A stretch of DNA of 64,000 nt from positions 384,001-448,000 of the forward strand of contig JBMNIW010000012.1 of NCBI GenBank assembly GCA_050951325.1, written 5' to 3'. The notes below the pieces were generated by a model. It was given only the letters and a program-made list of their open reading frames with translations. It did no database searches and was not told the DNA's origin. This stretch comes from Clostridia bacterium. Its GTDB lineage: Bacteria > Bacillota > Clostridia > UBA1212 > DUPL01. Positions within the stretch are counted from its first letter, which is position 1, and each line of letters begins with the position of its first letter. Positions 1 to 64,000 of the stretch are shown in pieces. Both the position numbers and the translations under genes were made by a program.

Positions 1-1
1 A

Positions 2-634
2 AAGACGGAACAAGACAAGAAAAAGACAAATCTGATGATTGAGTACTGCAAGGATTCATACCAGATTTCACAAAAGGCCTGCAGGAAAATAAGTGATAGA
101 GACGGTGCGGACGGCTTCTTCATAATATGCCACATGCCAAGGTATGATATAGAAAAACTTCCACTTAAGGACGACATGCTTGTTATGGTGCTGGATGGTC
201 TTGAACAACCAGGCAATGTTGGTGCTACAATAAGATCCCTTGATGCAGCAGGCGGAGATTTTGCCATCATGACGAACAGAAGAGTTCGTCTGACTCACAG
301 CAGGGTTATAAGAGCAAGTCTTGGTGCTGCTTTCATGATGCCTGTATGTGTTTGCGACATGGCCGAGGTTGTAAAGTGGCTTGTCAAAAACAAGTTCAAG
401 ATAATCGTTACTGATTTGACAGCAAAAAAATCCTACTACGACATAGATTACAGCGGCAGGGTTTGTATTGTTGCAGGTAATGAATATCTGGGAATATCTC
501 CTGATTGGCGGCATGTCGAAGGCGCAATTCCCTGTATCATTCCGATGCTGGGAAGTGTTGAATCCCTCAATGTGGGGTTTGCCTCCACTATTGTCGCCTA
601 TGAGGCGAGGAGATACAAAAGCTTCATTAACTAG
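2..634 (+). CDS. TrmH/SpoU family RNA methyltransferase (5' end probably outside window)
   Basis: SPOUT motifs LDGLEQPGNVGATIRS, GNEYLGI, IPMLGSVESLNV; frame is open from base 2 to the ATG at 35. Confidence 0.9.
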   Translation, partial: KTEQDKKKTNLMIEYCKDSYQISQKACRKISDRDGADGFFIICHMPRYDIEKLPLKDDMLVMVLDGLEQPGNVGATIRSLDAAGGDFAIMTNRRVRLTHSRVIRASLGAAFMMPVCVCDMAEVVKWLVKNKFKIIVTDLTAKKSYYDIDYSGRVCIVAGNEYLGISPDWRHVEGAIPCIIPMLGSVESLNVGFASTIVAYEARRYKSFIN

Positions 635-1948
635 CTATTTCCTCTTAAATACCTTTCTTAACTTTTCTTTTATGGAGACCCATCTGGTTTCCATTTTTGT
701 TTTTATGCTGACTGTCTCCTCGGTTTCAGTCACAACTTCTTCCTCAACAACTTCGCTTTCAGCATCTTCTTTTTCTTCTTGGATTTCATTAACCGGCGAT
801 ATCAATTGTTTTGCTTCAATTCTCTTTCTGATATAAACATCATAGAAGAACAGCTTGAATATGGCTGCAAGAACGTCGCCGAATATAAGGCCGGGCAAGC
901 CAAAGAGCCTTCCCCCAATACCAAGACCGGCAAGTACTAGCAAGGGACTAATCCCCATTTTGCCGCCAACAATCTTGGGTGATATAAACCAGTTATCCAC
1001 AGCTTGGATTATAAGTATGCAGATTGCTGCGGCAACTCCAAGCCAGAAGTCATACGCAAGACTAATAATTATAATCGGTATTGCTCCTATCCAGGGACCG
1101 ATATACGGAATCATGTTGGTAATACCGAATGTGACTGCAAAAAGTATTGCATAAGGCAGCCTTGCAATACTGAACGCAACATATGCAAGAATTGTGCAAA
1201 TCAGCGCTTGAAGCAGTTTTCCTGTAAAATACTTTCTGAATATCTGGTTGACCTCATGCCCTATCCATCTCAAGCGTTCTCCGGTTCTTTTTCTGAAGAG
1301 ACCATCAATTACCCTGTTTATGGCAACCAAGGTGTGTTCCTTCTCTATAAGCATATAAACTGAAACCATAATGCCCATTATAAAATTAAAAAGCAGGCTT
1401 GTTGCATTTGATACAATGGAGGTAATTAGATTTATGTTGATAGCATCCGTTGCTGACTTGAGAAGAGAATCCAGAGCATTTGTGACGCTTTTCAGGACAT
1501 CTTCGGATAATTCATATTTGGTACCGTCCAATAGGTTGTTGTAATATGCCACAACCTTGTCAATTAAAGTAGGAATCTTAACTGCGAAATCCTTAAGTGT
1601 GGTTGTAAGAGCCGGTACCAGTGTGAATATCAAAAAGCTTAGTATTCCAAAGAAGGTCATGTATGCAATAATCATGCATAATGCCTTTTTAAGTTTTTTG
1701 TTGTTGTTCAGCAAATCCTTGAACAGTTTCTTGTCCCAGAAATCTATATATGCGTTGAGTATATATGCGATAATGAACCCAAATAAAAGGTAGCCTAAAA
1801 TATATCCTATATATTGAAACACAAAAGCAAAGTTCAGCCAAAAACCTGAAAAGTCAAATATGAGTTTTCCTATCAGACTCAGGATAATGAAAAGAAAAAT
1901 AATCTTCTTAATAGTCCAATTTGATCGGTTTCTTTGCATCGGCGGCAC
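635..1948 (-). CDS. AI-2E family transporter with acidic C-terminal tail
   Basis: Multiple TM segments, NMIPYIGPWIG and ISPKIVG..GISP motifs. Confidence 0.88.
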   Translation of the reverse strand: MPPMQRNRSNWTIKKIIFLFIILSLIGKLIFDFSGFWLNFAFVFQYIGYILGYLLFGFIIAYILNAYIDFWDKKLFKDLLNNNKKLKKALCMIIAYMTFFGILSFLIFTLVPALTTTLKDFAVKIPTLIDKVVAYYNNLLDGTKYELSEDVLKSVTNALDSLLKSATDAININLITSIVSNATSLLFNFIMGIMVSVYMLIEKEHTLVAINRVIDGLFRKRTGERLRWIGHEVNQIFRKYFTGKLLQALICTILAYVAFSIARLPYAILFAVTFGITNMIPYIGPWIGAIPIIIISLAYDFWLGVAAAICILIIQAVDNWFISPKIVGGKMGISPLLVLAGLGIGGRLFGLPGLIFGDVLAAIFKLFFYDVYIRKRIEAKQLISPVNEIQEEKEDAESEVVEEEVVTETEETVSIKTKMETRWVSIKEKLRKVFKRK

Positions 1949-2087
1949 CTTCCAATTTTTTATAATGACTTAAGTTTACCATAATTTTATACCGCAAACA
2001 ATAGTAGTCTTCTGCTTTATATTCAAAAAGCCTTGTCTTTCGTATATAGTAAAGCAATGTGAATAAACAGGAAACATAATTAATATA

Positions 2088-2115
2088 TTGACAAAATGTG
2101 TTGTATGAATATAAT
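2088..2115 (+). promoter_or_regulatory. Sigma-A type promoter
   Basis: TTGACA (2088-2093), 16 nt, TATAAT (2110-2115); GGAGG RBS before ATG 2148. Confidence 0.7.
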
Positions 2116-2147
2116 TATCTTAACAATTGTTAATGGAGGTTTTAAAT

Positions 2148-3110
2148 ATGTACAAGAGGTTATTTGCGTTTTGCGTTATCTTTGTAATGATTTTTTCACT
2201 AATGGCTGCAAACGCTGCAAAGCTTTCAGACCTTGATATGTCGAAGATAGAGCTTGTGAAAGAGTCTAAAATTGATGTGGAAAGCGTGTCGGTGGGTGCG
2301 GAATTCGGTAATCCACCAGCAGGATGGACATACCAGTTTGTGCTTGGTGAACAGCCAAAGATTGCAGAAGCGGATGGAAACAAGTATATTGCTTCAAATG
2401 GCTTCTGGCAGATGTTTCATGAACCAGTAGAAGAAAAGTACTACATGTTCTCTGTTGATGTCAAGGTATCAGGGAAACAAAACTTTGGTATTTTTGCAAG
2501 AGCCGGTAAAGAGAAGTTCCAATACGAGCTTAACATGTCAGACTTCTTTGAACAGGACAGATCCGGTGAGCATGATGGCCTTCAAGCACTTGGAGGAAGT
2601 GGAATGTATGTAAGGGTTGAAGGCAAAAAAGTTACTCTGTACATAAAGCTTTATGATGAGTCTCAGAAATGCGACATTAACAACAAGCTTTATGCCTTTG
2701 AGACAAATTATGATTTTTCAACCGGATTCCATACCATTACATTGGCTGATGATGGCAAAAACGTATATGTTGCTGTAGATGATGAAATTATTGCAAGAGT
2801 CAAGTTCTCAGATCCGAAGACTTATCCAATTGGTGAAGAGCAATACTATTCCAAGGTAGTTGTTTACGGTGGCGATGGCAGTGAGCTTGGCACTCATGAC
2901 AATGCATTGTTTGCCGTTAACAGCGTTGTAGCTATTGGTAACAGAAACAGTCCAACCAATTTTGACAATATCATTCTAAGGACATACAAGGACAAAGCTG
3001 ACAACCCACAGACATCTGATTCCGGTGTTGCTTTATTTGCTTTGACGGTTGCTTTTGGTATGGCAGTGGTTGTCTTTAAAGAAGAGGGTTTTTGCATAAG
3101 CCCGAGATGA
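2148..3110 (+). CDS. Secreted beta-rich surface protein with sortase-like NPQTSD signal
   Basis: Signal peptide, NPQTSD followed by a hydrophobic segment; paralogous to 15540-16556 and 19048-20100. Confidence 0.75.
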   Translation: MYKRLFAFCVIFVMIFSLMAANAAKLSDLDMSKIELVKESKIDVESVSVGAEFGNPPAGWTYQFVLGEQPKIAEADGNKYIASNGFWQMFHEPVEEKYYMFSVDVKVSGKQNFGIFARAGKEKFQYELNMSDFFEQDRSGEHDGLQALGGSGMYVRVEGKKVTLYIKLYDESQKCDINNKLYAFETNYDFSTGFHTITLADDGKNVYVAVDDEIIARVKFSDPKTYPIGEEQYYSKVVVYGGDGSELGTHDNALFAVNSVVAIGNRNSPTNFDNIILRTYKDKADNPQTSDSGVALFALTVAFGMAVVVFKEEGFCISPR

Positions 3111-3129
3111 TAAAAGGACATAACATACA

Positions 3130-3164
3130 AAGAAGGAAGAATACAAGAGCTTCCTTCTTTTTTT
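3130..3164 (+). terminator. Rho-independent terminator
   Basis: AAGAAGGAAG / CTTCCTTCTT stem followed by a T run. Confidence 0.75.
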
Positions 3165-3180
3165 GTGTCTTTACACCGTA

Positions 3181-3209
3181 TTGACTTTATTCCAAACCAT
3201 TAGTATACT
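3181..3209 (+). promoter_or_regulatory. Sigma-A type promoter of the rhamnosidase gene
   Basis: TTGACT, 17 nt, TATACT; GGAGG before ATG 3238. Confidence 0.7.
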
Positions 3210-3237
3210 AACGGAAACAAGCATTTGGAGGTTTTTT

Positions 3238-4947
3238 ATGCAGATGGATATTGTGCCTTATGGTATACGTAAGAAGGAGATTTTTAAAAAAACGGAAGAA
3301 GACAAGAGAGTAAGACGCTTTATGGGTGTTCAAAAGGTTCTGTGGAAGTCAGAAGGAGACAAATGTCTTGTAACAGGCGAAAAAGTATTGCTGGAAGACA
3401 GGGATCCGCAGATTAATCTTGGTCAGACAGAGGCATGTGTGCTTGAGAACAATGGAGAAACAGCGAGCATACTTCTGGACTTTGGCGTAGAGTTTCATGG
3501 ATATGTAAAGTTGTTTGTATGGTCTGTCTCACCTGAAAAGGTAAGGCTTCGTATTCGTTTTGGTGAATCCGCAATGGAGGCTATGAGTGACCTAGGTGGA
3601 GAAAAGAATGCCACCAACGACCATATTAACAGGGATCAGATAATTGAAACTGGATTTTTGAGCATGCCTGAAATTGGACCTTCTGGATTCAGATTTTGCA
3701 GAATTGATTTGATTGATCCTAATACCAAAATATCATTTAAGACAGTAAAAGGTATTTTTACTTATAGAGAACTGGAGTACAAAGGCTCGTTCAGATGCAA
3801 CGATGAAAGACTGAATGAAATCTGGGGTGTTGGAGCATACACCGTTCATCTCAACATGCAGGAATATGTATGGGATGGAATCAAGAGAGATAGACTGGTA
3901 TGGATTGGAGATATGCATCCCGAAACATCCACAATTCAGGCTGTTTTTGGATATGATGAATCTGTACCAAAGAGCCTTGACCTTGCAAGAGATGAAACTC
4001 CCCTACCCGGATTTATGAGTGGCATATCTTCATACTCTTTGTGGTGGGTTCTGATTCACCATGGCTGGTACATGCAGAATGGAGATAAAGAGTATCTTGA
4101 AGAACAGAGGGATTATTTAAAGAGTCTTTTGATTCAGTTCAGCCAATATATTGATGAAGAAGGCAGAGAACAACTGCCCCCAACAAGATTTCTTGACTGG
4201 CCATCCCATGGAAATGATGAGGCTTTCCATGCAGGACTTCATTCGCTATTGCGCTTGAGCCTGTTAAGAGGAGCCGAGCTTCTTGAAGAGCTTGGTGAAA
4301 ACGAGACCGCAGCTATGTGCAGGGAAAGAGCTGACATACTTTTGAAACATGTTCCAGATCCAAACCACAACAAGCAGGCTGCAGCTTTGATGGCTCTAGC
4401 GGACATAGCGCCTGCAGAAGAGATGAATGATAAAGTTATCAAGGTTGGAGGAGCTAGAAATCTGTCCACTTTCTTTGGCTACTATATCCTACAGGCACAG
4501 GCGTTGGCAAATGACATGGTTGGCGCTCTTGACAATATTCGTACTTATTGGGGAGGAATGCTTGACAGAGGCGCTACAACATTTTGGGAAGACTTCAATA
4601 TTGAGTGGCTTGAGGGTTCGGGAAGAATTGACGAACTTGTTCCGGAAGGAGTAAAAGACCTGCATGGTGATTTTGGAAACTTCTGCTACAAGGGATTCAG
4701 GCATAGTTTATGTCATGGATGGGCTTCAGGTCCTACTGCTTTCATGTCAGGTTATGTACTTGGAATACAAGTATTAAAACCTGGATGCGAGGAAATTAGA
4801 ATAAAGCCTGACCTTGGTGATTTGGAATGGGCGGAAGGAACCTATCCTACACCAATGGGTATTATCTGGGTAAGACATGAAAAGAATCAGGATGGCACCA
4901 TAAAGACTGAATACAAGGTTCCTGAAGGAGTCAAGGTAGTTGAGTAA
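3238..4947 (+). CDS. Alpha-L-rhamnosidase family glycoside hydrolase (GH78)
   Basis: WDGIKRDRLVWIGD, GATTFWE and SLCHGWASGP motifs; start moved to the ATG with an RBS. Confidence 0.9.
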   Translation: MQMDIVPYGIRKKEIFKKTEEDKRVRRFMGVQKVLWKSEGDKCLVTGEKVLLEDRDPQINLGQTEACVLENNGETASILLDFGVEFHGYVKLFVWSVSPEKVRLRIRFGESAMEAMSDLGGEKNATNDHINRDQIIETGFLSMPEIGPSGFRFCRIDLIDPNTKISFKTVKGIFTYRELEYKGSFRCNDERLNEIWGVGAYTVHLNMQEYVWDGIKRDRLVWIGDMHPETSTIQAVFGYDESVPKSLDLARDETPLPGFMSGISSYSLWWVLIHHGWYMQNGDKEYLEEQRDYLKSLLIQFSQYIDEEGREQLPPTRFLDWPSHGNDEAFHAGLHSLLRLSLLRGAELLEELGENETAAMCRERADILLKHVPDPNHNKQAAALMALADIAPAEEMNDKVIKVGGARNLSTFFGYYILQAQALANDMVGALDNIRTYWGGMLDRGATTFWEDFNIEWLEGSGRIDELVPEGVKDLHGDFGNFCYKGFRHSLCHGWASGPTAFMSGYVLGIQVLKPGCEEIRIKPDLGDLEWAEGTYPTPMGIIWVRHEKNQDGTIKTEYKVPEGVKVVE

Positions 4948-4957
4948 ATGATTTAAC

Positions 4958-4992
4958 GAGCTGTGTGTTGTAAATGCACAGCTCTATATTTT
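4958..4992. terminator. Terminator between convergent genes
   Basis: GAGCTGTGTGTT / AATGCACAGCTC stem with T-rich tail. Confidence 0.65.
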
Positions 4993-5417
4993 TATTTAAT
5001 TTCAGGAGGTCTTTGTCTTTTTGCCTTGTACAGTTTGTATAGATAGTGAATGGCCTGGAAGAAAAGACCGGCGAAGAACCCTATTACCACATAGGAGAAA
5101 AAGGCCATAAGACCAACAAGGTCATTCCAGCCAAAGTCATTTACGAGAAAGACTCTGAACATGTCTGCAAAACCCACCAATATGCCTAGAATGAACAACC
5201 AGAAGGCAACAAACAGCCTGAAATAATGGAAGGTGCCTGAAATAACGCCGAAGGATATTGCTGTAACTATATATGAAATCAGATTTCTTACACTTATGTT
5301 TCCATTAAGCACAACACCAAAAGCTGCAAGAAGAAATGCAAATGTAAGTATTGCAACTATAAGGCCAACAATAAGGTAGGTATAACTCCGATTTTCTCTT
5401 TCTCTTTCCCTTCCCAT
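4992..5417 (-). CDS. Hypothetical membrane protein (about 4 TM)
   Basis: Hydrophobic segments, GAGGTG RBS. Confidence 0.75.
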   Translation of the reverse strand: MGRERERENRSYTYLIVGLIVAILTFAFLLAAFGVVLNGNISVRNLISYIVTAISFGVISGTFHYFRLFVAFWLFILGILVGFADMFRVFLVNDFGWNDLVGLMAFFSYVVIGFFAGLFFQAIHYLYKLYKAKRQRPPEIK

Positions 5418-5515
5418 AACACACCTCTTTTTGTGATATTTTCCCCCGTAATGCGTTGTTTATTCCAACAAAAAAAGGGCTGCAATAATGCAACCCTTTT
5501 AATCTATATAAACTC

Positions 5516-5734
5516 TTAGAGTTTGTATATTGCCAAAATTGGTATGCCGGCCGATTTTGCACTTTGTCTGACTCTGTCAATGTTGTGTGGGTGAAATCTT
5601 AAACAATAACTGCAGCTTCCTGTTCTCAGGTATTTTCGTGGTGTTGCAATTATATCTGATTGAATGCCTCTTTTTGTTAGGAGGCTGTGAACCTTCACGC
5701 ATTCGTTTTGGTTCTGAAAAATTGCTATATACAT
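5516..5734 (-). CDS. DUF3343-like small protein
   Basis: IIATPRKY..GSCSYCLRF pattern, 72 aa. Confidence 0.7.
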   Translation of the reverse strand: MYIAIFQNQNECVKVHSLLTKRGIQSDIIATPRKYLRTGSCSYCLRFHPHNIDRVRQSAKSAGIPILAIYKL

Positions 5735-5888
5735 ACTACATACTATACTCCTTAAAAATAGTAATCCAATATATTTTATTCAGCAGTTGATAAAAAGGTT
5801 TTGCTGCACATTTTGCATTTATTGACGATAAAATGTGCCTGTGGTAATATTATATAGAAATGCATTTATTTTTTATGGAGGGTTTTTT

Positions 5889-6236
5889 ATGGCGAAAGGC
5901 ATGAGAGGTGGCTTTGGCGGCGGGTCAAAAAAAGGTGGAGCTGGCAACATGCAAAAAATGCTTCAGCAGGCCCAGAGAATTCAAGCACAGCTTCAACAAG
6001 AAATGGAAGTATTAAGCGAAGAAACTTTTGAAATAACATCTGGTGGTGGCGCAGTAAAGGTTTTCATATCTGGTGACAAGGTTATTCAGGATATTGAAAT
6101 AATGCCTGAGATTGTTGATCCTGAGGATATAGAGATGCTGCAGGATACTATTGTTGCTGCAGTTAATGAAGCATTGTCGTTGGTTGACGAAAAACAAAGG
6201 GAAATTCAAGAGGCCTATACAGGCGGACTGATGTAG
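5889..6236 (+). CDS. ybaB: YbaB/EbfC nucleoid-associated protein
   Basis: [25 protein letters not shown]; directly upstream of recR; GGAGG RBS. Confidence 0.93.
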
Positions 6237-6249
6237 ACAGGAGAAAGAA

Positions 6250-6846
6250 ATGGCTCTATACACAAGTTCTGTTGCAAGAATGATTGAAGAGTTCGAAAAG
6301 TTGCCTGGGATTGGACACAAGTCGGCTCAAAGGCTTGCTTTTTATTTATTAGGTCAAAGCAAAGAAAAAGTTGCGGCGTTTGCAAATGCGATTCTTGAGG
6401 CAAGAAACCAGCTGCAGTACTGTAGTGTCTGCATGAATATGTCCGACAAGGAGGTTTGCGACATATGCTCCAATCCTGTAAGGGATACCGGAATAATATG
6501 TGTGGTTGAAGATCCCAGAGATGTCGTTGCAATGGAAAGATCAAGAGAATTCAAAGGTCTGTATCATGTGCTTCATGGAGTCATATCACCAATGAGTGGT
6601 GTCACTGTTGATGATTTGAAAATAAAGGAACTTTTGGCAAGAATAAATGACAATACTAAAGAGATAATAGTTGCCACCAATCCGAATATCGAAGGAGAGG
6701 CGACGGCCATGTATCTGGCAAGACTTATTAAGCCTCTTAATGTAAGCGTAACACGTATCGCCCACGGAATACCTGTTGGTGGCGATTTGGAATATGCCGA
6801 CGAGGTAACATTGGCAAAAGCCCTGCAAGGCAGGAGAGAAATGTAA
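6250..6846 (+). CDS. recR: Recombination mediator RecR
   Basis: [14 protein letters not shown]4 zinc finger, Toprim [21 protein letters not shown]. Confidence 0.97.
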
Positions 6847-6863
6847 TTTGAAAGGAAGTTTAT

Positions 6864-7934
6864 ATGCTCGAAAAGCTTCAAGCAACGGAAGACAGATATG
6901 AAGAAATAAACCAAAAGCTCGCGGATCCGGATATTCTTTCAGACCAGGAAGCATATTTGAAGGTGGTCAAGGAACATGCGGAACTGGAAGAGCTTGTTTC
7001 TGTATTTAGGGAGTATAAAAAGTGTGTCCAGAACAGGGATGAGGCAAAAGAACTTTTGACTCAGAATCTTGATGGCGAGTTCAAGGGGCTTGTCCAGCTG
7101 GAATACGATGAAATGTCGATTAAGGCGGAGGAACTTGAATCAAAGCTCAAGATTCTGCTTACTCCAAAGGATCCTAATGACAACAAAAACGTTATTGTAG
7201 AAATTCGAGGCGGCGCAGGTGGAGAGGAAGCTGCCTTGTTTTCAGCCGTTTTGTTTAGAATGTACACAAGATATGCCGAGCGCATGGGCTGGCATTCTGA
7301 AATAATTGACTTCAATGAAACCGGAATAGGTGGATTCAAGGAAGTCGTTTTTTCCATTGAAGGAAAAGGAGCGTACAGCAGACTCAAATTTGAAAGCGGC
7401 GTGCATAGGGTTCAGAGAGTTCCAACAACGGAAGCAAGTGGAAGAATACACACATCCACCGCTACTGTTGCCGTTTTGCCTGAAATAGATGATGTGGAAA
7501 TTGAGATAAACCCAAATGACTTGGAAATAGATACTTTCAGATCCAGTGGTGCAGGAGGACAGCATGTTAACAAAACAGAGTCCGCCATAAGAATAACACA
7601 CAAGCCCACTGGAATTGTTGTGTCCTGCCAGGATGAAAAGTCACAGCTTAAGAATAGGGAAAAGGCAATGAAGGTATTACGCTCGAAGCTTTATGAGCTT
7701 GAGATGGAGAAACAGGAAAAAGAACTTGCACAAAAAAGAAGAAGCCAGGTAGGAACAGGAGACAGAAGTGAGAGAATAAGGACGTACAACTATCCTCAAA
7801 GCAGGGTAACGGACCATCGTATTGATTTGACTTTGTATAAATTGGATGACATATTGGATGGAGATCTAGATGAGCTTATTGACGCTTTGATTACAAGTGA
7901 ACAGGCGGAGATACTGTCGGGAGGAATCGACTAA
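6864..7934 (+). CDS. prfA: Peptide chain release factor 1
   Basis: [10 protein letters not shown]1-specific PxT (VPTTE), RIRTYNYPQ. Confidence 0.97.
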
Positions 7935-7937
7935 GAA

Positions 7938-8987
7938 GTGAAAACAGAAATAATTAAAGTTGATCCTGAGAATATAGATGAGAAAATAATGAAATACTGT
8001 GGGGAAAAGATAAGGGAAGGAAAACTTGTCTGTTTCCCCACTGAAACTGTCTATGGGCTTGGAGCTAATGCTTTGGATGAAAAAGCTATTGAAGGAATAT
8101 TTACAGCTAAGGGAAGACCTCAGGACAACCCACTTATAGTTCACATTGCAGGCTATGACATGCTCGATGATATTGTGAAAACAACCCAAAGGGAAGAAAT
8201 CCTTTTAAGAAAATTAAGCGATAGGTTTTGGCCAGGTCCCTTGACATTGATTGTTACAAAAGATGAGTCCATGTCCGATGTGGTAACGAGTGGACTAAAT
8301 ACTGTAGGAGTCAGATATCCCTCAAACAGTATTGCACAAACCCTTATAAATTACGCTAATGTTCCCATCGCTGCACCCAGTGCAAATATATCGGGGAAAC
8401 CAAGTCCCACAAAGGCAAGTCATGTTATTCAGGATTTGACCGGCAAGGTGGATATTATTATTGATGGAGGGCCATGTCAGGTTGGTCTTGAGTCAACGGT
8501 TTTGGATATTGTATCCTGGCCTCCAATCATACTCAGACCTGGTGCTGTTACTCAAGAGGATATCAGCGAGGTTGTTATAGAGGTTTCCGAGCATGGATGG
8601 CAGAAGGAAGTGGACAAGCCAAGGTCTCCGGGAATGAAATACAAACACTATGCTCCTAATGCAAAAATAACAATTTATAAAGGTGAGGAAAGCAAGGTAG
8701 CAAGCCGGATTAAAGAGGAGTTAAAGAATGCAAATAATTTGGGTTTGAATGCATTTGTTCTTGCATCTGAAGAAACCCTTTGTTATTATAATAAAGAAAA
8801 AGCACTGTCCTTGGGAAGTAGGTACAATCCACTGGAACAAGCTTCAAGGCTTTATGACTGTTTGAGAAAATTTGATGAACTTAAAGCAGATGTGGTTTTT
8901 GCCGAAGCAATTGAAAACAAAGGCGTGGGCGATGCCATTATGAACAGGTTGTATAGAGCCGCCGGTGGCAGGTTGATTAGTATATAG
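7938..8987 (+). CDS. sua5: L-threonylcarbamoyladenylate synthase (Sua5 type)
   Basis: FPTETVYGLGA, KGRPQDNPLIVH, SANISG, PGMKYKHYAP. Confidence 0.95.
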   Translation: MKTEIIKVDPENIDEKIMKYCGEKIREGKLVCFPTETVYGLGANALDEKAIEGIFTAKGRPQDNPLIVHIAGYDMLDDIVKTTQREEILLRKLSDRFWPGPLTLIVTKDESMSDVVTSGLNTVGVRYPSNSIAQTLINYANVPIAAPSANISGKPSPTKASHVIQDLTGKVDIIIDGGPCQVGLESTVLDIVSWPPIILRPGAVTQEDISEVVIEVSEHGWQKEVDKPRSPGMKYKHYAPNAKITIYKGEESKVASRIKEELKNANNLGLNAFVLASEETLCYYNKEKALSLGSRYNPLEQASRLYDCLRKFDELKADVVFAEAIENKGVGDAIMNRLYRAAGGRLISI

Positions 8988-8997
8988 AGAAAGAGGT

Positions 8998-9489
8998 TTG
9001 ATTTTGAAGATTTTGTTTGTCTGTACCGGAAATACCTGTAGAAGCTACATGGCTGAAACATTACTAAAGGAGTATATAAGAAAGGCAGAAGAAAGCGACC
9101 TTATACCCCAAAACGCCATAAAGGTGGAGTCTGCAGGTTTGTTTGTGGTGGAGGACACTGCCAATAAAAAGGCTATCAGTGTTATGGAGGAAGAGTTTGG
9201 TATAAATACCGAGACGCATAGTGCCAGGCAAATAACACGAAAGCTTATTGAAGACAGTGACTTGATACTCACTATGACTAACGGACACAAGCGGGCAATT
9301 CTTGATACATACCCTGTATACAAGGGTAAAATATATACGCTGCTTGAATATGCTTTTCCTGAAGCAACTGTTGTTGATATTCAGGACCCTTACAGAGGAG
9401 ACAGACAGGACTATATTGAAAGTGCTGTGTCTATAAACAATGCTATCAAATCCATGTTTTACAAATTGATTGAAGAACTGGAGAAGTAG
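8998..9489 (+). CDS. ywlE: Low molecular weight protein arginine/tyrosine phosphatase
   Basis: VCTGNTCRS P-loop, DPY motif; position after sua5. Confidence 0.88.
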   Translation: MILKILFVCTGNTCRSYMAETLLKEYIRKAEESDLIPQNAIKVESAGLFVVEDTANKKAISVMEEEFGINTETHSARQITRKLIEDSDLILTMTNGHKRAILDTYPVYKGKIYTLLEYAFPEATVVDIQDPYRGDRQDYIESAVSINNAIKSMFYKLIEELEK

Positions 9490-9503
9490 CAAATCTAAAG
9501 TAA

Positions 9504-10145
<642 letters not shown>

Positions 10146-10149
10146 AATA

Positions 10150-10176
10150 TGATACCGGGAAACCGGTATCATTTTG
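10150..10176 (+). terminator. Terminator after upp
   Basis: TGATACCGG-GAAA-CCGGTATCA followed by TTTT. Confidence 0.75.
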
Positions 10177-10312
10177 CATTTATTTTACTTTCCTTATCAA
10201 CATGGCAGGGTGCCGTTTGTTCTGTCTTTTTCTTCAGACATAAGCCATAAATCGAGCTGGGGTTTACCACTATATCCGTCTCGTCAGTTTAATCTAACTA
10301 ATCCGCTTTTTA

Positions 10313-11209
10313 TTAATGATTCTCTATTTCAACTTCAATACTTTCAAATATATCCACTATTTCCACTATTTTCTTTTTACTGAGCTCCTTTGTATTTTTA
10401 AATCCGTATTCCTGGTTTAAGGCATCATACTTGCCGCTTCCGAGTCTGTGGAAGGGCAGTATCGAAACCTTTGTAACACCCAGATTTTTAAGGGTTGTAT
10501 ATACGGTTCTCATTACTTCAACACTATCATTCACCTGCGGGATCAGAGGGATCCTTATTCTCACATCACAGCCCTTTGTAATCAGCTTTGCCAGGTTACT
10601 TATCACTAAATCATAATCACCAAACACATAATTATCATAAACATACCTGTCTCCCTTTATGTCATAGTAAAAGGTATCGGTATAGGGTATAACCTTCAGA
10701 AATTCAGCAAAAGGAACACAGCCTGCCGTATCAATGATCACATGGATATCCTTCTCCTTGCACATTTTGCTCAGTGCTTCCACAAAATCAGATTGAAGCA
10801 AAGGCTCTCCACCCGATATTGTAACTCCACCACCGGACTCCTGCATGTATTCATAATCCTTGTAGAGAGTATCAAACACTTCATCCACGGTCATGTATCT
10901 GCCTGAAAGTTTCAAAGCTTTTGTTGTACATGTCTTTTCACACATGCCACAAAAGTCACACTTGTCAACTTCCACAACATGTTCACCATCCTTAATAGAG
11001 TGAACACCTCTTGTGCAGACAATTTCACAAAGCCTACATTTTGCACATAGATTTTTATGAAACATCAGCCTTGGCTTTTGGGATATGGTCTCGGGATTAT
11101 GACACCAGGGGCACAAAAGATTGCACCCCTGCATAAACACAGTTGTCCTTATGCCCGGACCGTCTCCTAATGAAAAATGCTGTATATTGCTTATCAAACC
11201 CTTATCCAT
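10313..11209 (-). CDS. Glycyl-radical enzyme activating protein (radical SAM with ferredoxin insert)
   Basis: DGPGIRTTVF, GCNLLCPWCHNPE, two CxxCxxCxxxC motifs, SGGEP. Confidence 0.93.
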   Translation of the reverse strand: MDKGLISNIQHFSLGDGPGIRTTVFMQGCNLLCPWCHNPETISQKPRLMFHKNLCAKCRLCEIVCTRGVHSIKDGEHVVEVDKCDFCGMCEKTCTTKALKLSGRYMTVDEVFDTLYKDYEYMQESGGGVTISGGEPLLQSDFVEALSKMCKEKDIHVIIDTAGCVPFAEFLKVIPYTDTFYYDIKGDRYVYDNYVFGDYDLVISNLAKLITKGCDVRIRIPLIPQVNDSVEVMRTVYTTLKNLGVTKVSILPFHRLGSGKYDALNQEYGFKNTKELSKKKIVEIVDIFESIEVEIENH

Positions 11210-13364
11210 GTTCAGTCCTTCTTAATATGTCAAGCTTTACTTCGTTCGACAAAGAATTGTAGTATGCACTGAATCCCGACACCCTTACCACCAGATCAGT
11301 ATAATTCTCAGGATTCTTCATTGCATCAATAAGTATTTCTTTTGATACCGCATTTATCTGAATCTCCTGACCGCCATTCTTTAAATACACCTTTATCATG
11401 TCAAGCAGTTTCTTCCTTTTCACCGGATCCGTGAACATATTCCTTGTGTACTTCTGATTAACAACCGTTCCACAGGACACTTTGGTGTAATCCGGCTTGG
11501 TAAGGGACTTTAGAGCCAATGTAGGACCATGCACATCTCTTCCATATACGGGAGAGGCAGCATCACTAAGAGGTTCTCCATCCCTTCTTCCATCGGGAGT
11601 AGCTGCAATCTCCATACCAGCATATATATTACTAATATTTGCAGCAATGGCAATATAGAAGGCACCGCCATCATGGGTTTTGTATTTGGAGAATATCTCA
11701 TAATGCACATTTACGAACCACTTGGCGTATTTGTCTACAAAATCATCATCGTTTCCATATTTGGGAGCTGACAAAACCTTTGCCAAAACTTCTTCATATC
11801 CTTCAAAATTATTCAGTATTGCTTCTTTAAGAAGCGAAAGGTCAATCTCCCTTTTGTTGTAAACAAACATCTCAACAGCGGCCAAAGAGTCTGCAAAGGT
11901 TCCAATGCCCATGCATGCAGCACCATGGACAGACGGATACAAAGCTCCGCCATCATTTATGTCAAGACCTCTTTCAATACACGGATAGCAGAAACAGGAC
12001 AAAAACGGCTGCATGTAGTTGTATGTATTGTATCTTTCATTTTCATTCTTGAACATTCTGACATACATGGCCGCACCGTGTTCCAACTGCTTTCTCAATG
12101 CATGAAGAAAATCATCCATGGTCTTCAACTCGGAAACATCCCCCGTTGAAGGCCCAAGGCGCACGCCCGTATGCATGCACACCCCATTGTTAAGAACAAG
12201 CTCTATATACTTGGGTGAGTTGAATCTTCCATCCGACCAGGGCGGTTGTTTGCCTGGGATGAAGTTTTCTATACAGCCTACCATGCAGTAATCCCTTGCA
12301 TCTTCAAGGGAATATCCGTGCTTTAATAGTGCAGGGATATTTACATCATCGTTCATAAGAGCAGGATATCCGAGTCCTGTTCCTATGACCTTGAGACACT
12401 CATCAAGGAATTCATCGGGTATACCGCTGTATATTCTTGCAGACAGATTAGGTCCAGGGATATTGCATCTTTTTACTGCTTCAAGAATAACGTAGGAGAG
12501 TTCATTGACTCCGCCGCTCCCGTCTCTCTTTACTCCGCCTATTGCAATATTAACAACATCGTCTCCGCCGAAATATCTTACTTCCCCTATTTTATACAAA
12601 GTGCATGCAACCAGATCGATTGCTTCTTCTTTGCTTAATCTTTTTTCTACTATATCCTTAATATAGAAAGGATATAGATATTGATCCAGACGGCCGAGAG
12701 CCATTGCTCCTCTGCCTTCATAGAAAAATGCTATATATGTAAACCATACAAGCTGCAGAGCTTCCTGAAATGATGAAGGCTTCGCAAAGGATATCTTCCT
12801 GCAAACATCATGCACTTTCATAAGGCTTCTGTACTTTTCAGAATCCTCACTGAATTTCTTCGCTCTGTTCAAAGCTGCCTCTGCATATTGAAGGATCATT
12901 TGGCTAAAGGCCTTCATAGTAATTTCAGCAGATTCCAGAAAGACCATTTTCTTTTTGGAGTCCGGGTCATCCTTGTGAACAATCTTCGATTTTTCTATCT
13001 TCTCAAGAGTCCCCCCAATACCATCCGCAAGGAATGTATTGTAGTCAGGTGCATAATGATCCGCATTTGTTACAAAGGATCTTAAACCATAGCTTGCAAC
13101 AATACCTGTGCAGTGGTTCAGATAGGCCTGATCTATTTCGTCATCTATAAGGCCTCTGACTGTTCCTGCAATCAGATCATTGTCATATACATATTTTTTA
13201 TGTTTAGTAAACAGGGATGCAATCGCATAGGCCTTTGCTACAGGAACCTCACAGTCCAGGTGGTCTCTATAGCCTTCGTACATATATGCAAAGGTTACTT
13301 TTCTGGAGCTGTTGGGTTTCTTTTCTGCGATCTCCTGTTTCAGACAATCCAGTTTATTCGTCAC
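11202..13364 (-). CDS. Glycyl radical enzyme (PFL superfamily), substrate unknown
   Basis: Cys loop MVGCIE, PKYGNDD, ATPDGR, Gly loop VRVSGFS. Confidence 0.92.
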   Translation of the reverse strand: MTNKLDCLKQEIAEKKPNSSRKVTFAYMYEGYRDHLDCEVPVAKAYAIASLFTKHKKYVYDNDLIAGTVRGLIDDEIDQAYLNHCTGIVASYGLRSFVTNADHYAPDYNTFLADGIGGTLEKIEKSKIVHKDDPDSKKKMVFLESAEITMKAFSQMILQYAEAALNRAKKFSEDSEKYRSLMKVHDVCRKISFAKPSSFQEALQLVWFTYIAFFYEGRGAMALGRLDQYLYPFYIKDIVEKRLSKEEAIDLVACTLYKIGEVRYFGGDDVVNIAIGGVKRDGSGGVNELSYVILEAVKRCNIPGPNLSARIYSGIPDEFLDECLKVIGTGLGYPALMNDDVNIPALLKHGYSLEDARDYCMVGCIENFIPGKQPPWSDGRFNSPKYIELVLNNGVCMHTGVRLGPSTGDVSELKTMDDFLHALRKQLEHGAAMYVRMFKNENERYNTYNYMQPFLSCFCYPCIERGLDINDGGALYPSVHGAACMGIGTFADSLAAVEMFVYNKREIDLSLLKEAILNNFEGYEEVLAKVLSAPKYGNDDDFVDKYAKWFVNVHYEIFSKYKTHDGGAFYIAIAANISNIYAGMEIAATPDGRRDGEPLSDAASPVYGRDVHGPTLALKSLTKPDYTKVSCGTVVNQKYTRNMFTDPVKRKKLLDMIKVYLKNGGQEIQINAVSKEILIDAMKNPENYTDLVVRVSGFSAYYNSLSNEVKLDILRRTEHG

Positions 13365-13366
13365 TT

Positions 13367-14461
13367 TTATTCACCTACTAAAATGGTCTTTATATTCTTT
13401 GCAGCCTTAATATCCTCAAACGCTTCATTTACCTTACTTACCGGATATTCTGTTATCATCGAGTCAATAACAGGATGAAGTCCCGGATTTTCCTCAAGGA
13501 ATTCAAGATAGCTTATAACATCAGAAACGGAATACTGGGATGAGCCTATTATCTGAATAGCTTTAAATGTTATAAGTTCAGGATTAAACATAACACCGCC
13601 GCTTGCAGAATACTGTCCGGGTACTAAATATACGCCTCTGTTTCTGAGCATCTGTATACCCTGGGGCACTGCATGCACATTTCCGCTTGCTTCAAACACT
13701 AAATCAGCTCCGAGTCCGTCACTTATGCTTTTTATATATGCTATTACATCATCAAGTGAGTTAATATCAAGAGAAAATACTTTACTTACACCGAAGCTTC
13801 TTGCAATCTCTTCTCTTTTTTCATCCACAAATCCTGTTATTGCAATAACATGCTCAATACCCATAGCAACCAGATATCCTGCTGCAAACATACCAACAGG
13901 TCCTAATCCCTGTACTACGGCCACATTAACATTTTCCATGCTAACATTCGCACGTTTGCCTAAATTAAAAGCATGTATTGCAGTTGAACCTGCACAGGCA
14001 AATACACTTACAGTCTTAGGATCCAGACCCTTTGGTACTTTAATCAGGTTCTTTACAGGTGAATAGTTAACTTCAGCATAGCCACCCCAGAAATGAGGGC
14101 TTTCCTCAGGATCTCCGCCATTTGTAACACCCATATTGATGCAGTTTGCATCATCACTGGTTTTACAAAGCAGGCATTCACCACAGGGGCATGCAATGTT
14201 TACAATAACATTGTCGCCTGCACTAATACCATATTTATTGCTGTCTTCAGCTGATATCTCTTCTACTTTTCCAACATACTCATGTCCGATTATCTTAGGA
14301 GGGACAATCCCAAGCTTTCCTCTGTGTATGTGCATATCCGTGCCACATACTCCGCTTGCTAATATAGAAATCCTTGCATATCCCTTTGGTGGAGTCGTAA
14401 GCTCATACTCACGGATCTCAAAAGGTTCATTTACTCCTGTAAACACAGCTGCCTTTGCCAT
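13367..14461 (-). CDS. Zinc-dependent medium-chain alcohol dehydrogenase
   Basis: GVCGTD, GHE, structural Zn CGECLLC...C, GLGPVG. Confidence 0.92.
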   Translation of the reverse strand: MAKAAVFTGVNEPFEIREYELTTPPKGYARISILASGVCGTDMHIHRGKLGIVPPKIIGHEYVGKVEEISAEDSNKYGISAGDNVIVNIACPCGECLLCKTSDDANCINMGVTNGGDPEESPHFWGGYAEVNYSPVKNLIKVPKGLDPKTVSVFACAGSTAIHAFNLGKRANVSMENVNVAVVQGLGPVGMFAAGYLVAMGIEHVIAITGFVDEKREEIARSFGVSKVFSLDINSLDDVIAYIKSISDGLGADLVFEASGNVHAVPQGIQMLRNRGVYLVPGQYSASGGVMFNPELITFKAIQIIGSSQYSVSDVISYLEFLEENPGLHPVIDSMITEYPVSKVNEAFEDIKAAKNIKTILVGE

Positions 14462-14473
14462 ATTTTTTCTCCT

Positions 14474-15349
14474 TTATACTTTTATTTTATGAATCAGCTT
14501 ATATTCCTGGGTGCTGTAACCCGTGTATTTTTTAAATAAGCGGCTTAAGTAGGGCTCGTTATATAAGCCGACCTTTTCTCCTGCTTCTTTAAGTGACATA
14601 TTGTAAACCAGTATCATCTCCGCTACTCTTTTGATCCTGTAGCTGTTAATATATTCTACTACTGTTTTACCTGTAAAGATCTTGAATATCTTACACAGGT
14701 AGCCTGTTGATATACCGAGATAGGATGCAATATCATTTGTAGATATATTCTCCTTTATGTTCTCCGCAATATAACCGATGGCCTTCTTACTGTATAATGA
14801 ATATATTGGCATCGGGGTAAGGTCATACTTTAATCTTGCGATGCGTACTGATTCTGCGGTTATCATTGAAAAGAGGTTAAATAGTCCTGATATAAAGTAT
14901 GTTTTATCTGAATTTATATCTGTCTCAAATTCTTTTATAAGTTTTTTCATTGCAACGGTTATCTTTTCTACCTGCATACCGCTGGGCATTTCCGATGCAA
15001 CAATCAAAAACACTCCTGGCCGGTTATTTGCCTTACTTATTTCAATTACTTCATCCTCAGTGATCTGCTCAAGCTCATAGGGTACATTAACTGAAATAGT
15101 CGCATGACCATGTCCGGGATTATCCGAATATGCTTTAAGTGGCTTATTATGAGGTATAATATTTAATCCTCCTTCTTGGATTATATATGTATGATCCTCA
15201 TATTGAATATTCATTTTTCCTCTTTCACACAGAACAATTTCAAAGGCATTAGGTATTACACCAAAATTAAAGTTGTACCTGTCCGTTGAAAAGAAATGGG
15301 CAAATTCAATTAACGGTATATTCTTAAAAGTATATATATTAAAGTGCAT
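14474..15349 (-). CDS. AraC family transcriptional regulator
   Basis: N-terminal cupin-like domain, C-terminal double HTH (YLCKIFK...YLSRLFKKYTG). Confidence 0.92.
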   Translation of the reverse strand: MHFNIYTFKNIPLIEFAHFFSTDRYNFNFGVIPNAFEIVLCERGKMNIQYEDHTYIIQEGGLNIIPHNKPLKAYSDNPGHGHATISVNVPYELEQITEDEVIEISKANNRPGVFLIVASEMPSGMQVEKITVAMKKLIKEFETDINSDKTYFISGLFNLFSMITAESVRIARLKYDLTPMPIYSLYSKKAIGYIAENIKENISTNDIASYLGISTGYLCKIFKIFTGKTVVEYINSYRIKRVAEMILVYNMSLKEAGEKVGLYNEPYLSRLFKKYTGYSTQEYKLIHKIKV

Positions 15350-15489
15350 ACCTAAACGTCCCTCCTTGTTATTCTATAAGGCAATTATATCTTTTATCCC
15401 TTTTGCTATCAATGAACTATTTTAATTTATGTGCACAATTTTAATTCATTATGCCAATTTCAGTGAATAACTATACAACTTTTAAAAGC

Positions 15490-15533
15490 AAAAAAGCTAT
15501 ACACCTTTTTAGATGTATAGCTTCATTTTTTTT
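15490..15533 (-). terminator. Terminator after surface protein operon
   Basis: AAGCTATACA / TGTATAGCTT stem flanked by A/T runs. Confidence 0.6.
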
Positions 15534-15539
15534 GTTCAG

Positions 15540-16556
15540 TTAAACATTGTATAATTTTTTCTTAAAAACAAGGCTCAATAAAGCTCCGGCTGTTAATAGG
15601 GCAAAAACACTGTACAAACTAGCATTATCTCCTGTTTCTGTATTCGGTTCAGTATATGCAGCATACTCGCGTAATGAAACGCTGTTAACAGCATAGTTGC
15701 TGATACGGAGTGCAATAAGGGGTACGCTGAAATCCTTGCTGAGAAGAACATTATCCACATTCCTCAGTACATTTCCTGCACTGTCTTTTACTACTACCGA
15801 TTTAAAGAACTTATTTGCACTTAAATCAGGATAAGTTGCTTCACCGGACATCTCAACTGATGCAAATTTCTGTTCATCAACAAAGAAATTTAAAACAGAT
15901 CCGTCATCGGTCATTGTGATCTTGTGATAAGCACTTCCGAAATCTACACCCTCAAGCTTTATATCGATCCTTTCATTAGCCAGTTTAGTTTCAAGGTTAT
16001 CTCTATAAACTTTAACATATATGCTAATAATGTCAGAACCCCAGCCTCCGGGTACAAGGAAAATCCCTGATGAACCCATATGTACGTTACTTGACCAGTC
16101 GGACAGATCGTGGGAGTAGAAGGCAATTACTTCTCCGTTACCTATTGTAAAGTGTTCTCCGGTAGTTCTTACAAACATCCCAAAGCACTGACCTGTACCT
16201 TTTCCTTCGATTTCAAATATGTATCTGTTAGTTAATTTGTACTTGGAAACCATCTGGGTAAAAGGACCAAAGTTTACAGCCTTTTGACCTCCGTCCATAA
16301 ATACTGTCATGTTATGAGTCGGTTCTCCGCTTCCTCTTTCCAATACCCAGTGGTCTTCGATGTTTGCCTGTCCAACAAGGCTTTCGCCGTCGGGCAGATC
16401 TTCAAAATCATCCATTAAAACATCGATACCCTTTGTTCCATTAATGAGTTCACCCCATGTTCCAAGATGAGTGTCCAGATCGCTTGCCTGTACGCTAAAA
16501 GTCATGGCTATCGATAGCATAAACACACTCACAATTGTAATTACTCGTTTACACAT
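15540..16556 (-). CDS. Secreted surface protein with sortase-like NTETGD signal
   Basis: Signal peptide; NTETGD, TM segment, KKK tail; paralog of 2148-3110. Confidence 0.75.
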   Translation of the reverse strand: MCKRVITIVSVFMLSIAMTFSVQASDLDTHLGTWGELINGTKGIDVLMDDFEDLPDGESLVGQANIEDHWVLERGSGEPTHNMTVFMDGGQKAVNFGPFTQMVSKYKLTNRYIFEIEGKGTGQCFGMFVRTTGEHFTIGNGEVIAFYSHDLSDWSSNVHMGSSGIFLVPGGWGSDIISIYVKVYRDNLETKLANERIDIKLEGVDFGSAYHKITMTDDGSVLNFFVDEQKFASVEMSGEATYPDLSANKFFKSVVVKDSAGNVLRNVDNVLLSKDFSVPLIALRISNYAVNSVSLREYAAYTEPNTETGDNASLYSVFALLTAGALLSLVFKKKLYNV

Positions 16557-16590
16557 TGTTTTTCCTCCCGTTATTTAGTTATTTTCTATT

Positions 16591-19029
16591 TTACTTTTTC
16601 TTTTTTCTCCTAATTGTATCTGAGATCAATAATCCGATTGCACCGGCAAAAAGCAGTGAAGAAACCAGGATAACTATAAACATAGTAGATACCTGAAATG
16701 TGTGCTTTCCATTTGCAGGTGTGAATACAAAAGTAAATCTTCCGTCAGGTGCTGCTTCTCCGTCTGTATAGAAGGACAATATATCACCGTCACTGCAATT
16801 ATTATCCGCCCACTTAAAGTACAGATGGGGTTTGCCGCCCTCCTGACCAATGGCACTGCGCGGTACTGCTAATGTCATTACATTGTTTTTGATGTAATAT
16901 TTTGCTTTACCTGTTTCTTCCCAGTTCCAGCCTCCAGTACTTTTCACGATGGTGCTGTAACCATTTTCCGGGGAAGTTATATTCACTGCATAGTCAAAAC
17001 CTTCCCAGCTCTTATCCAGGCTCATGTTTTTCGTGCTAATGAATAAACGCATCCAGTCCGGATCTTTAGGATCAGTTAAATTATTTAAAGTCTCTACGTA
17101 GAAATATATGTAATCCTTATCATAAATCACTTTGGATACAACAACATCGTTACGAACACCTTTGTTTGTGTAGTGTGTATCTCCGTAGCCGTCTTCATCC
17201 CTGTCTTCAGCATATCCAACATAGTGGGTATATGCATAGGCTTTATTAAAAGCTTTTATGTTAGTTATATCTATTGTCTTGTATGTATATGTTATATCAG
17301 GTTTGCTTACACCTTTGTATTTTCTGATATTGGAGATCAGCTGATAATAGTAGTTATCCTTCAGATCACCTTTAGTCGGTTCAACATCCCTTGAATACTC
17401 ATCTGTAAATACGTCGGGGAAAGCATTTTCAGTATATCCCCAGTCTTCATGTCTGCTTGCCTGCCATTCATTCCATCCGGTAACAAATATGAGGTCAGGA
17501 TTTACTTCAATTGCATAATCCCATTGCTCCTGAAAGTTGATCCCATAGTATTTCGAGTTGGGATCTGTAGAGAAGCCGTTTATCATAGAAAAGCTTCTTC
17601 CATAGACATCTATACCATTCATTGCTGTACCGCCGTACAGGGCATTTGCATTCTGTGCAACTCCAACAGTGATCTGTTCAACAGTTCCGTCAGGTCTTAC
17701 ACCGTATTTGCACTGTGGATAAACGGATAACCATCCCCAGTAAGTGCTGTGGGCAGGCTTCGTTGTAAAGTATGACGGGTCACAGGGTCTGAAGGTAAAG
17801 AAATCAAGCATTTCTTTAAATAACGGATCAGACTGCTGACCCAGTATCTCGGGGTATGCCATAACAAGGGGCTTACCTTCCCAATAGAACCACAGGTCCT
17901 GGTAATTTCCACTCCTGTATATGTCAAGATAAAGGTTGTACATCATCTCAGCAGTTGCAACAAAAGGCGCAAAGTTCAGCATAAATGCTATTTTAGGAGT
18001 GTTGACACCTGCCTGCCTTGCTTCTGCAAAGGCTTCAAGCAATGTTGTATAACCACCGCGCCAGGTGTAGTTTGCGTTTGTACAGTCAAATACAATAACA
18101 TCAACACCTGCATTTGCAAGCATTTCAGCATGCTTACGGTATACATATTTATCTAAAGATGTGTAGTAACCGTATAGCGGTTCATCCCAGAAATATGCGG
18201 CTGCCTTTTGCTCATACCATATCCTGTGCTTATAGTCATTCTTAGCCTCAGGATACTGCTTCATCAGATTTGTTAAGTTGATGGGCATACCTTCTATTTC
18301 AAAGTAATCATGAGCGATCCAGTAGAACATAGCCACATATTTGTTTTTCTTGCTGCTACCTACAGCCTCATAATCCGGTAACTCTCTTCCCAGAGCATCG
18401 ATTGCATGCCATGTTTCCGGTTTTACATTACGTTGGTTGATCGGATGATCCTTCGGTAATTTTGGTTCCCTGGGATCACTGACCTTTTCCGGTTCCTTTT
18501 CTTTTGATAAAGGAGCAAGGCTAGTTGAAGGTTCACCGTCGTATGTTATCTTCATCGAGATATTTCCAAGTCCTTTATACCCATTCGTATAAGTTACTGT
18601 ATGCTCAATATGGGTCCTGGTCTGACTAACCCCTATCCTTCCTTTAACATAATATACAACTGCAAGATATTCACCTTTTTCGGCTTCAACATTAAGGTTC
18701 AGCCATCTGTTGCCTAATACATCTTTAAAATCCTCTACTGCAACCGGCGCTGAGGATACGGTCTTTGAATAGCTTTCGTCCCATTTATACAGGGCGATCC
18801 TGCAGTCCTTTGTTGCACCAAAAGTTGTTATGTACACACTTACACGGGTTAGTTTATCAGTTGCGTTGAACCTTGTTCCGGCAGATCCATTCTTCTCGAT
18901 ATTGAAGTCACTCTTATCTCCTGTTGTATTGTAGAGGTTTATTGTGCTTCCTGATTTTGAATATATGACAGAACAGGAAAGTGCAAGACCCATAATAACG
19001 AAAAGGAATATCAGATATCGTTTTCTCAT
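16591..19029 (-). CDS. Membrane-anchored GH99/GH71-like glycoside hydrolase
   Basis: FWDEPLYGYY, HAEMLANAGVD, VTGWNEW; signal peptide and C-terminal TM with basic tail. Confidence 0.65.
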   Translation of the reverse strand: MRKRYLIFLFVIMGLALSCSVIYSKSGSTINLYNTTGDKSDFNIEKNGSAGTRFNATDKLTRVSVYITTFGATKDCRIALYKWDESYSKTVSSAPVAVEDFKDVLGNRWLNLNVEAEKGEYLAVVYYVKGRIGVSQTRTHIEHTVTYTNGYKGLGNISMKITYDGEPSTSLAPLSKEKEPEKVSDPREPKLPKDHPINQRNVKPETWHAIDALGRELPDYEAVGSSKKNKYVAMFYWIAHDYFEIEGMPINLTNLMKQYPEAKNDYKHRIWYEQKAAAYFWDEPLYGYYTSLDKYVYRKHAEMLANAGVDVIVFDCTNANYTWRGGYTTLLEAFAEARQAGVNTPKIAFMLNFAPFVATAEMMYNLYLDIYRSGNYQDLWFYWEGKPLVMAYPEILGQQSDPLFKEMLDFFTFRPCDPSYFTTKPAHSTYWGWLSVYPQCKYGVRPDGTVEQITVGVAQNANALYGGTAMNGIDVYGRSFSMINGFSTDPNSKYYGINFQEQWDYAIEVNPDLIFVTGWNEWQASRHEDWGYTENAFPDVFTDEYSRDVEPTKGDLKDNYYYQLISNIRKYKGVSKPDITYTYKTIDITNIKAFNKAYAYTHYVGYAEDRDEDGYGDTHYTNKGVRNDVVVSKVIYDKDYIYFYVETLNNLTDPKDPDWMRLFISTKNMSLDKSWEGFDYAVNITSPENGYSTIVKSTGGWNWEETGKAKYYIKNNVMTLAVPRSAIGQEGGKPHLYFKWADNNCSDGDILSFYTDGEAAPDGRFTFVFTPANGKHTFQVSTMFIVILVSSLLFAGAIGLLISDTIRRKKKK

Positions 19030-19047
19030 TTGCTTCTCCGGTTTTTA

Positions 19048-20100
19048 TTATTTTTCTTTTGTTCTTCTTACGATTATAAATATTATTACACCTAAGGAAA
19101 CGGCTCCGACTGCTGCGAAGACAATTATCAGCGGATCAACAGAAGCTTTATCTGTATTATTAGTTCCGCTCTTTGTTGCTGTAGGATTTACCTTTGGAGT
19201 CGCAGTTTCTTCAGGAGCAGCAGTTGCCTCCGGTGTTGGTGTTGGATCCGGTTCTTCATATTCAAGGATAATGTTATCGACCTGAGTAATTGTTTCTCTG
19301 TTGCCGATTGCAATAGTGGATCCGTTAGATGATACTCTCGTATTTTCAACAGTATAAAGGACATTATCATCTTTATCCTTTACGGTTACTGTCTTGAAAT
19401 ATTCATCAGAATCGTTTGTATCAGTATCATATTTGATGCCTGTACCTGACATCTCAACTTTTGCGATCAGGGTGCTGTTTGCATAAATTTCAACTTTGCT
19501 TTCCCCGTCATCTACAAACTTCAGGTTTACAAAAGCACTTGCAGGAAACTCAAAAGGAATGTCTGTGGTCTTCTGAGTTATGGTCATTGCTTCTTCTGTG
19601 TATATTTTTGTTATTACTCTTATTACATTTGGCAATAAGGTAACTGCTATACCGCTTGCTCCGAGACCGCTTGGTCCTGAACCACCGTTTTGTGAATACC
19701 AGTCTGACTCATAAAAGGGTACTACACTATCACCGCTGAATACACCGTTATAGAACAAATTCTCAGGTCTTACCGCTCTTACAAAAATTGCGTGATTTTC
19801 GTTCAGGTCAGTCTTCTTAACATCAATGGAGAATGTATAGGGTCCTACTATAGGATTAATTAAGAAGCTATCTGAATACCCAGAATACTCCAGATACTGA
19901 TTATTTGCCTCACTGACTACTTTAATTTCACCTATCAGGCTTGATGTTTCAAACAGCTCATATAGTTCTGTATCAAGCATAGTAGTCCCTTCATTATCGC
20001 TTTCAAAGTCAAATTTCTCTTCTACTTTGATTCCAAATACATTTAAGCATAATGAAATATTAAGTAGTAGGATTACTGCTATTATCATTATTTTTTTCAC
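19048..20100 (-). CDS. Secreted membrane-anchored surface protein with Pro/Thr linker
   Basis: Signal peptide, PTPTPEAT linker, C-terminal TM; paralog of 2148-3110. Confidence 0.75.
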   Translation of the reverse strand: MKKIMIIAVILLLNISLCLNVFGIKVEEKFDFESDNEGTTMLDTELYELFETSSLIGEIKVVSEANNQYLEYSGYSDSFLINPIVGPYTFSIDVKKTDLNENHAIFVRAVRPENLFYNGVFSGDSVVPFYESDWYSQNGGSGPSGLGASGIAVTLLPNVIRVITKIYTEEAMTITQKTTDIPFEFPASAFVNLKFVDDGESKVEIYANSTLIAKVEMSGTGIKYDTDTNDSDEYFKTVTVKDKDDNVLYTVENTRVSSNGSTIAIGNRETITQVDNIILEYEEPDPTPTPEATAAPEETATPKVNPTATKSGTNNTDKASVDPLIIVFAAVGAVSLGVIIFIIVRRTKEK

Positions 20101-20288
20101 ACAAATAACCTCCTGTATGTTATTTAACTCGATATTATCATTGTACTTTAGTAATTAAATGCATTATTTTCACTTGCATGCACAATATTCACATGCTTTA
20201 TTAACAAACTGTTCACCAGGAACAAGGAACTAAATGAAAAATTATTGGAAGAATACCTCTAACGCCCTAAAATCAATTTATTTTATCA

Positions 20289-21044
20289 TTATTTGCTCAT
20301 ATCACTTAATGTATGATTTCCTGCTGCTCTTCCGGCAGTGGTACCTATGAGTTTCATGGCAGCGTTGTTATAATGGCCTACAGCTTCAGGATTGATCCAT
20401 TTTTCATCCAGTGAAAGTTCACGGGTTATATCGGTCAGGACTATAAAGTCAGGATCAATGTCAGGAAGATTCAGCTGTGCATTCATTATTACTTCATCAT
20501 ATTCTCTGCCCACATTATGTATGGCAAAATATCCGACGCAGATTATCATAAATTTATCTATCCCTATATCACGCTTCAGATTGTTTTTCAAACTTATCAT
20601 ACCTTCAATGTATGACACGCCGTCTGTTTTTGCCCAGGCATCACTTTCGCCCTGGAGCCATATGAAATACTTTCTGTCAACGTTACCGGCTTTTTTCATT
20701 GCAGCACGTATCTTTTCCAGCATCTTTCCGTAACGTCTTGCTCCGTCCGGATTATTGTCAAGCCACTGAGCAAGTATTGTTGCTCCTTTGGCTGTATGAA
20801 CAGCTAAGACTTCATTCCCGCAAATTTTTATATATTCATCACAGAAATACGGAACGAGTGATCCTCTGTTCAGATGGGATCTCAGTAACATATCCTCTAT
20901 ATCTTCTCCGACAGGGTTCTTAAGTTCTACAAGTTCATCTGTTAGCAGCCTGTATTCAACTGCTTTTTTTACTGCTTCATCACAAGGAACAGCTTCTGTC
21001 TGTCCCTGCATATTGCTTTGACCACTGAATATAAGTAAATCCAT
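20289..21044 (-). CDS. SASA / CE6-like carbohydrate acetylesterase
   Basis: GQSNMQG, WLQGESD, C-terminal His (VGHY). Confidence 0.82.
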   Translation of the reverse strand: MDLLIFSGQSNMQGQTEAVPCDEAVKKAVEYRLLTDELVELKNPVGEDIEDMLLRSHLNRGSLVPYFCDEYIKICGNEVLAVHTAKGATILAQWLDNNPDGARRYGKMLEKIRAAMKKAGNVDRKYFIWLQGESDAWAKTDGVSYIEGMISLKNNLKRDIGIDKFMIICVGYFAIHNVGREYDEVIMNAQLNLPDIDPDFIVLTDITRELSLDEKWINPEAVGHYNNAAMKLIGTTAGRAAGNHTLSDMSK

Positions 21045-21285
21045 AACCTTAACTCCTTTTTATATATAAAATAGCGATGTGATTATATCAAGGCAGACAG
21101 GGTTGTCAATTGTCGATCTTAATTCATTTTACGGTTTTAATTTTCTACTTATATATATTGGCACCGCATATCCGATCTTCTCCAGATGCAAAATTAAACC
21201 ACCAAATGAGAAAAATTAAAAAGTGCTTTTTCAAGTTCGCCAGATTCATATGTATATATGCGTCTGTATATAAGCGCCTTTATAA

Positions 21286-21309
21286 AGAAAAAACCACCCA
21301 AAGGTGGCC
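21286..21309 (-). terminator. Orphan Rho-independent terminator
   Basis: Minus strand reads CCACC-TTTG-GGTGG then TTTTTTCTTT. Confidence 0.55.
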
Positions 21310-21460
21310 TTGTAGTCGGCGATATTACATGTCGCTCAGGCAGGTGAAGCAAATGATAAAGAGAGGCAAGAAACAATTACATTCTTATATTGACTTTTTG
21401 CACAAAAGAAGCACATATAAGAAAAGGGCCGCACATTGGAACAATGCACCGCCCCTTTTC

Positions 21461-21805
21461 TTATTTCTTCGGAAAGTCGTAGACTTTGCCATCGTATGTT
21501 ACTGAAAATACATCATTTTCAACTTTGAACTTAACCTTGATTTCATCCCCGACTTTGATGTTTTCGTTTACCGGATTTTCCTCAAACACTTCTTCGACGA
21601 CAAGGCTTAGCTCATCATCATTAACCTTGTATGTCCCCTTTATTGCTCCGTCCTTGTCCTTTATTTCAAACGTATTGTCGTCTTTCAGGATGATCGTCAT
21701 GTTGTCATCCGCCCATGTGCCGACATAGGGCTTTTTTTCTTGTTGACAGGACACAAGAGCAACAATCAACAATAATGGCAATAAAATCTTGAAATGCTTT
21801 TTCAT
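21461..21805 (-). CDS. Small lipoprotein
   Basis: MKKHFKILLPLLLIVALVSC lipobox; YVGTW beta-barrel start; AAGGAG RBS. Confidence 0.8.
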   Translation of the reverse strand: MKKHFKILLPLLLIVALVSCQQEKKPYVGTWADDNMTIILKDDNTFEIKDKDGAIKGTYKVNDDELSLVVEEVFEENPVNENIKVGDEIKVKFKVENDVFSVTYDGKVYDFPKK

Positions 21806-21809
21806 TGAA

Positions 21810-22727
21810 CTAGCTCCTTTCATTTTTCTCAATAAAATCTTTGAACTTCTTGTTCATTTCGCTGAAGTTGTTAAAAGTACGTTTAAACATATAATTGTTA
21901 TAAGCATTATACACTTTAGTATAGCTGCATTTCAAGAGTCCGGCGCATTTTCTAAACGAATTGCCCTTGCTGACGAGGGAAAAGACGATATACCCAAACA
22001 TATTTTCATCATTCAAGGACTTGGATAAGATTTTCTCGCGTGTCTTTGGGAACATTGAAAAGAGATTCTCCGGTAATTTGAAATAATCAGCTAGTATGGA
22101 ATTGATCAGCTTTTGATTAGGATCCTCTTCCATATTAATACTCTTTGACTCAGATAAAACTTCTTGATAATCGGGATATCCCCTGTTGAAAACAGCCTTT
22201 GCAAATTCGTATGGAGTCTTCCCGCAATTATAAACCATGTAGATTTCATCCTTTGAAATCAGGTCTCCGTATTCCCATTTGTCTGTCAGGAATGCTTTAA
22301 TTCCGCTCCATTGGTATGTAATACAATCTGCAAAGTCTTTCTTGCCATCAATGGCAATAGCAAAAAATGTGTTCATGAAATCGTCGACAGACCTTATCAT
22401 GCGAATTAACGCACTGTGCTCGGCAAAATTATCAATCATCGCCATAAAAACCGAGTAACTTGCAAAGAAAAGCCTAAGATCTTTTTGGATATTGCAAAGA
22501 GTGCAATTGCCTATAATCAGTTGTAACGAATCGTCTGAACAACTCACTGCATAAATCTTATAGCCTTTTTCTGCAAAATGCCTCCTCAAGGTTCTGAAAC
22601 AACGATGTTTTGAGTTGTTTCCTAAAAAGAGATCATCGCCTTGAAGTTTTACATGAAAGCCAAATTCAGGTATGTCCAGTTCACCGTCTAAAACATAATC
22701 AGAACAATACACTTTACTAATATCCAC
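21810..22727 (-). CDS. Hypothetical protein resembling a degenerate REP-associated tyrosine transposase with C-terminal HTH
   Basis: FHVKLQG, GYKIYAVSC, SY and YQWS landmarks in RAYT order, but no HUH motif or catalytic Tyr. Confidence 0.5.
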   Translation of the reverse strand: MDISKVYCSDYVLDGELDIPEFGFHVKLQGDDLFLGNNSKHRCFRTLRRHFAEKGYKIYAVSCSDDSLQLIIGNCTLCNIQKDLRLFFASYSVFMAMIDNFAEHSALIRMIRSVDDFMNTFFAIAIDGKKDFADCITYQWSGIKAFLTDKWEYGDLISKDEIYMVYNCGKTPYEFAKAVFNRGYPDYQEVLSESKSINMEEDPNQKLINSILADYFKLPENLFSMFPKTREKILSKSLNDENMFGYIVFSLVSKGNSFRKCAGLLKCSYTKVYNAYNNYMFKRTFNNFSEMNKKFKDFIEKNERS

Positions 22728-22997
22728 TTTATTCCTCCTTTTTTTCGTTATTGATAGTTATATATTAAACATAAAAACATATGTTGTCAACCTTTAATTT
22801 TAATATATTTCACACGAAATGCATAGATGCTATAATTTGAAATTAAAGGTAATAAATTAAAAATATTTACAAATGCAATTTTCAAATGATATAATACATA
22901 CCAAATTGGGATAATTATATATCAAAAAAAGACTATGAAATATTGTACCTAATGGTATAATATATATATATTACATACAAAAAGAAGGATTGATGAG

Positions 22998-24032
22998 ATG
23001 AAGAGCGAAGAAAAAGAAATCAAACTCAGAAAATTTATAATTATTTTGGCAATAGCAGCAATGTGTCTTGTTATGGCAACAATTTTAAATGAATGCGCAA
23101 GAGACTTGGACTCATTGGCACATAAACCAACAAGTTCACCTACGGACGAGCCGATTAATACGGCGACCCCTGAAGCAAGCCCTACACCGAATCCAACTGA
23201 GACTGCAACAGAAGAGCCCACTCCAACACCGACACCTACTCCAACCCCAACACCAACATTCGTTCCTGATGGCGAATACTCGCAAAATGAAAAGTATTTT
23301 GGGAAGAAAGTTATTGTGTTAACCTTTGATGACGGTCCGCATAGAATAATCACAGACAGGCTGTTGGACGGATTGAAGGAGAGAGGAGTTAAAGCAACAT
23401 TTTTTGTAACAGCAATAGGAAGAACTAATTCAGACTGGGAATCTGATAAAAGGATACTTAATAGAATGATAGAAGAAGGACATGAGATAGGAAATCACAC
23501 GCAGGAACACAAAAGGTTGACTGAGATATCCGATGAAGAAATCAGGGAACAGCTTGGAATAGTACATGAACGTGTCAAAGAAATGACAGGTTATGATATA
23601 AAAATTTTCAGGCCGCCTGGGGGGCGTGATAACGAAGCCGTACGTGAGGTTGCAAATATGCCATCCATCAAGTGGAGCGTGGACACAAGAGATTGGGAGC
23701 ATCTGAACGAGACTGCCTTGATGAAATACGCAGAAGAAAATGATATGACGTATGAGGAGGCAAGACAGGATAGAATCCAATATATATTGGATGCTCTAAT
23801 GCGAAGAATATATGATACGGAGATTTCATACAACAGCATAAAGCATGGGTCAATCCTGCTTTTCCATGACTTGTATGATGCTACTGTAGATTTGGTTCTT
23901 GCCTTGGTTGATGAGCTGATGGAATCCGATGAATATGTATTCCTAACTGTAAGCGAGGCTATAGAATCAGAAGGAATCGTTCCGGTATCAGGACATGTAT
24001 ACGATACAATATGGCCACGTCAAAGCGTGTAA
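22998..24032 (+). CDS. Polysaccharide deacetylase (CE4) with N-terminal anchor and PT linker
   Basis: LTFDDGP, HEIGNHT..H, FRPPGG, LFHD. Confidence 0.92.
   Translation: MKSEEKEIKLRKFIIILAIAAMCLVMATILNECARDLDSLAHKPTSSPTDEPINTATPEASPTPNPTETATEEPTPTPTPTPTPTPTFVPDGEYSQNEKYFGKKVIVLTFDDGPHRIITDRLLDGLKERGVKATFFVTAIGRTNSDWESDKRILNRMIEEGHEIGNHTQEHKRLTEISDEEIREQLGIVHERVKEMTGYDIKIFRPPGGRDNEAVREVANMPSIKWSVDTRDWEHLNETALMKYAEENDMTYEEARQDRIQYILDALMRRIYDTEISYNSIKHGSILLFHDLYDATVDLVLALVDELMESDEYVFLTVSEAIESEGIVPVSGHVYDTIWPRQSV
23158..23260 (+). repeat. Low-complexity Pro/Thr coding repeat
   Basis: TATPEASPTPNPTETATEEPTPTPTPTPTPTPT. Confidence 0.8.
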
Positions 24033-24101
24033 ATAATCAACATAGTGTAAATGGCAGTGCAATATAATTTAGGGACCAACTTTTTTAGGGGGGGGAAAAA
24101 T

Positions 24102-25091
24102 ATGGTTAAGTTAAAAAGGAAGTTTGGAGACAGATATGACGGATATAGAGTAAGAAATGTAGATCCGTTTTTTCTCCTCATACCTTATATAATGAAAACA
24201 AGAGTAGACAGCCAGGTATATTTTTCCGACAGGATAGAGATAACAGAATTGGAGAGGTTTGTGAGGAAACATGCGGGAACGGACATTAAAGGATTGAAAA
24301 TGTACCATGTTCTAACCGCTGCCATTGTAAGACTTTTATCCCAGAGACCTTATCTGAACAGATTTGTATCAGGAAACAAGTTATACGCACGCAACCACAT
24401 CAGCATTTCCATGTCGGTGAAGAAGAACATGACGGAAGAGGCTGAAACTACAGTAGTAAAGCCAATGTTTGAGCCTACGGATTCACTTTCGGACATAGTA
24501 CGGAAATTCAGTGAAGAAGTAGATAAGAACAAGATAATTGAAGCTCAGAACCAGACGGATTTTACAGCAAAACTAATAGGGCGCCTTCCAAGTTTCTTAA
24601 TCAGGGGAGTCATCACAATACTTCACAACATGGACAAGATTGGTCTTCTTCCAAAGGCCATAAACAAGGTAAGTCCCTTCCATACAAGTGTATTCATAAC
24701 CAACATGGGCTCTCTTGGAATCAAATCAATATACCATCACATATATGAATTTGGAACCACTTCGATATTTGTAGCAATGGGAAAGAAATATTCAAGAATG
24801 GAATTGGACAATGATGGTAATGCTATAAAAAGAAAGTATATTGATATAAAAGTGGTGGCAGATGAACGTATATGTGACGGCTATTATTACGCTTTGTCAA
24901 TGAGGATGCTTTCTAAAATTCTGAAAAATCCTGAAATTCTTTTGGATAAACCTGATACTATAATGCTGGATGATGGTATAATATTAAAGGGAAGATTAAG
25001 TAAAGAGCAAATGGAGAGTCTTGATGACTATTCATATACTGTACCAAAAGAAGACATGGATATAGGAGAGTTAAAGAAGGAGATAATATGA
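24102..25091 (+). CDS. Stand-alone 2-oxoacid dehydrogenase E2-like acyltransferase domain protein
   Basis: RPYLNRF, ITNMGSLG, ADERICDG; no lipoyl domain. Confidence 0.78.
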   Translation: MVKLKRKFGDRYDGYRVRNVDPFFLLIPYIMKTRVDSQVYFSDRIEITELERFVRKHAGTDIKGLKMYHVLTAAIVRLLSQRPYLNRFVSGNKLYARNHISISMSVKKNMTEEAETTVVKPMFEPTDSLSDIVRKFSEEVDKNKIIEAQNQTDFTAKLIGRLPSFLIRGVITILHNMDKIGLLPKAINKVSPFHTSVFITNMGSLGIKSIYHHIYEFGTTSIFVAMGKKYSRMELDNDGNAIKRKYIDIKVVADERICDGYYYALSMRMLSKILKNPEILLDKPDTIMLDDGIILKGRLSKEQMESLDDYSYTVPKEDMDIGELKKEII

Positions 25092-25633
25092 AAAGGAATC
25101 ATTGTGGCATTCTTGTGATGATAATAGCTATCTTTCTTACAATAAGTTTTGCAGGCTGCTCATCGCCACAAAAGGAAGATGGCAAGCATATGGACAATGA
25201 AGAGAAAGAGCTGTATGGAAGAATTGTTCCTCCAGAAGGGTTTGTGGAAGGAACGAGTGAGACAGAGAATGTTATGGCGACGTACAAAAAGGACATGGCC
25301 AACATTACTCTACTGCGCACCTATGTTGGTTCTGATGAAACGCTTGAAGAGTATGTGAGGGACAGTAGGGAAAAGTATGAAGACGATGTACTTCACTTCA
25401 TGGAGTTTGAGTTTGTGGACACGGATGGACTAGAATATTCAGGCAGCGACAAGGATGCAATAGCCTTTGAAGCTCTTCAGGACAAAGTGATGCGAAAGTA
25501 CTGGGTCGTTATTGTATTGCATGCTGAATACGCTTTTGAGATAATATGCAACGCTCCGAAGAATGAGTTTGATGAATATGCAACCAGTTTCAATGCAGCA
25601 ATATCTTCCTTTGAAATATTTGAAAGTAAATAA
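25088..25633 (+). CDS. Lipoprotein, possibly PsbP/DcrB-like fold
   Basis: FAGC lipobox; PEGF near N-terminus; F..AISSF at C-terminus. Confidence 0.65.
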   Translation: MKRNHCGILVMIIAIFLTISFAGCSSPQKEDGKHMDNEEKELYGRIVPPEGFVEGTSETENVMATYKKDMANITLLRTYVGSDETLEEYVRDSREKYEDDVLHFMEFEFVDTDGLEYSGSDKDAIAFEALQDKVMRKYWVVIVLHAEYAFEIICNAPKNEFDEYATSFNAAISSFEIFESK

Positions 25634-25658
25634 TATCTCTTTTGTATATTGATTAACT

Positions 25659-25691
25659 GACAAGCTCAAGAACACGGGCTTGTCTTTTTTT
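25659..25691 (+). terminator. Rho-independent terminator
   Basis: GACAAGCTC / GGGCTTGTC followed by T7. Confidence 0.75.
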
Positions 25692-25784
25692 ATGTAATTT
25701 TACTTGTACAAACCTGTATAATATTTGCTTGTCATGAATAAAATTCACTGAGGCATCTGCCGCCAACAATACTGGAAAGGTGAG

Positions 25785-28292
25785 TTGAGTTACTTGGTGG
25801 ATAAAATGATAGGACTTACTTCAAAAGAAGCGCATAACAGACTCTTGAAGTATGGGAAAAACAATATTCAGGTAAAGAAAAAAGTGCCTGCTATTGCCAT
25901 TTTCTTTCAGCAATTTATTGACGTTATGACAATAATACTTATGTTCTGTACCGTGATATCCGCATTCATGGGAGATCTCGTAGAAGCTGTTGTCATGATA
26001 TCAATTGTTGTTTTAAATGCTATACTGGGTTTTGTCCAGGAGTTCAGAACGGAAAGAACCATAGAAGCATTAAGGAACATGAGTGCTCAAAAGGCAACGG
26101 TTATTCGTGACGGAGCGGAAATCCATATACCTGCTGAAAACATAGTGCCGGGAGATTTGGTTGTGGTAAACTCCGGAGACAAGGTGCCTGCTGACGGTAA
26201 AATTATCGAGTCGCCAGGAGTTAATGTGGACGAATCCATGCTTACCGGGGAATCAATAGCTGTATTCAAGGAGGAAGGTACTCTTTATGGAGGCACACTT
26301 GTAACCAGCGGGCATGCAATAATGGAAGTAACAGAGACGGGAATGAAAACCGAGATGGGAAAAATCTCGCAAATGATACAGGATGTAAAGGAAGAGGAAA
26401 CTCCTTTACAGAAAAGACTTGCTGCAATTGGTAAATATATTGTAATTTGCTGTATTGTTGTTTGTATTGGTGTTGTGATAGTTGGTCTTGTAAGAGGTCA
26501 GCCAGCACTTGAAATGCTACTTGCGGGAATAAGCCTGGCTGTGGCTGCGGTGCCGGAAGGATTGCCTGCAATTGTGACCATCTCCCTTGCTCTAGGAGTT
26601 CAGCAGATGGCAGAAAGAAACGCTCTTATACGAAAACTTCCTGCTGTGGAGACCCTGGGAAGCACCAACATAATCTGCTCGGACAAAACCGGTACACTTA
26701 CCCAGAATAAAATGACAGTCAGAAAATTCGTTACACTGGGCGAAGTTTTTTCGGGCACAAACTATGAAGTGGACGAAAAGAGACTCTTTGATATATCCAG
26801 ATACGCCAACAATCACAGTGACGCAACAGAACTCGCATTGATTAAAGCAACGGAAGCCCATGGAGACGACAGGTTTGAAAGAATAGGAGAAATACCTTTT
26901 GATTCAGCCAGAAAATGCATGTCTGTTATAGTACAGGATAAAAACGGTGCTCGGTACATTTTCACAAAAGGCGCTCCGGATGTGGTTGTAAGGAAAAGCA
27001 CGTTTTATCAGGAAAACGGAGCAACAAGAAAAATGTCAACTTCAACTCAAAGAAAAATCATGCTGCATAACAACCAGCTTGCCCGGGACGGTTTGAGGGT
27101 TCTTGCCATGGCGTGGAGAAAGCTCGGTCCTGGTGATAATCTACCTTATGATGATCTGGAAAAGGATCTTGTCTTTGTAGGTATGGCAGGTCTCATTGAT
27201 CCTCCAAGACCCGAGGTCAAGGATGCGGTTGCCTTGTGCAAAAAGGCTGGTATAAAGACAATTATGATAACGGGCGACCATAAGATTACTGCCAGTGTGA
27301 TTGCAAAAGAACTGGATATAATGCAAAAGGGCGATAGAATAATTACGGGAGAAGAACTGGAAAGGATGAGTGATACAGAACTTGAAAATGTTGTTGAAAA
27401 AACAGCAGTATTTGCAAGAGTTCTGCCGGTACATAAACTTAGAATAGTAAGAGCGCTTAAAAAGAAAAGCCATATAGTCGCCATGACAGGTGATGGTGTA
27501 AACGATGCGCCTGCCGTTAAAGAAGCAGATATAGGGATTGCCATGGGTATTAGTGGTACGGATGTAACAAGAGAAGCATCAGCCATGGTTCTTATGGATG
27601 ATAATTTTGCCACAATAGTTTCGGCAGTAAGACAAGGTAGAGGAATATATTCAAATATCAAGAAGTTTATTAGATACATGCTTTCATGCAATTTGGGCGA
27701 AGTTATAACAATGTTTGTAGGTATTATGATAGGTATACCTCTTCCACTTCTTCCTATACAGATTCTGTGGGTAAACCTTGTAACGGATGGTCTTCCCGGT
27801 ATTGCCTTGGGTCTTGACCCAGCGGACAAAGACATAATGGAAAAACCTCCCGTCAAGGCAACGGACAGCATTTTCAACATGGTAATGCTTTGGAACATAA
27901 CTTTCCGAGGTATTCTTACGGGATTGTGTACACTAGGCTCATATTTGGCGGTGTATGAAATGACGCAGCTGGTATCTTATGCTAGAACGGCGGCCTTCAT
28001 TACACTGGTTCTTATCCAGTTGGTGTACTCCTTTGAGTGCAGAAGCGATACAAAGGTATTGGGAGAAATTGATATACGTGAAAACATGCTCCTTATTGCA
28101 GCCAATGCAATATCGCTTCTAATGATGCTGGCGGTAGTGTACATAACTCCCCTGCAAATAATTTTCAGAACGGTACCGGTATCAATAACCGAGTGGATGG
28201 TAATACTCGTATTTACAGCCATAGGTCCCGTACTGGGAGGATTGTTTCCTGGACATATTTTTGCCCGCCTTGATAAGAAACACAAAAAGTAG
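25785..28292 (+). CDS. Cation (Ca2+-type, P2A) transporting P-type ATPase
   Basis: TGES, VPEGL, DKTGTLT, KGAP, TGDGVND, NLVTDG. Confidence 0.95.
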   Translation: MSYLVDKMIGLTSKEAHNRLLKYGKNNIQVKKKVPAIAIFFQQFIDVMTIILMFCTVISAFMGDLVEAVVMISIVVLNAILGFVQEFRTERTIEALRNMSAQKATVIRDGAEIHIPAENIVPGDLVVVNSGDKVPADGKIIESPGVNVDESMLTGESIAVFKEEGTLYGGTLVTSGHAIMEVTETGMKTEMGKISQMIQDVKEEETPLQKRLAAIGKYIVICCIVVCIGVVIVGLVRGQPALEMLLAGISLAVAAVPEGLPAIVTISLALGVQQMAERNALIRKLPAVETLGSTNIICSDKTGTLTQNKMTVRKFVTLGEVFSGTNYEVDEKRLFDISRYANNHSDATELALIKATEAHGDDRFERIGEIPFDSARKCMSVIVQDKNGARYIFTKGAPDVVVRKSTFYQENGATRKMSTSTQRKIMLHNNQLARDGLRVLAMAWRKLGPGDNLPYDDLEKDLVFVGMAGLIDPPRPEVKDAVALCKKAGIKTIMITGDHKITASVIAKELDIMQKGDRIITGEELERMSDTELENVVEKTAVFARVLPVHKLRIVRALKKKSHIVAMTGDGVNDAPAVKEADIGIAMGISGTDVTREASAMVLMDDNFATIVSAVRQGRGIYSNIKKFIRYMLSCNLGEVITMFVGIMIGIPLPLLPIQILWVNLVTDGLPGIALGLDPADKDIMEKPPVKATDSIFNMVMLWNITFRGILTGLCTLGSYLAVYEMTQLVSYARTAAFITLVLIQLVYSFECRSDTKVLGEIDIRENMLLIAANAISLLMMLAVVYITPLQIIFRTVPVSITEWMVILVFTAIGPVLGGLFPGHIFARLDKKHKK

Positions 28293-28321
28293 TACAATGA
28301 TACCATTGGAGGAGAAAAACA

Positions 28322-30124
28322 ATGGAATTCAATGTACAGGAAGAGTTAAACAAGGTTCCTTCAAAACCCGGCGTATACCTGATGAGAAACGCAAAAGATA
28401 CGGTAATATACGTTGGAAAAGCAAAAGTGTTGAAAAACCGACTGAGGCAGTACTTCCAAAAAGGTGCTCACAACGAGCGCGTTACAAAAATGGTTTCGAA
28501 TATAAAGAGGTTTGAATATATAGTAACGGATAGCGAATATGAAGCATTAATTCTTGAATGTAATTTGATTAAACGCTATAAACCCAAATACAACGTCCTT
28601 CTCAAAAATGACAATGACTACCCATATATCAAGGTAACAGTCAATGAAGATTTTCCAAGAGTTCTTTTGGCAAGAAGGGTTGAAAACGATGGTGCAAAAT
28701 ACTTTGGACCCTACTACAGCTCGGCAAGCGTATATACTACAATTGACGCATTGAATAGAATTTTCCCATTAAGAAGTTGCAAAAAGGACATAAGGGAAGG
28801 AAAAAAGGACAGGGTTTGTCTTAATTATCATATTGGGTTGTGCTCGGGACCTTGCGGCGGTCATATCACCAAGAAAGAGTATGGTGAGATAGTTCAGCAG
28901 GTAATTGACTTTCTATCCGGCAAAGCTGATTACATCAAGGATATGTTGGAGCGGCAAATGCTTCAGCATGCTGAAAGGCTGGACTTTGAGATGGCAGCGG
29001 TATACAGGGAAAGATTGAAGGCTTTGAATATGATAACCGAAAAACAGAAAATGGCGTCCATATCTGAAGATGATTTTGATGTAGTTGCAATAGCAAAGAA
29101 TGATGTGGATGCATCTTTGCAGATATTCTATGTAAGGGATGGAAAGGTATCAGGCAGGAATAATTACTTCTTCCCGGGTTCCGGACTGGAAGAGGATGCT
29201 GAGATTGTTGTATCGTTTATAAAGCAGTTTTATGATGATAACAAATTCATACCCCCAAGAATATATTCCGAAACACATATAGAGGAAGAGGAGAAGAGTC
29301 TGCTTAGCAGCTGGCTGACAGAAAAAAGAGGATACAAATGCGAAATAATTATCCCTCAAAGAGGAGACAAGCACAAGCTTGCCCATATGGTGAAGGAGAA
29401 TGCAAAAATATCCCTGAAGAACATGGATGTCAAGAATTTTGACTCTTTGGAAAGACTAAAGGAAGTGTTGGAACTAGAAAGCATACCTCTTAGAATAGAG
29501 GCCTTTGACATATCCAACACCGGTGACAGCGAGATAAATGCTTCCAGGGTTGTTTTTGAAAAAGGAAGGCCTAACAAGAAGGAATACAGAAGATACAAGA
29601 TAAGGACCTTGGATGGAAGGGACGACTATAGAGCAATGAGAGAGGTCATATCCAGACGCTTTGGAAACAGTGAGGAACAGCTGCCCGACCTTGTACTTGT
29701 AGATGGAGGTCTTGGACAGGTAAACTCGGCTCTGGAAGCGCTGGAGGAGCTTGATATAACTGTGCCTGTGTATGGAATGGTTAAGGACAACAAGCACAGG
29801 ACGAGGGGAATAGTAAGCGAAAGCGGTGAGTTTCAGCTGAACAAGGACCCTGACTTGTGGAGATTCATATCGTCCATACAAAACGAAGCTCACAGGTTTG
29901 CGATAGAATATAATAGAAAGCTGACAGAAAAGAGGTACAAGAAAAGTGCACTAGATGACATTCCCGGCATAGGAGAGAAAAGAAAGATGAATCTTTACAA
30001 GCATTTTGGCTCAATGCAAGGTATAAAGGATGCAAAAATTGAAGATCTTCTAAAAGTCAAGGGAATGACAAAACAAGCTGCGGAAAATGTGTATAAACAT
30101 TTTCATTCGGAGGAGGTGGACTAG
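28322..30124 (+). CDS. uvrC: Excinuclease ABC subunit C
   Basis: GIY-YIG (PGVYLM..YVGKAK), IEAFDIS, DGGLGQ, C-terminal HhH. Confidence 0.97.
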   Translation: MEFNVQEELNKVPSKPGVYLMRNAKDTVIYVGKAKVLKNRLRQYFQKGAHNERVTKMVSNIKRFEYIVTDSEYEALILECNLIKRYKPKYNVLLKNDNDYPYIKVTVNEDFPRVLLARRVENDGAKYFGPYYSSASVYTTIDALNRIFPLRSCKKDIREGKKDRVCLNYHIGLCSGPCGGHITKKEYGEIVQQVIDFLSGKADYIKDMLERQMLQHAERLDFEMAAVYRERLKALNMITEKQKMASISEDDFDVVAIAKNDVDASLQIFYVRDGKVSGRNNYFFPGSGLEEDAEIVVSFIKQFYDDNKFIPPRIYSETHIEEEEKSLLSSWLTEKRGYKCEIIIPQRGDKHKLAHMVKENAKISLKNMDVKNFDSLERLKEVLELESIPLRIEAFDISNTGDSEINASRVVFEKGRPNKKEYRRYKIRTLDGRDDYRAMREVISRRFGNSEEQLPDLVLVDGGLGQVNSALEALEELDITVPVYGMVKDNKHRTRGIVSESGEFQLNKDPDLWRFISSIQNEAHRFAIEYNRKLTEKRYKKSALDDIPGIGEKRKMNLYKHFGSMQGIKDAKIEDLLKVKGMTKQAAENVYKHFHSEEVD

Positions 30125-30846
30125 TGTCCGTATACGCCATATCAGACCTTCATCTAGCTTTTTTCACCGAGAAACCCATGGACATATTTGGTGAACATTG
30201 GGAAGATCATGCAGCCAAGATAAAGGAAAACTGGACAAGGGTCATTAGGGAGGACGATTTGGTTGTCCTGCCTGGGGACATATCTTGGGCAATGACTCTG
30301 GATGAGTTTCTTTCAGACATTATGTTCATCGAGGAATTGCCGGGATATAAAATAATATCAAAAGGCAATCACGATTATTGGTGGCAGACAGCTAAAAAAT
30401 TAAGGGAGTTTAAAAACCAGCATAATATTAAGACTGTTACTTTTCTTCACAACAATGCTTACATTTTTGAGCATGAAGGAAAGGAATACGCCATTTGTGC
30501 AACCAGAGGATGGAAGTGTCCTGGTGATAGTGATTTTACCCAGGATGACATGAAAGTGTATAAAAGGGAGATGCAAAGGCTTGAAACCTCCATCAAGAAA
30601 GGAAGGAATGGAGATAGGGAAATGCTGGTGTTTATACACTATCCACCTTTTAACAATAAAAAGGAGGAGTCGGGATTTACTGAAATATTGGAGAGATATG
30701 GGATTAATAGATGTTTTTATGGACATTTGCACGGCAAAATGGTGCATGAAAAAGCTCTCATTGGAAAACTTAATGATGAGAGCTTGACGGAATATTATCT
30801 GGTTTCATGCGATTATTTAGGATTCAATCCTTTTAAGATTCTTTAG
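30124..30846 (+). CDS. Metallophosphoesterase
   Basis: SDLH, GD, GNHD, GHLH motifs. Confidence 0.9.
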   Translation: MSVYAISDLHLAFFTEKPMDIFGEHWEDHAAKIKENWTRVIREDDLVVLPGDISWAMTLDEFLSDIMFIEELPGYKIISKGNHDYWWQTAKKLREFKNQHNIKTVTFLHNNAYIFEHEGKEYAICATRGWKCPGDSDFTQDDMKVYKREMQRLETSIKKGRNGDREMLVFIHYPPFNNKKEESGFTEILERYGINRCFYGHLHGKMVHEKALIGKLNDESLTEYYLVSCDYLGFNPFKIL

Positions 30847-31755
30847 TTTGTGATCAGGCACCAGGACATTGATTGCATTTGGCACAACCTCTGCCCTGAA
30901 AGGTAGACTACCTCCCAGTTCCCCATCGTAATCGTAAGGAATTGAGATGGATTCATCCATACATGAGATGGTTAGGGATTTTGTTTGAAAATACTTTACT
31001 TTCGGATGCTGGATATGTGTGTTCATCCTAATCTGCATCATCATAGGGATGATATCCACAAAATCCGGCTTTTTTATTAGTATCACATCCAACAAACCGT
31101 CATTAATTCTTGCCTTAGGCAGAAGGCCGGAAAAACCACCTACATTGGGAGAATTCGAAACAATAAAAAGAAAGACATCTTCTTCAATCTTTTTGTTGTC
31201 ATACTCAACCTTTATAGGGAAGCTCTTGAATTTGTATGTGGTAAAGTCCTTTGCACCCTCCAGATAGTATGCAAATCTGCCCAGGGCTGTTTTGGCTTCT
31301 ATGGAAACCTTGTGGGCTACCTCGCTCAAGGTGCCTCCTGCAGTAACATTAAGAAAATATTCGTCGTCGTTCACCTTGCCTACGTCACAAGGAACAACAT
31401 TGAAGCTTTTTATCATTTTGCACAGTCCGACTGTATCTCTGGGGAGTCCCAGGTGTGTAGCAAAATCGTTCATGGTACCTGCGGGAAGGATGCATAATGG
31501 AGTTTTAGATCCTCCTTTTATAAGACCATTTACAGCTTCGTTTGCCGTACCATCCCCACCAACCACCATAACAAAGTCATACTCTCCAGGCTTGATGTCA
31601 AGTGCAATCTTGTATGCGTCATACTTTTCTGTTGTGTACTGCAGATATGCACCTGTAAGAACTCCTTCCGAAGATAGCTTGTGCATTGCCATTATGGCAG
31701 AGCGTTGGAAGTTCTTCATTCCAGAAGATGGATTGACAATAACCTTACACTTCAT
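30817..31755 (-). CDS. Diacylglycerol/lipid kinase (YegS/DagK family)
   Basis: NPSSG, GGDGT, PAGTMNDFA, DGE. Confidence 0.92.
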   Translation of the reverse strand: MKCKVIVNPSSGMKNFQRSAIMAMHKLSSEGVLTGAYLQYTTEKYDAYKIALDIKPGEYDFVMVVGGDGTANEAVNGLIKGGSKTPLCILPAGTMNDFATHLGLPRDTVGLCKMIKSFNVVPCDVGKVNDDEYFLNVTAGGTLSEVAHKVSIEAKTALGRFAYYLEGAKDFTTYKFKSFPIKVEYDNKKIEEDVFLFIVSNSPNVGGFSGLLPKARINDGLLDVILIKKPDFVDIIPMMMQIRMNTHIQHPKVKYFQTKSLTISCMDESISIPYDYDGELGGSLPFRAEVVPNAINVLVPDHKLKNLKRIES

Positions 31756-31770
31756 TTATGTTACCTCCGT

Positions 31771-33459
31771 TTAAAATATAACAATGGTTTTATTAATATC
31801 ATTTATATCATAGGCAATTAAGCTGCCTCCGTTGTCGGTTGTATAGCTGTAAATAAATGTTTCGGATACATATATGTCTGTGGATTTTCTGTCAATTAAT
31901 AGGCTGCTTGCGCCAGTCTCGGTATCTATCCTGTACAAGCCCTGGTCTTTCTTCAATCCGGATGTGCTTCTTACGTATCCATCAATATACAAATACTTAT
32001 CATTGATATAATATGCGCTGGAGTTCAAATTAATATCTGAAACCGCATGATAAGTTTTTTCATCCAAGTCGTACCTGTACATAGGTATTTGGCGGTTTGT
32101 AGCTGCATGCTGCTTGAAGGTATTGAAGTAGATATTCCCGCCCAGTATGTGTAGGTCATAAGCCTCATCGAAGTACAGCACGTTGACTTCAGTTTCCTCT
32201 CCCGTTTCATCCAGATAATAGATTCCAAGGCCTGCTCCGCCTGAGAAGAAAATAGTGTCATCATGAACGAATATGTCGTAGAAGAACATGTCCTCCTTTG
32301 TGTTATGGTACACAAGTTCCACATCCTGGCCGTCCTTCTTCATCCTGCTGATGCCATCCGGAGAGGTATAGTAGATATAATCGTTGTAAAGAAAGATTGA
32401 CGAACCTGCTTCTGTAGATATCTGTTGTCTGTCGGAACCATCCTTGTTAATTCTGTAAATACGTCCGTCGTTTCTGTTTCTGTAGAACAGATACTCTCCG
32501 TCTGTTACAAGCTCTTTGACAAAATCATCAGACAGTTTCACCAGCTTCTTTGTTTTCAAATCGAAAGAATAAAGTTTTGATTTGTCCTTGTAATTCTGGA
32601 AGTAAACAACTCCATCTACCTCCACTAGTGCTATCTCATAACCTAGATTGTATCTGTCCCTGTCATAATTCTTTTTGTAGTTTTCAACTATCGCATATAT
32701 GACAAGGGAAACCAAAACCACACAGACAAGAACCATGGCTGCAATACCTCCCAAGCGGGCTCTTTTTGCGCTCTTGCCTGATTTGGCAAGCCTTCTGATA
32801 TATTCCAGCTCCGCATCCTTGTCGGTAAAGGTAATTTCATCCTCCGACAGATTTAATACTTCGTGACTTACAAAAGAGACCCTTGTCTGTTTGTCTGAAA
32901 GAATCTGGTCATAAACATCAGGTGCGGAGGATGTAATATCCCTCCTGATATATTCAAGGATATCACTTGCACTTCTTTTTACATTATCCTTTTTGCGAAG
33001 TTCTTTTAATCCACGCTTGTACTCATTTCTGGCAGATGCATGATAATACCACAGAAGATTTGCAATCTCCTTCATGGATAAACCAGACATGGCTTTAAGG
33101 ACAATAATGGAGCCTCTATCGTTTTTCAAAGATGACACGGTGTCTCTTACAGCTTTTGACACATTGTCGAGCTTTCCTTCCTTCAAGGCCGCATGTATGT
33201 CCTTGTCGTGAAGTGCGTTAATAGAAAGGTTTTTGGTAATATCCAAAAGCCAATATTCAGCGTTAATATCAGTATCATATGTGTTGGCAAACTGTTTTAC
33301 TCGTCTGTAGGTTTCGATAGTAATGTCCCTTGCCAGCACTCTGTCTCGTACAAGAGAAAGGGCAAGACCATAGACAGTGTGATGAGTCTTGTCGTAGAGT
33401 TCTTTTAGATCTTTCTCCTCGTTTTTTGATATGCCAACTATAAGGTATGCAAAATCCAA
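31771..33459 (-). CDS. ECF sigma-like domain fused through a TM helix to an extracellular DUF5050-like beta-propeller
   Basis: Sigma region 2 and region 4 like segments, one TM, then repeated DGxYxFY / IYRINKDGS blades; TTG start with GGAGTG RBS. Confidence 0.65.
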   Translation of the reverse strand: MDFAYLIVGISKNEEKDLKELYDKTHHTVYGLALSLVRDRVLARDITIETYRRVKQFANTYDTDINAEYWLLDITKNLSINALHDKDIHAALKEGKLDNVSKAVRDTVSSLKNDRGSIIVLKAMSGLSMKEIANLLWYYHASARNEYKRGLKELRKKDNVKRSASDILEYIRRDITSSAPDVYDQILSDKQTRVSFVSHEVLNLSEDEITFTDKDAELEYIRRLAKSGKSAKRARLGGIAAMVLVCVVLVSLVIYAIVENYKKNYDRDRYNLGYEIALVEVDGVVYFQNYKDKSKLYSFDLKTKKLVKLSDDFVKELVTDGEYLFYRNRNDGRIYRINKDGSDRQQISTEAGSSIFLYNDYIYYTSPDGISRMKKDGQDVELVYHNTKEDMFFYDIFVHDDTIFFSGGAGLGIYYLDETGEETEVNVLYFDEAYDLHILGGNIYFNTFKQHAATNRQIPMYRYDLDEKTYHAVSDINLNSSAYYINDKYLYIDGYVRSTSGLKKDQGLYRIDTETGASSLLIDRKSTDIYVSETFIYSYTTDNGGSLIAYDINDINKTIVIF

Positions 33460-33565
33460 TCCATTCACTCCCAAAAAATTATAACAATATATTATACCCC
33501 AAAAACAGACGTATGACAAAATCTACTTGCTTAATTATACCATCCGGAGACTTTCTTAGGCAAGA

Positions 33566-35158
33566 CTAGAGCATGGGTGCAAAGACATGCAAAATGGACT
33601 GGATGAATCTATAGTACAAAGGTCTTTTTTTCCACTCTTCATACGTTATTTCCCTGCACATGTCCAGAGTTTCCAGGAAATCTTTCTTTATATCAAACAC
33701 GGAATCGGTACCACACAGCCATACACCGTTTTCAAAATGCAGATAAAACGACCTGAAATCCATGTTAATTGTGCCAACTATTGCCGTCTCGTCATCACAC
33801 ACCACATTTTTCGAATGTATAAATCCTGGCACATACTCATAAATTTTCACACCGGTTTCAAGAAGCACACCGTAGAAGGTTCGCGTTACCGCAAAAACAT
33901 ACTTCTTGTCAGGAATACCTGGAGTTATTATCCTTACATCAATACCGCTCTGGGCAGCCAGCCTAAGACTGGTTACCATTTCATTGTCCAGAATGAGATA
34001 CGGCGTTGTAATGTAAATATATCTTCTTGCAGTGTTTATCATCTGCATGTATGAAAATTCTGCCGGATTGTTTGGGTTGTTAAGTGGCCCGTCAGAAAAA
34101 GGCTGTACATAGCCTTTATGAATTATACCTGAATTATGTATATACGTAGGCTTAAATTTTGTATAATCACAATCCGCTGGATATGATTTTGCTGCAGCAT
34201 AGCTCCATATCTGCAGAAACATGACCGTAAGACTCCAGACACCTTCGCCTTTTAACATAATTCCTGAGTCTTTCCAGTGGCCATATGCTTCAACCCTGTT
34301 AATATACTCATCCGCAATATTTATCCCACCGGTAAAAGCGGTGTTTCCATCAATTACACAAATCTTCTGATGGTTCCTGTAATTCATGTAAAAGTTGTTT
34401 ATTAAAGGCTTTATCGGATTAAAAACAACAGCCTTTATGCCATGCTTGCGAAGTTCAAGGTAATACTTTTTTGGTAGCGTGGATATGCAGCCAAAGTCGT
34501 CGTAAACAAGTCTTACCTCCACACCCTTGGACACCTTCTCTTTGAGAACCTCAAGAAGAGTGTCCCACATGTGTCCTTTTGAGATTATAAAAAACTCAAG
34601 AAAAATGAATTTTTCTGCCTTCTTGACTTCTTCCAGCATTGCTTCATAAAACTTGTCCCCCTCAGAGAAATATACGGTTTCCGTATTGTTGTATACAGGA
34701 AATCCGGATTCAAGCAAGAACTTTGTGACCCTGCTTTGGGAAGGATACTCCTTCAGGATGGATTCCTCGACGTCCTTGAATCTTTTGTACAAAGGTACCG
34801 TCATTGTACTAAGTTGCGCAATTCTTCTTTTTGTATTATTGGGGTTTCTTCCTCTTCCCCACATGATATAGAAAAGAAGTCCCAAAAAAGGGATGGATAG
34901 TATCAATACAATCCAGGCAATCTTGTATGACGGATTGGACTGGTTTGATACAATTCTCATAGCGGTAACGGCACTTATTCCTTGAAATACGATATATGCG
35001 GACAAGGCAAAAACATTTAATGAATAAAGGGCATATATAAGGAAGACAATCTGCACAAGAAACACTGTTAAAGCAGCAATTATTCTTACCAGACTTGCTT
35101 TTTTTCTCTTTGGAAGGTCCATTGTGTGCAATTTGTCCAACTCAGTCTTTTTATGCAT
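33566..35158 (-). CDS. cls: Cardiolipin synthase
   Basis: Two HKD motifs (NHQKICVIDG, IHSKNVVCDD); N-terminal TMs. Confidence 0.92.
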   Translation of the reverse strand: MHKKTELDKLHTMDLPKRKKASLVRIIAALTVFLVQIVFLIYALYSLNVFALSAYIVFQGISAVTAMRIVSNQSNPSYKIAWIVLILSIPFLGLLFYIMWGRGRNPNNTKRRIAQLSTMTVPLYKRFKDVEESILKEYPSQSRVTKFLLESGFPVYNNTETVYFSEGDKFYEAMLEEVKKAEKFIFLEFFIISKGHMWDTLLEVLKEKVSKGVEVRLVYDDFGCISTLPKKYYLELRKHGIKAVVFNPIKPLINNFYMNYRNHQKICVIDGNTAFTGGINIADEYINRVEAYGHWKDSGIMLKGEGVWSLTVMFLQIWSYAAAKSYPADCDYTKFKPTYIHNSGIIHKGYVQPFSDGPLNNPNNPAEFSYMQMINTARRYIYITTPYLILDNEMVTSLRLAAQSGIDVRIITPGIPDKKYVFAVTRTFYGVLLETGVKIYEYVPGFIHSKNVVCDDETAIVGTINMDFRSFYLHFENGVWLCGTDSVFDIKKDFLETLDMCREITYEEWKKRPLYYRFIQSILHVFAPML

Positions 35159-36227
35159 TTCTTTTCCTCATTTCCTTTCTTTCAATCAATGGTTTTGCCG
35201 CATATCTGTTAAAAATCATTGTATTGAAAAGGTAAAGTAAAACTACTAACTTATGTTTGAATAAAAATATTTCTATCCTGTCCAATTTGGAGTAATATGA
35301 TTTGTCGACTTTTCTTAAAGCATCATTAAAGAAATCGTCTTGAACCATTTCCCTCAAAAGAACAAGCTTTTCTTTTCTTGATATTCCAAGCATAAACGAG
35401 CCCTTCATAAGCCTGAAGGCGTTTTTTACAAACCAGTTGTAAAAGGTTGTTTTGGATTGCTCATCGTCTATACCCCATATGCCCAGATGCCTGAAAACTT
35501 CTTTTCTAACCGCAGTGCTGCTTTTGAAAATTGTTGGATCAAACTTTTTGGTCATACTTTCACGGTTTGTGGTTCTGTAGTTGTAAAGAGGCACATCAAG
35601 ATATAGAATACTTTCAGCTCTTGTGAATATCTGAAGGGAAATGTATAAATCTTCTTCTCTTCTTATCCATAGGAAGTTTGGATCCCTTTTTATGCTTTTT
35701 AAAATGTCTGCCCTTATTGCCTTTATCCAAACGGAATTGAGCTCGTTTACTGTTATGAGTTTTTTGTAGAATTCGTGCATGTTATCCTTGTCAAAGAAGG
35801 TGTTGTGCTCAAACACGCCTTCTATTGTAAATTTTCCTTTTTCATCGACATTGTACCATTTGTACATGCACAAATCGCAGTTTGTTCTCTTTATGGCTTC
35901 ATACACTGTTTCGAGCAATATGGGCTCAAAGTAGTCGTCTGAGTCCAAAAAAACACAATATTCTCCTGTTGCAAGTGAAATTGCCTTGTCTTTTGCAGCA
36001 ATGGGGCCTTGGTTTTCCTGATGGTGGACCTTGACACGCGCATCCTTTTTTGCGTAATCATCCATTATCTGTACACAGTTGTCTGTGGAGCCGTCATCTA
36101 CAAGTATCAGCTCAAAGTTGGCATAGGTCTGGTTCAATACCGATTCTATGCACTGTGTTATATATTTTTCTTCGTTGTAAACGGGAGTAATTATACTAAA
36201 AAGCACGATAAAATCCACCTCTCTCAA
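35151..36227 (-). CDS. Glycosyltransferase family 2
   Basis: PVYNEE, DDGSTD, FLDSDD. Confidence 0.92.
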   Translation of the reverse strand: MREVDFIVLFSIITPVYNEEKYITQCIESVLNQTYANFELILVDDGSTDNCVQIMDDYAKKDARVKVHHQENQGPIAAKDKAISLATGEYCVFLDSDDYFEPILLETVYEAIKRTNCDLCMYKWYNVDEKGKFTIEGVFEHNTFFDKDNMHEFYKKLITVNELNSVWIKAIRADILKSIKRDPNFLWIRREEDLYISLQIFTRAESILYLDVPLYNYRTTNRESMTKKFDPTIFKSSTAVRKEVFRHLGIWGIDDEQSKTTFYNWFVKNAFRLMKGSFMLGISRKEKLVLLREMVQDDFFNDALRKVDKSYYSKLDRIEIFLFKHKLVVLLYLFNTMIFNRYAAKPLIERKEMRKRNA

Positions 36228-36319
36228 TGAACACTGTTATTATATGCAATACAAGTAAATAATTCAAGCTTGACTAATTACGTGTAACTGGGTACGATTA
36301 ATGGTAGAAATGTCAAGGA

Positions 36320-37483
36320 GTGATTGTTTTGACCATATGCATCTTGATGGGACCTTATCCAACTGATGAAAATCCAATTAATGCGTTTACTGACATGTTG
36401 GTTACCGAAATGGCAAACCAGGGTGTTAATTGCGTGGTTATTGCGCCACAGAGCAGGACGGAACATTTTTTTTGGAAGACCAAGCCTGCTCCACTGGTAA
36501 GGGAGAAAACAGCACCCAATGGCAACAAGATAACGATATATTCACCAGTTTACAACTCCTGGTCGGCAAAGAGCATATTGGGGTTCAATACAGCAAGACT
36601 AACGCAAAGAAGTTATGAAAGAGTTGTATTGAAAGAGTATGTTAAAAGAAATATTAAGGCGGATGTGTTGTATGGACAGTTCTTTTCTCTGGGCGGTCTT
36701 GCTGCGGCAAAGCTGGGGGACATGTTCGGTATACCTGCTTTTGTGGACAACGGTGAAAGTACATTAAGCAGCCTTGACATATTGAATAGGAAGATGGTTG
36801 TCGAGAGAATCAAAAAGCTTTCAGGCATAATATCAGTATCTAGTGAGAACAAAAGGGTTCTTTTGGAGAGCGGTTATGTAAGCCCCGAGTTTGAAGATAG
36901 AATGATTGTTGCTGTTAATTGTATTAATGAAAGCATGTTTTACAAAACCGACAAACAAAAGATGAGAAAAGAGCTTGGTTTTCCAGAGGATGCATTTATC
37001 GTAAGCTTTATTGGCCATTTTATTGAAAGAAAGGGCACTGCAGTTTTGACGGAAGTTTTAAAGGATATGGATGATGTATACTCGATATTCATCGGGAGAG
37101 GTCCCATGGTTCCGGATATTAAGAACATGCTCCACTGTGGTACCGTACCCCATGAAAAGGTATACATGTATTTGAATGCATCTGACGTGTTTGTACTTCC
37201 CACACTGGCGGAAGGGTTGTGCAATGCAATCCTTGAAGCGCTGGCATGTGGTGTGCCAGTTATATCTTCCGATTTGCCCTTCAACTACGATGTACTTGAT
37301 GACAGCTGTTCGATTTTGGTGAATCCGAAGAACAAAGATGAGATATATAGTGCCATTCTTCGTCTTAAGGAGGATGAGGAGCTTAAAAAAAGGCTTTCCG
37401 AAGGAGCCCTTGAAAAAGCCTCAAAGTTTTCATTGAAAAACAGAATTGCCAAGATTTTGGAATTTATAAACAATAACATCTAG
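36320..37483 (+). CDS. Glycosyltransferase family 4 (GT-B)
   Basis: RKG, EGLCNAILEALACG. Confidence 0.9.
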   Translation: MIVLTICILMGPYPTDENPINAFTDMLVTEMANQGVNCVVIAPQSRTEHFFWKTKPAPLVREKTAPNGNKITIYSPVYNSWSAKSILGFNTARLTQRSYERVVLKEYVKRNIKADVLYGQFFSLGGLAAAKLGDMFGIPAFVDNGESTLSSLDILNRKMVVERIKKLSGIISVSSENKRVLLESGYVSPEFEDRMIVAVNCINESMFYKTDKQKMRKELGFPEDAFIVSFIGHFIERKGTAVLTEVLKDMDDVYSIFIGRGPMVPDIKNMLHCGTVPHEKVYMYLNASDVFVLPTLAEGLCNAILEALACGVPVISSDLPFNYDVLDDSCSILVNPKNKDEIYSAILRLKEDEELKKRLSEGALEKASKFSLKNRIAKILEFINNNI

Positions 37484-37563
37484 TCGATTCTGTTTATTTG
37501 AAACATTGCCATAACTGTTACGCCTATTATGCCGCCAACTATTAATCCCAACAAAAACATCAT
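37480..37563 (-). CDS. 27-aa membrane peptide, DUF3789-like (missed by ORF track)
   Basis: MMFLLGLIVGGIIGVTVMAMFQINRID with GGAGG RBS. Confidence 0.6.
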   Translation of the reverse strand: MMFLLGLIVGGIIGVTVMAMFQINRID

Positions 37564-37699
37564 TGTAAACAACCTCCAAAATTTAGTATTATTATTCTGT
37601 ACGCAATTTTTAAAATTATGCATTTCAGGTAGAATAAATTTACAATTTTCTTGCAAAAACTATTCCAAAGTGTTATTGTATCTTTTGAGGTGGTATTAA

Positions 37700-38437
37700 A
37701 TGCAAGCTATAATTCTTGCTGCGGGCTTCGGGCAGAGATTGGCCCCTGTAACGGAAGATCTGCCAAAAGCGCTTGTTGAAGTCAACGGGCATCCTTTGCT
37801 TGTGAATGCGCTTAATCTTTTGTCGGAATTCGACATAGACGAGGTAATAATTGTAGTAGGACATCTTCGTGAAAAAATTATCCAGAGAATAGGAACTGTC
37901 TACAAGGGTATGAGGATAACTTACGTGGATAACCCCCGCTACAGGGAAACCAACAATGTGTACTCCTTCTATCTAACCAAGGATTATATTAGAGATGACG
38001 TAATCATGCTTGAGTGTGATTTGTTTTTTGACAAGCCGTTGCTAGAAAAGGTTGTCAGAGGTGAAGGAGACTGCAGCATACTGGTAAGCCCATATAACAG
38101 GGCAACCATGGATGGAACAGTTATTCGCACAGATGGCGACAAGGCAAAGGCTCTTATTATCAAAAAGCACCAAATTAAAGACTTTGATTATTCAGGCTAC
38201 ATGAAAACAGTAAATGTGTACAAGTTTAAGAAGGACTTCATGCTTAATCATTTCTTGCCGGCTGTCAGTACCTATGTGCAATATGAGTCAGTAAACAGCT
38301 ATTACGAACTTGTTCTCGGTTCTTTGATCTATTATGGAAACAGTGATATCAGGGTTGTTATGATTGAGGAAGATGCGTGGGCGGAAATTGATAATGCTGA
38401 AGACCTTGCAAGAGCAGAAAAAAAGTTTAAAAGGTGA
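37700..38437 (+). CDS. LicC-like (phosphocholine-type) cytidylyltransferase
   Basis: LAAGFGQRL...PK, YRETNNVYSF, WAEIDNAEDL. Confidence 0.82.
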   Translation: MQAIILAAGFGQRLAPVTEDLPKALVEVNGHPLLVNALNLLSEFDIDEVIIVVGHLREKIIQRIGTVYKGMRITYVDNPRYRETNNVYSFYLTKDYIRDDVIMLECDLFFDKPLLEKVVRGEGDCSILVSPYNRATMDGTVIRTDGDKAKALIIKKHQIKDFDYSGYMKTVNVYKFKKDFMLNHFLPAVSTYVQYESVNSYYELVLGSLIYYGNSDIRVVMIEEDAWAEIDNAEDLARAEKKFKR

Positions 38438-39153
38438 GTAGATTGTACAAGGATGTAATTGGTATTGTGGGAGGAATGGGTTCCTTTGCGACCTGTGATC
38501 TGTTTAGACGACTTATTGAGGCTTTCCCTGCTGAGAAGGAGTGGGACAGACCAAGAATAGTTATTGACAACAACTGCACAATGCCAAGCCGGGTTAGAGC
38601 AATAATTTATAAAGAAGAAAGACCAAAGCTTGTAGAACTTTTGACAGAGTCAGTTATCAATCTTAGAAACATGGGATGCACCAAGATAATACTGGCCTGC
38701 AACACATCCCATGTGTTTCTTGAGGAGATATACGAACTGTATGAGAAAAAGACAGGTAATCAGAACTGTAATATTATGAACATGATTGAGATAATTGCAG
38801 AAAGTCTTCATGCCCAAGGTATAAAAAAGGTTGCTTTGATGGCAACGGAAGGAACAATGGACTCGAAGATATATGACGAGTATTTGTCAAAGTACGGAAT
38901 TGAGGTCATACCTCCTAAAAAGGAAGATTATGTAGAGTTTCGTTATCTTATTGAATGTGTCAAGCAGAACAAGGTAGACGAGGAGGCGGTAAATCGTTTT
39001 ATCAATAGTGCTGAAAATCTTGGTTGCAGAGATGTAATACTTGGCTGCACAGAATTTCCTGTATTTTTAAGATATATGAGCAGGATGCCGAATGTGAATC
39101 TGCATGACCCTCTTGAATATTTAATAACCAAATTAAAGAAAGAACTGATGTAG
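38434..39153 (+). CDS. Aspartate/glutamate racemase family protein
   Basis: GIVGGMG, catalytic ACNT and LGCTE. Confidence 0.9.
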   Translation: MSRLYKDVIGIVGGMGSFATCDLFRRLIEAFPAEKEWDRPRIVIDNNCTMPSRVRAIIYKEERPKLVELLTESVINLRNMGCTKIILACNTSHVFLEEIYELYEKKTGNQNCNIMNMIEIIAESLHAQGIKKVALMATEGTMDSKIYDEYLSKYGIEVIPPKKEDYVEFRYLIECVKQNKVDEEAVNRFINSAENLGCRDVILGCTEFPVFLRYMSRMPNVNLHDPLEYLITKLKKELM

Positions 39154-39157
39154 AGAG

Positions 39158-40336
39158 ATGAAGATTTACGACAAGCTTTTAAATCACTATCAGGTTTTTT
39201 TCAATAAGAGAATAAAGTATCTTAGAAGGAAAAGAAACATACTTTTATATTGTGCCTCCGATACCATGGTTTGGCACATTCTCAATTATTATGACCAGGT
39301 AAAGGAGAACCCTGTATACAATTTCTACTTATACTACGGCGATGCTAAAACAGATAACGAAACAAGAACAAGAAGAACATACGAGATAACAAAGGGAACA
39401 CGCATAGAACCAATAACAAACAAGAAAAGACTTGTACTCGTTCCGCTGGATTTGATTGTGACAGCGGATCTTGATTATGAACCCTTAAGGTACACAAAAG
39501 ATATCGTCCCTATTTTATATGTAAATCATGGCTTTCACATAGTAAGCATAGACAATGATAGAAATTTATATGCTTATGGGGAAAGAGCATTGGATGATAA
39601 GGGAAGATGCAAGTTTTCCTGTATACTCGAGGCAAATATGCGCATAGCCAATGTTATGAACAAAAGAGAGCCTTTTAAGGGACTTGTAATGCATGTGGGA
39701 GCAAAAGACGGAGACATTATCGAACGAGAAGTTGATAATTACAGTATGTACAGAAAAAAACTTGGCATAGAGGAAGAAGAGACTTTGGTTTGTGTTTTTG
39801 GGACCTGGAGAAAGGAAAGTCTCTTTCAGTATCTTGGCAAGGAGTTTCTCGAAGCGATGGGCAGTATGACAGACAAGGGTTACAAGTTTGTTCTATCAAT
39901 CCACCCCAGGGAGTATGTCAAATACGACGAGGATGTCGAACCTATGGGCCATGTGCTGGAGGAGTATGCCCAAAAATATGGATTTATTGTTAGGCATCCA
40001 AAGGACAGCTATATTCCCTATCTTATTGCATCAGATATAGTTATATCCGACTACACATCCCTTTATGAAAATGCAATTCTTGCAGGAAAGAAGCTTTGTC
40101 TCAGCTATTTTCCGGAAACTTCAGTGGGGGATTTATCCATTGCCAATTTCTTGAGAAATGAAATCAAGGTTTTGAGAAGGGAAGATATAAAAGAGCTTGG
40201 ATGGCACTTGAATGAAATAAAGGTTGCGGATTTTTCTGATATTCTAGAAAAGTACAGAAAAGAGATTTATCCGGGCATAGGAGTTTACAAAAACCGTGTC
40301 AAAGAAATAACCAGGAAGCTGGTGGGATTGAAATGA
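39158..40336 (+). CDS. CDP-glycerol glycerophosphotransferase (TagF)-like protein
   Basis: NHG, GTWR, IHP, ASDIVISDYTS motifs. Confidence 0.65.
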   Translation: MKIYDKLLNHYQVFFNKRIKYLRRKRNILLYCASDTMVWHILNYYDQVKENPVYNFYLYYGDAKTDNETRTRRTYEITKGTRIEPITNKKRLVLVPLDLIVTADLDYEPLRYTKDIVPILYVNHGFHIVSIDNDRNLYAYGERALDDKGRCKFSCILEANMRIANVMNKREPFKGLVMHVGAKDGDIIEREVDNYSMYRKKLGIEEEETLVCVFGTWRKESLFQYLGKEFLEAMGSMTDKGYKFVLSIHPREYVKYDEDVEPMGHVLEEYAQKYGFIVRHPKDSYIPYLIASDIVISDYTSLYENAILAGKKLCLSYFPETSVGDLSIANFLRNEIKVLRREDIKELGWHLNEIKVADFSDILEKYRKEIYPGIGVYKNRVKEITRKLVGLK

Positions 40337-41307
40337 AAAGGGAATTGGTAAGTGTTATTGTTCCGGTATACAATACTGAAAAATATCTGAAAAAATGTAT
40401 AGATTCAATTCTCAACCAGACGTACAAGGAAATTGAACTGATTCTTGTAGATGATGGCTCCACTGACAATAGCCTTGAAATATTGCGTGAATACGAAAGG
40501 CAGGACACCAGGGTTTTTGTGATACCACAGGAGAACAAGGGGGTCTCCGGAGCGAGAAACAGAGGACTTGAGGCGGCCAGGGGCAAGTATATAGGGTTTG
40601 TTGATTCCGATGATTACATTTCTTTATATATGATTGAATATTTGGTCGGTCTTCTTGAGGAAGGTAATGATTTTGCTTCCTGCGGTTGGATTTATGAAAC
40701 CGAGGAAGGTGAAAGAGAGCAATCTACGAGTGGAAGTATAAAAGAAATGGAAACTCGGAATGATATACTGAAATGCATGTTTGAGCAAGGGGGGTGTGCG
40801 CCAAACGTTTGTAACAAACTATTAAGAGGGGATGTTGTAAGGGAGCATGGCATTCGGTTTCCGGAGGGTATCAAGATTGGAGAGGACATGATTATGCTGT
40901 GCCAGTACGTCCTTAATTGTGAAAAAGGAGTATATGATCCAAATCCTTTGTACCACTATGTGACAAGAAAAGACTCTGCATATCACAAGCGGATTGTAAA
41001 AGGGAGCTTTGATGAAAGTTTCGTGAATGAGATTAAAGCCCATGAAATTGTTTTGGAAATGCTGCCTGACTGTGGGGCAAGAAAAAGCTTTATAAACAAA
41101 TTGTATTATGTAAATTTGAGAACCATGATGTTTCTTGCTCATGCAGGATTTCCGATTCGAGAATTGTATGATTATCTTATTCGCTTTCTAAGAAGCAATT
41201 TAACTGGTTACCTGTCATCAGACAGAGGTTTGAAGCAGAAGATACATGCGCTGTTAATGTGTACAAGTCCAAGACTATGGCATTATATTTTCAAGGATAG
41301 AGGGTAA
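40333..41307 (+). CDS. Glycosyltransferase family 2
   Basis: PVYNTE, DDGSTD, GVSGARN, FVDSDD, GED. Confidence 0.92.
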   Translation: MKRELVSVIVPVYNTEKYLKKCIDSILNQTYKEIELILVDDGSTDNSLEILREYERQDTRVFVIPQENKGVSGARNRGLEAARGKYIGFVDSDDYISLYMIEYLVGLLEEGNDFASCGWIYETEEGEREQSTSGSIKEMETRNDILKCMFEQGGCAPNVCNKLLRGDVVREHGIRFPEGIKIGEDMIMLCQYVLNCEKGVYDPNPLYHYVTRKDSAYHKRIVKGSFDESFVNEIKAHEIVLEMLPDCGARKSFINKLYYVNLRTMMFLAHAGFPIRELYDYLIRFLRSNLTGYLSSDRGLKQKIHALLMCTSPRLWHYIFKDRG

Positions 41308-41311
41308 GTAA

Positions 41312-42892
41312 ATGGCAGCGAGAAAATCAAGAAGCCTTTATTCAACTAAAAATATCATAACGGGTATTGGTGGACAGATAATAAATATTGTGTTGGGTTT
41401 TGTTGCCCGAACCTTTTTTATTAATGCTTTGGGACAGGAATACCTGGGTGTAAGCAGTTTGTTTACCACCATTCTTACCATGCTTAACATTTCAGAGCTT
41501 GGTATTTCCACTGCCATTGTTTTCAGTCTGTACAAACCATTGGCAGAAAAGGATTATGAAAAATGTCAGATACTTTTAAAACTGCTAAAGAAAATATATG
41601 CGGTCATCGGAATTGTTGTTCTAGGTATAGGGCTTTCCATAATGCCCTTCCTACCATATATAATCAAGGGGAATACCGAAGTTGCAAATATTAAAGTAAT
41701 CTACATTATTTACCTTTTGCAGTCTGCTTTGTCGTACTGGTTTTATTCCTATAAAAACACTATTCTTCAGGCAGACCAGAGGCAGTACGTTGCAACACTG
41801 GTAGGTTATTTCATAACCTTGTCTGTGCATCTACTTCAAATTTCGGTACTGCTCTTGGTGCAGTATACAAATCTGATAAAAGCACAGACGGGTTTTGTAG
41901 TCTATCTTATTGTTAATCTTGTTTTTGTGGTTGTGAAGAATATTGTCATCTCAAAAAGAGTGGACAAACTGTACCCGCACTTGTCTGACCGAGAGCTGGC
42001 CAGACAAACACAGGAACTCAATGAGGAGGAAAAACGCAGTATTTTCAAGAATGTCATTGGGCTTGCCTGTTACAAGATAAGCAATGTTACTCTTTCTTCT
42101 GCTGACAGTATCATTATCTCCAGCTATATTAATGTGGCAGCGGTTGGTATATACTCAAACTATGTATTAATCCTTAATATAGTCATTACCCTTGTTGGTA
42201 TTGTTTTTGGCGCTTTTACCGCAGGTATTGGAAATCTGTATGTAACAGAGTCCAAAGAAAAGAGTGAGTTTATTTTCAGATGTTTAAACCTATTAAATTT
42301 TTGGGTATATGGTGCATGCGGTATTTGTTTCTTTTATCTTGTGAATCCGTTTATCAGGTTGTGGGTGGGAGAAGATTACCTGTTCCCCATAGCTGTTGTT
42401 GTTGTCATTGTGGCAAATTTTTTGACCGACGGTCTTCAAAATGCGGTCATATCATATAAGGACGCCTGCGGCTTGTTTTGGGAGGGTAAGTTCAGACCTA
42501 TTGCTTCCGCCTTGCTGAACGTTGTTGTCTCACTTATCATGGTCAGGTATCTGGGTATTGCTGGTGTAATTCTAGGTACAATTATTAGCAGATTCCTGAC
42601 AACATGGTGGTTTGATGCTTTGCTTGTCCATAAAAGAGCTTTCAATAAATCGCCAGCAGGTTACTATTTCAGATACCTTAGGTATCTGGCAATTATCGTT
42701 GCAACGGCTTTGATAGTTTATCCTGTTGCAAACATGATTGAGGTAACCAATCTGATTTTATGGATGGTAAAAGGAATAGTATGTTTTTTTATCCCTAACG
42801 TGGTTTTCCTGACAATCTTTAGAAACACCGAAGAATTTCGATATATTAAGTTGATCGGGAAGGATTTGCTCACACATATTTTTAAGCGTTAA
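41312..42892 (+). CDS. Polysaccharide flippase (Wzx-like)
   Basis: Many TM segments; ELGISTAIVFSLYKPLA; last gene of the glycosyltransferase operon. Confidence 0.85.
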   Translation: MAARKSRSLYSTKNIITGIGGQIINIVLGFVARTFFINALGQEYLGVSSLFTTILTMLNISELGISTAIVFSLYKPLAEKDYEKCQILLKLLKKIYAVIGIVVLGIGLSIMPFLPYIIKGNTEVANIKVIYIIYLLQSALSYWFYSYKNTILQADQRQYVATLVGYFITLSVHLLQISVLLLVQYTNLIKAQTGFVVYLIVNLVFVVVKNIVISKRVDKLYPHLSDRELARQTQELNEEEKRSIFKNVIGLACYKISNVTLSSADSIIISSYINVAAVGIYSNYVLILNIVITLVGIVFGAFTAGIGNLYVTESKEKSEFIFRCLNLLNFWVYGACGICFFYLVNPFIRLWVGEDYLFPIAVVVVIVANFLTDGLQNAVISYKDACGLFWEGKFRPIASALLNVVVSLIMVRYLGIAGVILGTIISRFLTTWWFDALLVHKRAFNKSPAGYYFRYLRYLAIIVATALIVYPVANMIEVTNLILWMVKGIVCFFIPNVVFLTIFRNTEEFRYIKLIGKDLLTHIFKR

Positions 42893-42986
42893 CTGCCTCA
42901 TGTTCCCTGTGGGAACAATTTTGCCCTTTATAAATGTTAAAATCATGTAGTTTATAATATTTAGCTGGACACAAGGGGGCAAAAGT

Positions 42987-43301
42987 GTGAGCAATCATTA
43001 TCCAATGAACATCTGTGGCAATTTAATAAAACATGCCCGGAATGCTGCGAATATGACGCAGGAACAATTGGCAGCAAAGCTTCAACTTGATGGTATAATG
43101 CTCTCGCGTGTTCAAATAAGCAAGATCGAGAAAGGATACAGGTACATAACGGATCAAGAACTTGCTGGTTTCGTAAGAATTTTGGGTAAGAACCTTTTAC
43201 AGGAGTTTTGGAACGAGATTAACAAGGGAGGAGACGGGCAGATTTACCGCAGCAGGGATAAGAAAGCTTCAAGCGTTGCTGAGAATGACAAGTTTGAGTA
43301 A
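42987..43301 (+). CDS. XRE family HTH regulator
   Basis: MTQEQLAAKL...ISKIEKG.R.ITD.EL. Confidence 0.85.
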   Translation: MSNHYPMNICGNLIKHARNAANMTQEQLAAKLQLDGIMLSRVQISKIEKGYRYITDQELAGFVRILGKNLLQEFWNEINKGGDGQIYRSRDKKASSVAENDKFE

Positions 43302-43319
43302 TCATGGAGGTTTTTATCA

Positions 43320-44102
43320 ATGCAAAATTCTGGTGTTACCAAACCGCTAAATATTATAATCGCGCTACCAGAATCAGATTTTTTTAAAGAGTTTGTATCA
43401 TATATAATCTCGCATCATACTATTAAAAACCTAGGTTTCGCAGAAAAACTCAAAGAAGCTTTCCCCATGGCAGTAGAACTAGATTCTGATTTAGTAATAA
43501 TCGACGACTCGTTTATTGAGGTGGATTGCAGGCAACTTAAAAATGAAATTGAAAGAGCAGAATACAATGGAACAACCATTGTTTTTGCAGGCAGTGACAT
43601 ATATAAATGCAAGGATATTGGGAAATATGAGAATGTTTTTTTCGTAGACAAGACGTTAAACAAAGAAGAGGTAATAAAGCACATCAATTTGGTTATACAG
43701 CATGGCATGACGGATGTGGAGACAAAATCAAAGATCTCCATATTTGACCATGCGGAGTTTCCAATTGAAATGTACAGGCAGGCAACAAAACTTCTTGTCA
43801 ATTGTGGCTTTAATCCGAAGCACAAGGGTTTTTTATACTTGCGTGACGCATCTATTATGACACTGCTTGAAATAAGGGGAGGAAGTCTTTCCAAGGATAT
43901 TTATCCTGTTATTGCAAACAGGTACAATGTAAGCGATGAAAGTGTGGAAAGGGCAATTAGGCATGCTGTGTCCAAGGTTTGGCAAACGAACCGCCTGGAA
44001 CCCTTGTCCAAGTTTGGAATTAAGTATCGGTTTGATGACAGACCAACAAATTCAGTTATTATATCCTGTTTTACAGATATTCTACGGGAACTCAACGGAT
44101 AA
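43320..44102 (+). CDS. Spo0A C-terminal domain protein with degenerate receiver domain
   Basis: KGFLYLRDA, IYPVIA, SVERAIRHAV, RPTNS. Confidence 0.8.
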   Translation: MQNSGVTKPLNIIIALPESDFFKEFVSYIISHHTIKNLGFAEKLKEAFPMAVELDSDLVIIDDSFIEVDCRQLKNEIERAEYNGTTIVFAGSDIYKCKDIGKYENVFFVDKTLNKEEVIKHINLVIQHGMTDVETKSKISIFDHAEFPIEMYRQATKLLVNCGFNPKHKGFLYLRDASIMTLLEIRGGSLSKDIYPVIANRYNVSDESVERAIRHAVSKVWQTNRLEPLSKFGIKYRFDDRPTNSVIISCFTDILRELNG

Positions 44103-44106
44103 TTAC

Positions 44107-44868
44107 TTAAATCATATTCAGTCTTATTGCGTCGGATAAAAGTGAAATGAATTCCACATTTGTGGGGGATTGATTGGTGTTTATTGTGAAGCCTAGAGCT
44201 TCTTTTAGATTTTCGAAATTACATGAATTCCATATGGATTGTATGGCGGTTTGTATTGAATGTTCAACACTGCGGTTGGATACTCCGAATTGTTCGGCTA
44301 TTTGAGAATAAAGTATTTTTGTAACGGAGAACAGCTTTTCGCTATCTTGTGCAACAAGTATAAGTGCATGACGTAGATAATGAAAACCTTTGAAATTGGG
44401 GGGAAGTCCTAGGGTGTAAAGAACTTTTGTGACTTTCACTTCCAGACATCTGCTTGTAAAATCGCAGTCGTCTATGCATATAGGGTCTTGTTTGCTAGTT
44501 AAATATGTATATATCTTTTCTATCAAACCGGCAGGGTCGGCTGGTTTTTCCAAAATCAAATCAGCCGAGTATCTATATGCTAGCTGCCAGTATATGTCGT
44601 TCTGTTTTTCACAGTACATTATAATAAACGGTCGATCTTCAATTTGAGCCGATATTTGCCTTAGAATATCAAGCCCGCATACTCCTGTCAGGGCTGAATC
44701 CAAAACAAGAAAATCGGGTTTGTATTTCCTTACCAGTGATAAAACCTTTTCCCCAGAACTAACACAAGCGACAACTTTTAACACATTTTCAGCCATTATC
44801 CTTCTTAAAAACTCAGCTGTCGTTCCAAGGTGTGTGTAAGCAATTATTATCTTTGCATCTATTGACAT
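44107..44868 (-). CDS. Spo0A-like response regulator, diverged
   Basis: KPDFLVLD receiver; LGLPPNFKGFHYLRHA, SVEHSIQTAI, PTNVEFISLLSDAIRL. Confidence 0.82.
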   Translation of the reverse strand: MSIDAKIIIAYTHLGTTAEFLRRIMAENVLKVVACVSSGEKVLSLVRKYKPDFLVLDSALTGVCGLDILRQISAQIEDRPFIIMYCEKQNDIYWQLAYRYSADLILEKPADPAGLIEKIYTYLTSKQDPICIDDCDFTSRCLEVKVTKVLYTLGLPPNFKGFHYLRHALILVAQDSEKLFSVTKILYSQIAEQFGVSNRSVEHSIQTAIQSIWNSCNFENLKEALGFTINTNQSPTNVEFISLLSDAIRLNMI

Positions 44869-44885
44869 CGTATCAATCCTTTCAT

Positions 44886-45752
44886 CTAGTGTTCATGAAG
44901 AATTCTATACAATTCGCTTACCAACGCATCAACAAAACAGTAGGTTGAAGGCAGGTTGTTTATATGTTCATCATTGCCAATTTCAGTAATGGTATACTTT
45001 CTGAAGCCCAGCTGTTGCAGAACGTCAGCATCTCCTTTTTGAAGCGTCTGCAGAACAGCAAGTCTCATGCCTTTGCTTATTCTTATTTGTGTTGTTTGAA
45101 ACTTAAAAGATAATATTTTGTACATGGAATGTTTGAGTTCATTGTATCTGTGGGGGTTGACATACAGCATTTCTACTGCAGCCTTAAGATACATGTAACC
45201 TTTCAGGTGTGTGGGAACACCTAGCAATTTAAATAGATACGTAATACCGTCTTGTATTCTTTTGATTTCATCGAGTTTTACAGGTTCGTTTACGTCACAA
45301 ACACAGCTTGTGTTATGTCTGTCATTCAACAGGTAGTCCATGTATAATGAATAATTGTCCAGCTTTGTATCAATTTGTCTTGGTATTGTTTTTGTCTGTC
45401 CATTGCCTTGGATTATTTGAGTAAGATTAAAGCATTTTGTAAGCTTGTACAGATATGCGTCAAAGCCTGTTTCACTCTTCCTGTTCTCGTGAAATTCAAT
45501 TATGTATGTATCCAAATTGTGGTCATGAGCATTCTGAATAATCTCATTAAGACCATGATAAAACAAAGCACAATCCACAACCAACACATCGGTGTGCTGT
45601 ACTTCCATTAGCTTTAGAACACTGTCTACATCATTAAAAACACCTGTAATCGATATGTTTTTTATGTACGACAGAAGTTTATGAAGCTCGCTATAGTATT
45701 GTGCGCTATTAACATCTAGTGCAATTACCAAACTTAAATTGTCTTTCTCCAA
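44886..45752 (-). CDS. Spo0A C-terminal domain protein, strongly diverged
   Basis: LGVPTHLKGYMYLKAAV; receiver remnant DVLVVD. Confidence 0.72.
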   Translation of the reverse strand: MEKDNLSLVIALDVNSAQYYSELHKLLSYIKNISITGVFNDVDSVLKLMEVQHTDVLVVDCALFYHGLNEIIQNAHDHNLDTYIIEFHENRKSETGFDAYLYKLTKCFNLTQIIQGNGQTKTIPRQIDTKLDNYSLYMDYLLNDRHNTSCVCDVNEPVKLDEIKRIQDGITYLFKLLGVPTHLKGYMYLKAAVEMLYVNPHRYNELKHSMYKILSFKFQTTQIRISKGMRLAVLQTLQKGDADVLQQLGFRKYTITEIGNDEHINNLPSTYCFVDALVSELYRILHEH

Positions 45753-45768
45753 AGAAACCCTCCTTCCT

Positions 45769-46566
45769 CTAAGAGTGTCCTGAATACTTGAGGCTAAGTT
45801 TGTCTGCTATCAGTGCAATAAACTCTGAATTTGTAGCCCGTCCCTTGTTGATATTTATTGTATATGCAAAAAGCTCGTTTAACAAGTCCGTTCTTCCACG
45901 CTCCCATGCAATATCCAGAGCATTTCGCATAGCTTTTTCAACACTCGCAGCGCTCTTTCCATATTTCCTTGCTATGACCGGGTAAACGGTCTTGCTTAAT
46001 TTGGTTGCCAGAGTTCTGTCATGTACAACCATCAGTATGGCTTCCCGCAAATAGTTGTGTCCAAAGAGATGTGCAGGTATTCCCAATTGGTGTAGAATCT
46101 TTGTTATTTCTTCAGAGAGTTCCTTACTATCAAACAAAAGGGATGTTACTCCTTGCGTTTTTAAACCGCTTGGTAAGCTTGTTCGGGTTCCTCTCGTAAG
46201 AAACCTTATTTGTTCAAATAAGAAATCAAAGTTTACAGGTTTTAGCAAGTAGTAATCCGCACCCAGAGACATTGCTGTTTGGACATAAATGTCTTGTGAA
46301 AAGTTTGAAGTCATGATGGTTATTGGTTTGTTGTAAGTCTGGTGCTGCAACCTTCTTAATACACCGAGCCCATCTACCACAGGTAATAAGGCGTCCAATA
46401 TCAATACATCCGGATCATTTCTTTTTACTGATGGTATAACATCTTGTCCACTGTTAACGTAGTCAACAACGGAAACACCTATCTCTCCTTTCGCATATTC
46501 ACAAAAAGTGTTAATAAAATTTGTATCACTATCAGCTATTACAATCTCAATAACTTTTTCATACAC
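45769..46566 (-). CDS. Spo0A-like response regulator (closest of the four to canonical Spo0A)
   Basis: PDVLILD.LLP.VDGL, LLKP; LGIPAHL.G..YLREAI, TNSEFIALIADKL; recognition helix altered. Confidence 0.85.
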   Translation of the reverse strand: MYEKVIEIVIADSDTNFINTFCEYAKGEIGVSVVDYVNSGQDVIPSVKRNDPDVLILDALLPVVDGLGVLRRLQHQTYNKPITIMTSNFSQDIYVQTAMSLGADYYLLKPVNFDFLFEQIRFLTRGTRTSLPSGLKTQGVTSLLFDSKELSEEITKILHQLGIPAHLFGHNYLREAILMVVHDRTLATKLSKTVYPVIARKYGKSAASVEKAMRNALDIAWERGRTDLLNELFAYTININKGRATNSEFIALIADKLSLKYSGHS

Positions 46567-46781
46567 TCAAATCACCTTTTATCCTTTGTAAGTGCTCAGT
46601 GTTACAAATGTTATTGCGAATATGTAATATATGGTAATACAAAGTGAGCTGATAACTATAATAACATTAATTTTCAAATTTGTGAATAGGTAAATCATAA
46701 AAACTTCAAACTTTTTTTAATTTTAATGTAATTCATGTAATAAATTATGAATTCGTTCAGCCATAATGGAAGCATTTTTTC

Positions 46782-46810
46782 TTGACAAAAAGTAATAATA
46801 AGAGTATTAT
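46782..46810 (+). promoter_or_regulatory. Sigma-A type promoter of tRNA-Arg
   Basis: TTGACA, 17 nt, TATTAT. Confidence 0.7.
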
Positions 46811-46823
46811 TATATAGTGCGAT

Positions 46824-46900
46824 GTGCCCATAGCTCAACTGGATAGAGCGTTTGGCTACGGACCAAAAGGTTGTGGGTTCAATTCCTGCTGGGCACGCCA
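46824..46900 (+). tRNA. tRNA-Arg(ACG)
   Basis: Cloverleaf: GTGCCCA/TGGGCAC acceptor stem, TTTGG-CTACGGA-CCAAA anticodon arm, TTCAA T-loop, encoded CCA. Confidence 0.97.
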
Positions 46901-46905
46901 TCAAT

Positions 46906-46946
46906 AAAAGCCACTAATTTCAACAAATTAGTGGCTTTTCCTTTTT
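46906..46946 (+). terminator. Terminator after tRNA
   Basis: AAAAGCCACTAATTT / AAATTAGTGGCTTTT perfect 15-bp stem. Confidence 0.85.
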
Positions 46947-47008
46947 AATTCGCAAGTTTTATTCTCATTACATATCATAGTACCAGACGTATTAAGGATG
47001 GTGCTTGT

Positions 47009-47995
47009 ATGTCTTATGAATTAAGAGACGTAAAAATTCATGTGCTGGAAAATGCACAATATTATATGAACATCGGCTATGCCGGTTATAGAGTTACCTC
47101 GGACTTTTTGCCAAAGAGAGATCATCCGGTTACCGGTGAAATCATTGAACACCTAGGGGTGGATATGACAGGAGCCTATGGATGGAATGCTCTTGACTGG
47201 GTTGTCGCCCCGTGGAGTGGAAAAATCGTATCAATAGAAAAAGATGTAACCCTTAGCGCAGGCGCAGGAGAAGAAACCCAGGAAGAGCGTGCAAAAAAGA
47301 TACGTGAATTGGGTATAGGCAGCGGTAACTATGTTAGACTTAGGCATAACGATAGAGTGGAAACAAGAATGATACACTTGGCGTATGGCACAGTGACGTC
47401 AAAAGGAGTCGGAGATATTGTTAAAAAAGGAGAAAGGCTCGGCTATATGGGAATGACGGGCATGGCAGTGGGGGCTCATCTGCATTTTGAAGTTATTATG
47501 GATGGAAAGCACGTAGACCCAATACCATACTTGCTCGGTGAAATAAATGTTGTTTCCGATTATGAAAACCAAGGAGGTGCATACATGGGCTATATTAAGC
47601 TTACAAAGGAATTAAAATACGGTGATAAAGGTGAGGACGTAATGCTTCTACAGCTGAGGCTCTGCCAGCTTTCTGCAGAAATTGAAGCGGAAATGAAGAG
47701 TCATTCATTTAAGAGCGACGGCTCTCCCGATGGTGGTTTTGGAACGGGTACACAGAATACACTTAAAAAAGTGCAAAAACTGGCGGGTTTATCTGAAACG
47801 GGCAGGCTTGACAAGCAAACAATGGATTTCCTCAATTCAGATTTTATTACCTTGTACAAAGGCTTAAACGACAAATCAAAAGAAGTTGACACACTTTCAA
47901 AAACTGTCACAAAACTGCAGTCGGATTATAACAACCTGAGCCAACAAGTTGACCAAGTCAAGAATGCGTTGGGTATAATTAAGAATTTTGCATGA
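47009..47995 (+). CDS. M23 family peptidase with peptidoglycan-binding domain and coiled-coil tail
   Basis: HLGVD, HL, GAHLHFEV; LKYGDKGEDV..LQ..L, DGGFG..T. Confidence 0.88.
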   Translation: MSYELRDVKIHVLENAQYYMNIGYAGYRVTSDFLPKRDHPVTGEIIEHLGVDMTGAYGWNALDWVVAPWSGKIVSIEKDVTLSAGAGEETQEERAKKIRELGIGSGNYVRLRHNDRVETRMIHLAYGTVTSKGVGDIVKKGERLGYMGMTGMAVGAHLHFEVIMDGKHVDPIPYLLGEINVVSDYENQGGAYMGYIKLTKELKYGDKGEDVMLLQLRLCQLSAEIEAEMKSHSFKSDGSPDGGFGTGTQNTLKKVQKLAGLSETGRLDKQTMDFLNSDFITLYKGLNDKSKEVDTLSKTVTKLQSDYNNLSQQVDQVKNALGIIKNFA

Positions 47996-48006
47996 GATAA
48001 ATATAC

Positions 48007-48040
48007 GACCGGAGTTATCATATACTCCGGTCTAGTTTTT
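48007..48040 (+). terminator. Rho-independent terminator
   Basis: GACCGGAGT / ACTCCGGTC followed by a T run. Confidence 0.7.
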
Positions 48041-48087
48041 GTATTTTACAGACATTTACATATTTCATACATTTACCATGTTAAGTT

Positions 48088-48104
48088 TGTAAAGCATGTG
48101 TTAA
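48088..48104 (+). promoter_or_regulatory. Possible WalR/YycF box
   Basis: TGTAAA-GCATG-TGTTAA matches TGTWAH-N5-TGTWAH; upstream of a cell wall hydrolase-like gene. Confidence 0.4.
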
Positions 48105-48149
48105 AATGTAAAAGCAGTCACAAAAAATTAATAAATTTGGGAGGTTGTT

Positions 48150-49124
48150 ATGAAAAAAACAGCAAAACTAATTGCGTTAGTAATGATAATATCAACAGTT
48201 CTTATGAACTTTAGTTTTGCAGCGGGAGAAAGCAGCAGTGCGGGAGTTGTCGCTACCAAGTCAACGGCACTTAATATTAGAAGCGGTCCTGGTACAGGGC
48301 ACAAAATTATAGGGAAATTGCAAAAAGGCAGTTACATAACATTGCAAAACGAGTCAAACGGTTGGTGGAGAATAGAGTATGCTGATGGAAAAGAAGGTTA
48401 CGTATCAAGCGATTACATAAATGAAGTAAAAGAATCAAAAGCATATTTGGTAAACACTCAATCGACAAGATTGAATGTAAGAAAAGGCCCTGGCACCAAT
48501 TACGGAATAATTGGAAAGCTTAACAAAGGAGACTACGTGGTGGTTTTGTCTTTATCCAACGGCTGGGCAAAAGTACTTTTTGACGGAACAAAACAAGGCT
48601 ATGTAAGCTTTGCATATTTGGCACAAAACAGTACAACAAAAAGTCACGAGTATCCTGCAATAAGCCTGAATATAAACAGGATGGCTCAGGGAGATATTAG
48701 ATGGGCAAATGTGAAACTTGGGATAAGTGGAAAGACCATAGGAAGTATTGGCTGTCTGACTACGGCTGTTGCCATGGCAGAGTCCTACAGGCAGGGTAGA
48801 ACAATAACGCCAGATGTAATGTCCAGAAATTTGAGATACACAGCATCAGGTGCAATGTACTGGCCTTCTAATTACATAAACTCATATACCACAAACTATC
48901 TGTCTGCGATATACAATCTGCTCAAGCAGGGAAAACCCGTTTTGGTCGGAGCAAGGACTTACAGCGGCGGTCAGCACTGGGTTCTTGTAACGGGCTTTAA
49001 AGGTGGAAACAGTTTGAGTGCTTCCAATTTCACTATTGCAGATCCAGGCACAGCAAATCGCTCCACTTTGTCAGAATTCTTCGCTGCATATCCGGTTTAC
49101 TACAAAATTGCATACTATGCATAA
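48150..49124 (+). CDS. Secreted protein with two SH3b domains and a C39-like cysteine peptidase domain
   Basis: LNIRSGPGT and LNVRKGPGT repeats; Q.D.RW, GC, GQHWV, ADP. Confidence 0.85.
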   Translation: MKKTAKLIALVMIISTVLMNFSFAAGESSSAGVVATKSTALNIRSGPGTGHKIIGKLQKGSYITLQNESNGWWRIEYADGKEGYVSSDYINEVKESKAYLVNTQSTRLNVRKGPGTNYGIIGKLNKGDYVVVLSLSNGWAKVLFDGTKQGYVSFAYLAQNSTTKSHEYPAISLNINRMAQGDIRWANVKLGISGKTIGSIGCLTTAVAMAESYRQGRTITPDVMSRNLRYTASGAMYWPSNYINSYTTNYLSAIYNLLKQGKPVLVGARTYSGGQHWVLVTGFKGGNSLSASNFTIADPGTANRSTLSEFFAAYPVYYKIAYYA

Positions 49125-49144
49125 AAGAAAAGTATTGGAAAGAG

Positions 49145-49169
49145 AAAAGGACGCTAGAGCGTCCTTTTT
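49145..49169. terminator. Bidirectional terminator
   Basis: AAAAGGACGCT-AG-AGCGTCCTTTT between convergent genes. Confidence 0.8.
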
Positions 49170-49196
49170 AACCATCCTGGTATAGGGTTTGTATTT

Positions 49197-51107
49197 TCAA
49201 TCGTGTACCCTGTTATTATGCAAATCGTTATTAGACTTGCTCAAAACATTAAATACAAATGTGACTCTTTCAAAATCATCCATACGGCATACAACCAAAC
49301 CTGCCTCAGGGTAGTAAACGTACAGGTAATCTCCAATATATAATCCTCTTGCAACATTCGAACTGTCCCGATTTATCTTGACAAGATCATCTATGTTGAT
49401 GACTGCAGCAAGACCGAATCCTTCATTTTCATCATAAGTAAAGACAAGGTAATCAGTCTCTGCAGAAAACCCAATAATATTTCTATTGGGTGCAACCAAT
49501 AAGGCCTTGTGACTATCCAAAGCAGAAGAATAACGGTATTTGCTGTCCAAAATGAACTTGTGCTTTTCAAATACTTTAGTTTTGTCGGATACGTCAAACA
49601 TTGATAACTTGATAGTCACAGTGTCCCTTCCCAGTCCAAAAAGCAGGTTTTCTCCGTATGGATGAAGATAGCTTGAATATCCTGGAATGTCAAGTGCGCT
49701 CATTATTGTCGGATTTTCAGGGTCGCTTAGGTCTACTGTGAAAAGAGGATCATAGAATTTGTAATTTATCATTTTTGCGGTAACAAAGTAGCCGATGTCA
49801 CCGTTAAAACGTACTGAAAAGTTTGATTCACCTTTTGCAAGACCTTCAAGTCGTCCGATAATTTTTAATTTATCATCCAACACAAACAGATTGCTGCCTT
49901 CATTGTCTGATTGTGTTACTATTCTGAAATATCCATCATATTCATCCATCGAGAACTGGTTTAGAATTCTTCCAGGAACGCTGCCAACATTCTCAACATC
50001 TACTACCCCCTTGTCAAGTGACAGTCGGAGGAGTCTTGTTGTATCCTTTAAATCCTTTCTTGTAACAGAAGCTACATATATGTTTTCAAGATTAGCGTAT
50101 ACGTTATCTCCGGATCCAAACACTGCTTTGGATGATATGTGCTCCTCCGGATTCTGAGTGTCGATACCTGTTACAACCAGGTATCTATACTGTTTGGGAT
50201 ACGGAATCATGCTTATATCAGAAGGATCCATCAGAGTTTTTTCGCCTTTATTGTTCTGAAAATTTATAAGGTAAGGAATGAATGTGTTAGGATCTTTCGT
50301 ATAGTTTTCATCAAATACGAAGTTTGTCAGAAGGTACAAGGTGTCTCCTATCATCCTTGATGACAGGCAGTACCCGCCCTGACCCAAACCGTTTATATAT
50401 TTTGGCTTCGTTTTGTCTGAAATATCGTATATGTCTACCCTTGTTTCTTCACCGCATACAGTACTACGGATAATTACAATTCTATTGTTTGTTACATACA
50501 TCTCCCACGGATAATATTTCATATCCCTAATATCATCATCGTAGAATTTTATGGTTGATACTACTTTTGTATCATCTCCTTCCGCTTTGTAGATTATAAC
50601 ATTCCTATAAGCTTTGGATATGGTATAAATGTACTCTCCGTCAGTTTTCATGATATCTGCTTCCTGGACTCCACTAACCTGTATGTTGGTATCGGAGTAG
50701 TTTTGATTTATTGCCAAATTAATATCATTTGCAGGCACATCTCCTGATATTAGAAGGACGTCTTTCCTGGCAAAGGGACCCTTAAGAACATCAAAAAAAC
50801 GGTCAATGAATTTGTCCAGATCTCCTCTTTTCATTGCCTGCGCAACAGTATATATTTGATTGTAGCTATTAGCAGACAGTACAAAATCCTTGTTAACATT
50901 AAGTCGATACGATATAGAAATGAATGAGAATATAATCAGCAAACAAGCAGCCACAGCTCCCATCTTATCAAGTAAGCTGCGCTTTATTCTCTTGTACTTT
51001 ATTTTAACCTTTCTTCTGTTTAATTTTAGTATATTGTCAATCAATTCAGGGTCGGGCTTGATTTGTTCATTGCATTGTTTATAATCCTCCCTAAACATCA
51101 AAATCAA
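49197..51107 (-). CDS. Secreted beta-propeller domain protein with N-terminal TM, probable anti-sigma factor
   Basis: TNIQVSGVQEADIMKTDG, LNQFSMDEY, DPLFTVDL, IPGYSSYLHP; overlaps the upstream ECF gene. Confidence 0.82.
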   Translation of the reverse strand: MILMFREDYKQCNEQIKPDPELIDNILKLNRRKVKIKYKRIKRSLLDKMGAVAACLLIIFSFISISYRLNVNKDFVLSANSYNQIYTVAQAMKRGDLDKFIDRFFDVLKGPFARKDVLLISGDVPANDINLAINQNYSDTNIQVSGVQEADIMKTDGEYIYTISKAYRNVIIYKAEGDDTKVVSTIKFYDDDIRDMKYYPWEMYVTNNRIVIIRSTVCGEETRVDIYDISDKTKPKYINGLGQGGYCLSSRMIGDTLYLLTNFVFDENYTKDPNTFIPYLINFQNNKGEKTLMDPSDISMIPYPKQYRYLVVTGIDTQNPEEHISSKAVFGSGDNVYANLENIYVASVTRKDLKDTTRLLRLSLDKGVVDVENVGSVPGRILNQFSMDEYDGYFRIVTQSDNEGSNLFVLDDKLKIIGRLEGLAKGESNFSVRFNGDIGYFVTAKMINYKFYDPLFTVDLSDPENPTIMSALDIPGYSSYLHPYGENLLFGLGRDTVTIKLSMFDVSDKTKVFEKHKFILDSKYRYSSALDSHKALLVAPNRNIIGFSAETDYLVFTYDENEGFGLAAVINIDDLVKINRDSSNVARGLYIGDYLYVYYPEAGLVVCRMDDFERVTFVFNVLSKSNNDLHNNRVHD

Positions 51108-51591
51108 CTCCTTGTAGTTTCTTTCTAAGGGTGCTCCTAGCTCTGCTCAGTAATGAGCGTACTGTTCCTTCTTTCATATCAAGAAATTCTGCAATTTCCT
51201 TTGTAGAGTAATCCTCGTTATAGAAAAGGTGTATAACGGTTCTTTGTTTAATTGGCAAGTCGAGAACAGCGTAGTACAAATCGCCCTTCTCTTCTATATA
51301 TATGGCATGTTTGTAGTCCTTAACTTCCTCCATTGCTACTATTCTTCTTCGCCAGGAACTTTTCAGGTATGTATTCGAACAATTTATGGTAACTCTTATA
51401 AACCATGCCTTCATGTGTTCCTCGTCGTTGAATCTAGTATTGCTGGTCATAAACCTTATAAATACTTCCTGCAGAATATCGTCTGCATCATGTTTGTTTT
51501 TTGTTCGTGCATATGCCAGACGATATATCATGTTTGCATGTGCTAAAAAGCACTTTTCGATATAATCGTCCGATGTATTATTGATTATCAC
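51091..51591 (-). CDS. ECF RNA polymerase sigma factor
   Basis: DADDILQEVF, KAWFIRVTIN, GTVRSLLSRAR. Confidence 0.93.
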   Translation of the reverse strand: MIINNTSDDYIEKCFLAHANMIYRLAYARTKNKHDADDILQEVFIRFMTSNTRFNDEEHMKAWFIRVTINCSNTYLKSSWRRRIVAMEEVKDYKHAIYIEEKGDLYYAVLDLPIKQRTVIHLFYNEDYSTKEIAEFLDMKEGTVRSLLSRARSTLRKKLQGVDFDV

Positions 51592-51715
51592 TAGGAGTCC
51601 TCCTTTTCATTAGTAACACTAACTACAATTGTGAAATGTTGCAGGTGTTGTATATTATACACAAATAATTAATAACTTTCCCCCAAATATGTAATCCCTG
51701 CAAAAATCAGATTTC

Positions 51716-51744
51716 TTGACAATAGAGGAAGAAACAATTATTAT
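51716..51744 (+). promoter_or_regulatory. Sigma-A type promoter of yhbY
   Basis: TTGACA, 17 nt, TATTAT. Confidence 0.6.
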
Positions 51745-51776
51745 ACGTTAGACAAAATTATAAAGGAAGTATAATT

Positions 51777-52076
51777 ATGCTGACAGGAAAACAGAGAGCA
51801 AATCTAAGAAAACTTGCAAACAATCTAGATACAATAATACAAATAGGCAAAGGGAATATTGAGCAGCCCTTGATAAAACAGGTTGATGATGCCCTTGCAG
51901 CAAGAGAATTGATAAAGGTAAGGGTGCTGACTGAAACCTCTGCACTGACACCTAGAGAAGCTGCCGACATTTTGGCAGAAGCAACTAACAGTGAGGTTAT
52001 TCAGGTTATCGGAAGCAGAATAGTGTTATTCCGCAGGAATCCGGAAAAGGGCAAATACGATGAATATATCAATTAG
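51777..52076 (+). CDS. yhbY: YhbY/CRM RNA-binding protein
   Basis: LTGKQRA.LR, IGK, ELIKV, QVIG..IVLFR. Confidence 0.93.
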   Translation: MLTGKQRANLRKLANNLDTIIQIGKGNIEQPLIKQVDDALAARELIKVRVLTETSALTPREAADILAEATNSEVIQVIGSRIVLFRRNPEKGKYDEYIN

Positions 52077-54160
52077 TCCTTGAAGAGAAGTTTCTCCAGT
52101 TCTTCTACACTGATAACCGGTGTGTGACATACTTTATTGTGGCAAAGATAATACGTTGTATTAGATTTTTTTGCATCGTAGTTTTTTGTATACGGTGCAA
52201 TTTTTTCTATTGTTTTTGCATTGGCCGGAGTCTTTACAATACAGGTTACATTGTACAAACTATGTTTTGCAAAAAGTCTCCTTATATCCGACATATCGAC
52301 TTCATCGCCAGGCAGAACCACAATCAGCTCCTTGGCAGGATAAAGATTCATCATGCCAGCCATCATGCCAAAAGAATGACCTGAAGGATAATGTTTTGTA
52401 GTCCTTGCGATAAATTGAAGCTGTTTGTACGCCAACTCTTCCCAATAAGGGTCAGCAGTTATTTTAGCAAGCAAGTTTATAATATATGCAGCAACGGAGT
52501 TTCCGGAGGGAAGAGCGCCATCGTACGTTTCTTTAGGACGCAAAAAGAGTGTCTCGTTTTGGTCCGAGTAAAAGTAGAAGCCTCCATCTTTTTCATCATA
52601 AAACTTCTTAACCATGTTTTGTGCATATGTTACTGCCTTAACCAGCCATTCTACTTCAAAAACCGTTTGGTAAAGGGTCAAGTAGGCAAATATGGTGAAT
52701 GCATAATCATCCAAAAAACCATCAACATTCTTTGTTCCTTCCCTGTAGCTTACATACAGATTGCCTTGACCATCAGACAAGTGGTTTTCAATGAAACATG
52801 CAGCATTTCTGGCAAGAATCAAATATTTCGGATTCTGGAGAACGGAATATGCTTTTGCTGAAGCTGCTATCATTAATGCATTCCAGGCGGTAAGGATTTT
52901 GTCATCAAGTGAAAGGCTCGTTCTTTGTTTCCTGTATTCATACAGCTCAGCAAATATTTCATTAAATCTGGCTCCTATGGGATGGACTTGATCAATGAAG
53001 TTTGCATAGTTCGGGTTGTTTATCAAGTTTGGTATGCTTTTTCCTTCAAAGTTTCCTTCTTGTGTTATGTCGAAGTTGGCGTTAAACAGTTTTCCATCTT
53101 CCTCTCCCAGAACCAGAATGGTTTCAGAAGGTGTAAATACATAGTATTTTCCTTCCACACCTTCGCTGTCAGCATCCTGAGCGGAATAGAATCCTCCTTC
53201 AACGCTGACCATTTCCTGGGAAATATATTTAAATGTTTTTACAACTATGTTCTTGAATAACTCGTTTTTTGTTATCTGATATGCTTCAAGGTATGCCATT
53301 ATTAATAGAGCGTTGTCGTATAGCATTTTTTCAAAATGAGGAAGCAGCCATTCATTGTCTGTTGAATATCGTGAGAAACCTCCTGCGATATGATCAAATA
53401 TGCCTCCTTTGTACATTTGTATGAGAGTATTAGCAGCCATTTCAATAGCCTTTTTGTCGTTTTCAAAAACACCATATCTTAAAAGAAATAAAAGATTGTG
53501 TGGCGTTGGGAACTTGGGTGCACTTCCAAAGCCTCCATGTTTTTCGTCATATATGCTCGCAAAGTGGTTTCTAGAGTTGTGAAAATACTCCAGGGTCATT
53601 CCTTCCTTGCCGGATTCCACAGCTTGACTTTCCAAAATTGCATTGATTATTTCATTGCCTACTCTGTGTAAAGATTCCTTGTCTGTTTGCCATTTCTCGG
53701 CAATAGTTGCAAGAATGTCAATAAGTCCGTGTCTTCCGTACTTGGTTCTCTTTGGAAAGTATGTGCCTGCATAGATTGGTGCTTTGTCTGGTGTAAGGAT
53801 TACCGTCAAAGGCCATCCACCTGAACCGGTCAGCATGGTGCATACATTCATATACACCATGTCAATGTCAGGTCTTTCTTCCCTGTCCACTTTAATGGAT
53901 ACAAAATATTTGTTTAATAGGGAAGCAACTTCTTCATCTTCAAAGGATTCTTCCGCCATTACATGGCACCAGTGGCAAGTCGGCTAATAACAGCAAAACT
54001 ACGAATACCCAATCGAAAGAAAGATTGGCTTCCCTTCTATTTTTGCTTTCTCAAAAGCCTCGTCTCCCCATGGAAACCAAGACACAGGATTGTAAGCATG
54101 TTGTAAGAGATAGGGGCTTTTCTCGTTTATCAATCGATTGGGTTTTCTATTGTTTGCCAT
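52073..54160 (-). CDS. yyaL: YyaL/SPATA20 thioredoxin-domain protein interrupted by an in-frame 21-nt insert with two TAG codons (recoded gene or pseudogene)
   Basis: [15 protein letters not shown]...IFLSIGYS, insert at 53981-54001, then [36 protein letters not shown] in the same frame. Confidence 0.85.
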
Positions 54161-54232
54161 ATTACCACCTCCCTTAAAAATCAAAGTTATTCTTTTATAA
54201 TAATATATCCTAAAATCACAAATTTAAAGGCT

Positions 54233-54261
54233 AAAGGCTACCGAATTTTACGGTAGCCTTT
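54233..54261. terminator. Intrinsic terminator near the island edge
   Basis: AAAGGCTACCG / CGGTAGCCTTT 11-bp stem. Confidence 0.75.
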
Positions 54262-54276
54262 GTGCTAGTGAACTCT

Positions 54277-54447
54277 TTACGCAGTTTTTTCAACCTCTGT
54301 AGCACTGTTCAATTTCGTAGTAACGTCTTTTTCGACATTACAAGTGTCCTTTGTAGTTATTGTATTATAAACTACTTGGCTTAAATTGGACAGTGCAAAC
54401 TGTGATGGTTTGTTAAGTTCTTTAACTACAAATTTAATTTTGGCCAT
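54277..54447 (-). CDS. Small hypothetical protein (56 aa)
   Basis: GGAGG RBS before ATG; MAKIKFVVKELNKPSQ. Confidence 0.55.
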   Translation of the reverse strand: MAKIKFVVKELNKPSQFALSNLSQVVYNTITTKDTCNVEKDVTTKLNSATEVEKTA

Positions 54448-54535
54448 CCAGTTAGCACCTCCAATTTTCTCTGTATCATTGGTAGTATAACACATAATTT
54501 TTGGAGAGTTCAGAAACATAGCAATCAATTAATAT

Positions 54536-54593
54536 AAGGAGTAACAATAAGAACCTACACCTTTAGTAGTTAGGTTCTTATTGTTTGTCTTTT
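54536..54593. repeat. Left hairpin repeat of the primase cassette
   Basis: 15-bp stem AACAATAAGAACCTA / TAGGTTCTTATTGTT; inverted copy at 56772-56827. Confidence 0.9.
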
Positions 54594-54789
54594 CTATAAA
54601 AAAGTCTATGTCAAAATTTGATTTCAATAACACAGTGATTATAATGCCAAAAAATCGATAATGGAGTCGCTAGCCTAAACGGAAAACACCTTGTTTTAAA
54701 GCGGAAATTTATAAAAATACTACGGAAAATGTTTCAATGTAAGCGAAAATCATAAAGTTTAGTGACTCCTCTCAAAAGGAGGAGTTATT

Positions 54790-56766
54790 ATGAATTCAAA
54801 AATTAACTATGAAAATCGCAAAGCATTGGACATTTCAGATTTTGAATTTTTATCCCTATTTAAAAAAGAGAATGAAAAGGTATATTTCAGGCTTATTCAG
54901 GAAGAAAATCATATAGCGAAAAACTTTGATTGTCTATTAAGCCTAGATAACGATTTAGAATACCCGCTTATGCAAAAGATTTTTCAAAAGTATCAAAATC
55001 AGGGTTTTGGGATTTATTTTGTAGTAAATAGTGGTGGTCAAAAGAAAAAGTCTATTAAACGGATAAATGCACACTTTATTGATATGGACTTTGGAAAGGT
55101 TCCAAAAATTATTAACGGGATATCTCTAAAAGATTCTAAGGGAAAAACTATTTATGAATATAGGAGTAAAGAAGAAATAGAAAAATATAAAATAGATTTT
55201 TTAAAGAGGTTGGAGAATTTTAAACTGAACCCAAATGTTATTGTAGAAACCAAAAATGGTTTCCATGTTTATTGGCTGCTTGACTTTGAGAAGACCCAAA
55301 ATTTATATTCATTTCCTCCACTGCAAGAAAAACTTATTGAGTATTTTGCTGCTTCTGAAGAAAGAAAAGAGCACGCTGATTCCAGCGTAAAGGATATAAG
55401 CAGAGTTTTAAGGCTAATAAACTATAAGCATTTAAAGAATCCCAAAGACCCCTTTACTATAAAGTGTATATATCTAAATACTAATATTAAATACACTCAG
55501 GAAGATATTGCCTCTGCTATAGGATACAATATCATTGAGTTGGTTAGTAATACGGAAATTGTTGAAATGAAATCAGTTGCTGTGAAGACTGAAACCAGCA
55601 ATTCGCCAAAAGAAAATATCGGGATTTCCCCCTCTTCAGTCTTGCAGTATGAAGATTTGATTCCGTTTTTAAAGCAACAGGATTTAATAGACTATCTTGG
55701 CATTGATTCAAAGCCTAATATAAACTTTAAATGCATATTTCATAATGACAATAAGCCCAGTGCTGTAATCAAAAATAATAACGGATACTATAAATATTTT
55801 TGTAATTCGCCTAACTGTACTTGCTATCACGAAGGTAAAGGCTTAGATATTATTGATATTGTTGAAATTAAAGAGAACTGTGATACTTCAACGGCTATTA
55901 AGAAATTGATTGAAGATTTTCATATTAAATTGGAAGATTCAACTTGGATAAATGAACAGAGTAAAAAATTCGAAAACAATATCAAACTTTTAGAGCAACT
56001 TACCCAAAAGGAAGATGAGTTTCCAAGCCTTAACCGAATCATAAAGTTTGGCTATCCCATACTAATGCACATTTTGGAAATTGGAAAGAATAACATCAGT
56101 AATCGGTTCTTTAGCGTAAGAGGAGAAAGCCTATTTTTCTTCTCTAACCGTTATTTAGCGAAAAAAATGAATAAAAATGTTTGTAACATAAATAAATATA
56201 TTAATTTGTTCTGCACATTAGGGCTTTTGCGCAAAATCCCATACAGAGATGTAAATCAAAATCTAAGAAAAACTGCTCTTCAACTTTCAAAAGAACATTC
56301 TCATAATGGTATATCCTTCTACACCATTCCTGACTATAGTGAGGCTTTTAAAACAGCAAATGAAAGGGCAGAAATAATGCTGGAATACCGCTTTACTATA
56401 AAAGGTATGAGCAAAAAATATATAGAAAATTGCTTTGGAGAAGAGTTTGCTAATCAAATTTATCATGTAGACATAAAGAGTAGTAAGAGAAGCGAGAACA
56501 TCAGAAACGCTATCGAAAAATTTATATTGCATCAAATCAAAATATATGGTTACTGTACTAAAGATATGATTATGACTCATAGATTAGTAGTTGATAACTG
56601 CTATATAAGAAAAGGAGTAAAAGATTATGAGTTTAGGAGAGTCCTCCCTGATATCATGCAAAAATACGACCTCGTATACAGAAAGGCAAATAAGAATATA
56701 AATAAAAAACTTGGGATTGATACAAAGAAATATTTAATTGTTCAGAGGAGCATTCTAGATGATTAG
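54790..56766 (+). CDS. RepB-type DNA primase domain plus CHC2 zinc finger replication protein
   Basis: FIDMD, VETKNGFHVYW, D.SRVLRL...H.K primase motifs; CIFHND..PS...YFC...C zinc finger; AAGGAGG RBS. Confidence 0.75.
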   Translation: MNSKINYENRKALDISDFEFLSLFKKENEKVYFRLIQEENHIAKNFDCLLSLDNDLEYPLMQKIFQKYQNQGFGIYFVVNSGGQKKKSIKRINAHFIDMDFGKVPKIINGISLKDSKGKTIYEYRSKEEIEKYKIDFLKRLENFKLNPNVIVETKNGFHVYWLLDFEKTQNLYSFPPLQEKLIEYFAASEERKEHADSSVKDISRVLRLINYKHLKNPKDPFTIKCIYLNTNIKYTQEDIASAIGYNIIELVSNTEIVEMKSVAVKTETSNSPKENIGISPSSVLQYEDLIPFLKQQDLIDYLGIDSKPNINFKCIFHNDNKPSAVIKNNNGYYKYFCNSPNCTCYHEGKGLDIIDIVEIKENCDTSTAIKKLIEDFHIKLEDSTWINEQSKKFENNIKLLEQLTQKEDEFPSLNRIIKFGYPILMHILEIGKNNISNRFFSVRGESLFFFSNRYLAKKMNKNVCNINKYINLFCTLGLLRKIPYRDVNQNLRKTALQLSKEHSHNGISFYTIPDYSEAFKTANERAEIMLEYRFTIKGMSKKYIENCFGEEFANQIYHVDIKSSKRSENIRNAIEKFILHQIKIYGYCTKDMIMTHRLVVDNCYIRKGVKDYEFRRVLPDIMQKYDLVYRKANKNINKKLGIDTKKYLIVQRSILDD

Positions 56767-56771
56767 TTTCA

Positions 56772-56827
56772 AAAAAGGCAAACAATAAGAACCTAACTAC
56801 AGTAGTGGGTTCTTATTGTTACTCCTT
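56772..56827. repeat. Right hairpin repeat of the primase cassette
   Basis: AACAATAAGAACC / GGTTCTTATTGTT stem; 20-bp and 22-bp blocks are exact reverse complements of the left copy. Confidence 0.9.
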
Positions 56828-57075
56828 TTCTATAAATACCTAGACTAATAAAGAAGTTAGCAATCTTTTTATTCTCAAATAATATAATATAAGGCATAAA
56901 TTAAGCAACATTCCGATTGGGAACAAACAATCACAACTATCTACTTCCAATTAATTCATATTTGATTATATTATCTACTTTGTATATTTTTATATTTAAC
57001 ATTTGGATTTGTATATTGCTGATGTTTTTTCTTCTCCCATATTCAAATGAAAGTGTTTAAAAGAACTATAGTAAT

Positions 57076-57699
57076 TTATTCAATATTTGCTTGATTAAGG
57101 TTATTCTCATATTCCTTAACCCTTCTGTAAAATGTATTTCGCTTCATCATACATAATTCCATCGCTTTAACTGCTGTTATCTTTCCTGATTTCCATTGCT
57201 TATATGCTTTTACAAAATTATCGTCTATAATATGTTTTGGTCTTCCGAAGCGAACTCCTTTTGCCTTTGCTACGGCTATTCCCTGGCGTTGTCTTTTCCT
57301 AATATTATCTCTTTCTCTCTCTGCAACAAAACTTAGAACCTGAAGTACCAAATCACTTACAAAATTACCTAATGTGTCCTTATATTGAGTAGTATCTAAT
57401 AGGGGCATGTCTAAAACTTTAATGTCCGCTTTGATTTCCTCTGTTATTTCTCTCCACTCTTTTAGAATTTCTCTGTAATTTCTTCCGAAACGGTCAATTG
57501 CCTCAACTATCAATAAATCGCCCTGGTTTAACACTCTTTTCAATAGTTGATATTCTCTCCTCTCAAAGTCTTTGCCGCTTTCTTTATCCATAAAAATAAA
57601 ACGCTCATCGACCCCATGTTTTTTCATCTCTTCTATTTGCCGTGCCTCATTTTGGTCCTTAGAACTGACCCTTATATACCCATAGATTCTTCTATTCAA
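57076..57699 (-). CDS. Small serine recombinase (resolvase/invertase family)
   Basis: YIRVSSKDQN..RQ, DRFGR, RQRQGI..AK..G..FGRP, C-terminal HTH. Confidence 0.95.
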   Translation of the reverse strand: MNRRIYGYIRVSSKDQNEARQIEEMKKHGVDERFIFMDKESGKDFERREYQLLKRVLNQGDLLIVEAIDRFGRNYREILKEWREITEEIKADIKVLDMPLLDTTQYKDTLGNFVSDLVLQVLSFVAERERDNIRKRQRQGIAVAKAKGVRFGRPKHIIDDNFVKAYKQWKSGKITAVKAMELCMMKRNTFYRRVKEYENNLNQANIE

Positions 57700-57736
57700 T
57701 TTCTCATCATCCTTTACTAAGGAAATCTAAAGACTA

Positions 57737-57846
57737 TTTCAAAAGGTTGCTGCACTTTTGAAACATATTTCAAAAGTAAAAATTAACTTTTTGAAATGCA
57801 AATTTTGACCTTATTGACCTGTTTCAAAAAGTGTAGTTTTTGAAAC
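57737..57846. promoter_or_regulatory. Putative res site with three dyad subsites
   Basis: TTTCAAAA...TTTTGAAA dyads at 57737-57763, 57768-57796 and 57821-57846, upstream of the resolvase. Confidence 0.75.
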
Positions 57847-57972
57847 TATAAGATACTATTTCTTTTAATACATGAACCAAGTAATACAAACATTGAATAT
57901 GTAAAAGATTTAGAGATAAGTGGTAAGTTTGACCTTATCCTCTTATCCCTATACACCCTTATCCCTACTTTT

Positions 57973-58173
57973 CTAACTATGCTGTTTTATTTCCTTCCAT
58001 TCTCTTATATTATCTTTAATAAAAAATGCTGTCACTATAACAAATGGCATTATTGCGAGCCATCTGTATTCGAAGAATAATCTCTGGTAAAAGTAGTAAA
58101 TCAAAAAGAATGTTGTGTATGCTACTATTGTTGGTATTACTATATAAAAAATTATATCTAATCTCTTTCTCAT
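57973..58173 (-). CDS. Small two-TM membrane protein
   Basis: Two hydrophobic segments; AGGGAG RBS. Confidence 0.5.
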   Translation of the reverse strand: MRKRLDIIFYIVIPTIVAYTTFFLIYYFYQRLFFEYRWLAIMPFVIVTAFFIKDNIREWKEIKQHS

Positions 58174-58432
58174 CAATAATCAACTCCCTTCTTCATCTAT
58201 ATGGTAGCGCGCACAAAGAAATTTGTCAGGTCCAATTTCTAAAAATGTAATTTATTTGTAATAAAGTTATTAAATTTTGCCGTCTTAAAATACTTCAAAA
58301 TCCTTGATACTTAAACCTTTTTCCCATGCAAACTAAAATACATATATAATTAATAGTGCTCAGGATAGAAGGTTCAAATTGAAATAGAAATAATATGACT
58401 TTAAAAAGCGATAGAATCAAATAGAAATCTCT

Positions 58433-59302
58433 TTATTTTATATTAAATACCATTTTTTCAAGTTCATTTATGGTGCTGATGCATATAGCCTTTCTAATCC
58501 AATCTATTAATATACTTTCATTTTGTTCGTTCATAATTGCATGGCTAATATAGTCAGGTAAAGAATCAAACTTATATAAAAGGATTACTAACAACGAGTC
58601 CCGCAATCCTTCCTTCTTCCCTTCATCTCTAATTCTCAATCCTACTTCCGTATCCATTAAACATTCCTTTACAATGTCTACTACTTCATATTCACCAAAT
58701 CGTGATGCTATTTCAGTTATAACTGTTACATAAGCCACCCGTTCATCTTCATCTCTTATACTCTCTAATAAAAGCATAACTTTTTTAAATGCTTTATTGA
58801 AGGATGTCGAATGCTTCATAAATGGAAAAAATACCAGGTTCAATTTGTCTCTCTCATTAAGTAGTTTACCTAAAGTAATTTTTTGACTTAGTTCCTCATA
58901 TACCTTATCCCCATCAATACCTGATAAATCTACTATTTGAACTTCATAACATATTGAGCCGAAGTTTCTTATTATTTTGCCATCTTGCCTGATTCCAAAA
59001 TTCAGGATTACTGTCCTTACCTTAAATCCATATCTTAAAACTATACTCATGTCATAAGCAAACATTCCCGGGTAGTCAGGTTTTATTTCTTCATTCATAA
59101 TTTCTATGTGAAGCAATGTATCATCCTCAAGTAAAAACATCAGTAATGGTAGTTTATAATTTTCTATCTTTTCTACTTCCACTATTTCTTTAACCTTTTC
59201 TGATTCTAAACCAATCTCCTTGAATGATAGCCCTTGAAATATCCTATTATAACTTTTTTCATTGAAACTCTCTTCCTGAAAGTTTGCTCTCATATCCGTC
59301 AT
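58433..59302 (-). CDS. Rpn/YhgA-like PD-(D/E)XK family protein, diverged
   Basis: LLEDDTLLHIEI, MFAY, VRTVIL, EGKKEG...L..KF C-terminal pattern. Confidence 0.6.
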   Translation of the reverse strand: MTDMRANFQEESFNEKSYNRIFQGLSFKEIGLESEKVKEIVEVEKIENYKLPLLMFLLEDDTLLHIEIMNEEIKPDYPGMFAYDMSIVLRYGFKVRTVILNFGIRQDGKIIRNFGSICYEVQIVDLSGIDGDKVYEELSQKITLGKLLNERDKLNLVFFPFMKHSTSFNKAFKKVMLLLESIRDEDERVAYVTVITEIASRFGEYEVVDIVKECLMDTEVGLRIRDEGKKEGLRDSLLVILLYKFDSLPDYISHAIMNEQNESILIDWIRKAICISTINELEKMVFNIK

Positions 59303-59577
59303 CTCTTATCCTTGCATTTTGCTGCATCAAATTTTCTCAAAATTAAAAGCACATTCTCCTTAATTATTGCCAGTATAAACCCGGCTGTGAAAAGAGAATG
59401 TGCTCTCTACCTGTTTTTCAAAAATTATTGTAGCGCATATAGATAGAGAAAACAATAAACTCATAAAATTATATTAACTTCTATTTTTTTACTAATGAAA
59501 CTTATGATTCTAAAAATTTGACTTTCAACCTGCATGTGACTATAATGCTTCAAATTTCTGTAAAGGGGTGCTTAGTA

Positions 59578-59871
59578 ATGATAAACCTTGAAGTTTTGAT
59601 ATTGGAACTAAATTACTTGAAACAGGTTATAAAGGCCGTATTAGGGGATAAGGTTTCAGCAGAAATAAATGAAGCAATAACTGCATTGATTATTTCTTTC
59701 CTTTTCCCTAATGCCTATGATTCCTTATCATTTTCTTATATCCAAACAATTGAACAGTATTTAAAACAAACTCAGCAAAAATTAATACCTTATGAATATA
59801 AACAAATGCTTAACAACATCCCTTCAATAAGGAATTTATTAGTGAAAGTAAAACTTGAGATGTCCGTGTAA
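59578..59871 (+). CDS. Hypothetical protein
   Basis: ORF with AGGGGTG RBS before ATG 59578. Confidence 0.5.
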   Translation: MINLEVLILELNYLKQVIKAVLGDKVSAEINEAITALIISFLFPNAYDSLSFSYIQTIEQYLKQTQQKLIPYEYKQMLNNIPSIRNLLVKVKLEMSV

Positions 59872-59957
59872 TGTACTTATAAAATAATACAGGCTTTACA
59901 GGATATACATCCTTATCCCCAAAGCCTTCTTCCTTTATCCTAATTTTCCTTAACCTC

Positions 59958-60224
59958 TCAATCACCTTGTTCCCTTATAAACTGAAATAAGTCTGAATTA
60001 TCCATTTCCCTAAAATCATCGGCTTTTATAATATTTGTTAAAATTATCAAGGTGTTATTTTTATTCATTTTACCGGCTAAAGTAAATCTAAAATCTTTAT
60101 CATAAGCAATTATGAAATCCCGGTCCTTTTCTATTTTAATTACTTCTAGTTGCTTTATAATGTCTTCTTTATTTAATTTGTATTCATCAATAAGTTCATC
60201 ACATTCGATAAAAACCTTATTCAT
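59958..60224 (-). CDS. Hypothetical protein
   Basis: 88-aa ORF with AAGGTGA RBS. Confidence 0.6.
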   Translation of the reverse strand: MNKVFIECDELIDEYKLNKEDIIKQLEVIKIEKDRDFIIAYDKDFRFTLAGKMNKNNTLIILTNIIKADDFREMDNSDLFQFIREQGD

Positions 60225-60346
60225 ATTTCCATATCACCTTTTTCATATATTACTTTTCATATTATATAAATTTGTTATCTCTAAATCAATTGGAATAAAT
60301 CCTTGTAATCCCCTTGAAATAATACTTTTCCTTATTTCCTTTATCC

Positions 60347-61075
60347 TTAATCTACAATATCAAATATCCCATTTTTACACCTATAAACTTTACCTGAAAT
60401 CCTGTTCGGGTCTTTATCTATCATAATCAATGATTCAATAATTTTTATATATTCAAGACAATATCTAGCCACAATTAAAGTAGTTGACGAGGGGATTGCA
60501 AAAATATAATCCCGTCCTACTTTTTTTAATATCTGTTTTTGTATGGAATCACTAAGTAGGAACGATGCATTGAAATCCGTAGTATATCGCAAACAGTATA
60601 AATTTAGCGCATCATCCAATCGTACCAGTATGTTGGAAAGTTTATTCAGATTTTTCCATGCTGCCTTTTTCATTTTTTCAAAGTCTACATCGTCGCTAAA
60701 TAGTATGAATCTAAAAACTTCTCCGATATCCGAAGCATAAAAAATATCTACATCAGCAAATGCATGTTCTCTATAAAACCCTAAATCCTTTTCCCCTTTC
60801 CCAAAATCCCTGCTCTTAAGCAGCGGAAAAACATTGTTGTAGTCAATCTTAAATTTATATTGACTCAAAATATCATTAATAATTTTAATATATGATGCTA
60901 AAGTTTTCCCATAATCCTTGGTCTCTTGGTATTCCTTATAAATACTACTAACAGGTATAGACACACTGTTTGGGTTAGACTCCACAATAACATACTTTCC
61001 CTGGACCCTTGCTATAGGAAATGTTTTATTTAAATCAAAAATTATCTTCCTTGAAAAATCAGCAATAGTAAGCAT
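60347..61075 (-). CDS. DUF1444/YtpQ-like protein
   Basis: VFPLLK, IFYASD.G..FRFI, AWKNL, ASFLL, FAIPS; AAGGAGG RBS. Confidence 0.6.
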   Translation of the reverse strand: MLTIADFSRKIIFDLNKTFPIARVQGKYVIVESNPNSVSIPVSSIYKEYQETKDYGKTLASYIKIINDILSQYKFKIDYNNVFPLLKSRDFGKGEKDLGFYREHAFADVDIFYASDIGEVFRFILFSDDVDFEKMKKAAWKNLNKLSNILVRLDDALNLYCLRYTTDFNASFLLSDSIQKQILKKVGRDYIFAIPSSTTLIVARYCLEYIKIIESLIMIDKDPNRISGKVYRCKNGIFDIVD

Positions 61076-61246
61076 TACCTACCTCCTTAATAACTCTATT
61101 AAAACACAAAAAGCATACTCTCTTAACTTATTCCAGCATCTACTGGCTGTAAGAGAATATGCTCTCAATCTGTATACTTATATTTTACGTTATACTATAG
61201 GCAAGCGCAATCTTTTTGTTTTAAATTTAATACTGTGAATATAAAC

Positions 61247-61825
61247 TTACTCTGTAGGTTCAATTATTTCTAATCTAAAGTTCCAACCTTCGCAGGACAT
61301 CAATATCCTACCGAATTCCTCCAGGCTGTATTCCAGTCCATCTATGATAAATTTGGGCGTTCTGTCATATCTATCATCCCCTTCAATACGCCCTTCTACT
61401 ACATTCCCCTTAATAGAGACAAGTTCTTGTCCTTGAATTATTCCTTTCCTTATAAACTTTTTTGATAACCCTTTCTTTATCTTTTTATAAAGTCTTTCCA
61501 GAGCATCATTTGAATCTTCTTCAAAATCCTGATGTACTTCAAAAGAATAGCCTATTTTATTTTCGCCTATAAACTCTACCGCTTCCCAACAAATACCTGT
61601 TGGGTTTATCATTTTTCCTATTTTAAATCGATGTTCTATTCCATCGCAATCTATAAAAGTAACCTCTTTTTCAAAATCTTTATAGTCTTCAAAACCAAGC
61701 ATATTAGCCGCAAACTCGTTGTAGCAGTCTCTACATATAGATTGGGATGGCTCGTCTTCTTTTATAGTTAAGACTACCATTCCAAAACCGCTTGCCACTC
61801 TTTCACACTTTTGACACCTATTCAT
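61247..61825 (-). CDS. Hypothetical protein with N-terminal CxxC...CxxC zinc ribbon
   Basis: CQKC...CRDC; C-terminal IDG..YS.EEFG..L...EGW.F. Confidence 0.75.
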   Translation of the reverse strand: MNRCQKCERVASGFGMVVLTIKEDEPSQSICRDCYNEFAANMLGFEDYKDFEKEVTFIDCDGIEHRFKIGKMINPTGICWEAVEFIGENKIGYSFEVHQDFEEDSNDALERLYKKIKKGLSKKFIRKGIIQGQELVSIKGNVVEGRIEGDDRYDRTPKFIIDGLEYSLEEFGRILMSCEGWNFRLEIIEPTE

Positions 61826-61854
61826 GCAAATTCTCTCCTTAAAACCGACTGGAA

Positions 61855-62748
61855 TTACTCTTGAATCCTATATTTTTCTATCATCCTCTTTGAAATAGAA
61901 GTTAACTGCTCTTTTACTAATATCTTTTCTTTCCATCTGTCAGGGATAGCACCATAGCCATAATACACTCCAGCCATTCCGCCGGTAATTGCGGCTATAG
62001 TATCCGCATCTCCTCCAAGGTTGGCCGCTTCACACACAGCATCCTCGAAGGAAGAAGTATTAATAAAACACCATAATGCACATATCAATGTATCAAGCAC
62101 ATATCCCGTTGGCTTCAGTTGGTCTTTTGACAACTGAAATACCTGCTTATATTCTGGGTACTTTTCAATATATTCCCTAATAGGTGGTATTTTAGACTTA
62201 CCATTGAGATACTGGTAAACTAACAGATTATAAAACTGGCAGGCATCTGTCGCTTTTTGGTCATAATGGGTAAGAACGCTTTGCGAAGCAGTTATCACCA
62301 GCATTTTTTCAACATCATTATAATATAATGCAACCGGTAAACACCTCATAAGTGAACCATTGCCGGCGCTCATACCGCCTGTTGTTTGATGAGCGTAATA
62401 GGCTGTTTTCATCCAGTCATTGCTTCTTTTATACTCGCCAAGTGCAATTCGGATAATGTTGCCGATATCTTTAGGTTTACTATCATACCATTTAATAAAG
62501 TGTTTTCCGATATCTTCGATAGGATTCTCTGGGTTGTCCAGGATGCCTTCTGCGACAGCAATAGTCATCATTGTATCGTCCGTCACTTCCCCAGGTTCCA
62601 GGTCCCAACAGCCACCACCGATAATGTCTTTTAAGTATCCATACTTTCTTTTAATCTCATCCTTTAACATAAACTCAAGCGTTGCACCCAGTGCATCACC
62701 GCAAGCGACCCCAAAAAGCCCTCCAAGTATCCGTTCATATCGATCCAT
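61855..62748 (-). CDS. ADP-ribosylglycohydrolase (DraG/ARH family)
   Basis: GDALGA, TDDT, GNGSLMR, TH, GGDADT. Confidence 0.93.
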   Translation of the reverse strand: MDRYERILGGLFGVACGDALGATLEFMLKDEIKRKYGYLKDIIGGGCWDLEPGEVTDDTMMTIAVAEGILDNPENPIEDIGKHFIKWYDSKPKDIGNIIRIALGEYKRSNDWMKTAYYAHQTTGGMSAGNGSLMRCLPVALYYNDVEKMLVITASQSVLTHYDQKATDACQFYNLLVYQYLNGKSKIPPIREYIEKYPEYKQVFQLSKDQLKPTGYVLDTLICALWCFINTSSFEDAVCEAANLGGDADTIAAITGGMAGVYYGYGAIPDRWKEKILVKEQLTSISKRMIEKYRIQE

Positions 62749-62771
62749 TCAGATTCCTCCTATAACATCTG

Positions 62772-64000
62772 CTAAGGCCTGCTGTTTAACTTCTCATAAG
62801 TCTCAATCAGCATATACTCCATAAGAGCATTCTTAAATTGCTCATCGTCTAAAATACGGGTAAAGAATGCCTGGTTCTGGTCCATCCTATCAATCACTTT
62901 ATTAATAAACACTTTCTCAAAAGCAAGCCTAAAGTCGTCAATGGTATTTGTTTTAGCCTTTTGAACCAAATCTTCATCAGCAGCAAAATCCTCTTTTATT
63001 TGCTCTACCGATAATTGGTCCGCTTTTGTGAAATTAGTTCCAAACCGCTTATTAAGACGCTCAATAATGCTGGACAGATATTCTTCCTGTTCTTCCTTTA
63101 CCCCAGTTCCTGCAAATTTTACAGGTGTAACTGGTACATTTTCATCATCTGGGGTTAATGAGATGCTCCCTTCAAAGGTCTTTTTGGTAGTATAATACTC
63201 TAAAGCAATTTCATCAGCAAGATGAACAGTCGAGCCTTTTTCCTTTGGAAGTTTTTTAAGCAGATATGTTAAATATACATACAACTTATGGAGTTCAACA
63301 TCTTCAAAAGGCGTTATTTGAAGAATAAAGGAATAAAGCCTTATGTATTTCGTCGCTTGGCTACTGAAATCTTGCTTTCGCTGTTCCTCTAGTTTCTTAA
63401 ACCTCTCTACGGCTATATCTATCAAATGATTTAACACTGCCCTATCTTTGGAAGTCTTTTTATCCTTGGGCTTAAAATAAATATAAGCAAACTTATCTAA
63501 TTCCTCTTTGAGATATACACCGTAAGCATGTAGTTGAGTTTCAATATCATAGAGCAAGTTAGGTTCTGTAACTTCTTCCACAATAGTTGCCTGATAATAG
63601 GGCTTGAAGGCTTCCTGAATATCCTCTGCCTTATTTACAAAGTCAAGGATAAAGGTATCATCTTTTCCTGCACATTTTCTATTGAGCCTTGATAAAGTCT
63701 GTACTGCCTTGACTCCCGACAACTTTTTATCGACATACATGGTATGTAAAAGAGGCTGGTCAAAACCTGTCTGGTACTTTTCAGCAACTAAAAGTACCTG
63801 ATATTCATCCGTGGCAAAGCGTTCTGGAAGTTCCGATTCCTTAAAGCCATTCATATCACTTTCTTTATAATCTACACCACCGTCTTTTACCGTTCCTGAA
63901 AAGGCTACTAATGTCTTCATATCCTTATAGCCCTTCTTTTTGATATATTCATCAAATGCATGTTTATAGCGTACAGCATGGAGCCTGGAACTAGTTACAA
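62772..64000 (-). CDS. hsdR: Type I restriction endonuclease subunit R, C-terminal part
   Basis: SRLHAVRY, VAFSG, KYQTGFDQP.LHTMYVDK, AVQTLSRLNR; frame open to window end. Confidence 0.93.
   Translation of the reverse strand, partial: VTSSRLHAVRYKHAFDEYIKKKGYKDMKTLVAFSGTVKDGGVDYKESDMNGFKESELPERFATDEYQVLLVAEKYQTGFDQPLLHTMYVDKKLSGVKAVQTLSRLNRKCAGKDDTFILDFVNKAEDIQEAFKPYYQATIVEEVTEPNLLYDIETQLHAYGVYLKEELDKFAYIYFKPKDKKTSKDRAVLNHLIDIAVERFKKLEEQRKQDFSSQATKYIRLYSFILQITPFEDVELHKLYVYLTYLLKKLPKEKGSTVHLADEIALEYYTTKKTFEGSISLTPDDENVPVTPVKFAGTGVKEEQEEYLSSIIERLNKRFGTNFTKADQLSVEQIKEDFAADEDLVQKAKTNTIDDFRLAFEKVFINKVIDRMDQNQAFFTRILDDEQFKNALMEYMLIETYEKLNSRP

Follow-up and report, generated by a model that had tools for sequence, protein, structure and literature searches.

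The yyaL Locus

The window, the 64-kb stretch of DNA that was analysed as a whole, contains on its minus strand a gene of the DUF255/YyaL family, in which an N-terminal CxxC thioredoxin-like domain is followed by a long alpha/alpha-barrel part. A 21-nt insert with two in-frame TAG codons lies between the GYS and TCHWC motifs of this gene. Both halves match the Pfam profile PF03190 (Thioredox_DsbH), the N part at profile positions 1-47 (E 1.4e-19) and the C part at positions 55-162 (E 8.6e-42). Thousands of relatives of 670-700 aa are named thioredoxin domain-containing protein or YyaL, and identity to relatives is 43-50% over the full length. The features of the locus are as follows:

54228-54200, minus strand: promoter-like site for the N-terminal copy (match 9/12)
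54002..54160, minus strand: island-borne copy of yyaL codons 1-53, from the ATG at 54160 to the Ser codon
54016-54005, minus strand: frozen synonymous block TCG ATT GGG TAT
54004-54002, minus strand: Ser codon TCG, the proposed take-off codon
53981..54001, minus strand: 21-nt insert TAG TTT TGC TGT TAT TAG CCG, read from 54001 down to 53981
54001-53999, minus strand: TAG directly after the take-off codon
53983-53981, minus strand: CCG, the proposed landing triplet
53969..53980, minus strand: shared core ACT TGC CAC TGG, inner half-site plus resumption codons, with symmetry around CAC-TG-G
53971-53970, minus strand: dyad centre TG, the putative crossover dinucleotide
52073..53968, minus strand: host-derived rest of yyaL, the remainder of the thioredoxin-like domain plus the alpha/alpha-barrel part

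A Shine-Dalgarno-like AAGGGAGGTG is located upstream of the ATG at 54160, outside the 54002..54160 part. The first-pass annotation, which was made from the sequence letters, had described a precise in-frame insert of 21 nt with two amber codons, the removal of which restores the family motif, and a downstream part of 628 aa with no other lesion. These three points stand: the insert reads as described, GYS directly precedes [TSA]CHWC in 9 uninterrupted relatives, and the frame of the host-derived part is open to its stop codon (52073-52075), with 628 aa counted from the first ATG of the downstream ORF.

A single copy of the 21-mer is present in the window, where 0 are expected, and the genome as a whole has just this one. 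Of the words sampled from window positions 53500-54500, at least 98% are present in 14 DNA runs from 12 studies, all of which are marked as a possible source; only one of them can be. The downstream ORF belongs to a protein cluster of 17 members from 17 contigs, each called at 628 aa, and among the matches listed the nearest other cluster is 56% identical, with no empty-site allele of the source species. The identical junction is found in three further loci (L060, L146, and L147). The earlier view that the insert does not look like a homopolymer sequencing error is upheld by the 14 DNA runs, the 17 contigs, and these three loci; the insert is not private to this assembly.

A Defence Island at the Active-Site Codons

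It is near certain that the 21-nt insert is the end of a mobile island integrated at the active-site codons of yyaL, that it forms the outer portion of an attachment-site arm (P arm) for a recombinase, and that the first 53 yyaL codons, together with the promoter region and the insert, belong to the island and not to the host. The insert plus the next 6 nt is an inverted repeat, at 18/21 positions, of the sequence after the core at G000:C12 ~464030; the repeat is centred on the TG of CAC-TG-G, and likewise in G321 and G041. The island extends over ~26 kb from the yyaL junction to this point beyond the window. Of the options first offered for the insert, a mobile element scar came closest to what is found, but the locus is a live-type island junction and not a scar. 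The left part of the island and the recombinase gene near its far end were annotated with Pfam as follows:

54161..64000, no strand: left part of the island (Pfam on L145 = C12:438001-456000)
54790-56766, plus strand: 658-aa protein with a weak primase zinc-ribbon match
57076-57699, minus strand: small resolvase
60347-61075, minus strand: DUF1444
61247-61825, minus strand: DUF7685/7686/7713 protein
61855-62748, minus strand: ADP-ribosylglycohydrolase
62772 onward, minus strand: type I HsdR, start of the gene
C12:462499-463971: large-serine-recombinase (LSR) gene, 490-aa ORF (PF00239, PF07508, PF13408)

Past the window, the island contains GmrSD, HsdS, HsdM, IS21, GNAT, and the LSR gene; its cargo consists of type I R-M, GmrSD, and similar genes. 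The LSR carries Resolvase, Recombinase, and Zn-ribbon domains, and its gene ends ~50 nt from the first displaced fragment, which is also the partner site. Two displaced, uninterrupted yyaL 5' fragments are present (C12:464023-464223 and C12:468168-468449). The former joins the N-terminal piece to the core without a gap, and the gap is therefore perhaps not obligatory for all such elements.

Compared with its G321 homologue, the LSR of the source genome is missing ~25 residues at its start, the nucleophile motif among them, and may therefore be inactive. G321 has an intact LSR that abuts the same kind of site and is 30% identical to that of the source genome (E 9e-63), the single comparison from which the recombinase family is assigned; it also has an attP-like copy with the same dyad. 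With the source-genome LSR as the query, no close relative was found among the genome contigs searched.

The element side of the junction is 100% identical to L146 and L147 over their reach (85 and 65 nt), whereas the host side is only 64-67% identical to them directly after the CAC-TGG-TG core; identity between species stops right past TGCCACTGGTG. Across the family, N-side and C-side distances are uncorrelated (r 0.15, 5253 pairs). Since the element end is identical across three species, the insertion in the source genome is recent, and that the host ORF is intact therefore says nothing about function. Recombination of attP with attB, or excision, is predicted at CAC-TG-G, and excision would fuse the displaced fragment in frame with the host part. 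No excision joint was present in the assembled contigs of three RNA runs and one DNA run, which as contigs cannot show absence; loose ends near 53950-53956 in one DNA run stem from different yyaL genes that pass the 90% likeness cut-off. Structural work and a small number of alignments made by hand suggested that the gap may shift a recombinase zinc-ribbon motif outward by 5 bp relative to the target site, an idea that carries no weight here.

Recurrence of the Gap in Relatives

A degenerate scan found the same gap design at at least 120 loci, in at least 120 species. A stop codon (TGA, TAG, or TAA) opens the gap in 119 of the 120 loci listed, and TGG is never found there. Recurrence at GYS/TCHWC with a conserved length phase had been put forward as a check; the recurrence is borne out but the phase is not, as the gaps in these 120 loci measure 14-30 nt in any phase (length modulo 3, 50/21/49), with 70/120 out of phase. 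Selenocysteine was dropped as an explanation because all three stop codons occur at the gap start. There are also arrays of short, attP-like forms whose sequence stops shortly past CHW. A reading of the short Cys-rich forms as RiPP precursors was dropped, as they are junctions with island ends, adjoined by dyad partners and by recombinase or restriction genes.

In C. ljungdahlii and H. hathewayi, a search for the partner arm with up to 3 mismatches matched only the site itself, and a partner arm more decayed than this would escape the search. No second DUF255 copy was found in either, and no LSR was found upstream of the gene or beside the site; in C. ljungdahlii the nearest PF07508 match is ~12 kb downstream on the same contig. 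With no partner arm at up to 3 mismatches, no second DUF255 copy, and no adjoining LSR, excision cannot rebuild yyaL in these two organisms. In public protein sets, roughly one in five close homologues of YyaL is represented by a truncated ORF of 613-636 aa.

Selection and Codon Use

The island-borne N-terminus has a dN/dS of 0.11 at a dS of 1.35 across island copies, and the host side a dN/dS of 0.12, compared with 0.17-0.20 in uninterrupted controls. The N-fragment is under purifying selection, which had been proposed earlier as a check on both halves. Just upstream of the take-off codon, synonymous positions are frozen only in interrupted genes. In a comparison of 117 interrupted loci with 35 low-GC controls, GGG is used in 85% versus 3%, TCT in 90% versus 20%, and ATT in 95% versus 40%. 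In the window, codon -4 is TCG, where TCT is the usual form in relatives. The base after the stop codon is C in 62/119 gaps, compared with 11% C elsewhere. Counted from the 3' end of the gap, positions 13-14 are 52-59% G, and positions 4-9 are 63-92% A+T (median about 0.82). Gene 60-type bypassing would have a mini-SD shortly before the landing triplet in an A+U-rich 3' gap; the G-rich motif here may instead be a recombinase site. The G/T-rich motif of the gap and the upstream ATTGGG motif resemble each other and the target's own sequence, and the nucleotide conservation may therefore partly serve recombinase binding and not the ribosome.

Among 114 loci, the landing triplet agrees with the take-off codon at position 1 in 67, at position 2 in 98, and at position 3 in 51; permutations give 47, 51, and 25, and 0/5000 of them reached the observed match. 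Among 33 independent close pairs that differ in Ser codon class, the landing triplet tracks its own take-off codon in both members in 25 pairs, in one member in 7, and in neither in 1; it never tracks the take-off codon of the other member. In the AGY class, 21/48 landing triplets match the take-off codon at a single base. These nearest-pair analyses and the thinning described below replaced edit-distance clustering, which grouped 113/120 loci together. In the window, CCG, described in the first pass as similar to TCG, matches it at 2/3 bases only.

Gaps also avoid the triplets of their own class: those of the TCN class contain 12 TCN and 34 AGY triplets, and those of the AGY class contain 23 TCN and 3 AGY triplets (Fisher 3e-7; 3e-5, 1e-3, and 0.02 after thinning), while the antisense control gives a p of 0.26. 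The family CCN, which is a landing triplet in the TCN class, is the most depleted one in TCN-class gaps. The gap in the window is likewise free of premature landing triplets, with no TCN or CCN ahead of the landing triplet; it has no GG and no clear G-rich mini-SD.

RNA Structure and Transcripts

A small hairpin within the insert had been pointed out in the first pass. This GCUG/UAGC pairing is present in the MFE fold of the window sequence, but the fold is no better than that of shuffled sequences (z -0.66), and the hairpin is not conserved in relatives: RNAalifold on the 18-, 20-, and 21-nt classes found no conserved hairpin around the take-off codon and gap, and single-sequence folding over the 120 loci listed gave a mean z of +0.23 with no consensus hairpin. 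The take-off stem-loop of gene 60-type bypassing is thus not found here. Positions 53932-54146 are matched by a 215-nt RNA-library contig that shows 0 differences, 0 gaps, and the insert unspliced; such libraries can contain DNA. No joint that skips 53981-54001 was seen in contigs of three RNA runs and one DNA run, which report presence and not absence. ARAGORN found no tRNA with a CUA anticodon among 44 tRNAs in the genome, which is 96% complete.

Proposed Mechanism and Alternatives

We consider it probable, at about 0.58, that the locus is an island junction whose attachment-site arm is skipped by translational bypassing. Bypassing, one of several options raised initially, is the best functional reading on the comparative evidence, but the hairpin suggested along with it has no part in it. 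The hop is deduced from sequence statistics on related, non-independent loci. The missing take-off stem-loop, the single-base landing matches in the AGY class, the 2/3 match, the lack of a clear mini-SD and the TCG at codon -4 in the window, and the possible role of the conserved motifs in recombinase binding count against it. For the wider family, the balance tips slightly towards a general design in which LSR islands of Bacillota would hide an attachment-site arm in the active-site codons of yyaL as a gap of 14-30 nt that ribosomes hop over.

A defence island of the LSR type is integrated at the CxxC codons of yyaL with the crossover in CAC-TG-G, and the host's own yyaL 5' end is displaced 26 kb upstream. 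The end of the island supplies a promoter-like region, a ribosome-binding site, codons 1-53, and then the outer half of the arm. In the proposed model, the island would repair the gene that it splits. After 53 codons, the ribosome would pause, its peptidyl-tRNA-Ser paired with UCG and its A site occupied by UAG. From there it would release the mRNA, slide 21 nt across the recombinase-binding sequence, and re-pair on CCG with 2/3 bases, and translation would resume at ACU UGC CAC UGG to give GYS-TCHWC with no extra residues. The sequence TCT ATT GGG TAY, together with the C after the stop codon, would favour take-off over termination, and the GGG 3 nt before the take-off codon would act in a Shine-Dalgarno-like manner. 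It is proposed that the arm is kept as a non-coding gap because a recombinase site cannot encode the invariant LSIGYS and yet differ from the target.

A less likely account, to which we nevertheless give real weight, involves no recoding: yyaL would be off while the island is resident, like the genes split by skin and SPbeta, and would be rebuilt only by recombinase-driven excision. The N-terminal copy, the stop codon, and the conserved nucleotides would then serve the element, through a 53-aa product, through binding of the recombinase or an accessory protein, or by blocking translation into the site. The observed junction and the in-frame fusion that excision would produce agree with this, as do the arrays of attP-like short forms, the resemblance of the gap motifs to the target's ATTGG.TAT, which could make them protein-binding sites, and the missing take-off hairpin. 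It does not explain why a fragment that is never joined keeps the family residues at a dN/dS of 0.11, why a stop codon and never TGG is the first codon of the gap, why the landing triplet switches when the Ser codon changes synonymously or in class, or why only triplets cognate to a gap's own take-off codon are avoided, and on the sense strand only. The source-genome LSR without its nucleophile motif and the C. ljungdahlii and H. hathewayi genes, which excision cannot rebuild, also speak against it.

A split protein, read-through, and removal from the RNA were also among the options named in the first pass. A split protein, in which translation stops, restarts nearby, and yields a 53-aa N-fragment that assembles non-covalently with a C-fragment, is improbable, even though the N-fragment is under purifying selection and phage genes divided by mobile elements into pairs of interacting ORFs have been reported (bioRxiv 10.1101/2022.08.31.505936, Manning and Atkins). 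A deliberately split protein that keeps its CxxC would need a start codon that is missing in the window and in 83/119 relatives; only 36/119 loci offer a correctly framed ATG, GTG, or TTG ahead of the Cys codon, at scattered positions and mostly as TTG. In the window, CCG ACT is immediately preceded by an in-frame TAG, and no further ATG comes until past CHV; a restart would therefore lose the CxxC motif, and neither the co-variation of take-off and landing nor the triplet avoidance is predicted by a split. Read-through of both TAG codons, by a suppressor or with pyrrolysine, would insert 7 residues before CxxC and fits the window, with its in-phase insert and TAG at both stops; with 70/120 gaps out of phase among those listed, three types of stop codon, and no CUA-anticodon tRNA among the 44, it is most improbable. 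Equally hard to credit are removal of 21 nt from the RNA, an assembly or sequencing artefact, and a private inactivating mutation, given that the RNA-library contig carries the insert, that no joint skips it, and that the junction recurs in the runs, contigs, and loci listed above and its design in at least 120 species.

Comparison with Known Systems

In gene 60-type bypassing, as far as the sources describe it, a stop codon follows the take-off codon, and the take-off and landing codons can pair with one tRNA (bioRxiv 10.1101/2022.08.31.505936; PMC7026636). As described there, the T4 gene 60 cassette with the MobA homing endonuclease, its Myoviridae homologues, and yyaL have in common that foreign DNA sits in invariant codons; in T4 gene 60 and yyaL alike, a copy of the adjoining coding sequence comes with the element, and the gap keeps the DNA site of the element distinct from the target. 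The two differ in that T4 gene 60 involves a homing endonuclease in a phage and yyaL a large serine recombinase in a bacterial chromosome, and the gap is 50 nt in the former and 14-30 nt in the yyaL loci. The take-off stem-loop, a key element of the gene 60 mechanism, was not found in the yyaL loci. Unlike in T4 gene 60, landing in yyaL is often near-cognate (2/3), with a Shine-Dalgarno-like GGG upstream of the take-off codon. The yyaL junction and T4 gene 60 share no sequence homology, and the hop in yyaL is a putative one.

The byp elements of Magnusiomyces mitochondria are, in the accounts cited, numerous short mobile inserts in coding sequence that are bypassed, and their landing tolerates wobble and larger deviations (bioRxiv 10.1101/2022.08.31.505936; PMC7026636). 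In contrast to byp, which affects many genes, yyaL presents one site in one gene family that is used by site-specific islands in many bacteria. The byp elements are GC-rich, measure 27-55 nt, and are scattered over many genes of one mitochondrial genome.

Elements of the LSR type inside genes include skin in sigK, SPbeta in spsM, and phi10403S in comK, where excision rebuilds the gene. These are not known to bring a substitute for the gene end that they displace, and the gene is inactive until excision; in contrast, the yyaL island contributes 53 conserved codons, the last of which lies precisely at the site. A programmed shift that shares part of the yyaL signal is the prfB (RF2) +1 site, which has a Shine-Dalgarno-like G run 3 nt before the P-site codon with a UAU spacer, and a stop codon in the A site followed by C. 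The prfB shift moves by +1 onto an overlapping codon and autoregulates RF2, whereas the ribosome on yyaL would move 14-30 nt.

Islands at tRNA and tmRNA genes and at the dusA 5' end supply the displaced part of their target, and the displaced fragment marks the far end (PMC4383910, PMC4482086). Such islands use tyrosine integrases with an identical core, and regeneration is seamless because of this identical core, whereas the regenerated yyaL gene holds a non-coding gap.

Significance

Programmed bypassing is known, within what the cited accounts cover, from T4 gene 60, from homologues of it in phages, and from the mitochondria of a single yeast lineage (bioRxiv 10.1101/2022.08.31.505936; PMC7026636), and nothing in the literature searched linked yyaL/DUF255 or serine-recombinase islands to bypassing. 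If the proposed reading is true, the yyaL loci would be the first programmed-bypassing family in bacterial chromosomal genes and the second independent case of mobile DNA that hides its own site in an invariant motif via bypassing. They would provide more than 100 natural variants of a minimal, hairpin-free bypass signal, consisting of the Shine-Dalgarno-like GGG, a stop codon plus C, a gap from which cognate triplets are missing, and landing on a near-cognate triplet. The minimal needs for ribosome take-off, sliding, and landing would then be directly testable, and some of the carriers are cultured, genetically tractable anaerobes. Interrupted yyaL loci are likely to be filed as pseudogenes, and the yyaL core is a recurrent docking site for defence islands.

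Interruption of the yyaL frame

The yyaL gene (DUF255, PF03190) is arranged in the window as follows.

54160 (ATG) onward, minus strand: N part of yyaL, 53 codons, ending FLSIGYS
54001 down to 53981, minus strand: 21-nt insert TAG TTT TGC TGT TAT TAG CCG, between GYS and TCHWC
Open to the stop at 52073, minus strand: C part of the yyaL reading frame, beginning ACT TGC CAC TGG TGC

The insert, both amber codons and the interrupted frame are borne out by the window sequence in every detail of the first-pass annotation, which also stated correctly that removal of the 21 nt restores the family motif: nine uninterrupted relatives read GYS directly followed, without a gap, by [TSA]CHWC. The N part covers positions 1–47 of the PF03190 profile and the C part positions 55–162 (Pfam), and the 21-mer is found once in the window and once in the genome. 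The interruption is neither private to this assembly nor a sequencing fault. The junction is present in 14 DNA runs from 12 studies, each flagged as a possible source, and in 17 contigs, and interruptions recur in other species, which excludes an artefact.

Recurrence in other genomes

The closest relative found among 40 same-order genomes (48% identity) has an insert of 17 nt at the identical position, where it breaks the frame and likewise opens with a stop codon. A degenerate pattern (FLSIGYS, 1 to 30 extra bases, xCHWC) applied to one genome per prokaryotic species gave at least 120 loci, and in 120 of 120 considered here the 14–30 extra bases lie directly 3' of the Ser codon. A stop codon opens the insert in 119 of these (TGA 56, TAG 44, TAA 19), 116 have an upstream frame of 51 or more open codons, and 108 have no stop within the approximately 104 downstream codons examined. 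Insert lengths modulo 3 are distributed 50/21/49.

The carriers are nearly all Bacillota. Cultured carriers with complete genomes include Hungatella hathewayi DSM 13479, Geosporobacter ferrireducens, Clostridium ljungdahlii, [Clostridium] symbiosum, and Anaerocolumna, Desulfitobacterium, Desulfosporosinus, Paenibacillus, and Lentibacillus species. The motif was matched in 106 of 400 evenly sampled genomes of the window's class, and among the matches listed 21, in 20 genomes including the window's own, are interrupted. Among the 120 best homologues of the downstream ORF, about one-fifth are annotated with a length of 613–636 aa and PF03190 as the sole domain (for example P0017, P0022, P0026, P0033, P0036, P0038, and P0040); they probably represent further interrupted genes that annotation has taken for N-terminally truncated proteins. 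An identical 20-nt gap occurs in records of different phyla, L036 (a Sumerlaeota MAG) and L023 (a Syntrophomonas MAG). In L036 it lies at the contig start (bases 4–58), the gap being followed by a short tail and a stop; either an island has spread across phyla or a contig is misplaced.

Origin of the insert in an integrated island

Two further, uninterrupted motif matches lie 26 and 30 kb upstream on the same strand of the window's contig (C12), outside the window.

C12 464023–464223 (locus record L144, 8023–8220): displaced yyaL 5' fragment, uninterrupted, short ORF
C12 468168–468449 (L144, 12168–12422): displaced yyaL 5' fragment, uninterrupted, short ORF
26 kb between the insert and the nearer fragment: cargo of a primase-like protein, small resolvase, type I restriction-modification, GmrSD, ADP-ribosylglycohydrolase, IS21, and GNAT

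In each short ORF, CHWC and a few further residues follow a piece of the yyaL N-terminus. About 50 nt from the nearer fragment is the end of a gene for a large serine recombinase (LSR; Resolvase, Recombinase, and zinc-ribbon domains). The core of this fragment, TGTCACTGGTG, is followed by an inverted repeat of the window insert plus ACTTGC (18/21) with its dyad centre at the TG of CAC-TG-G. Given this recombinase, the inverted repeat and the 26-kb cargo, the insert site and the nearer fragment are almost certainly the ends of an integrated defence island. The 21-nt insert is the outer part of the island's P arm (attachment-site arm), and the first 53 yyaL codons in the window are the island's, not the host's. 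Direct proof at the sequence level comes from records of two other species, L146 and L147, which are 100% identical to the window 5' of and through the core (85+56 and 65+56 nt) and drop to 64–67% identity directly after it. Over 5253 pairs from 103 loci, distance on the N-side does not correlate with distance on the C-side (r 0.15); in some pairs the N-sides and gaps are identical and the host parts differ by 32%, and other pairs show the reverse.

Similar arrangements are found elsewhere. In genome G321 an intact LSR, 30% identical to that of the window's genome over its full length (E 9e-63), adjoins the site, with an attP-like copy at a distance of 48 kb. A genome of Anaerocolumna has its partner arm 24 kb from the site and again a type I restriction system as cargo. 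The LSR of the window's genome lacks about 25 N-terminal residues of the G321 homologue, including the Y-x-R-x-S stretch, which we take to be the location of the nucleophile serine, and the island may be locked in place. All three frames upstream of this LSR (C12 462499–463971; L144 6499–7971) are closed, and a few kb 5' of it lie an IS21 element (IstA/IstB-like; L144 2460–4701) and a GNAT gene.

The downstream arms of the two displaced fragments are related and 4 kb apart, which points to tandem docking of two islands. Between the fragments lie a HaeIII-like endonuclease fragment and ORFs that match no Pfam family, and in one displaced fragment the N-terminal piece joins the core with zero gap. 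Interrupted short forms also occur in arrays, two or three of them 4–20 kb upstream of an intact, uninterrupted yyaL, in Desulfosporosinus metallidurans (L141; short forms 6406–6620 and 10298–10500, full-length gene 14859–17030) and at G340:C1:1777508–1797059. These arrays, which lie among an IS66 fragment and transporter gene pieces in an order incompatible with a single simple integration, seem to be what is left of tandem or decayed islands. Some ten of the 120 loci are short forms that were considered as small Cys-rich peptides, a reading that was rejected; each is an island end joined to another island end. Within the window's island, beside type I restriction-modification and GmrSD, an ADP-ribosylglycohydrolase gene adjoins one for a 192-aa protein of DUF7685, DUF7686, and DUF7713 (61247–62748, minus strand), and the two may form an uncharacterised defence pair. 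RNA-library contigs (runs X16 and X17) cover 54103–54401, comprising the N-terminal copy and up to 240 nt 5' of its ATG; their extension past a promoter-like site (54228–54200) reflects either read-through from the island or DNA in the libraries.

Selection and codon use

Both halves are constrained. The island-borne N-terminal copy has a dN/dS of 0.11 at dS 1.35 and the host side of interrupted genes 0.12, compared with 0.17–0.20 in uninterrupted low-GC controls. Because its 53 residues keep the family's constraints, the N piece would most simply be part of a full protein. Synonymous sites just 5' of the proposed take-off (the Ser codon before the gap) are frozen in interrupted genes only, while the Ser codon itself and sites farther upstream vary freely.

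Table. Codons 5' of the take-off in 117 interrupted loci and 35 low-GC uninterrupted controls
Codon -2: GGG, interrupted 85%, controls 3%
Codon -3: ATT, interrupted 95%, controls 40%
Codon -4: TCT, interrupted 90%, controls 20%
Codon -6: TTC, interrupted 64%, controls 26%
Codon -8: CCT, interrupted 64%, controls 13%

The frozen ATTGGG block and a G/T-rich gap motif resemble the target's own sequence and so may be recombinase contacts.

Proposed take-off, gap and landing

The stop is always the first gap codon, is of three types and never TGG, and lies outside the symmetric region in four of four dyads examined. The last gap triplet (the proposed landing) and the Ser codon agree at positions 1/2/3 in 67/98/51 of 114 distinct loci, against 47/51/25 under label permutation (0 of 5000 permutations do as well); no such match was seen for triplets elsewhere in the gap. 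Among 51 non-overlapping nearest pairs with different Ser codons, 33 differ in class (TCN versus AGY). In 25 of these the landing middle base tracks its own take-off in both members, in seven it does so in a single member and in one in neither; in none does it track the other member's take-off. Kin loci are not independent, yet class switches recur among N-sides 8–15% apart and within families of similar gaps.

Downstream of the stop, 12 TCN and 34 AGY triplets occur in TCN-class gaps, and 23 TCN and 3 AGY in AGY-class gaps (Fisher 3e-7). Own-class counts are 4- to 6-fold below shuffles, none of 2000 being equally low, and the contrast persists after thinning to 85, 65, and 29 dissimilar gaps (p 3e-5, 1e-3, and 0.02) and is absent on the antisense strand (p 0.26). 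The most depleted of 16 dinucleotide-start families are CCN and TCN in the TCN class, CCN being its commonest near-cognate landing triplet, and AGN in the AGY class, where many landings match the take-off at a single base. C directly follows the stop in 62 of 119 gaps and makes up 11% of the remaining gap bases.

How the rebuilt gene is read

We think that a recombinase site alone would leave six patterns unexplained: N-side constraint, stop position, landing match, triplet avoidance, frozen codons, and C after the stop. On these comparisons, translational hopping has the strongest support as the way in which the rebuilt gene is translated (probability about 0.6). In the window, peptidyl-tRNA-Ser would sit on UCG with UAG in the A site, land on CCG after the 21-nt gap with two of three bases paired, and resume translation at ACU. 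The window gap has no TCN or CCN before the landing, whose CCG matches the TCG take-off at two of three bases, and the TCN-reading tRNAs of this genome have anticodons UGA and GGA. Several points weigh against hopping. A conserved take-off hairpin was sought in relatives and the window and was not found, many AGY-class landings share a single base with the take-off, and the gap motif and the frozen block may be recombinase contacts. In the window itself the insertion is recent, since the island end is identical in three species, and the intact host ORF is therefore uninformative on function.

The main rival, plain inactivation of yyaL until excision, appears less likely. Excision cannot restore the gene in C. 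ljungdahlii or H. hathewayi, because the interrupted gene is the sole DUF255 copy (as in two further complete genomes), no partner arm was found in either with up to 3 mismatches, and neither carries an LSR adjoining the site or 5' of the gene; in C. ljungdahlii the closest PF07508 match is on the same contig, about 12 kb downstream. A split protein with translational restart is highly improbable, as neither the window nor 83 of 119 loci offers a start codon. Amber read-through is contradicted by the gap phases and stop types of relatives, and no CUA tRNA was found in the genome. RNA-level removal of the 21 nt was also rejected: in three RNA runs and one DNA run, no contig joint that leaves out the insert was seen. 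A 215-nt metatranscriptome-library contig spans 53932–54146 without any difference, although RNA libraries can hold DNA and assembled contigs prove presence only. A complete genome (G165:C1:521004–521498) has an 18-nt, in-phase gap with a single TAG, through which the Pfam match runs straight; read-through and bypassing products would differ there by six residues, making it a useful test case.

Relation to known systems

The GGG-UAY-Ser-stop of interrupted yyaL is similar to the frameshift site of RF2. The skin and SPbeta elements are examples of gene-splitting LSR elements. Both islands that restore a gene after splitting it (PMC4383910, PMC4482086) and gene-splitting LSR elements (PMC5025042) are known, and the island junction itself therefore belongs to this known class. 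Programmed bypassing is described from T4 gene 60 and phage homologues, all on a homing-endonuclease element, and from Magnusiomyces mitochondria (bioRxiv 10.1101/2022.08.31.505936; PMC7026636). According to the preprint, gene 60 homologues show the same avoidance of own-tRNA triplets in the gap (bioRxiv 10.1101/2022.08.31.505936), a rule like that at yyaL. A full-text literature search found no paper linking yyaL/DUF255 or serine-recombinase islands with bypassing. If real, bypassing at yyaL would differ from the known cases in affecting a cellular gene, in using a recombinase arm as the gap, in its short gap and in having no hairpin, and it is open to direct test in the cultured carriers.

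Follow-up and report, generated by a model that had tools for sequence, protein, structure and literature searches.

A primase-type gene between conserved hairpins in an integrated element of Clostridia: a candidate initiator and its putative cis sites

What do two inverted hairpins do on either side of a single gene for a primase-type protein? The question is raised by one locus in a 64-kb stretch of clostridial DNA, which is called the window here.

The hairpin pair and the protein encoded between them

Hairpin L (54536-54593) is an imperfect palindrome with the core ACAATAA (54544-54550) and TTATTGT (54578-54584), and hairpin R (56772-56829) is an inverted copy of it with a short T run behind. 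The initial annotation had described inverted hairpin copies flanking one 658-aa gene, and this description was exact: the 20 nt at 54536-54555 are the exact reverse complement of 56808-56827, and the 22 nt at 54566-54587 that of 56779-56800. Both hairpins are followed by TTTTCTATAAA (54590-54600 and 56826-56836). The primase-type gene (54790-56766, plus strand) is the single ORF between the hairpins; its start codon lies about 246 nt downstream of hairpin L, and 6 nt separate its stop codon from the start of hairpin R.

The hairpin arms are the only exact inverted repeats of at least 20 nt within 3 kb of each other in the window. In the 3,082,766-base genome, the core 13-mer AACAATAAGAACC was found only at the four hairpin arms, and a reversed control of the 13-mer pattern gave 0 matches in the same genome. 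Four other host genomes carried the 13-mer core at the hairpins and at one extra single match. The hairpins are thus no dispersed repeat, a doubt that the initial annotation had raised itself. When folded as single-stranded DNA, each hairpin reached -12.5 to -16 kcal/mol against about -4.5 kcal/mol for shuffled sequences (z -4.3 to -6.9). The one Rfam match, to an miRNA over hairpin R, stayed below threshold (23.4 bits vs 47). A longer inverted repeat extending past the hairpins was rejected, since the score of the corresponding alignments (about 185-240 nt) comes from the hairpin itself, and an integron attC or Xer/dif-like site is unlikely, the arm motifs and spacing being unlike the consensus sequences. 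Hairpin R is also covered by a 263-nt contig (56621-56883) from RNA run X15; since its strand and any DNA carry-over cannot be judged, it is given no weight here.

The 658-aa protein consists of an AEP primase domain (residues ~1-254), a disordered linker (residues 255-282), a DnaG-type CHC2 zinc-binding domain (residues ~285-386), and two winged-helix domains (residues ~392-534 and 561-658). The RepB-type primase and CHC2 zinc finger proposed at first are supported by fold matches and by invariant residues. D98xD100, H159, D197, and R208 were invariant in 24 sequences, so that motifs I (DxD), II (His), and III (Asp) follow one another in order on an AEP fold, as in the AEP superfamily. In a Foldseek search, the AEP part matched the S-2L PrimPol (6zp9_A, E 3.4e-7, TMt 0.76) and RepB' (3h25_A, E 4.3e-5, TMt 0.68), and the latter match agrees with the relationship to RepB' that had been suspected. 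PHROG primase families matched the protein weakly. C315, H318, C338, and C343 were likewise invariant in the 24 sequences and form the ligand pattern C-x2-H … C-x(2-4)-C on a zinc-ribbon fold. The zinc domain was superposed on the DnaG zinc-binding domain 1d0q_B with a Z of 8.1 (rmsd 3.7, 92 aligned) and on 2au3_A with a Z of 7.6, and the only Pfam match was to CHC2 and sub-threshold (PF01807, 20.4 bits vs a cutoff of 24.9). Winged-helix matches, including plasmid RepA 4pta_D, had Z values of 5.3-6.7, a range that the tool calls non-specific.

No helicase or P-loop domain was found in the protein with Pfam, PHROGs, NCBIfam, or structure models, and the Pfam search gave neither PF16793 (RepB_primase) nor PriCT; one 37%-identical homolog has a precomputed PF16793 match. 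By sequence, nothing in the PDB matched below E 0.09, and Foldseek with the C-terminal model returned nothing at E 0.001 or better. Viral contigs contained no relative of the primase protein, and phage records gave two weak partial matches. In the literature searched, supplements excluded, no description of this protein family or its hairpins was found.

Conservation of the hairpins and of the leader

Among relatives with at least 39% protein identity, the upstream hairpin was kept in 28 of the 30 whose upstream flank was available and the downstream hairpin in 28 of the 32 whose downstream flank was available; both were present in 20 of 24 loci having both flanks. They occupy constant places, -239 to -308 relative to the gene start and +18 to +23 past the gene end. 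In the comparison with homologs that the initial annotation had proposed, the hairpins travel with the gene, and this linkage persists down to 39-49% identity. The upstream copy was not seen in the stretch examined of L037 and L041, and an unrelated hairpin takes the place of the downstream copy, which is thus dispensable, in L019, L020, and L039. In a clade of 27% identity, the copy is single and intragenic: five of the six loci carry a palindrome of identical core within the linker-coding part of an uninterrupted ORF, and the sixth locus (L045) has a different palindrome at the corresponding place. Where both copies exist, they are inverted in 15 loci and direct in 5 (one of the five marginal), with the downstream copy in direct orientation in L022-L025. 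The notion that an inverted twin is essential is not supported, given the replaced copies, the direct ones, and the single intragenic copy of the 27% clade. The core-pair pattern gave 0 matches in 41 loci that match the AEP domain only.

The stems covary. At 14 of 23 stem pairs both sides change, the outer stem with compensatory changes, and 90.6% of the stem cells were paired, compared with 78.3% in shuffles and 46-58% when the partners were slid. The 7 core pairs (ACAATAA/TTATTGT) are invariant among clades sharing only 27-49% protein identity, a fixity that is partly an ascertainment effect of collecting the hairpins with a pattern requiring the core; motif-free scans recovered the same hairpins. 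Stem and loop variants specific to a subclade occur in both hairpin L and hairpin R, a likeness that could have arisen by gene conversion. Taken together, we give about an even chance to the reading that the protein represents a new primase-type Rep family and that the hairpins are its cognate sites, used as origin or for initiator binding, the right copy probably being a terminator as well.

Another explanation is that the hairpins serve control only, as sites at which the protein or a host factor brings about autorepression, or looping or handcuffing that limits initiation, while the origin consists of the AT-rich region and the CGGAAA repeats of the leader. The leader is indeed well preserved. 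A promoter-like site, TTGATT-16-TATAAT (54618-54645, plus strand; 10/12 consensus matches), has its TATAAT invariant in 7/7 aligned leaders and its TTGATT kept in the 6 that cover it. The conserved leader (54661-54750, plus strand) begins with the invariant block ATGGAGTCGCTA at 54661-54672, followed by four repeats of CGGA(A/G)A, whose first letters are at 54680, 54702, 54723, and 54744, with a spacing of 21-22 nt. The motif recurs at 18-nt spacing in the 49% clade (L022) and is also found in L041 (39%). These repeats may be iterons or an RNA motif, and they might be the real initiator sites. Conservation of the repeats from 39% to 100% identity, between promoter and ribosome-binding site, is in line with the control-only explanation, as is their presence in L041, where hairpin L was not seen in the stretch examined; moreover, two identical sites bracketing a gene would suit looping. 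However, the repeated motif is just 6-7 nt, short for iterons, and it is located in the transcribed leader beside a hairpin (54760-54790, plus strand) in which the Shine-Dalgarno GGAGGAG (54778-54784) is sequestered by a CUCCUC located upstream of it, so the repeats may act in RNA. This leader hairpin has a 13-pair stem in both the MFE and centroid structures, and its sequence is conserved in 7/7 leaders. The palindrome is also kept in the 27% clade. A role in control alone is considered unlikely.

We also regard as unlikely an explanation in which the hairpins do no more than end transcription in both directions, as intrinsic terminators, or insulate the primase gene, and owe their likeness to duplication and gene conversion rather than to recognition by the protein. 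Hairpin R, placed just behind the stop codon and flanked by an A run and a T run, does resemble a bidirectional terminator, and each of the two hairpins is preceded by an A-rich 5' flank and followed by a T run at its 3' side. That an unrelated hairpin can occupy the downstream place fits this explanation, and the stem covariation is equally compatible with an RNA stem. On the other hand, the stems are AT-rich with loops of 13-20 nt, and a terminator consensus scan called neither hairpin L nor hairpin R. A T run follows most copies in the clade of at least 71% identity, but it is weak in L035 and L022R, which are counted among several copies without one, and the intragenic copies have none. 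In the window, hairpin L has divergent ORFs on either side and precedes the predicted promoter. Furthermore, GC-rich terminator-like hairpins are already provided elsewhere: in L008, a GC-rich hairpin with a T run behind it already belongs to the integrase located upstream of hairpin L, and the gene on a Priestia plasmid has a GC-rich hairpin that precedes a second hairpin with an ACGATAA/TTATTGT core. The core fixed across clades of such low identity likewise argues against termination alone. Finally, a terminator would be unexpected at an intragenic site, so the palindromes of the 27% clade count in favour of the cognate-site reading.

The 2.3-kb module and the element around it

The block of hairpin, promoter, gene, and hairpin (2.31 kb) recurs as a discrete module in varied contexts. 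A tyrosine integrase lies on its left in L008, the same integrase (88% identical) on its right in L016, a resolvase on its right in the window and L021, and cargo genes are found on its left. Of seven genome loci, six become homologous to the window from 54524-54527 onwards and the seventh, L005, from 54536; homology with L006-L010 breaks at 56829-56839. With such sharp boundaries, the block behaves as the compact origin-plus-initiator unit suggested by the initial annotation might be expected to behave. The module protein was found at 74-82% identity in elements of at least six Clostridia genera.

The adjacent resolvase gene noted at first is real: positions 57076-57699 of the minus strand encode a small serine recombinase of the resolvase/invertase type, which matched Pfam Resolvase with E 5e-27. 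The gene also occurs in L009 and in L021, whose protein is 88% identical to that of the window, but not in L006, L007, L008, and L010, and is therefore a variable neighbour and no constant part of the module. An invertible segment operated by this resolvase found no support, as L006-L008 and L010 keep both hairpins without it. Inversion or circles between the repeats, which had also been suggested, did not appear in the Logan contigs of three DNA runs (X2, X5, and X9); across both hairpins these keep the order of the window without any joint in the interval, and rare forms do not show in contigs. Terminal overlaps indicating circular plasmid forms were found in 0 of 19 whole-contig loci.

The borders suggest a further explanation, that the 2.3-kb block is a movable cassette whose hairpins are tyrosine or serine recombinase sites or breakpoints of palindrome instability. 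A movable block would account for the finding that in every context the junction is within 15 nt of a hairpin; in all comparisons, homology blocks ended no more than 15 nt outside the hairpins. A recombinase adjoins one hairpin in the window, L006-L010, L016, L017, and L021, and in all three plasmids a recombinase gene is close to the rep gene; in addition, the loop is flipped between the close relatives L022-25 and L026. Nevertheless, the hairpins are kept whichever type of recombinase adjoins, and also in L005, where no recombinase was found within about 6 kb upstream. The spacing of the arms, 13-20 nt, is unlike Xer/dif or resolvase sites, neither target duplication nor an empty site was seen, and the contigs above contain no inversion or excision joint within their limits. 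The sharp borders are also explained by selection for keeping an origin with its initiator. The cassette explanation is accordingly judged very unlikely.

The module is located about 560 bp inward from the end of an integrated element, about 30 kb long. Its left attachment-site core, ACATGGCACCAGTG (53961-53974), recurs as an exact 14-nt direct repeat at C12:468199-468212, outside the window. The element sits in a DUF255 gene whose reading frame is split between the two 14-bp repeat sites, and contigs from two further runs cease to match the window at 53967-53970. A large serine recombinase gene is located at L096:14499-15971. End repeats, recombinase, and split target gene together indicate site-specific integration, for which an excised form is predicted. 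In relatives, the element is about 24 kb, with an integrase outside the hairpins, and one such element is 95-97% identical in several Clostridia genera. The hairpins are thus not the element ends, as had been considered initially; the attachment repeats are elsewhere. As for replication genes, no RepA-like helicase, RepC-like initiator, or loader was found among the ORFs scanned (47-64 kb of the window, and L096), in agreement with the initial statement that no helicase is visible.

Proposed initiation and comparison with known systems

In addition to the anatomy, conservation, covariation, borders, folds, and integration site described above, we infer binding, priming, and origin functions for the hairpins. 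In the preferred reading, the replication initiator of the integrative element would be this single protein with its AEP primase, DnaG-type zinc domain, and two winged helices, and the two hairpins would be its cis sites, either as the origin or as binding and priming sites. After excision of the element, the winged-helix domains, the zinc domain, or both would recognise the ACAATAA/TTATTGT core, either in an extruded hairpin or in a duplex of symmetric sequence. The DNA would then open in the AT-rich stretch that separates hairpin L from the leader with its repeats, the AEP domain would make the first primer, and host helicase and polymerase would take over. Hairpin R probably doubles as the terminator of the primase gene.

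A more specific version can be formulated, in which helicase-less single-chain initiators of this uncharacterised family (AEP, zinc, and two winged helices) replicate excised Clostridia islands from the ACAATAA-core hairpin. With a copy at each gene edge, each strand would present the same hairpin; two outward leading strands would be primed, giving IncQ-like strand displacement with one protein, and the 2.3-kb replicon would be the unit swapped among islands. The idea of one site per strand is weakened because orientation varies among loci, and we consider this version quite improbable.

If the preferred reading is correct, the 2.3-kb block would be a compact, portable replicon of one gene and short cis sites, which would account for the persistence of such defence-gene islands once they are excised. 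For anaerobes in which genetic manipulation is difficult, the block would be a candidate backbone of vectors. A helicase-less initiator with an AEP and a DnaG-type zinc domain would join the few primase-type initiators with known recognition sites, and the fixed core makes protein-DNA recognition directly testable.

Primase-dependent single-strand initiation hairpins are read by DnaG in the phage G4 type. The locus resembles that system in its DnaG-type zinc-binding domain and in hairpin DNA as a proposed priming signal, but the catalytic domain is AEP here and TOPRIM in DnaG, and the G4 sites belong to a single-stranded phage genome, whereas those described here are double-stranded chromosomal palindromes. 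In the case of ColE2-P9, a single plasmid protein, Rep, recognises the origin and makes the primer, and host helicase and polymerase are used. The ColE2 origin consists of a short, asymmetric duplex sequence and is not known to include a hairpin pair, and its Rep has a PriCT domain. Our protein shares with ColE2-P9 Rep the character of a single plasmid-type protein of the AEP superfamily, but has no sequence match to it (PF03090 in Pfam). ColE2 Rep is classed as an AEP-type initiator (bioRxiv 10.1101/2024.09.03.610885).

In RSF1010, priming by RepB' takes place at two inverted hairpins, ssiA and ssiB, on complementary strands (PMC8567376). An AEP-fold primase (3h20, 3h25) and two similar inverted hairpins as cognate sites are common to that description and our reading. 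RepB' has a helix-bundle (PriCT-1) domain, in contrast to the DnaG-type zinc domain and two winged helices here; the post-linker part was modelled as these three domains, with no helix-bundle match listed. Motif II has Gln in the RepB' family (PMC5862659), whereas His159 occupies this place in all 24 sequences. The oriV of RSF1010 contains ssiA and ssiB close to each other, and both depend on the RepC initiator and RepA helicase (PMC8567376); here 2.2 kb separate the hairpins on the two sides of the gene, and the scanned ORFs include neither protein, nor a separate RepC with iterons as in an IncQ-type oriV. Of the IncQ-type features, the two hairpins are represented by an inverted pair whose orientation varies among relatives and whose ssi role is putative. 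The apparent analogy to RSF1010 is limited to the working principle.

For the Sulfolobus plasmid pRN1, replication requires a stem-loop beside the AEP rep gene (PMC4234260). The likenesses include an AEP-type replication protein with a winged helix (orf904), a 100-nt stem-loop 3' of the gene whose structure is conserved among relatives, and replicons of this type integrated in chromosomes like the element here. As differences, pRN1 is archaeal, ORF904 carries an SF3 helicase that our protein is without, and pRN stem-loops agree in structure while their sequences are not conserved, in contrast to the fixed 7-bp core, usually in two copies, described here. The chain studied here therefore has winged helices but not the combination of prim/pol, SF3 helicase, and winged helix. 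By analogy, we rate the protein and its hairpins as akin in kind to the RSF1010 ssiA/ssiB sites, the pRN1 stem-loop origin, and ColE2 Rep.

Of the three plasmid homologs of our protein, two showed no hairpin of the L and R type in a scan. These distant homologs (24-27% identity) reside on plasmids of 13-18 kb, adjoining recombinase and ParA genes.

The hairpin pair and its occurrence in relatives

The initial annotation placed two hairpins around a primase-type replication gene, and its positions were borne out. In hairpin L (54536-54593), 54536-54555 was the exact reverse complement of 56808-56827 in hairpin R (56772-56829), 54566-54587 was that of 56779-56800, and TTTTCTATAAA directly followed both hairpins as claimed. 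No other exact inverted repeats of at least 20 nt within 3 kb were found across the 64-kb window, and the 13-mer AACAATAAGAACC was restricted to the four hairpin arms in the whole 3.08-Mb genome. Each hairpin had two to three internal mismatches, and L was still a near-exact inverted copy of R (alignment score 38 as an inverted copy and 28 as a direct copy). Folded as ssDNA, both strands of both hairpins had energies between -12.5 and -16 kcal/mol, with z-scores between -4.3 and -6.9. A single ORF of 658 aa (54790-56766, plus strand) lay between them. Five nucleotides at 56879, just right of hairpin R, were missing from the contigs of all four public runs.

Homologs at 74-82% identity were present in Thermoanaerobacterium, Clostridium, Haloimpatiens, Paratissierella, Tissierellaceae, and Lachnospiraceae genomes, and more distant ones in many metagenome contigs. 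The hairpins were linked to the gene in most of these homologs, though not always as a pair. Among loci of at least 39% identity, which include many near-identical copies and amount to about eleven distinct lineages, not 30, the upstream hairpin occurred in 28 of the 30 with an upstream flank (exceptions L037 and L041) and the downstream one in 28/32 (exceptions L005, L019, L020, and L039); both were found in 20 of the 24 having both flanks. The start of the hairpin core kept a constant position, between -239 and -308 relative to the start codon and between +18 and +23 past the gene end. An unrelated hairpin took the downstream place in L019, L020, and L039. Neither flank contained the hairpin in the 27-28% clade; in five of its six loci, a long palindrome sharing that core lay within the intact ORF, encoding residues about 216-285, which form the linker, and the sixth (L045) had a different palindrome at the same intragenic place. 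The core-pair pattern was absent in all 41 loci matching the AEP domain only. Three small plasmids carried 24-27% homologs; a near-core hairpin followed a GC-rich hairpin in the Priestia plasmid (13.3 kb), and none was seen in the scan of the other two.

Not every copy of the primase gene is functional: that of L005 (Thermoanaerobacterium; L005:6001-8167), where the downstream hairpin is missing, had a frameshift and was interrupted by an IS110. The ORF was in two pieces in L021 (2998-4977), L036, and L039 (2980-4938).

When 37 distinct hairpins were aligned, 14 of the 23 stem pairs had changed on both sides, and 90.6% of the cells were paired, vs. 78.3% in shuffles and 46-58% with slid partners. 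The seven core pairs (ACAATAA/TTATTGT) showed zero variation in this set, which was gathered by a core-requiring pattern; two scans that required no motif picked out the same hairpins as the most prominent palindromes. L and R of one locus had in common stem and loop variants specific to their subclade. R was inverted relative to L in 13/13 loci of the clade of at least 74% identity; in the 47-49% clade, L026 and L036 kept the inverted arrangement, whereas R was direct in L022-L025 and marginally so in L035. This flip of loop orientation between close relatives indicates that the inverted arrangement is not obligatory. The near-identical L022-L026 differed in the central portion of the downstream hairpin, which was direct in L022-L025 and flipped to inverted in L026, a footprint to be expected if the arms recombine or undergo template switching.

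The primase protein and the leader of its gene

Pfam gave only a sub-threshold CHC2 zinc-ribbon match, and PHROGs assigned residues 292-646 to an unannotated family and 140-267 weakly to primase families. Profile searches including these two found neither a helicase nor a P-loop. Database names of the homologs were 'hypothetical protein' or 'RepB-like DNA primase domain-containing protein'. Across 24 aligned homologs with 32-81% identity, D98, D100, H159, D197, R208, C315, H318, C338, and C343 were invariant. The AlphaFold model (mean pLDDT 86; disordered linker at 255-282) matched cyanophage S-2L PrimPol (E 3.4e-7, TMt 0.76) and RepB' (3h25_A; E 4.3e-5, TMt 0.68) with its N-terminal domain. 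Residues 285-658, modelled separately (pLDDT 89), gave no significant Foldseek match; this model contained a DnaG-type zinc-binding domain (1d0q_B, Z 8.1, rmsd 3.7, 92 aligned; 2au3_A, Z 7.6) and two winged-helix domains, whose matches, including staphylococcal plasmid RepA (4pta_D) and SCCmec LP1413, had Z values of 5.3-6.7 that may mirror a common arrangement, as the tool cautions.

Between hairpin L and the gene were a conserved promoter-like site (TTGATT-16-TATAAT) and the invariant block ATGGAGTCGCTA. The leader further contained, within 54661-54790, four CGGA(A/G)A repeats at a spacing of 21-22 nt and a 13-pair hairpin sequestering the Shine-Dalgarno sequence, both kept from 39% to 100% protein identity. 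In the 49% clade, the motif recurred every 18 nt, and L041 had it too. No Rfam family matched the leader. The repeats could be iterons in the DNA or be recognised by a regulator that binds RNA.

The 2.31-kb module and possible roles of the hairpins

Homology with the window began at 54524-54527 in six of seven genome loci, the exception being L005 (54536); it stopped at 56829-56839 and then resumed patchily rightward. The surroundings varied: in L006-L010, the start of the element lay about 1.25 kb more to the left and carried a 304-aa tyrosine integrase, behind which L008 had a separate GC-rich hairpin with a T run; L016 had the same integrase (88% identity) right of hairpin R; and a serine resolvase adjoined hairpin R only in the window, L009, and L021. 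These borders and surroundings indicate a discrete module of 2.31 kb, which reaches ~15 nt beyond L on its left and ~10 nt beyond R on its right. The resolvase gene, directly after hairpin R, was a 0.9-kb insertion (56840-57752) relative to L006-L008 and L010. The 'res site' of the initial annotation is unproven, since the repeats upstream of the resolvase (57778-57840 and 57794-57938) lie partly in sequence shared with these resolvase-less relatives.

We give about even chances that the hairpin is a predicted cognate cis site of the primase protein, most simply its origin/initiator or priming site. This reading is favored because the core is fixed while the stem covaries, the linkage to this protein family is strict, the hairpin lies upstream, downstream, or within the gene, yet always with it, separate terminator-like hairpins exist where required, and the module borders are sharp. 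Against an origin, the downstream copy is dispensable, the orientation is variable, and some homologs lack the hairpin, which leaves the putative origin/initiator site evenly balanced. The likeness of L and R, which could be due to gene conversion, and the leader repeats, an alternative candidate initiator site, also count against it. That the hairpins are control sites only is rather unlikely. Hairpin R probably also terminates the primase gene transcript; that the hairpins are transcription terminators only is unlikely. That they are recombination sites or delimit a mobile cassette is very unlikely.

A literature search found no published description of this protein family or its hairpins. 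RepB' primes on two inverted hairpins, ssiA and ssiB (PMC8567376); pRN1 depends on a stem-loop adjacent to its AEP rep gene, and stem-loops like it were noted adjoining phage homologs (PMC4234260); ColE2 Rep is described as an AEP-type initiator (bioRxiv 10.1101/2024.09.03.610885). By analogy, the putative cognate site would match principles known from these systems, and the primase protein may work in outline like RepB' and pRN1-type proteins. It is not a RepB' family member, because it has His in motif II, where that family is described with Gln, and the family's helix-bundle domain was not seen; nor is it pRN1-type, being without a helicase.

The integrated element around the module

Bacterial AEP genes are typically carried by integrated elements, as described in PMC5862659. 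Within 54-62 kb of the window, the G+C content was about 31%, down from about 39%. The element was collinear with relatives as far as C12:456985, on the contig whose positions 384001-448000 make up the window. A 14-nt exact repeat (53961-53974 and C12:468199-468212) splits the reading frame of a DUF255 (thioredoxin-like) gene (52073-54184, minus strand, and C12:468199-468377) exactly at the CxxC-coding motif. These repeats bound an element of about 30 kb with both hairpins inside; the earlier suggestion that the hairpins are element ends was thus not borne out. Contigs of two other runs diverged from the window at 53967-53970, consistent with the left end. Excision would be predicted to restore coding of the DUF255 CxxC region. 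The element itself supplies a divergent version of the 61 N-terminal codons of DUF255 (53999-54184), whose DNA is 73% identical to that of the original it displaced; it is fused out of frame, with two stop codons.

Close to the right end (L096, the right part of the element) were an IS21 (IstA/IstB; L096:10460-12701) and a 490-aa large serine recombinase (L096:14499-15971), likely the integrase of this copy, which is without the tyrosine integrase of its relatives. The L006-L010 elements were about 24 kb, 95-97% identical between genera, and carried an ImmA/HTH pair, DUF1444, UDG, DUF7685/7686/7713, a type I restriction system, and GmrSD. The hosts of this element (L006, L008, L009, and L010 with L093-L095) are named Clostridium sp., Haloimpatiens, Paratissierella, and Clostridium homopropionicum, and such identity across them indicates very recent transfer between genera. 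The window's element looks like a defence island in its cargo, encoding DUF1444, DUF7685/7686/7713, ADP-ribosylglycohydrolase, type I restriction R/S/M subunits, and GmrSD (60347-63920 and L096:1-9000).
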